From assembly GCA_020137815.1 (NCBI GenBank), contig CM035358.1, positions 5,766,001 through 5,830,000 on the forward strand: DNA of 64,000 nucleotides. Direction: 5' to 3'. The position numbers and the translations under genes were made by a program. Below the pieces are notes generated by a model, which worked only from the letters and a program-made list of their open reading frames with translations, searched no databases and was not told the origin of the DNA. The DNA is from Hormiphora californensis. Lineage: Eukaryota; Animalia; Ctenophora. Positions within the stretch are counted from its first letter, which is position 1; the number at the start of each line of letters is the position of its first letter. This document shows, in pieces, positions 1-64,000 of this stretch.

Positions 1-481
1 TTGACCCGGGTACAAACACTTTTTGGAATTTTTTTTTCCACAGATCTGTTCATATTTCATAAACTGCCGGCTGCCCTTCTTCACTCCTGAATAGGTCACA
101 AAAACGTGCCTTTTTGGGGGGTATTTTCCCCACTAGTTACGATCTGGGTGTTTGGAGGCCTGTTTACAGGTGCACGCTGCCAAAAAAAGTTGCCAAAAAA
201 GTTGACCATCTATGCATATCCAGGCTCGTATAGTGTATGAGCGGATGTTGATTTTATTGACATTATAAATTCTGTTTTAATCTTGTAATCTTTTAATCTT
301 GTAAAATGGATCTAACCGCCAAACCACTCAACCGTTTTGGCTGATTCAAAGTTTATATGGTAGGGAATGTCAAGGCCCAACCCCAACCCCAACACCAACC
401 CCAACCCCAACCCTAACCCTAACCCTAACCCTACTTTAGCCCTTACCCTAAAAAACCGTTTGTCAGCACTCCCAAAACACC

Positions 482-787
482 CATAGTGGAAGCTCTTACG
501 GTATTTCCCACGGGGCGTGGGAACGTTTTTGACCGTGGGAAAGTTTTCAAACCGTGGGAAAAGAGAGATACATACATTGGCATACGTTGCAGGCCCCTTA
601 TATATAAATAAGGGGTGCGCGCATGAGGGGGCTGCAGCGCATTCCAAATACATACAATAACGTTAAAAAAATAATTATTTTTTTAATCTTATTGTATGTA
701 TCTCTCTTTTCCCACGGTTTGAAAACTTTCCCACGCTCGAAAACTTTCCCACGGGGCGTGGGAATTACCGTAAGAGCTTCCACTATG
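482..787. mobile_element. MITE-like inverted repeat element
   Basis: CATAGTGGAAGCTCTTACGGTA...TACCGTAAGAGCTTCCACTATG with internal CGTGGGAA repeats; no clear TSD. Confidence 0.65.
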
Positions 788-1307
788 AAGCAAATTTAAA
801 AAAAAACTTTTAATCTTGCGCGGCGTTACCCGATTGCAATACTTACTGCGCGGCGCATGTTTAGCGCGGCACTATTTTTGCCACCGATTTTTAATTTTTT
901 TTACCGGCAGGACAAACTTCCCCCAAACGGGTTTTTACCCCCCCCCCCTCCGATAAGTTGAGCTGACTAGCCTTATTCAACAGTAGTTATACAACCATCG
1001 GACCTCTAACAAGTTGTACAAGTTGTACAAGTTGTACAAGTTGTACATATAATAGCAAAACAAGGGTTTAAATGGAAAGTTACAGCAAAATCAATAAACA
1101 GACATTGAAATAAATTACAAAAATCACTTTAACGCTATCAGTATTAGTGAAACTGACACTAGGACTAGGACTAGGAGTCCAAGTATGGCATTGGCATGGT
1201 GAATGGTTGCCATGCTACGCACTCTGTCCATGCTACGCAGTCTGTCCAATTCGGCGAGGGCCCGGTGTGAGAGCCGACAGACTGGGAACATGTCAAGAAA
1301 ATGGTTA

Positions 1308-1584
1308 GGGTCACCACACACCAAAGTTAAAATTAAAATTAAAATTTTAATTTTAACGCCGCACACACCAGCGGCCGTTAAAATTTCTCTCCCCATTCTA
1401 AAAGTAACAATCTCACGCACGATTTTGACGGTCGCGTTGGATGATAAAATTTTAACACGCCGTTAAAATCGCGCGCGAGATTGTTACTTTTAGAATGGGG
1501 GAGAGAAATTTTAACGGCCGCTGGTGTGTGCGGCGTTAAAATTAAAATTTTAATTTTAATTTTAACTTTGGTGTGTGGTGACCC
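1308..1584. mobile_element. Harbinger/Tourist-like palindromic MITE
   Basis: TTA-GGGTCACCACACACC...GGTGTGTGGTGACCC-TTA; ~105-bp arms. Confidence 0.88.
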
Positions 1585-1841
1585 TTATACCATGTCAGAC
1601 ACCACCAATAGTAAATTAATAATAATTTTAATTAATACCATTGGTGGCAAGTACTTGCAAGTGCTTCAAGTTCAAGTTGAAATTGAAGTCTTCCTTCGAG
1701 CATAGTGCCCTGCCCTAAAAACAGGTTTTAACGTCTTTTCCTTATTGGGCGAGGTGACCCCTACCCATTTCCAGTTCTTTATTTTAAGGAACCCTGAACC
1801 CAATACAAATAGTAGATCAGATTATTCTCCTTGATGATTTT

Positions 1842-4800
1842 CATCTGGAAGTGGCGCAGAAAGTTTTCTCAGAGATGACCCGGGATGCACTGGGGACATC
1901 AGCAGAACCACTGTTAATACTGACAAACGGGGCTTTAATAATCTTGCTTCTTTGGAGGGCTTGTAACACCTGTAGGGGGGAATGATAAACTCATGCCGTG
2001 AAATACATAAATTAGGTGTAGGGTAAACCGGGGCAAAATGGTTAACTTTTTACTTAATCGGTTCTCACCCCCGTTTAAAAAAAGATAAGATGAAACAAAT
2101 TATATAGGATTAAAGTTCATTATTTTATCGTTCAAATAAGATAAATTTCAACTCTAGGGACCATTAGGGGAAACTCTAACTGAATGGCATCCCATTAATG
2201 GGATCCCATCAACAGTAAAACTCTAACTGATAATGGACCACAGTGATGGTTCTTTCTCTGTATTCTCTGTGCTCTACCGGGATTAATGATTACAGGAGAA
2301 CGGCTTGAAATATCTCTTAGAGTCTCCGGATGGTTACTCAGGGGACCTAGAGCTAACTTTTGACACCCATGGTTTTACCCCAAGTTAAAAAAATTTAGTC
2401 AGGTTTTTGTTATGATCAGCAACATTTCAACTGCTGATTACACCAAGATGAAAACAGTTTGTGAAAAAGTGACACCTGTTTAGAGGTCGTGTCGAGGCTC
2501 CAAACTGATGAGACAAAAACTGGAACAATTGGGAGAGGTCGATGTAGTTATCGACTCTACTATTACTGTTGATGGGATCCCATTAATGGGATACCATTCA
2601 GTTAGAGTTTCCCCTAATTTACTTAATTAAATATCTAATTTAAAAATTTTGGTAGGCAAAATTGGTACCGGGGCAAAATGGTTAATTGGCCCGTAGCGCC
2701 AAAACTAAGCATTTTAGGGTATATGTTTGTTCATAAGTCATATATAAACCTGGCCATTCCGGAGCGGATTCTATAAGGAAAAATCAATTGGGTCACCCAA
2801 TTAGCCACAATCAGCATACCCATCTTGGCACACACAAAAGACGTCATATTTCACTGGGATTTCACTAAATCGCCCATAACTCCAAAACTAAGCATTTGAG
2901 ACCACATTTTGCTTCATAAGTCATATATAAACATGTCCTTATGAAGTAACATATGGTATAAAATGCTTAGTTTTGGAGTTATAACTCATAAATGGCGATT
3001 TAGTGAAATCCCAGTGAAATATGACGTCTTTTGTGTGTGCCAAGATGGGTATGCTGATTGTGGCTAATTGGGTGACCCAATTGATTTTTCCTTATAGAAT
3101 CCGCTCCGGAATGGCCAGGTTTATATATGACTTATGAACAAACATATACCCTAAAATGCTTAGTTTTGGCGCTACGGGCCAATTAACCATTTTGCCCCGG
3201 TACCAATTTTGCCTACCAAAATTTTTAAATTAGATATTTAATTAAGTAAATAATGGTCCCTAGAGTTGAAATTTATCTTATTTGAACGATAAAATAATGA
3301 ACTTTAATCCTATATAATTTGTTTCATCTTATCTTTTTTTAAACGGGGGTGAGAACCGATTAAGTAAAAAGTTAACCATTTTGCCCCGGTTTACCCTATT
3401 ATGCAGGTTATGTAATATGTAATCTAACTCATGACACCAAATACATAATATGATATAGGTTATGTAATCTAGCGTCGTGAAAAATGTCTAGACTATAACG
3501 AACTAGTCTATTAATAGATCTACAAATAGGGATGATGTTGTTAGGAGATTACAGATCAATCAATCAAACCTACCACGGTGGGTAGATTAAACTTTAAATG
3601 GATTGTTGGTGAATATGCACTAAGTAGACTTACCTCAGACTCTGTGACAGTCCTGATTCTATCTTCTGCTTCAAGGAACTGGTTGATGTGGAAATTTCCC
3701 TCCGATCGATTTGCATTTTCTTCCTTTTTGTCCCATCTGAAATGCAGGATTTAGATTCATGTCTCAACTTTTGAGGGAGGTTGTGGCCATTGGCCAAGAC
3801 GCCAATTCAAGTAAAATAAGAAAAAAGTAACCTGAACTAAGCGTTGTGACATCTGTCAGGCCAATGCTCTGACCACAGTTCTCTCGCGCTCCTATTTGAA
3901 AGAAATGAGAATAGAATAGGGTCAGCTGCTCTGACATTATGATCGCACCTGTCAATGAAGGCATCCAGGATGAGGGCGATGATAACATTGAGGACAATTA
4001 GAACACACACGATCCACCAAATAACGAAGTAGAAAGCAACCCACCATTCCCCTCTCGCGTAGGTAAACGCCTCTGAAAGGATGGGGGTCAGTTTGGAATA
4101 TGGGGTGGGAGCCAAGATAAAAGTTATCATAGGCCAGAGTGTTTTCATCTGTCACAACAATAATGAACTTCTTGGTTACCATGGTTACCATGGTTACCTA
4201 CCTACAATGACGTGCCAGTTGTTAACCACCATCAGGGTATAGAGAGTCACACAGGCAGCGAAGAAGTCATCGAAATTCAGTGAGTAGTAATCTAGAGAGG
4301 AAGAGATAGTATCGAGATAGTATCGAGATTTGACAAGCTTGGAACACAAAAGTGGGGAAGTCTCAGCCACAATCAGTAATCAGTACACAGTACTGAATGT
4401 GGCTGAGAATGTAGTTGAGACTAAGAGACTAAGAGACTTCCCCTGACTAAACAAGTAACTGGTAACTGGTACATTTAATCAGCTTCAGTATCATGTATGG
4501 AAGGCAGCTAAAAGTATGGAGAGGCCAGTTGGGTCCGTCGCTGCCAAAGAGGCCAGACTGATTGTGTATTGATTGAGTACCCCAGCTCTTATCGCGAAAT
4601 TGGGAATCGGAAAAGAGGAAATGGGGGATACCGGATATTTCACCCATGAATCTACTCACCTAGATTCCAATAAGTGCCGCATTGGTCTGCTAGAACTTTG
4701 TTTCCCCTTGTTGCAGTGCGATTGTGAATCTTCTGTGTGACATCCGCAGAGAATAATTCCATTCCAATAATAGCAAAGATATAGGTGAGGGCAAATAGTA

Positions 4801-7800
4801 TTCCTGGAAGAGAGAGATTGTTACTTTAACTAGGAGAGAGAGAGAGAGAGAGATTGTTACTTTAACTAGGAGAGAGAAAGAGAGAATAATTCCATTCCAA
4901 TGATTGCAAAGATATAGGTGAGGGCAAATAGTATTCCTGGAAGAGTTATATAACTGGAAATGGAAGAAAATCACGGATTCCTCGAATTCGGAATTCAAAG
5001 AGTTCAATTATTTAGCCGATTGATGATTAAGTAAATATAACATCTAGACGACTCATAAACAACAGTTCCACAAGAATAACAAGTTATATAAACTCACCTA
5101 GGTAGACCTGCATTTGTCTGATGAGGGTCAGGTAGGTCTGGATTACCACGCGGAGCCTCTTCACCTATAATAATAATACACGGGTATCATATCATGATAA
5201 TATATCTTGCAACCTCAAGTATACGGATACCCAGCTGTCTGGACTCTGGTGCCCCTATGGCCTATAATTATAAACGATTCTATAATCCAAGATTAGCATC
5301 TAAGTTAACATGGTAACAACTCCTACCTGCATAAAGACTCAGTTTCTATGGTAACAACTATGTACCTGCATAAAGACTCGTATAAAGCGGAAACAAATAC
5401 AAAGGTTAATGCTCCGTAACACCGCTATTGCTGTCTCGTCCCTTCCTTCTTTATTGTGGCGTGAGTAAATAAATATCCTGGAAAATTGGGCAACTTTAGT
5501 CGAAAAATATATCCTTGAAAATCAATCACCTTTTCTTTCTATCTTCTCCTCTTTCACTCTCTCTAGTTCTGTTCTGTTTTCTCTCTCTCTCCACACTTCA
5601 GTCACTCTTCAGTCTCTCCAACTTACATGAGCCCTGACAGGAGGACAGTTATTCCCAAATCGTAACAGAAAACAAATGTTTTGAAATACGCTCTCCAGCC
5701 AACTCCTAAGATCCTTAGCACCTGCAGAGGTGGGGTAACCATGGTTACGGTTGTATTTGTTACAGCAAGGTAACTACACTTCACAGTTCACAAGTTACCA
5801 TGTTTACCGGGAGGTTGAAATGTTCCTATACCTGTTCAAGAGTAAAGTAAATTGTGACAAAGATATTCATATAAAGGACCACCTCAGCTCCTTTTCTGAT
5901 TCCCGTGTGTTCGTCTGGTTTCCTTGTCAGCACTGGTATCAGGGCTATTGTGTTCACCAAGGCCAACATGGTTCCAATCATCTGTGAGATAGGTTAGCAG
6001 TTGTTAGCTAGTCTCATTTGTGGAGGGGGCTATGTTACCTGATGCATATCAGGGGCTAACGGGAGGGGGTTTCATGATAAATCATGAAATGAAAAGTTGG
6101 CCACAGCCCTGACAGGTAACAGTGTACTAACAGAGACTAGGGCAATTGAAAATCAGTACATCTATTATACCTACTTCAAATATGCGATGAGTAACGATCA
6201 CTTTGATTCGTGGAATTTCTGTTGATCTGAATCTCGGTAGTTGTCTCTTTTCCCAGTCAGAATAATCCGTTTCTATATCTGTGGGGGATCAGTAGGGCAA
6301 TTAAGCGGCAATTAAATCCGGTTATTAATGATAGTATGGGGGGGGGGGGGTCATCAGGTCATGTGCCCTATCAATTAACATGACTCTCTCCTAATAATCC
6401 TAAATTTGACATGTGGAGAAAAGCCGATAAGTTCAATAGCCGTACGAGTTGGGTCACGGTTGAGCGGACATCGAACAATTGTTTCAGACATGCTGACAGG
6501 AGGAGAATATTAAAATATTAAAATATTAGCCTTCAATAGCCTACAAATATAATTTTACCTAAAAACAATTTAACGAAGTCCTCTCGATCCAAAACGTCCG
6601 TTTGTGCACTGTCATCCAGATGCTTGTAAAGGTATTTCTTATATCGATTATCCATTCTGAATCAAGGAATAAATTTCCGTGAGTAAAATGATTTACATAC
6701 CATGGTAACCATGGTAACACACTCAAAATATCATGGTAACCATGGTAACACACCTGGTTACCATGGTTGCAAACCTGGTTACCATGGTAACACACCTGGT
6801 AATCATGTTAACACACCTGGTAACCATGGGAACACACCTGGTAACCATGGTAACACACCTGGTAACCATGTTAATACACCTGGTAACCATGGTAACACAC
6901 CTGAGAATGTCCAGTACAGAATAAACCGTAGATAGAGCGAGAAATTCAGTTCCGGTAGGAAAGGACGGTCCAGCATCATCCTCATCATGGTCTGGTATAA
7001 TTAAAATCTGGAAATATGAAGGGAGAACTTTAAAATAAGTTGTTCATTATTTCATTTTTATTTCGCCTCTCATTCTTGATTTGATTGGGTTCGCGATCTG
7101 GGTTTGATATTGTACTGGTATAGAAGCTTGTGTATGTAGGTATGCTTCTGTAAATTTCAGCATACCAAGTGTCAATTATTCTCAAATATGTATATCTGAA
7201 ATATCCTTCATTTATGTTGCTACTCAACAAGAATTAAGGGATTCGGAGTATCGATTCCTCTAAGTATCCTCACTATCTCCCAGGTCCCACTCTCCAATCG
7301 GATTCTGCCCAAAATATCCCCAATGCCCACCCTTACCTACCTGATCCACCTCACTGGGTGTGGGCGAAGGCCCCCGGAGATTCTCAGCCTGATCAAATCT
7401 TAAACTCGCATTTAGGCTGGCATTCCAATCAATCGGTCGGGTTAGTTGGGTTTCATTTGTGGGGTGAGTTAGGGTGGCAAAGGCGGCTCGAAGTGCAATG
7501 ACTCTCCTCGATACCATATAACGTACAGAGACCTGTCGAAATTCATCTTTAATTGTTTGTGTTACCATGGAGCAAAAACAGATTGTTACCATGGTGACAC
7601 TATGACAGAAACATATTGTTACCATGGTGACACTGTGACAGAAACCTAGATTGTTACCAATACCATGGTGACACTGTGACAGAAACATATTGTTACCATG
7701 GTGACACTGTGACAGAAACGTATTGTTACCATGGTGATACTGTGACAGAAACATATTGCCACCATGGTTGACACTGTGACCAGTGACAGAATCAGATTGT

Positions 7801-10490
7801 TACCATGGCAACTGAATGCTACCTTGAAGTGTTGCCGGAATTGATTGTAAATCACAGCTAACAGTAGATTCATCAGACCATACGTGCCTGAAAATAGGAG
7901 AGAATTAGGAAAGATGATTTAGACATTTTGAAACTATGAAACCTAATAACACTTTTCAAAAGTATTCCTCTCAGAAAGAGACAGTAATTAACGGGGGAAA
8001 GAAGAAAGAGGGCCCCCGGCCCAAGAAATGTCGGGTGGTCAGAATCCCATCAATTCCTAGAATAACCATTTAAACCGATCCCATGTTACTGTTAGTGCGG
8101 GGAGGACTACAAAAACCGATTCCAACCTGTTTTACGAGTTAAACACTTTTAACTTATAAATGTTTAACTTCAGTGACACTATAAAGGAGAGGTTGTGAGA
8201 AAAATATTTTTTCCCTCAACCTCTCCACTTCTTTTATACTGTCACCAAAGTTAAGCACTTACTTAGCCAGATGAAAACGAAGAAGAAGACAATGTGAAGT
8301 CGGTTAATTTTATATGCCGGAATCATAACATCGGGGTTATTTGCAGTTGTAGTTAGGACGAGAAGGTCCCACATGCTCTTGGTGATGGACCCGAAGTAGT
8401 CATCTCCTTGCTCATCCTGCATGGGGGGAGTAGGGGAGTTAGTAGTCATCTCCCTGCTCATCCTGCGGGGGGGGGGGGGGAGTAGGGGAGTTAGTAGTCA
8501 TCTCCCTGCTCATCCTGCATGGGGGGAGTAGGGGAGTAGGGGAGTTAGTAGAAACATTGCTGCAAGAATCGAGGATCGTGAGTGGGGGCAGCTGCAGGTG
8601 GGGGATAGTGTGGAGTAGAAACATGTTGCTGCAGGGGTGAGTGGGGGCAGCTGCAGGTGGGGGATAGTGTGGAGTAGAAACATGTTGCTGCAGGGGTGAG
8701 TGGGGGCAGCTGCAGGTGGGGGATAGTGTGGAGTAGAAACATGTTGCTGCAGGGGTGAGTGGGGGCAGCTGCAGGTGGGGGATAGTGTGGAGTAGAAACA
8801 TGTTGCTGCAGGGGTGAGTGGGGGCAGCTGCAGGTGGGGGATAGTGTGGAGTAGAAACATGTTGCTGCAGGGGTGAGTGGGGGCAGCTGCAGGTGGGGGA
8901 TAGTGTGGAGTAGAAACATGTTGCTGCAGGGGTGAGTGGGGGCAGCTGCAGGTGGGGGATAGTGTGGAGTAGAAACATGTTGCTGCAGGGGTGAGTGGGG
9001 GCAGCTGCAGGTGGGGGATAGTGTGGAGTAGAAACATGTTGCTGCAGGGGTGAGTGGGGGCTGCTGCAGGTGGGGGATAGTTGGGAGTAGAAACATTGCT
9101 GCAGAGGTGAGTGGGGGCAGCTGCAGGTGGGGGATAGTGGGGAGTAGAAACATTGCTGCTGCAGGGGTGAGTGGGGGCAGCTGCAGGTGGGGGATAGTGG
9201 GGAGTAGAAACATTAAGCTGCAGGGGTGAGAGGGGGGTGAGTGGGGGCAGCTGCAGGTGGGGGATAGTGGGAAGTAGAAACATTGCTGCAGGTGGGGGAT
9301 AGTGGGGAGTAGAAACATTGCTGCTGCAGGGGTGAGTGGGGTCAGCTGCAGGTGGGGGATAGTGGGGAGTAGAAACATTGCTGCAGGGGTGAGTGGGGGC
9401 AGCTGCAGGTGGGGGATAGTGTGGAGTAGAAACATGTTGCTGCAGGGGTGAGTGGGGGCAGCTGCAGGTGGGGGATAGTGTGGAGTAGAAACATGTTGCT
9501 GCAGGGGTGAGTGGGGGCAGCTGCAGGTGGGGGATAGTGTGGAGTAGAAACATGTTGCTGCAGGGGTGAGTGGGGGCAGCTGCAGGTGGGGGATAGTGTG
9601 GAGTAGAAACATGTTGCTGCAGGGGTGATTGGGGGCTGCTGCAGGTGGGGGATAGTGTGGAGTAGAAACATGTTGCTGCAGGGGTGAGTGGGGGCAGCTG
9701 CAGGTGGGGGATAGTTGGGAGTAGAAACATTGCTGCAGAGGTGAGTGGGGGCAGCTGCAGGTGGGGGATAGTGGGGAGTAGAAACATTGCTGCTGCAGGG
9801 GTGAGTGGGGGCAGCTGCAGGTGGGGGATAGTGGGGAGTAGAAACATTAAGCTGCAGGGGTGAGAGGGGGGTGAGTGGGGGCAGCTGCAGGTGGGGGATA
9901 GTGGGAAGTAGAAACATTGCTGCAGGGGTGGTGGGGCAGCTGCATGTGGAGGATAGTGGGGAGTAGAAACATATTGCTGCAGGGTGAGTGGGGGCAGCTG
10001 CAGGTGGGGATAGTGGGAGTAGAAACATTGCTGCAGGGTGAGTGGGGGCAGCTAGCAGGCTGGGGATAGTGGGGAGTAGAAACATTGCTGCAGGGTGAGT
10101 GGGGGCAGCTGCATGTGGGGATAGTGGGAGTATAAACATTGCTGCAGGGTGAGGGGGGCAGCTGCATGTGGGGATAGTGGGAGTAGAACATTGCTGCAGG
10201 GGTGAGTGGGGGCAGCTGCAGGTGGGGGATAGTGGGGAGTAGAAACATTGTTGCAGTGGTGAGTGGGGGCAGCTGCAGGTGGGGGATAGTGGGGAGTAGA
10301 AACATTGCTGCAGGGGTGAGTGGGGGCAGCTGCAGGTGGGGGATAGTGGGGAGTAGAAACATTGCTGCAGGAGTGAGTGGGGGCAGCTGCATGTGGAGGA
10401 TAGTGGGGAGTAGAACATTGCAGCACGGGTGAGACGAGAGACGCAAATACAGTGCAGACAGCCAAGACAGACAGTCAAAACAGACAGTCC

Positions 10491-10524
<34 letters not shown>

Positions 10525-13268
10525 CCCTACCTTAACGGAATCACTGAACACAATATGTGCACTAAGTCCAAACACAAAGATATTCAACGCCAGCACCACC
10601 AGCACCCCCAACACCTCCGGCATGGACTTCTTGATGGCGTTTAGCATTTTCTTCATAATGCTATTTCTCTGGACCATGTAGAATGTTCTGAGTACCCGGT
10701 AAACCCTTAGTTCAGACAACCTCGTCCCTGTGTGAACACGAATTGTTTAATGGATATAATCGATATTATATTATAGTTGTTGTGTGGTGTTCGTGAACAC
10801 CACACAACAACTATATAATATCGGTCAAACTGGATAAGTTTCACATGTGTGTACGTGTGCATTTGGGGGGTGACAACAGTAGAAAATCCGACTTTAATAC
10901 CACTTTCAGACTGTTATAGCGGTTCTATACCGTTTAGTAGCATGCGATTCTGAAAGTGGTATTATTTCCCACTCTCAGCTCTGAATTCTAAAATACCAGC
11001 AGACGATATCTCTCTAGTAGTTTCCATTTTCATAATCGCGCAATCTTCTAAACGATTATAACACCACTATTATATATAATAGAACCGTAGCAGAACCGCT
11101 AAATGGATTCGGGATACGATAAAGTAAGCTGTAAAGTATAATATAGGACATAGGTAAGGTTATAGAGTATACAGGTAAAGTATATAGTCTAGACTTTAAT
11201 CTGGAAGGGATTCCTGGTAAAGACTAAAGTATATAGTAGTCTAGACGACATCTTTATATGTGGTATACAAATACAGATCACATACATTGATCTATCCAAT
11301 ATCACTACACCACGCCGCGACGGGGCAGATATCATGTTTCAGAGTTCTTTCACTGCCAATTTTTGTTTGCAACGGAAAGGGGGGCTCTCGCTACCCCTCT
11401 TGTAATATTTGATACCTTGGTGAGAATCGCATGAAAACTAGTATGAGAGAAAAGTGTGTGTGTGTAATTTGACCTGATGGACCTAAACCTGCTTCCGGCT
11501 ACCTGTTCAATCACTGCTAAATGGATGGAAACACCTTCTCAGCAATCAACCCTCGCAACAAAACAGATAAACTTGTCGTTTTTATTGTCAGTTACTATCC
11601 CGTTGATTTTTCTAGATTGTATGTCTGTCGCGAGTTAGTCAGTTAACTCAATTTTGAGTCAGTCAGTCAGTCAGTCAGTCAGTCAGTCAGTCAGTCAGTC
11701 AGTCAGTCAGTCAGTCAGTCAGTCAGTCAGTCAGTCAGTCAGTCAGTCAGTCAGTCAGTCAGTCAGTCAGTCAGTCAGTCAGTCAGTCAGTCAGTCAGTC
11801 AGTCAGTCAGTCAGTCAGTCAGTCAGTCAGTCAGTCAATCAATTAGTCAATCACTCGGTCAATCACTCAGTCACTCTTTACTACTATTTTACTGTCATGT
11901 TAGAGTATTAAATCTCTTCACTTTCTATTTTACAGGATAGTGTCATTAGGTACCTTTTTTTCATCCATATTCTACATAGTCCCCCTTCCTAGTCAGCTTC
12001 CCTTTTCTCCTCGGCTGCGTGTCATCTTTTTATCAGTTTTTGGGAGATGTTGCTTCCCCACACCTCGACCACCATCGTCAATTTTATTTCTAGGATGGAC
12101 CTCACCTCAGTTCCCTCTTATATCTGCCACGGCCCCTTATTTCATGGCAGGCGCCATGCATGTTTCGCACCATCAGCTGCAATCATTCGGATAATTGGTT
12201 GCATATTCCTCATGTAATTTATTCTTCCCGCCAGAATTCATTTCTTGTGATCCCCCCCCTAGGTGCCCTCTAGGTGCCCCCCTAGGTGCCCTCTAGGTGC
12301 CCTCTAGTCTGGGAGATGGTCACTTGCCCTGCGGTGTTTAATTTATAGTCATAGTTTTGTTTATAAACATTTATGGGTCAGCGTGGGAACTGGGAAGGGG
12401 ATATCATTTTGCGTTACCAAGAGGGGAGGTGCCATTTTCACCCTCACCATCACCTGCACCAGTTTCATTTAACTGGCATATTTTATTCATGGAGTAGGTT
12501 GGTAGTCTGAGGCTGGATAGCTGAGTACAGCTGAGTACAGCTGTCAGGGGCTGCTTTAGGGAGGTATAGCAGGCTCTCCCTGTCCGGGGTTTCTTTTTTG
12601 TGGTTTTGTTCTCACCCTCACTAACACCGATCCGAATACGGGTTTCATTCGCAGGGCATCTCTCATGTGTGAGAAGGAGGTAATGTTCACACACCTACCA
12701 TATAACCCGTACATTTTACAGGATCATATTTTATTTTTTTTCAATAAATCACAGACATATATCCCCATTTTTAGGTTTCGTGGATTGAAGCCCAGTCCTC
12801 ACACATTTCACATCCACTTTTTATTTTTCTTTTTTCTTTTTTACTTTTCATCTTGTATTGGTAGTAGTTTCGCTTGGCTTAGGGTGAGTCATATTACGGG
12901 TCAGTATAACCCGTACCGAGTAAATTCAGGGTGACCCACAGGACGGGATGACCCGTACTGTGAGCCATCCATATAATGTTGGCATACCATGCAGTCAGCT
13001 CACAAGAACATACTTGCTGTTCAGCACGCACCTTCAATCATTACATCAGCTTGCTAACCAAGTCTTGCCTTCCTTGCGTAAAGAGTCGACCAATGATTCC
13101 CTTCTGGCCTTTTAGTTAGTGGGAAGGTTGGACGGAGGTTTCTTCTAGTGTTCTGCCTAATTAGGCGGCTCTTAGTGTTGTGGGGCTAGGTTGGGATGGG
13201 GGATGGTAAATTGTTCCTTTGGTTGGTCTTCAGTATTCATTGGTCGGCTCTGTTAACCCTTCTTCATC

Positions 13269-13350
<82 letters not shown>

Positions 13351-16300
13351 TTCCCTCTCTCCTTCCTTTTCCCTAACCCCTGTGGCCATTATACTCAACT
13401 GCACGAACACTCAACAACACGAACAACATACGGCGCTCACACCTTTACATTCATGAACTATAAAACGTAGCCTCACGAGCATTGACCTTGCCAGCTTCAT
13501 CCCTGACCCTATCTACATCTGTGCTGGCCGAGCGCATTAAGGTTGTGCCGCCAAACGCTATGCCAAAAAGTTTGTTTGATTTCATACTGCAACTACCAGA
13601 TGATTAGGTAGAGTACCAGTGATTGGGTGCCCGTACTTGCAGTATACCGGACCTTGACACCGGGGTCAAACAAATGGCCGTGAAGTTTAATATCTGTCAA
13701 ACCATGGCACATACATGGCCAGAATACATGTGTGTACAAGGAGTGACAAATGTTAATGCGGAGAAGACACGAAAAAAAAAAAAAAAAAAAAAAAAAAAGA
13801 TATCATGTTTAAATGAAGGGTGAGAAGGGAATTTGGGGAAAAATTCAGTTATAATATAACTTGTTGAGTAAGGGGGAAGAGTGTGACACTCTTCCCCCTT
13901 ACTCAACAAAATATAACAGGATCTAACTAAACTTACCAAGGAAGGCAAGAAAGAAGACAAGATAAAGAACGTTCACAATGCAGTATGCCAACAGCCAAGG
14001 AGATTTTAATATCGATCTGAGGAAAGAGAAATAAAAACATATCAGATCTATACTGCAGTAGCAACATGTTGCTGTTTCTAATTCTGTAATCTGTATTGTA
14101 TTAGGAGCTGTAATTTCATATCTCGATCCGACTTCTGTTGCTGATACACTCTTGTCTGTCTTATACCACTTACTTGTCAGCTGTTTTCCATCGTGCAATG
14201 AAATCCAGGTAAAAGGTCAACAGACAGAGGAACTCTACAGAGTGGGTGACTCCAAAGGGAAGTTCAAATCGTCCATCGTGACCGGCTGTCACATTACTAA
14301 AATCTGAAAAAAAAATTAGTGGAAATCTTCTAGGAGATGATGCCGACCCAAGAACAGGAACCGACCGAATTAAGTAAACAGCCAATCAGAACTCGTTATT
14401 TAGGTCACGTTACTGGTTATCAGCCAATCAGGGACCAGTATTTCCTAATTCGGTCGGTTCCTGCCCTAGAACTGTAGAACTGCAATATAATAGTATTCAT
14501 TCAGCAGACAGCTGCCTGGCACAATATTCTGTCTTCTAGTGCCGGCATGAGCACGATATGGTTTTCATTATCAATTTAGACAGAGTTGTAGTCAGAGGAC
14601 CTATAAAACAGCCGTTTAGTTTGCAAGAGAAAGATCTTGCTTTAGGTGAGAATGCATTCTTCTTTCTCTTGTAAACTAAACGGCTGTTTAAAATACCATC
14701 GTGCTCACGCTCGAATATTCCCACCTAAAGTTTAGTTTAGAATGTTCGATAGAATATGCTTCCAAAAGGGAGTGAGGGTAATTTATAAATACACGTTCAA
14801 CTCGGGTTCAGCCCTTCCTGTATGGCGGCGCCATACCCCATTAATTGATTCGACAGGGCGCTAAGATGGGGTCTGCGGCGCCACACAGGGCCCTTCAACC
14901 TTTGAGAGATAGTATAGCTTCTTGGCTTTGTAGGCTCTGGTATATTATATGGTAGGCTCTGTATATACAAGGTGGCCCATAAATTATGAGGCCGGGGGAC
15001 GAGCTGTACCTCCGAAACGGTGATAGTTGTGCAAAAACAAACTACGGGAACATGCTGGAACAATTCCTTGGTAACTTTTTGCTAATTTTTAGTTTTTTAT
15101 TCAAAAGTTCATTTTTCATTCATGAACTTTTCACGCGTTCATTAATGAACTGAGGACTCTAATTTACCGAGAGTAAGCCATTTTGTTTGGGTTGAATTTA
15201 TCTTTCCAATAAGCACAATGAAAATCAAATTAAAGCACCAGGTCACATGGCAGTTGAGAAAATGCACATGCATGAATTTGGCTCTTCCTGCGACTTTCAA
15301 TCAGCTGTATCACGGCTACCTTTTATTCAATCTTTTTAAAAATTTGGGTGAAGATCGGATAAGCAAAGATCTTTGCTCACAAGAAAAATCAAGGTCAAAA
15401 CTGAAAGTTCATTTTTGAGTTTTGGTAGTTCATTCCACTCATTCAGGAACCAACATCCCTAAAGTGATAAAAAGTGATTGGTTTTGTTTGGCCCATACCC
15501 TGCAATGATAGAGAGGTGTAAAAACACGTTTCCGGGCTAGTTAGTAGGTGTCCATGTGATCATGATGATATCTGACACCTCTTCTGAGCCATAATCAAGG
15601 GATTTTCTCGAATTCAAGCATGTGATTTGGGTTATCTGTGATTGGTATCGTGCAGCAATGTTGAGAGATCTCATAGCACCTCGAAAATTATGATTAGCTC
15701 AATGAAATGAGTTGATTTTAGATCGAAAATGGTAGTTTAGTTCATTTTGACGTCTGTTTTGATCTCTTCTATCATAAATCAACACATTTCATTGAGCTAA
15801 TCATAATTTTTGAGGTGCTATGAGATCTCTCAACATTGCTGCACGATACCAATCACAGAAAACCCATTTCATATGCTTGAATTCGAGAAAATCCCTTGAT
15901 TATGGCTCAGAAGAGGTGTCAGATATCATCATGATCACATGGACACCTACTAACTAGCCCGGAAACGTGTTTTTACACCTCTCTATCATTGCAGGGTATG
16001 GGCCAAACAAAACCAATAACTTTTCATCACTTTAGGGATGTTGGTTCCTGAATGAGTGGAATGAACTACCAAAACTCAAAAATGAACTTTCAGTTTTGAC
16101 CTTGATTTTTCTTGTGAGCAAAGATCTTTGCTTATCCGATCTTCACCCAAATTTTTAAAAAGATTGAATAAAAGGTAGCCGTGATACAGCTGATTGAAAG
16201 TCGCAGGAAGAGCCAAATTCATGCATGTGCATTTTCTCAACTGCCATGTGACCTGGTGCTTTAATTTGATTTTCATTGTGCTTATTGGAAAGATAAATTC

Positions 16301-19089
16301 AACCCAAACAAAATGGCTTACTCTCGGTAAATTAGAGTCCTCAGTTCATTAATGAACGCGTGAAAAGTTCATGAATGAAAAATGAACTTTTGAATAAAAA
16401 ACTAAAAATCTGCAAAAAGTTACCAAGGAATTGTTCCAGCATGTTCCCGTAGTTTGTTTTTGCACAACTATCACCGTTTCGGAGGTACAGCTCGTCCCCC
16501 GGCCTCATAATTTATGGGCCACCTTGTATTCACAATCTAATCTAGTTAGTTAGATATCAAGGTTGGAGCTCTTTCTAGTAAGATCCTTGATAATGATATT
16601 CAAGATATGATTAAATGCTTATATTTTGAATTCTGAACTCAAACTAAGCAATCGCACATCTTGTAAATTCAACACCTCGAGTTCCCCAGAAAAACACTAT
16701 TATGCCCCACTATTATAGAGAGTCCCAGCCCCACTAGAGAGTCAGAGTGCTATAAAATACCCAGCTGCAGCGTTTAAAATAAAAGGTTGAAGGTTCCCCA
16801 GAAATTAAAAACATGATTATGCCCACTATATGCTTGCTAGGTAAATAACAGGTTGCACTGTTTAAAGTTGTTTAAAACTTAAATTCTAGGTCTGTTACTA
16901 ATTTCAATTTTTGTCTTCTTGGTAGAGGGTAACCACCACTTGACCCACGCATAATCATATACATTTAGTAATGAAATTACCCCTCCGCACAAGCTCACAG
17001 TGCAACATGCAATTATAGGCTGTCTGGCGCCGCCGACCCTATCTGAGCATTGGGGTAAGGCACAGCCATACAGATTATACATAGGGGTGACTTCGTAACC
17101 AAACCATTTATATTGTTCAAGTCTATTTTTGTTCACGAGACAGTTTGAATTTAACTCTAAATATTTTTGATATTGACAGCCCTGCTTCAATTCAAAATCT
17201 GTTGCTTGATCGCTCTTACCCCCTTCAAAGTACAGGGTGTCCCACTGTCTTTGCATCACCTGTGATTTTTGGTCATGACCGGGCTCCATTAAACTAACCA
17301 AAACTCATCGAAAAATTGGTCAAAATGGTTCTACCAAAAACCAGTGTTCTAGAGAATTGTCTGGCGAACATTTTGGTGGCAAGATTGACGTTTCAAGTCT
17401 TACCAATCGTCAGATATATCGTCGTAAAGTCAAAAGTACGTGTTCATGAAATCCGACCGGGGTTGACGTTTTGAAAAATTCACAAATGCAAAGTTGCTCG
17501 GATCACATTGCATCACTCATAAGAGTTGTAGGAAATTGTCTAGCGGTCATTTTGGTACCCGGGTTTTTGTCCTAGCTCAATGTTTAGAGTGTCTTATGAC
17601 TGTCTAAAGACGAAATTCAACCAGCATTTTTGAGGGGATCACGTGTCATCAACAAATGGGTAAAATGATTTGAAATTTACAAGAGCTTCATTGGAATCGT
17701 CTAAGGTTCATTTTGATACCATGATTTTTTCCATGGCTCTATGTTTTAGTTGCGTTATGACTGTAGGAACATGAAAATTGTTCTATGCTGAGTCTTAGTT
17801 GGTATCGGCTCACAACCCCTAATTAGGTGGCTCGGTGTCGTGTGTAATCCCATGATAATCAGCACATATCGTCTCAATTTCATCTAGACACTTGACAGGG
17901 TTGTTATGACGATTTGGCAAGGCCCCTGTTAATGTGTAGGATACGCAAGTGGTCTATCTCAACCCTATCATACACTAACATGTTATTCAAGCAGCAATGA
18001 GCTTCATAACAGGGCAAAATGCAATGAGATACCTGAGACCACTTTTGGAAAAATTCCAGTTCTGACAGTCATAAGACACTCTAAACATTGAGCTAGGACA
18101 AAAACCCGGGTACCAAAATGACCGCCAGACAATTTCCTACAACTCTTATGAGTGATGCAATGTGATCCGAGCAACTTTGCATTTAAGAATTTTTCAAAAC
18201 GTGAACCTCGGTCGGATTTCATGAACACGTACTTTTGACTTTACGACGATATATCTGACGATTGGTAAGACTTGGAACGTCAATCTTGCCACCAAAATGT
18301 TCGCCAGACAATTCTCTAGAACACTGGTTTTTGTTAGAACCATTTTGACCAATTTTTCGATGAGTTTTGGTTAGTTTAATGAAGCCCGGTCATGACCAAA
18401 AATCACAGGTGATGCAAAGACAGTGGGACACCCTGTATATTGTTTGATCGAATTCCAATTCCCCCTTCAAAGTATATTGTTTGATCGACTTCCCCCCTTC
18501 AAAATATATTGTTTGATCGCTCTTATCTATACCTGATGATATGCTGAAAGAAGATGGTTTCTCTATCAATGCCAATAACAGAAGAACAGTGCAAATTGAA
18601 TAGTAGGCCACTCGGTAGAGGGTAGTCTGCATGAATCGATAGATCTGTATCGAAACTGGATCTATCCTGAAAATGGTAAGTAATGGTTATAGTTTGAGTT
18701 GAATTGTAACATGGCTATGATCATGATTCATGGTCAATTATCTAATTTAGATCTCATAGCCAGCCTGATAAAACAGCCCGGAGTCGAGTTGAACTACAAA
18801 ATATCATTGCACTTGCCAGCGCTAATATTAACTTACCTGTGACAAAGGGATTTGTAGGCCAGGGCATTTTCGATGTAAACAACCGCCCTTAGAATTAGCT
18901 CACTGGTTCCGAATGATTGCATATCATTAACACTTGATCATAACTGGTAACTGATAACTTGTAAAGTAGCTGAGGGACCTGCTTTATCAAGATAGACGGG
19001 TCAGATATAAACACAATATAATCGATGGTACGATCTTCAATTGTCAAATGGAAATTACTGGTTCTAAGGACCGCGTTACGAACATTCAT
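1842..19089 (-). CDS. TPCN2: Two-pore channel, TPC2-like (multi-exon)
   Basis: GT-AG exons at approx. 18837-18887, 18533-18666, 14174-14303, 13937-14016, 10531-10727, 8263-8416, 7823-7887, 7341-7532, 6901-7007, 6558-6656, 6175-6277, 5832-5981, 5627-5721, 5366-5477, 5098-5164, 4660-4804, 4202-4291, 3949-4071, 3634-3736, 1842-1969. They join to give AVVYIENALAYKSLCHRIDP, ELPFGVTHSVEFLCLL, pore 1 LLVLTTTANNPDVMIPAY, MNLLLAVIYNQF, RRVIALRAAF and pore 2 NFDDFFAACVTLYTLMVVNNW, all recognisable TPC2 motifs. Start codon (19089?) and last exon are uncertain. Confidence 0.92.
2021..3396. mobile_element. Foldback element with TA flanks
   Basis: TA-GGGTAAACCGGGGCAAAATGG...CCATTTTGCCCCGGTTTACCC-TA; long inverted arms, left arm interrupted by a nested element. 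Confidence 0.88.
2167..2614. mobile_element. Nested Harbinger/Tourist-like MITE
   Basis: ~50-bp TIR GGGGAAACTCTAACTGAATGG, flanks TTA/TAA; absent from the mirror arm of the host. Confidence 0.8.
6700..6902. repeat. 21-bp repeat at a TPC donor
   Basis: Unit GGTAACCATGGTAACACACCT. Confidence 0.9.
7560..7812. repeat. ~33-bp repeat
   Basis: Unit TTGTTACCATGGTGACACTGTGACAGAAACATA. Confidence 0.9.
8420..10425. repeat. ~59-bp G-rich minisatellite filling a TPC intron
   Basis: Unit GAGTAGAAACATGTTGCTGCAGGGGTGAGTGGGGGCAGCTGCAGGTGGGGGATAGTGTG, about 30 copies with variants. Confidence 0.95.
11656..11836. repeat. (AGTC)n microsatellite
   Basis: Perfect tetranucleotide run. Confidence 0.97.
14355..14463 (+). 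mobile_element. 109-bp hAT-type MITE
   Basis: TIR CAGGAACCGACCGAA; 8-bp TSD CCCAAGAA/CCCTAGAA. Confidence 0.88.
14968..16526. mobile_element. Foldback/MITE, Tc1-mariner type
   Basis: TA-CAAGGTGGCCCATAAATT...AATTTATGGGCCACCTTG-TA; ~750-bp near-perfect inverted arms (identical mirror ORFs at 15218 and 16276). Confidence 0.9.
17233..18435. mobile_element. MITE with ~370-bp TIRs, Tc1-mariner type
   Basis: TA-CAGGGTGTCCCACTG...CAGTGGGACACCCTG-TA. Confidence 0.9.
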
Positions 19090-19132
19090 GGCTACACCCA
19101 GTTTACAGGCAACACAGCTGTATACTGTATAG

Positions 19133-19226
19133 CAGGAACCGACAGAAACAAGTAAACAACCAATCAGAACTCGTTATTTAGGTCACGTGACTAGGGACCA
19201 GTATTTCCCGATTCAGTCGGTTCCTG
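19133..19226 (+). mobile_element. 109-bp hAT-type MITE (internal deletion)
   Basis: Perfect 8-bp TSD CTGTATAG. Confidence 0.9.
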
Positions 19227-19635
19227 CTGTATAGTGTACACAGTGTAAACAAAGGACAACAACAAACACTAACATACATGCCCACATGCTACTAATCGGG
19301 TTCTCAGAGACTATAGTTTAGTATAGGACACTAGCTGTCTGGCAGTCAGCAAAAATAGAGACGTGAGAATACCACTTTCTAGTGTTATACACTGTCTGTT
19401 GAACAGTCATGAGTGTAGTAGTTGTACAAACAAATCATTACTGGTATAATAACACTCTGTAATTTACAGTCGGACAAAGTGTGAATTGTGAAAGTGAGAT
19501 CACATAATTTATGCAAACACGGATGTAGAATATGCTACAGTGGGTACTTTTCAATGTTTCGTGCAAATATGGCTACAAATAGTAAGGTACAGAGACACAC
19601 AACTAAACAAACGAGACCAGTGACGAGATAACTAT

Positions 19636-22600
19636 AGTACCTACACTACTTGTATATATCTAGTACACTACTTGTATACATCTAGTACACTACTTGTATA
19701 TATCTAGTACACTACTTGTATACATCTAGTACACTACTTGTATACATCTAGTACACTACTTGTATACATCTAGTACACCACTTGTATACATCTAGTACTA
19801 GTACACTACTTGTATACATCTAGTACACTACTTGTATACATCTAGTACACTACTTGTATACATCTAGTACACTACTTGTATACATCTAGTACACTACTTG
19901 TATACATCTAGTACACTACTTGTATACATCTAGTACACTACTTGTATACATCTAATACACTACTTGTATACATCTAGTACACTACTTGTATACATCTAGT
20001 ACACTACTTGTATACATCTAGTACACTACTTGTATACATCTAGTACACTACTTGTATACATCTAGTACACTACTTGTATACATCTAGTACACTACTTGTA
20101 TACATCTAGTACACTACTTGTATACATCTAGTACACTACTTGTATACATCTAGTACACTACTTGTATAGGATCTAGTACACTACTTGTATACATCTAGTA
20201 CACTACTTGTATACATCTAGTACACTACTTGTATACATCTAGTACACTACTTGTATACATCTAGTACACTACTTGTATACATCTAGTACACTACTTGTAT
20301 ACATCTAGTACACTACTTGTATACATCTAGTACACTACTTGTATACACCTAGTACACTACTTGTATACATCTAGTACACTACTTGTATACATCTAGTACA
20401 CTAATTGTATACATCTAGTACACCACTTGTATACATCTAGTACACTACTTGTATACATCTAGTACACTACTTGTATACATCTAGTACACTACTTGTATAC
20501 ATCTAGTACACTACTTGTATACATCTAGTATACTACTTGTATACATCTAGTACACTACTTGTATACACCTAGTACACTACTTGTATACATCTAATACACT
20601 ACTTGTATACGTCTAGTACACTACTTGTATACGTCTAGTACACTACTTGTATACATCTAGTACACTACTTATATACACCTAGTACACTACTTGTATACAT
20701 CTAGTACACTACTTGTATACATCTAGTACACTACTTGTATACATCTAGTACACTACTTGTATACATCTAGTACACTACTTGTATACATCTAGTACACTAC
20801 TTGTATACATCTAGTACACTACTTGTATACATCTAGTACACTACTTGTATACATCTAGTACACTACTTGTATACATCTAGTACACTACTTGTATACATCT
20901 AGTACACTACTTGTATACATCTAGTACACTACTTGTATACATCTAGTACACTACTTGTATACATCTAGTACACTACTTGTATACATCTAGTACACTACTT
21001 GTATACATCTAGTACACTACTTGTATACATCTAGTACACTACTTGTATACATCTAGTACACTACTTGTATACATCTAGTACACTACTTGTATACATCTAG
21101 TACACTACTTGTATACATCTAGTACACTACTTGTATACATCTAGTACACTACTTGTATACATCTAGTACACCACTTGTATACATCTAGTACACTACTTGT
21201 ATACATCTAGTACACTACTTGTATATATCCTAGTGGTGTGCGGACTTTGGTAATGAAATTCCCCCTCTGCGCTAGCTCACGGAGGGGTAATAATATCGCT
21301 TGTACGGCGGGAAAAAAATTCCTGTGTCCAAACTGCAAAACAGAAAGTTCTAATTTTTTGAACATACCGAGGAAATTGTCTGAGCTACCATTACATACCA
21401 GAATTTTTCGATATTTTGGCCATTAACACTGTTTTTGTTTTTGGAAAACTATGAAGATGCTGGAATTTGGCTACAAAAAGCTTCAGAAATGTGCAAAATG
21501 CCATTCCAAAGGTATTAAAGGTGGATTCATTGATAACTAAGCTATAGTCGAGTCAGAATAAATTCCACAAGATTGGAATTTTATGCCCATATAAGGAGTT
21601 ATGCGACACACCTCTGTTGTTAAACATGTGGTGGAATCGCTACCGGTCGTTACTTTCTGTAGAATTCAGGTCCTGGTTACTATACAAACTAGTACCATAC
21701 GTTTTAGATAGGTTTTAGACAAGTTTTCGATAACTTTTCATGAGAAGGTCCTGTAAATTTTCATTTTTAGGTAGGCGGTATTGTAACCCCTATATGCAAT
21801 AATAGGGGTGACTTCGTAACCAAGTGCGGACTCTAGTGCTACACTCTAAGTCTACAGAGGACTCTATATCTAAATTTAGATTTAGATAAAGAGTCCAAAT
21901 AAGTCTAAACTCTAGGAGGACTCTATGTCTAAAAAGTCTACACAGGGCGGACTCTATATCTAAAAAGTCTAAAAAAGTGGACTCTATATCTACATAAATC
22001 TAAATTAGATATAGAGTCCGCCTTTCGCCGCGAACTCGAGATTTTGGCCGTTAGGCCGGAAACGAGAGTTTGCTCTACCCCTATACTAATTTAGAAGTGT
22101 TAGGGCCGTTATTTGGGTTCGAGGTTAGGGTTAGGGTTAGTGTTAGGGTTAGGTTTTGGGTTGGGTTAGGATTTTAGACATAGAGTCCGGGTTGGAGGAT
22201 TTGGCGCCAAAATGAACTAGAGGACTCTATATCTAAAAATTCTACACAGGGCGGACTCTTTATCTAAAAAGTCTACACAGGGAGGACTCTTTATCTAAAC
22301 TTTTTTCAAAATCTAACTGTAGATAAAGAGTCCGTTTTTAGATATAGAGTCCGCCTTGGATTTAGATAAAGAGTCCGTTAGCACTAGAGTCCGCCCACCA
22401 TATCTAGTACACTACTTGTATACATCTAGTACACTACTTGTATACATCTAGTACACTACTTGTATACATCTAGTACACTACTTGTATACATCTAGTACAC
22501 TACTTGTATACATCTAGTACACTACTTGTATACATCTAGTACACTACTTGTATACATCTAGTACACTACTTGTATACATCTAGTACACTACTTGTATACA

Positions 22601-22722
22601 TCTAGTACACTACTTGTATACATCTAGTACACTACTTGTATACATCTAGTACACTACTTGTATACATCTAGTACACTACTTGTATACATCTAGTACAATA
22701 CTTGTATACATCTAGTACACTA
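19636..22722. repeat. 22-bp satellite array, interrupted by a transposon
   Basis: Unit CTAGTACACTACTTGTATACAT at ~19636-21230 and ~22401-22722. Confidence 0.95.
21234..22400. mobile_element. TIR element inserted into the 22-bp satellite
   Basis: TGGTGTGCGGACT...AGTCCGCCCACCA; flanks TATCCTAG/TATCTAG; many GGACTCTATATCTA motifs and a short TTAGGG tract inside. Confidence 0.7.
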
Positions 22723-24351
22723 CTACCTACTCGTCTGTGGTGCACAAAGGAAGGAAAATAAACAGGGGAACAGCACATCAGGTGGGTAAGCTGATATGTG
22801 ATACACAAGACTGGTGTCATATTACAGTGGGTGATATGTGAAACAAAAGACAGCTGTAACAGCTCCTGGCCAACATGGTCAGATCGAACACTGAACACGG
22901 GTATTGCCCATTGGGTCATGATGAATGATCATCTGATGGACGGCAACAGAGCCGAGGCGCCTGGTACCCACACTCCTGCTACAACAATGTTGACACGGCC
23001 CGGCGACGGACAAACATAGTGAGTTATCTCACACAAATACATACTGGACGGTAGATTACAAGCCAAATACATACTGGACGGTAGATTACAAGCCAAATAG
23101 ACGGATTTAAAATGGGTGCGAAATAAATAATGATTTCTACACTTACAGTACAATACAAAATTCCCAACTTCAAATTATTAAAATGTTTTCAACAGTCTTT
23201 TTTAAAGTTTTTTGACATTCAATGCCCTCTCGTAGAGTTGATCTTTTGTTAAATACAATGTATCCGGCGCTGTAATGTATAACTCTCTTTTAGCTGCATA
23301 GATCAAGAGATACAGTGAAGGGTGTCACACTGTCTTTGTACATACATGGGTTCCTGCAGGGAGGGGTAAACCAATCAGATCTCTGCAGAGTGGGGTTAGC
23401 CAACCAGAGCAGGGGATTTCAGCCAATCAGAGCTCTTATTTCTTTGTGTAGATATTATCAGAGTCCGATTGTTTTGGGTTGTTCCGTTTCTTTGGTCGTG
23501 TTGCGTCACTTTCTGACATCCCATCCGTGGTGCTGTACCCTGAAATACAATGGTTTAGTACAGAGACAGATGGATAGATAGTGCAGATGCAGAGAGACAG
23601 ACATACAGATTACAGACAGACAGACAGAGAGAGAAACAGACAGAGTACAGCCAAGGAGACGGATTCAGACCAGAAGGCATACAGACAGATAGACGGACAG
23701 GCTGTATTACAGTCTGTATTACAGACAGACAGACAGATTACCTTTACCTTTGACAGACAGATAGATGGAGATAGACATGCAGACAGAGAGACAAGAAGAC
23801 AGACAGATAGATAGACAGACAGTCTGCGTTACCTGATAATCGTGCCGCTTGTCGAGGTTTACTGACTTTACTGTTCGTCCTGGGAGGGTGTTTCTCCACA
23901 GTTGTTCTAACATAATCTGAGTGGGGAAATTAGTTTAATTGATATTTTAGCTGTCAACTTGGTTACTATAAGTCACCCCTATAAAGGCTGGGGAACGTAA
24001 CCATTGTGCTACATCCCTTCATCTCAGCCCCTCACGGGGCTGAGACAGCCTCTACGAAGAAGAAGAAGAAGTCACCCCTATTACGGGAGCTCGCGTTTAT
24101 GAGTAATTTCATAACCAAGCTGTCAGAATAATGTCTGAACTTGCGAGGAAGCTTCAGGGTGATGTCCGACCGCTCTCTTATCGATAAAGCGGTATGGCGA
24201 TGTCTGACAATTATAGTTGATGGTGCGGCTTTCACTTTGATACTAATCTGATGATTGAGTAGAGCTGATGATTGAGTAGAGCTGATGATTGAGTAGAGCG
24301 TAGTCTTAGTGCCAGAATTTACTTAAGTATTTGTTGGCTGGAGCACCATGG

Positions 24352-24848
24352 CACTATGGGGTCAATTCCGGTTAGCTCGCGAAATGCCGTGTTTTTGGCC
24401 CCAGAACGCGCAACAGAGCTTTAAATCTCGACCCTGTTGCGCGTTTTACACATAAAATTGGCGCTGGAAAGCGATTTTTTAGCATAAATACTGCAAAAAG
24501 TCAAAGTTCGCTTGCCCGCACCCTCTTAAATTTGGCTACAGACTATCCAGTACAACCCCCTGATCATTCTGGTACCAAATATGTCCACGCTCCGAATACT
24601 TAGCGAAAAAAATCTGTTGCATTTTAAAGTTTTCAAATGGCTCTCATTCTCTTATTTTGCAGATTATAGATCCAAGTTTGGTCTCATTTTGTGTGCCAAA
24701 CGATGGACCACATGTTAGACCCGTTTTCATAGCCATTAGACATCACACGCATTCATAGCGGCGTCTGTTTTGGGTGGCATTTCCTGCGCTAAAAACGGCA
24801 TATTTTTGCGAGCCTAACCGGAAAAACGCGCGTTTTGACCCCATAGTG
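24352..24848. mobile_element. Non-autonomous Transib-type element A
   Basis: Termini CACTATGGGGTCAA...TTGACCCCATAGTG, flanked by perfect 5-bp TSD CATGG. Confidence 0.85.
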
Positions 24849-25018
24849 CATGGGGGATAATTACTAATTAAATTAGTATGGTCATAAAATCTGATACATG
24901 TCTCTCCCTCTCTATCTCTTGTTGTTCATAAACTGACGGGGAAACTTGTAACGGGGAAGTTGTTTCAAACAACTTAACCTTTCCCCCGTTACAAATACCT
25001 TGTTTGATACCTCCACTA

Positions 25019-25110
25019 CAGGAACCGACCAATCAGAACTCGGTATTTAGGTCACGTGACTGGTCATCAGCCAATCAGGGACCAGTATTTCCTGATTCGG
25101 TCGGTTCCTG
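25019..25110 (+). mobile_element. 109-bp hAT-type MITE (internal deletion)
   Basis: Perfect TSD CTCCACTA. Confidence 0.9.
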
Positions 25111-25321
25111 CTCCACTAACACAACTGGGGTTAAACACATGTCACCCCACTATAATTTTCAAATCTCCCATCTACTAAAGAGTATCGCAGAGGGGCGATG
25201 CAGGGTTGTGATTGCTATGCGAGCTTCATTCAAACCTAAATTTACTAGACTCCTGTCGTGGGAACGTTTTTTTTGCCGGTAAATCGAGTTGTTTTATTGT
25301 GATTTAATTACTAATTATGGG

Positions 25322-52835
<27,514 letters not shown>

Positions 52836-52849
52836 GCTACTCAAAACAG

Positions 52850-53068
52850 AGAGTTGGTTTAATTGAAGGAGGAAGGGGTAAGAGTTGGTGTTATTGAAGG
52901 ATGAAGGGATACGAGTTGGTGTTATTGAAGGATGAAGGGATAAGAGTTGGTGTTATTGAAGGATTAAGGGATAAGGGTTGGTGTTATTGAATGATGAAGG
53001 GATAAGAGTTGGTGTTATTGAAGGATGAAAGGGTAAGAGTTGGTGTTATTGAAGGATGAAGGGATAAG
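52850..53068. repeat. 31-bp minisatellite just upstream of the RalGAP ATG
   Basis: Unit GAGTTGGTGTTATTGAAGGATGAAGGGATAA, about 7 copies. Confidence 0.92.
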
Positions 53069-53400
53069 AAACCGCCAGACGAGGTTTGTGAAGTTGTCAT
53101 GGGGTAAAATACCGGTGTACCATTTTACCGTACACAGTAGGAGGGTTTAGTTGGGTAGAAAATAAACACATTTCTCACAGACAAGATAATGTTAAGAAAC
53201 TAAAAACAGTATACGATTAAAAAATAACCCGTCATATACAATAACATAAGCATACGCTGCAGGCCCCTCTTCGTTGCACGGAGGTCACGGTGCACGCATG
53301 AGGAGACTGCAGCGCATTCCAAATAATAACAATGTGTTTGATGACGCTGACAACGAAAATAAACGTTTCAATAATTACTAAACTGGCGGACTAGAACATC

Positions 53401-54468
53401 CTAAAACACGACCATTTCTTCCAACAATTTCTTCATGTAACTCATATCTAATTGCATCCACACTACCATATTACCCTTCTCTCCCTCATACCTGACCTCT
53501 CCAAACCTCTCTGAACCTCTATCAGTGTTGACATGGACTCTACTGAAAGAAAGATCTTCAACTTTACTTTCAGGATGGGCCATCATAAGTGGTATAAACT
53601 GGTCTGCAAACACAAAGCCTCTGCCTTCATCTCTTAGCTGTTGGAGCCATGGAGTCATAAGGACGGCCTCAAACATATTATAGTACGGAGAATTGCCTAG
53701 TTTTCCCGTGTCTCTCACTTCATCAATATCACTGAAAGATAGTGTATTGGCCAGACATGCGTCCCAGGGCATAATATTGACCGTCGTGGAAGTTGAAAAC
53801 TTCTCTAGTACAAGTTTAGTGGCCAAAGGATCTTCGAAGGTGTTGAACTCGGCGTAAGGGGTGACATTTCCCTTGGAGGTAGAGGTCCCCATAATCCACA
53901 GATCCTTGACGAGTTGAGGTAAATATGGGCAAATTGAGAGGGCGTTTGCCAAGTTAGTCAGGGGACCAATAGCAACCAAACTGATTTCACCCGGATTCGC
54001 AGAAACAATGTTACAAATAGCACTAGCAGCATCCAGATCGCCCGTTTTAACAGGAACGTCGTCAGGAATAAGGTCTGGCCGGTTGTTCAAACCGTCTGCA
54101 CCGTGGATAATAGTTGTATCGTTGTTCAAGACTTCCTTCAAGTCTACAGCGTGGCTTGCTCCCTGGTAAATTGGAATAGAAGAGTTTCCTAACATGTTGA
54201 GGAGTCTCGCGGCATTCTTTGTAGACTGTTCAAGGGGGACGTTTCCAAAGACAGTTGTCACGGCAACCAATTCAAAGTTCTTCGGGTGAGAAAGGAAAAG
54301 TCCCAGTGCCATTGCATCGTCTGTGCCAGGGTCCGTGTCCAAAATAACCCGTCTAACAGGTGAACGTGAAGCAGTCATCGCTAAACGGCTCAGGCAAGTA
54401 ATGAACATAGTGGACATAAGAAGAAACAACACAGTTGAAACAAGCCTTCCGATCTGTAAGACCATCAC
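53401..54468 (-). CDS. Inosine/uridine-preferring nucleoside hydrolase family protein, single exon, hydrophobic N-terminus
   Basis: 355-aa uninterrupted ORF with DTDPGTDDA (DxDxxxDD), TTVFGN, HGADGL, AIGPLTNLA and GNVTPYAEFN motifs. Confidence 0.95.
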   Translation of the reverse strand: MMVLQIGRLVSTVLFLLMSTMFITCLSRLAMTASRSPVRRVILDTDPGTDDAMALGLFLSHPKNFELVAVTTVFGNVPLEQSTKNAARLLNMLGNSSIPIYQGASHAVDLKEVLNNDTTIIHGADGLNNRPDLIPDDVPVKTGDLDAASAICNIVSANPGEISLVAIGPLTNLANALSICPYLPQLVKDLWIMGTSTSKGNVTPYAEFNTFEDPLATKLVLEKFSTSTTVNIMPWDACLANTLSFSDIDEVRDTGKLGNSPYYNMFEAVLMTPWLQQLRDEGRGFVFADQFIPLMMAHPESKVEDLSFSRVHVNTDRGSERFGEVRYEGEKGNMVVWMQLDMSYMKKLLEEMVVF

Positions 54469-55068
54469 GAAGACGAAATTTTGAGCTTTTTTTAATTTTC
54501 ACGCGTCCGACGTGTTTTAAAAAATCAACTTTGCTTTGAAATTTCGAACGCCGCGCTCAATTTATCTGAATTGTAGAACTAGGTGCGCGCGGTTAAAGAA
54601 ATGCGGTTCATTTGTAATGCATTCGCTCCCCCCGTTAACGTTCCATTGGACTCCAATTTGGAGAACTTAGCTGGAACTGCAGTTGTTCACGAAAAACTTA
54701 GACACTTAAATAAAGAGCAAGATTTTAATATAGGAAACAAAGCAAAAAACAAAAACACAGGTTACCTCGCATATCGCTAGAATTAGAAAACTAAAAACAA
54801 ACCCAATTATATTATGTATATAACCTGTCTCAGCTGTCAGAGCATTAGCCTGACAGTGTCTCAGTCTCACACTGCAGTCCCAGCTCGTAAACTTGCTCGC
54901 AAACTTTTACCATCTTGTCTTTACTTGTTATGTTCTCACCCTCCCTTTACATTTGTTTCGGGGGCGGGGCACGCGAAACACAGTCTAGCTAGGCAAGTCT
55001 TTACTACGTTTTCCAAGTTTTGCTCATTCACAATGTAAAGCAAACTCTGAAGTTTCCCTGGCCTGCAG

Positions 55069-58000
55069 TTATGAAAGAGCAAGTTCAAGTTGGCTGTTTA
55101 AATCCTCAGCACATTCAAAAAGAGCTTGATATAGATCCTCCGCAAGAGATTCTAAACTTGTGTAGTTCGTCCGATGCTCATCAAATATCTGGAACAGGTT
55201 GTCAAAATTTAATTCGTTTTATGCCACACCAATCAATCACGACATGGGAAAATAGATCCGCTTTAATAACGGAACTTTAAATGTTTTATAACTTACTTTG
55301 TTCAGCGCAGTGAGAACGTTGTTTCGTATGGATGTACAGATGGGTTTCAAAGTGGCATCATCGCCTAGGAACCCCCAGGCCAAAGCAGGGGTTAAACTTC
55401 CCATAATTTTGTAGAATTTACCTAGCGAGTGTATGTTAGTAAAGCCTTACAATGTTGCAGTAATTGGGAACCAATTTGTTGTTCGAAGTACACAAACAAA
55501 CAAACAAATCGTGTATTTCCCACGACCCAAAATGTATTCTCGCGCATCCTTCGTTACATAATTTTGGTTTGGCGATCGCGCGCGCTCGTAACTGGCCTCA
55601 ATTCGCAAGAATCAAGCGACTGGGCACAACGTTCAACAGCAGAATACAGATCCGGACTGATATGAGACAGAGGCCGGCGGTGGCTTGTAAATAACACTCG
55701 GATAACTAGAACTAAACTTAAAGTTTTGAAGTTGTTCAAAAAAATGCGGCCACCAAACTTCCCAACTCACTGAGAAATCCGTCTGGTTTTGCTTTGCCAC
55801 TCTTAGTGGATATCATCCCCCACACGGCGGTAGACAACATACTCTTCCTCAGACCTTGTGATATCCAGCCATTGCTAATAACAGAGGTCACAGAGGCAGG
55901 AGGAGCATCGAGATCGTCGAAGGAGTCGAGGAGACAGAAATCAATTACAATGTCGTAGACATTAACACTAGACACACGCCGACCTAGAGAGATGTCAGAT
56001 TGAGAGGGAGGGGGTAGAATTGATTGAAGGCGACGGTGACGGGGGTGGGAAGAATATATTATTTAAATATTTTCCAGTTCTAAGTTTCTAATCATCCCGC
56101 TAAAAGGCCAAATCATTTTTTGTGTGACAGATAGCATGATCCGCTTCATATATTATGTATTGCTAAATTTATATTTCTCGTAGAACAGTTAAAAAGTGAC
56201 TTCTCGTGTTGTTGTTTTCGTGTGTGCGTCTCGGCTCTCCCTCCTCTGAGGGCCTTCTCGAATTTCACCACTTGTCTACCTCGTTCTCCCGCCATCCCCT
56301 GCTACTGTGAAGATACAGCAAAGAAACGACCAGCTACCGACCACCGATCTACATTCTCCAATCAGATAAGACCATTCATGTTATTGTGTTGTTCCTTATT
56401 CATTTCTAGTATAGGCTAGGGGGTGTTATAGTAGTGCTGTTTTCGATTTGGACATGTCATGGTGTTTGTTTAGTTTGTTATAGCAAGGTCACCTTTCTTC
56501 TTATTCTATTTGGTTTGTCCTTTCTTTTAGTTGTATGTGTCTTTAGTCATTTATCGGTCATCATTTCTAGTCCAGGCCGGGGACTGGAGCTTAGCTTGAT
56601 TTGGTTTTGGTGTAACAGTCTAGTTGTTTTTAGTTTTTTCTCTTTTCCCCGTTATTACTTATTACTGCTAGTTGTTAGGTAACATGTTTCAGAGCACGTT
56701 CCTGATGAGGAAAGGGTAAGGCCATGCACTCACTCCAGGACCTGGCAGAGTTTTCTGTGGGATGAGAGGGGGTGGTTCAGGGGCTCTGTTCCCCTAGTAT
56801 AGGGTCGTTCTTACCCGGGGTCAGGGCTGTTTTCTGTTCTCCCTCATAAGGGAGAATTGAGTGGGGGTTCCTGTTTTTTTTGGCAACGAGGGGCTAGTTT
56901 CGGGATGGCTGGGGTTGGATGGGGTTGTTTGTCTTCTCCCACTCGTCAAGGTCCTGTACAGGGTTCACAAGTCAGCCATACCATTTCAATCAGGTCGACC
57001 AAGGGTAAGAATTGAAAACCGATAATAATCACAAATCTTAACCCCCCTTATTGCTAGGGAGTTCATTTGCAGGGCATGCTCCCGATAAGGAGCGGTGAGT
57101 TCACTCGCTCACACTACCACAACTATCATTCTTCAGGTATCTGAATCTCGGTAATGCTCTTCCAAATTGCACAAGTCACCTCCCCATTTTTCAGTGCACC
57201 CTATTCCTTTCTCTTCTCCTTCTTCCTTTTTCTCTCCTTCCCCCTCTCTCCTTCTCTCTTTCATTTCTTTCTCCTCCCTGCTCCTTCTCTCTCTCTCTCT
57301 CTCTCTCTCTCTGGGATCCTATTAGTCTTGTATTTCATCTCTATCTGGTTCGGAACCATTTTCGGTGTTAATTGCCCTTCCTGGTCTCACGTTTCTCTTC
57401 TCTTCCCCTTCTTTCTCTATGTAGTTCCCCGGGAGATCTCCCTTATCCTTCTTTTGATAGGGTCCCAATTAGCGGGTCTGGTGTAGCTTATTTCATCCCC
57501 CTACCCTGTCCCGTCTTCCTGTGTCTATCCCTTCCTCTGTCTCTCGCCTCTCTCCCGCTCCTTTATCTCGTCTTTCTGATCTAATCAGTAGCCCCACTCT
57601 CTTTTTCCACATACCACATTATCACCTGGTTGGGCAATGGGCGACTGGCTATCGATTGGCTGGCTAGTGATTGGGCGAATCTGAATCTTCCTACCCATTC
57701 ACTAGAACAGTACCTCATGTAAAATTTGGACCTAGCGGCATCACGCACTCACCCCACGCCATAGTATTAACCTTTGCCCTCACGATCAGTATCACTCAAT
57801 ATCATTTCGCCCCTGTTTTATCCCTGCATCAGTTCCGGGTTGTAGGACAATATAGACATAAGATTGTTTATAAATGTCTAACAACCGGGAACTAGCACAA
57901 TCTCTTCCCTTCCCTTAGTTCCATTCCCAACCCCCTACCATTCACCCTTCCCACCTGTAACCAAGACCTCGCTCCAGAGGATCTCGGCTAGGCGGGGCAC

Positions 58001-61000
58001 CTTTCCCTGTTTGCTACCCCCTCCAGTTCGTCAGTCTGTCAGAACCCTATCACATGTGCCCTACGGCGCAGTTAGCGACCGTGCCCGAAACCATGACATT
58101 AACTTTGTTTGACAAAACTGCTCTGCATGTTATCGAGATTGTTAACATACACTAGTGATTAAGTGAGTCAGACAGTGCCGGTTTGAGAAAAACTGGGGTC
58201 AAACAAGGGTCAGCGTTGAGAGCTGTTACTTTCTAGTGTAACACCAACAGAGATGGTCTATTACCAAGAAAGGGGAATATGCCGCATAGAGGAAGGAAAA
58301 AAAAAAAAAAACAGTTAAAAAGTGTCCCACGAAACTACTCGCTTTCAATTTGCTCTGAACACTCTTATCTTGACACATCTCTAAATAACTCTGTCCTGTT
58401 ATACCCACCCCCCTCGAAGGTGGCTTGTGACGTCACTCCTGGGACAGCAAAACGACGATCCATATCAAGAATTAGTGTGACATGTGATCTACTTCCCTGT
58501 CAAACCCTTCCTAGATTATATTTTGGCAACTAAACTGTTTTAGTGGTTGTCAACCCTGTATCTGATCTCTCTTCCTTTAATGCACCTCTCCCTCTTCTAA
58601 ACTTGTCATTTTGGATCTGACCTCTCCCCTATCAACTTACATTCACAACACAGTATAATCTACGTCGTTCTTACCTTTCAGTTCTTCCCTTATGGCTGTC
58701 AAATTGTCTCCATTGCTTATAAACTCCAACATTTCGTTAAACGCTAAACTAAAATCTTCCGTGTTCGCTCCTGCAACTTGTAATAACTTTGCAGTGTTAT
58801 CGCGTCCTACTCGTAACATCCACTCCCGTTTTGATATGTCTTTTAGCAGCTCGTTCATTCGCCAACCTGATACCTTGAACCTGGTGAAGTAGTGATGTAC
58901 ATCAAGGTGTATTAATTGTTGAGTTGTCCAGCTTGATATAAGTTTTATTATAAGAGGGTAGGGAACGAGCTTGATGATTTAGTCTACTTATACCATTCTC
59001 TACAAAATAGTGTAGGGAAGTGGTCGAGCATACAATATGACAGGGAAGAACGCTGAACGTATGAAACTACATAGTAGGTAAGAATCGCACTACTAAAATA
59101 TGCTACAGAAGTTGCAGAGCACGGACAGTATCAGGCGACTCAACTGTAGTTCAGTAGTAAGTAGTTGAGTCGCCTGACACTGTCCGTGCTCCGCAGAATA
59201 AAACCTCTGTAGTAAAATACTGTAGGGGAGCCACAGGTAATATGGGATACCTAACAACTTTTGGCCATAATTTTTTTTCAGATGACAATAAAGTCACGCC
59301 GTCTTCATAGGTGTGTCTTATTTGGACCAGGCTAACACATTACCACCAAAATTACCCCAACGAATGCTCCACAACGGAGATCTGGCACTATCCCATATTA
59401 CCTTGAAAATTTGCAGTGGAATTTTGTTTTGGTGAAATGGGATACCCATTTTATCAAAAAATTGGTATCCCATTTTATCAAAATTCATTTTCCTAAAAAT
59501 ATGGTAACTTTAAGTCGCACTTTGCTTGGATTAAACTAGTTTGTAATGGTATTTAAGTTTGGTTTATAATTAGTAAATGGTCTGAAGGCCCTATAATTTT
59601 AGCCGGCAGCCGTGAAATCATGAAAAGTTAGGAACAAGCTACCTAATTTCTTCACCAACGGGTCCCTAAAGCCTCATTTTACACTACTAAATTCAACAGG
59701 AGGGGTAAAAGCGTGAACAGGTTAATTTCCTAGCGTGGTTCTACCTGTATATAATTTCAGACAGGTCCAAATTTTAGAAATTCTCTAAAATTTGCTAAAG
59801 AATTGGAGACCAAAGAGTTGATCGTTAACACATATAAATGTGGATAATATTTAGTAACTGCTAAACTAAGAAAGCTACACGGATACCAGAAACCTCTTGG
59901 TGTCTATAATAGAAGATTAGATTAATGAGAATTGAATAATTATATCCACACGTGTAGTCGTATTCTTCAGTTGTCATTCGGTGAATTTCTTCAGAGAATA
60001 CAAGTTTTTTCGAGTTATGAACGAAAATAGGCTATATTGATAATCGTAACTGAGAAGTTTGCGTTTAAAATGGCCGTTTAAACAGCCAAAATTTCAGTAT
60101 CCCATTTTTCAAAAACATGTTTTGGAAAAAAGGGATAGTGAAAATTTGGTAAAATGGGGTATCCCATTTCAGTAAAATAAAAGTATCCTATTATACCAAA
60201 ATCATGAGTTTCTATAATTAGCTAATTATAATTAGACACGTTCATTCTGATGCTCTGATCTCTTCAGGTATCGCTAATAAATGTCTTGCTCATAAACTAA
60301 GCCAATCGATAATTTCTAAAAGGAACAGAGACGTGTGTACCAAATGAAAAAAGTGGCCTGAATTTTTACTTTCCTTATTTTAAGATGACGAGGGTGCTAG
60401 TTTACCATCTAAACACTTCCCACCAAGGCTATAAACGGTTTCAGAACTAATCTAAGATCACTAATAAGAGTTATCAACTATTTATGAGCCTGTAACATGG
60501 CCAATCTTTTCAAAACATCGATTTCCCATTTTACCAAATTTCCCATATTACCTGTGGCTCCCCTAATAGTGGAGAACAGATCTGACTCACCTTTACTAGA
60601 TAGTCACTTGGAGTGCTTAAACCAAACTGACTATAGCGATTCTTTCTGCACGTAAACGGCTTCAGCTGATGTTGAAATAGAAGATCCTGAAACGCGTTGA
60701 AAGATCGTTTTAAATTAGGCGGGGCATCTTTATGATTTGCTTTATGACAGGGAACTTTTATAAAAATTTGGTGGACCAATAAGTTAATTGTAGTTTTCAT
60801 TTATATATAGCCAGATCTATCTAAAACCATCAGGTCGCCTGATGATTGGTTGCGTCCTAAATACAGCTGTATTATTTCGTTGTAAAACCAATTTCTATAT
60901 TCCCGGAAACGTTATAGTTTCTTGTTATGTTCTTCTCTCCCCAGTTTTATAATGCTTCAGTAGAAGAGTGAGTTAGAAGAAGTTTTCATAATAGTCAAAT

Positions 61001-61839
61001 CTAAAACCAATTCCCGGTAACGTTATAGTTTCACAATGCTGTCGTGTTTCTCTAGATTTGTCTAAATAAGGTTGACCCCCCCCCCGTTCAACTCAATCTA
61101 CCTTGTATAATAGAGGCAGATTCTCGTTGCCTGGTTTTGCTCGCTCCGTCTCATCCAACATTTCAAACGCTTCGTAAAAATCTGAGAGATCCCCAGACGA
61201 GAGAGATGCTGCCTGTAGGTGATAGTTGAAATTAATTTATGCGGCCCCGTGGTCCATTAATCTTGTAACTAGGTATCAAAACGGTTTGTCTGAGTTCCTG
61301 TAAGGAGCATATTTGGGTCTTGGGATGTATTTATATTAATTATTAAATTCTTTGTCAAATTATTACTGAGTGCTGCAGCTATTACAGTATAATGAGACCC
61401 TGTTTTTCTAATGGCCAGCACTAATTACCAGGAACCGACCGAAACAAGTAAACAACCAATCAGAACTCGTTATTTAGGTCACGTGACTGGTTATCAGCCA
61501 ATCAGGGACCAGTATTTCCTGATTCGGTCGGTTCCTGCTAATTACACAATAATTGTGCACTTACGTCCTGAAGATGTTGCACTGCTCCAGCTTCAATTTG
61601 AGGTATCAATTCCTCTGAAAATGAGACAGCCTATAACCAGTACATAACCTATTATCCATCCGAGCTTAAATCCATAATCATAAGCGTACAGCTTACATAA
61701 TCGTATAGCTTACTGACTTTAACAAATTCTCACTTTAATTTTTCGTACCGTTGGGGGCATCAAGCTCCAGAAGTTGACCCTGTAAAATGTTTTGTTCCGA
61801 GACGTTTTCTATCATAACTGTTGACCGTAGATTGAATTC
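55069..61839 (-). CDS. MIGA: Mitoguardin (FAM73) lipid-transfer protein, 5' end not located
   Basis: Exons approx. 61749-61839, 61566-61615, 61102-61212, 60591-60686, 58673-58880, 55771-55983, 55297-55421, 55069-55188. They give YDIVIDFCLLDSFDDLDAPPASV, PDGFLSKFY, PALAWGFLG and NYTSLESLAEDL, typical of the Miga domain, plus FFAT-like SDFYEAFE. Confidence 0.88.
59113..59194. repeat. Short hairpin/palindromic element
   Basis: GAGCACGGACAGTATCAGGCGACTCAACT...AGTTGAGTCGCCTGACACTGTCCGTGCTC. Confidence 0.75.
59225..60563. mobile_element. Non-autonomous DNA transposon with TA flanks
   Basis: TA-GGGGAGCCACAGGTAATATGGGA...TCCCATATTACCTGTGGCTCCCC-TA; subterminal ATCCCATTT repeats. Confidence 0.85.
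61429..61537 (+). mobile_element. 109-bp hAT-type MITE
   Basis: Perfect TSD CTAATTAC; full consensus-like copy. Confidence 0.9.
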
Positions 61840-61996
61840 CTGAAAATTAATGTTTAAATTGTAGTATGAGATGGAAAGTATTTGATTGTGAGAATGTGCT
61901 TGTTATTCGTGCGTAAATTTATGGGCTTGTAATGTCTCAGCATAAGATTATATTTGAGAGAAGATCGATAGAGAAAAGGCTGATTATAAGAGGCCG

Positions 61997-62501
61997 CACT
62001 ATGTGGTCAAAACGCGCATTTGTCCGATAGGAATCCTCCGTTTTGAGGGGTTTTGCGCGATTTTGTTAGGCGCTTTCAGGGAACGTGCACGCTTGCGTGT
62101 GTTGGCAAACACCCTGGAAATTGTGTAGCAGTTGTAGGTAATCGTCTAAAGGTCATTTTGCCACCCATAACTTGGCTGAAAGTGCGGCAGGTTTTGGACA
62201 GCACGGCATCAAAGTTCGTCCTATAGCCCAAAAACTGGCTTCTGTTCAAAGCGCAACCTAAATTTTGGTATCAAAGGAAAGCTAGGGGGCTAGAGATTAC
62301 TATGCAACCTTTCCACCGCAACCGGTCCGATGCGGTCATGTATTAAATGCGACATTTATGCTAAAAAAGCACTTGTCAGCGCTGGTTTTACACGTAAAAA
62401 CGCGCAACGAGGTTGGATCTTGGTCAAAATTGAGCGTCTACTGCGCGTTTTCTATGAAAATCACTAGATCTCGCGAGCCTATCGGACATGACCACATAGT
62501 G
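61997..62501. mobile_element. Non-autonomous Transib-type element B (diverged relative of A, opposite orientation)
   Basis: Termini CACTATGTGGTCA...TGACCACATAGTG, perfect 5-bp TSD GGCCG; shares internal blocks (GTTGCGCGTTTT, TTTTTTAGCATAAAT) with element A. Confidence 0.85.
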
Positions 62502-63123
62502 GGCCGATGAATTAGATAGAATTCGGATAGATAGACATGGGTGGAATCTCAAATTTTGACAAGTAACTAAATTGTCATTTCACTTGATCGCTCTTCGTAT
62601 GTATTTGAAATCTTGCCTAATAATGTAACACATAATTTGCGGGACCCCAACTTTCGAGTTTTAATAGCTGTTGTCGTTAATAGAAATTAAAAGAGACATT
62701 TTGACAAATTTTGGTTTTAAAACTTTATTCCTCCATTTTCCCTATATTTTCCTGATAATTTGCTTGACCAAGTATTTTCTAGTGACAGTCACGGTCATTT
62801 GTTTCCGCTCTCTTTCTTTGTAACTCTCTTCTTTTCTCTGTCTATCGCTCTCTCTTTGTGTATTACCCTCTTTCTCTCACTATATTGCCCCTATCATTTA
62901 GAGAGTCATGTCGGTCGCACTCAAAGTGGCATTTATTGGTTGTGGAGCGTTAATGCTACTCCTGATCATCATGATAGGACTACCCTTCCTGGTCCTCTAC
63001 TACGTCTAAGGTAACTTGTATATCCATATTTGGTCATCTCCATTCTCCATATATGGTCATATCTAACCACTCTCTCCACACACGTACACCTCTTGAAGTA
63101 ATGTCACACACCCACCCCACACT

Positions 63124-63768
63124 ATGTTGCTGCACATTTCGTTGCTCATCCTCCTCCTCCTACCTCATGACGTCATCACCTCTGAACACCAATCCCAGAA
63201 CCTCCTGGACTATCCCGTCATCTTGTCCTCCCAACGGACCGGGATCCACCGGACTCTCACAACCCCCGCTACAATATCCAGCACCCCCAGACTAACCCTT
63301 ACTACATGGATCTACCTCCGGGGTCACTGCCCAGAGGAGGGGAATGAGAGATGTGCGGTGATTGGGAGAGTGAATGATAGAGGAGAGAGTCAGACTCCGA
63401 CACTGTTTCTCAACAAGGAAGGAAAGTTAGTGTTCGCTTCAAGAATTCAGCCCGGAAAAGCAGCCGATTTGGTGGTATCAGGATTCACCCTTCCTCTCCA
63501 CCAGTGGCTATCAGTAATGCTGACACTGAATGGTGGAACTGTTGAAGTGCTGGTTAGGGATTCCAAAACCGCGGAGCTGGGCAAGATGGGGTATCAGTTT
63601 GGGTCTGATTTCCAGTTGGTATACGGCAGGTATGAGTGGGTTCTGGGTGGGGATCTTTGGCATCTGAGTGTGGACGGAGCGATGGGTCTCACTGATGTTT
63701 ATGTGGACAGTGTGGTGGATGCAGGGCTGATCAAGTGGCCAAACCCAATACACTCCATCTTCAAACTT
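63124..63768 (+). CDS. First coding exon of SEL1L3-like protein (signal peptide plus LamG/concanavalin A-like domain); gene continues beyond window
   Basis: Signal peptide MLLHISLLILLLLP, then TLTTWIYLRGHC, TPTLFLNKEGKL, FTLPLHQW, LNGG and WVLGG, which I recognise as resembling the SEL1L3 N-terminal domain. Ends at a G/GTAGGT donor. Confidence 0.7.
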
Positions 63769-63877
63769 GGTAGGTTACCTTGGTTACCAAACCCAATTCA
63801 CCCCATCTTCAAACTTGGTAGGTTACCTTGGTTACCAAACCCAATTCACCCCATCTTCAAACTTGGTAGGTTACCTG
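63739..63877. repeat. 48-bp triple repeat at the SEL1L3-like donor
   Basis: CCAAACCCAATTCACCCCATCTTCAAACTTGGTAGGTTACC three times. Confidence 0.92.
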
Positions 63878-64000
63878 TAAATGAGTGATGTAACATTTTA
63901 ACTGCTTCGTAAGCCCTCTCATAAAAGAGCGAAGAAATGTTTTAAGCAGACCCCTTCTAGAAACTCCCCAGTTGCAAGGACTGTCAAATAATTTCCAAGA

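What the first reader, a model, noticed from the sequence alone, without database searches (positions are those of the whole stretch)
24352..24848. Transib-type element with RSS-like ends asymmetric by exactly 11 bp (12/23-like rule)
Seen: both ends begin CACTATG (two mismatches from the V(D)J RSS heptamer CACAGTG) with a 5-bp TSD CATGG. The left end reads CACTATG-GGGTCAA-TTCCGGTTAG and the right end CACTATG-GGGTCAA-AACGCGCGTTT-TTCCGGTTAG, so a conserved second block sits 11 bp (one helical turn) further in at one end. Known: Transib transposase is the relative of the RAG1 core, makes 5-bp TSDs, and RSS spacers of 12 and 23 differ by 11; I recall similar asymmetry being noted in some insect Transibs. 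Inference: a RAG1/Transib-like transposase with a one-turn/two-turn end-pairing rule has been active in this genome, probably an early-branching animal.
Basis: partly seen in the sequence, partly recalled or inferred. Interest (0 to 1): 0.85.

Follow-up and report, generated by a model that had tools for sequence, protein, structure and literature searches.

The report
Comb-jelly mini-transposons with unequal ends
Two small, gene-less jumping elements in what is likely a comb-jelly genome have ends offset by 11 bases, a trait shared by their many copies; they are likely moved by a Transib enzyme related to the antibody-gene recombinase RAG1, but similarly unequal Transib ends are already published and a true pairing rule is untested.

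Summary
Observation confirmed and strengthened. Element A (24352-24848) has a 5-bp duplication, 14-bp perfect inverted ends starting CACTATG, and a second block 11 bp further in at one end. A second element, B (61997-62501, 261 of 512 aligned columns identical), has the same ends and the same 11-bp offset. Contigs from two species show both are high-copy families that keep short and long ends. One individual lacks both insertions, which proves the 5-bp duplications. So the offset is not a private deletion. The host is likely a ctenophore. The elements work like non-autonomous Transibs, but no transposase was found, so membership is unproven. The 12/23 analogy is partial: there is no A-rich nonamer, the spacings are 8/19, and the extra 11 bp are sequence-conserved and carry a motif repeated near the other end. 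Unequal Transib ends are in print for insects (2005) and for the Transib subgroup nearest RAG1 (2022). In that 2022 paper's supplement I count 10-bp offsets in three ctenophore Transibs. Verdict: new member of a known kind, and a good substrate for testing end pairing.

The parts
24352..24848 (.). Element A, 497-bp non-autonomous Transib-type transposon; longest open frame 75 aa
   Evidence: high copy and empty site
24347..24351 (+). Left target-site duplication of A (CATGG)
   Evidence: empty-site contig in run X5 skips 502 = 497 + 5
24849..24853 (+). Right target-site duplication of A
24352..24365 (+). A, short end: heptamer CACTATG plus 7-bp G-rich block
24367..24375 (+). A, short end: second block (positions 16-24 from the terminus)
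24835..24848 (-). A, long end: 14-bp TIR identical to the short end
24824..24834 (-). A, long end: 11-bp insert carrying the motif AACGCGC; 10 of 11 identical to B's insert
24814..24822 (-). A, long end: second block (positions 27-35)
24405..24445 (.). A, subterminal inverted pair of the AACGCGC motif near the short end (24405 and 24439)
61997..62501 (.). Element B, 505 bp, diverged sister family in the opposite orientation; longest open frame 72 aa
   Evidence: high copy and empty site
61992..61996 (+). Left target-site duplication of B (GGCCG)
   Evidence: empty-site contig in run X5 skips 510 = 505 + 5
62502..62506 (+). Right target-site duplication of B
61997..62031 (+). B, long end: TIR 61997-62010, 11-bp insert 62011-62021, second block 62023-62031
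62478..62501 (-). B, short end: TIR 62488-62501, second block 62478-62486
62399..62449 (.). B, subterminal inverted pair of the AACGCGC motif near the short end (62399 and 62443)

Best explanation
A and B are gene-less, high-copy, polymorphic cut-and-paste elements with 5-bp duplications and a family-wide 11-bp offset between their ends; they are likely moved in trans by a Transib transposase encoded elsewhere, which would favour pairing one short with one long end. Shown: boundaries, duplications, empty sites, and the offset in two diverged families and two species. Inferred: a transposase dimer cuts at the CAC termini, holding the heptamer and the next 7 bp at each end. A second DNA-binding domain (the NBD-equivalent reported in Transibs) would reach the second block, which lies one helical turn further in at the long end and so on the same face of the helix, as RAG1's NBD dimer does with 12/23 signals. 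Insertion into GC-rich targets gives the 5-bp duplication. By analogy with three published ctenophore Transibs, the long end is likely the 5' end. Odds: Transib-type partner about 0.85; a real short-plus-long preference, given that, about 0.55-0.6.
For: Two elements with 261 of 512 columns identical (interior 131 of 320) keep 29 of 35 long-end and 18 of 24 short-end bases and the same offset. Contigs of 4 runs on A and 4 runs on B list 8 and 10 indel rows, the largest 4 and 2 bases, none of 11. Only +1/-1 variants fall in A's long end, in 3 contigs. Relatives about 81-83% identical to B cover its ends with 1-2 gaps (records 9 and 10). Empty sites show 5-bp duplications. Kapitonov and Jurka 2005 name Transib as the only eukaryotic DNA-transposon superfamily then known with 5-bp duplications (PMC1131882). 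Ctenophore Transib genes exist (PMC9435367); three complete end pairs in its supplement have, by my count, 10-bp offsets, a G-rich stretch after the heptamer and a TTA-R-G core within 1-3 bp of where A and B have TTAG/TAGG. ProtoRAG prefers an asymmetric end pair in assays (PMC8289069).
Against: No transposase was found: no Pfam transposase hit among the 288 of 336 window ORFs of 55 aa or more that passed a low-complexity filter, and no genome is held. No A-rich nonamer. The insert is conserved 10 of 11 and repeats a subterminal motif, which fits an extra binding site as well as a spacer. In BbeRAGL the NBD is minor and the terminal 15-17 bp dominate (PMC7204232; bioRxiv 2023.08.20.553239). 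RAG1 without RAG2 loses the asymmetry requirement (PMC4840297). TSD and TIR features are labile and should not override transposase evidence (bioRxiv 2026.08.26.747230). The loose-end tables were truncated (56 and 69 rows not shown), so rare symmetric copies are not excluded.
Confidence: 0.5

Rival explanations
1. Same Transib-type partner, but no length-counting rule. The enzyme needs only the terminal 14-16 bp plus end-specific sites, and the 11-bp insert is one of three copies of a binding motif, so the ends differ in content rather than in phase.
For: Insert 10 of 11 identical between A and B against 131 of 320 in the interior. 7 of 9 window occurrences of AACGCGC (either strand) lie in A and B, at matching places. 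CTT/TR2-type binding makes the nonamer dispensable in BbeRAGL.
Against: The second block is conserved at both ends of both families, and the offset stays at 10-11 bp across A, B and three published ctenophore Transibs whose inserts share no sequence. That points to length selection.
Confidence: 0.3
2. The partner is a RAG-like two-gene transposon (RAG1L plus RAG2L), not a single-gene Transib.
For: CACTATG is the ProtoRAG heptamer and starts the coral FcoRAGL 5' end, whereas the published ctenophore Transibs start CACAGTG. RAG2 is tied to the asymmetry rule.
Against: RAGL ends have an A-rich region after the heptamer; A and B are G-rich there, like Transibs. The main text of PMC9435367 lists ctenophores under Transib homologs, not under RAGL.
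Confidence: 0.08
3. The partner is a CACTA/EnSpm, Chapaev or other transposase, and the RSS likeness is superficial.
For: The ends begin CACTA. Element A alone can also be parsed as a 499-bp element with G...C ends and a 3-bp duplication. End features are labile.
Against: B's flanks do not allow the longer parse (G on both sides), and other insertions of A have A before the CAC and A or T after the GTG (loose ends). Empty sites show 5 duplicated bases. That CACTA/EnSpm/Chapaev duplications are 2-4 bp is recalled, not from a call.
Confidence: 0.1
4. The 11-bp difference is a private deletion or an assembly artefact of this copy.
For: The insert in A is a short palindrome, a possible deletion hot spot.
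Against: Same offset in B. Independent insertions with other flanks carry the short end without gaps (X14 record 9). No stable hairpin is predicted: z-scores 0.05 to 1.05 for 4 of 4 ends.
Confidence: 0.02

Closest known systems
Ctenophore Transibs MleTransib_2823, MleTransib_3931, PbaTransib_0868 (Tao et al. 2022, PMC9435367; whole main text and supplement parts 8-10 plus passages read, figures not held)
   Same: Likely the same phylum; CAC heptamer, G-rich next bases, second block starting near position 14-20 at one end and one turn further in at the other; 5-bp duplication in PbaTransib_0868.
   Different: They start CACAGTG, have a 10-bp offset (my count by eye) and encode a transposase. 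A and B start CACTATG, have 11 bp, are gene-less and share no extended end sequence with them. Their placement in Subgroup I is my inference from the C-terminal CCGHC motif in the Mnemiopsis proteins; the figure was not seen.
Transib5, Transib2_AG, TransibN1-N3_AG with RSS12/RSS23-like ends (Kapitonov and Jurka 2005, PMC1131882; passages read)
   Same: 5-bp GC-rich duplications, CAC heptamer, about 11-bp end asymmetry, non-autonomous members.
   Different: Those have an A-rich nonamer-like block at 12/23; A and B have a TCCGRTWRG block at 8/19.
ProtoRAG / RAGL-B (PMC8289069, PMC7204232; passages read) and PflRAGL-A (bioRxiv 2023.08.20.553239; passages and section 14 read)
   Same: CACTATG heptamer (ProtoRAG); conserved bases next to the heptamer; bipartite asymmetric ends (27/31 in ProtoRAG, 10 bp in PflRAGL-A); 5-bp duplications.
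   Different: A-rich TR2 and RAG1L/RAG2L genes, none of which is present here.
V(D)J 12/23 recombination signals
   Same: CAC start, 5 of 7 heptamer bases, 11-bp difference with rare plus or minus 1 variants.
   Different: No nonamer, shorter spacings, conserved instead of variable spacer; no functional rule shown.

Membership tests
Transib superfamily | 5-bp target-site duplication | tested here: met
   2 of 2 elements, each with an empty-site contig
Transib superfamily | TIRs starting CAC with a CACAATG-like heptamer | tested here: met
   CACTATG at 4 of 4 ends, 6 of 7 to the consensus given in PMC1131882
Transib superfamily | GC-rich target sites | tested here: inconclusive
   3 of 5 and 5 of 5 G+C, but only two sites
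Transib superfamily | Mobilised by a RAG1-core-like DDE transposase on an element with the same ends | not testable with these tools
   No genome held; no transposase family among 288 window ORFs; pattern scans found no partner
12/23-type signals (RSS; Transib5, Transib2_AG, TransibN1-N3_AG) | About 11-bp length difference between the two ends, fixed in the family | tested here: met
12/23-type signals (RSS; Transib5, Transib2_AG, TransibN1-N3_AG) | A-rich nonamer 12 and 23 bp from the heptamer | tested here: not met
   2, 2, 3, 5 of 9 matches; the block starts 8 and 19 bp after the heptamer
12/23-type signals (RSS; Transib5, Transib2_AG, TransibN1-N3_AG) | Spacer variable in sequence | tested here: not met
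   Insert 10 of 11 identical between A and B
12/23-type signals (RSS; Transib5, Transib2_AG, TransibN1-N3_AG) | Efficient cleavage only of a short/long pair | not testable with these tools
   Needs the enzyme and an assay
RAGL / ProtoRAG transposons | CACTATG-type heptamer and 5-bp duplication | tested here: met
RAGL / ProtoRAG transposons | A-rich TR2 right after the heptamer | tested here: not met
   G-rich at 4 of 4 ends; TR2 described
RAGL / ProtoRAG transposons | RAG1L and RAG2L genes on the autonomous element | not testable with these tools
   A and B are gene-less; no autonomous copy in hand
CACTA/EnSpm, Chapaev (CMC) | 2-4-bp duplication (lengths recalled) | tested here: not met
   5 bp in both elements; the 3-bp parse of A fails for B and for A's other flanks

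The most novel reading that the evidence does not exclude
A still-active ctenophore transposase of the RAG1 lineage strictly pairs one short with one long end by counting one helical turn, using a non-A-rich second block. A 12/23-type rule would then operate in the earliest-branching animal lineage, either without RAG2 or through an unreported ctenophore RAG1L-RAG2L transposon with ProtoRAG-type CACTATG ends.
Probability: 0.2. Interest if true: 0.75.

Novelty: new member of a known kind. Interest (0 to 1): 0.37.

Why it matters
Whether the 12/23 rule came from the Transib ancestor or arose after RAG2 was captured is debated (PMC4840297, PMC8355894, bioRxiv 2023.08.20.553239). Unequal ends as such are published. 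What this adds is two strongly diverged, abundant, polymorphic families, present in two species, that hold the offset at one helical turn, plus a conserved insert motif. That is evidence of selection on end architecture and implies a recently active enzyme. Once the autonomous copy is found, the rule can be tested directly with a basal-animal transposase.

Tried and rejected
Whole genome: none held, so no genome-wide census. Pattern scan of metagenome contigs gave 6 loci with gaps other than the 2 or 13 expected; the two read (L003, L004) are bacterial chance matches, and L004 looks like a palindromic assembly of one gene; the other four were not read. Prokaryote genomes and viral contigs: 0 matches. 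No further copy of the ends in the window; the one extra 2-mismatch hit is within chance. A third CAC...GTG pair at 48678-49946 (11 of 14, duplication CTCTC) was judged chance and not followed. The pair at 15214-16280 has no duplication and lies inside a larger inverted repeat. No Rfam match in A. No hairpin signal at the ends. The nucleoside hydrolase search did not name the host. Earlier-findings look-ups by sequence and by place were empty. The Pleurobrachia genome paper is not held, and Repbase-type catalogues could not be searched, so these families may already be catalogued; paper searches showed no description of them in their listings. No search with a published Transib protein was run, so the partner stays unidentified. 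Expression was not examined.

Full report
Observation. The element is as described. CATGG flanks a 497-bp element at 24352-24848 whose first 14 bases are a perfect inverted repeat starting CACTATG. Behind it, a second block matches between the ends best at an offset of 11 (10 of 12 bases; next best 7). Such TIR-plus-duplication pairs at 12 of 14 identity or better occur twice in the window, against once in 100 approximately shuffled windows. A 10-of-12 block match arose in about 0.2% of 100,000 shuffles of each long end.

Element B, 61997-62501, 505 bp, lies in the opposite orientation with a GGCCG duplication. It aligns to A at 261 of 512 columns, and at only 131 of 320 in the interior. It keeps 29 of 35 long-end and 18 of 24 short-end bases and the same 11-bp offset. 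Offset scans across the two elements gave no clean peak, so the blocks have diverged in sequence while the spacing has not.

Family evidence from sequencing runs. Of 22 runs listed, contigs of X1, X5 (organism A, two samples), X7 (organism B) and X14 (seawater) were laid on A (147, 184, 666 and 12 records). Contigs of X5, X7, X11 and X14 were laid on B (226, 123, 66 and 1). In X5, summed depth is 130-141 in A's flanks and 2,323-59,258 inside, and 37-77 in B's flanks against 16,544-210,865 inside. The tool warns that these are not copy numbers, but both elements are clearly abundant. X5 holds a contig across each empty site, skipping 502 and 510 bases with 5 bases fitting either side. That proves the 5-bp duplications and shows both insertions are polymorphic. 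The indel tables (8 and 10 rows) have nothing longer than 4 bases. In A's long end only a one-base loss (2 contigs) and a one-base gain (1 contig) appear, giving offsets of 10 or 12 in a minority. Other insertions with different flanks begin exactly at the CAC, with the short end ungapped (X14 record 9). Relatives about 81-83% identical to B cover its ends with 1-2 gaps. Limits: these are contigs, and the loose-end and piece tables were cut, so rare symmetric copies could be missed. X1 may be the window's own source; the empty sites come from X5.

Host. A mitoguardin exon (55739-56062) has 6 hits. The best named one is from the ctenophore Bolinopsis microptera (74%), against 47% for Anopheles; the other four are unnamed. 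The window is therefore likely a ctenophore other than Bolinopsis. A dispersed 125-nt repeat beside A resembles one I recall from Pleurobrachia; that is memory only.

Coding capacity. A and B have no open frame over 75 aa. No transposase family was hit among the 288 of 336 window ORFs scanned. No genome is held, and pattern scans of metagenome, prokaryote and viral collections gave only chance matches or nothing. The partner enzyme is unidentified.

How far the 12/23 analogy goes. The difference of 11 with rare plus or minus 1 variants is RSS-like. But the 12/23 slots match the nonamer consensus at only 2, 2, 3 and 5 of 9, and the conserved block (TCCGRTWRG) starts 8 and 19 bases after the heptamer. 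The extra 11 bases are not a free spacer: they are 10 of 11 identical between A and B and carry AACGCGC. Seven of that motif's 9 occurrences in the window lie in A and B: in the long end, and as an inverted pair about 54 and 88-97 bases inside the short end. The insert may thus be a binding site.

Mechanism. Most likely a Transib transposase supplied in trans cuts at the CAC termini and inserts into GC-rich sites with a 5-bp stagger, as HzTransib does (PMC4840297, passages). The pairing step is inferred: a second domain would reach the block one turn further in at the long end, as RAG1's NBD dimer accommodates 12/23 (bioRxiv 2023.08.20.553239). For: the offset stays at 10-11 across unrelated insert sequences, and ProtoRAG prefers asymmetric pairs (PMC8289069). 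Against: RAG1 alone loses the rule, and CTT-based binding can make distal sites dispensable. I put the full model at 0.5, Transib without length counting at 0.3, another transposase at 0.1, a RAGL partner at 0.08 and a private deletion at 0.02.

Comparison with print. Kapitonov and Jurka 2005 (PMC1131882, passages) describe five insect families with RSS12/RSS23-like ends, three of them non-autonomous. Tao et al. 2022 (PMC9435367, whole main text) report 6 ctenophore Transib-like proteins and state that all Subgroup I Transibs have asymmetric TIRs. From its supplement I count, by eye, 10-bp offsets with the long end at the 5' side in MleTransib_2823, MleTransib_3931 and PbaTransib_0868; PbaTransib_8175 has only a 3' end. 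The figures, including the subgroup tree and TIR alignment, are not held and may bear on how close these are. A and B share that architecture but start with the ProtoRAG heptamer, followed by Transib-like G-rich bases rather than the A-rich TR2 of RAGL ends. A 2026 preprint (10.64898/2026.08.26.747230, passages and section 20) warns that end features should not override transposase evidence, so I file these as Transib-type with membership unproven. PMC4411706 and PMC8355894 were seen as passages. Paper searches listed no description of these families, but repeat catalogues could not be checked.

Verdict. Real, family-level and recently mobile; a new member of a known kind, useful as a test substrate. 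Interest 0.37.

Noticed in passing
window 14960-16534, 17226-18442, 43285-45627: Long inverted-repeat elements with TA-containing termini and CAGGGTGTCCC- or CAAGGTGGCCC-type ends, resembling Tc1/mariner MITEs (family label recalled). The last contains a foldback at 43658-44841 that is related to 14960-16534.
   Followed up: no
window 2019-3398: Element with 148-nt perfect inverted arms containing a second one with 263-nt arms at 2612-3256.
   Followed up: no
window 14341, 19119, 24988, 26541, 33599, 34735, 61415 (and inverted copies): Dispersed 125-nt repeat with 12-bp inverted ends; one copy lies 140 bp right of element A.
   Followed up: no
window 53404-54498 (-): Intronless nucleoside hydrolase ORF (PF01156). 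The two closest hits (84%, 78%) are unnamed and the taxon-labelled hits among the best 120 are bacterial: a possible horizontal-transfer candidate, untested.
   Followed up: partly
window 3840-10746 (-), 26847-28792 (-), 35835-36581 (+), 55240-58978 (-), 63097-63885 (+): Exons of an ion-transport channel, a Rap-GAP, an ephrin-receptor-like cysteine-rich protein, mitoguardin and a LamG-like protein.
   Followed up: partly
records X11-6 (1323 bp), X11-4 (767 bp), X7-21 (822 bp): Longer contigs that match only parts of B at about 80-88%; they could be longer relatives nearer the autonomous element. Their sequences were not retrievable.
   Followed up: no
L004 1-4818: Metagenome contig that is largely one long inverted duplication of a bacterial receptor-like gene with many frameshifts; likely an assembly artefact.
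   Followed up: partly
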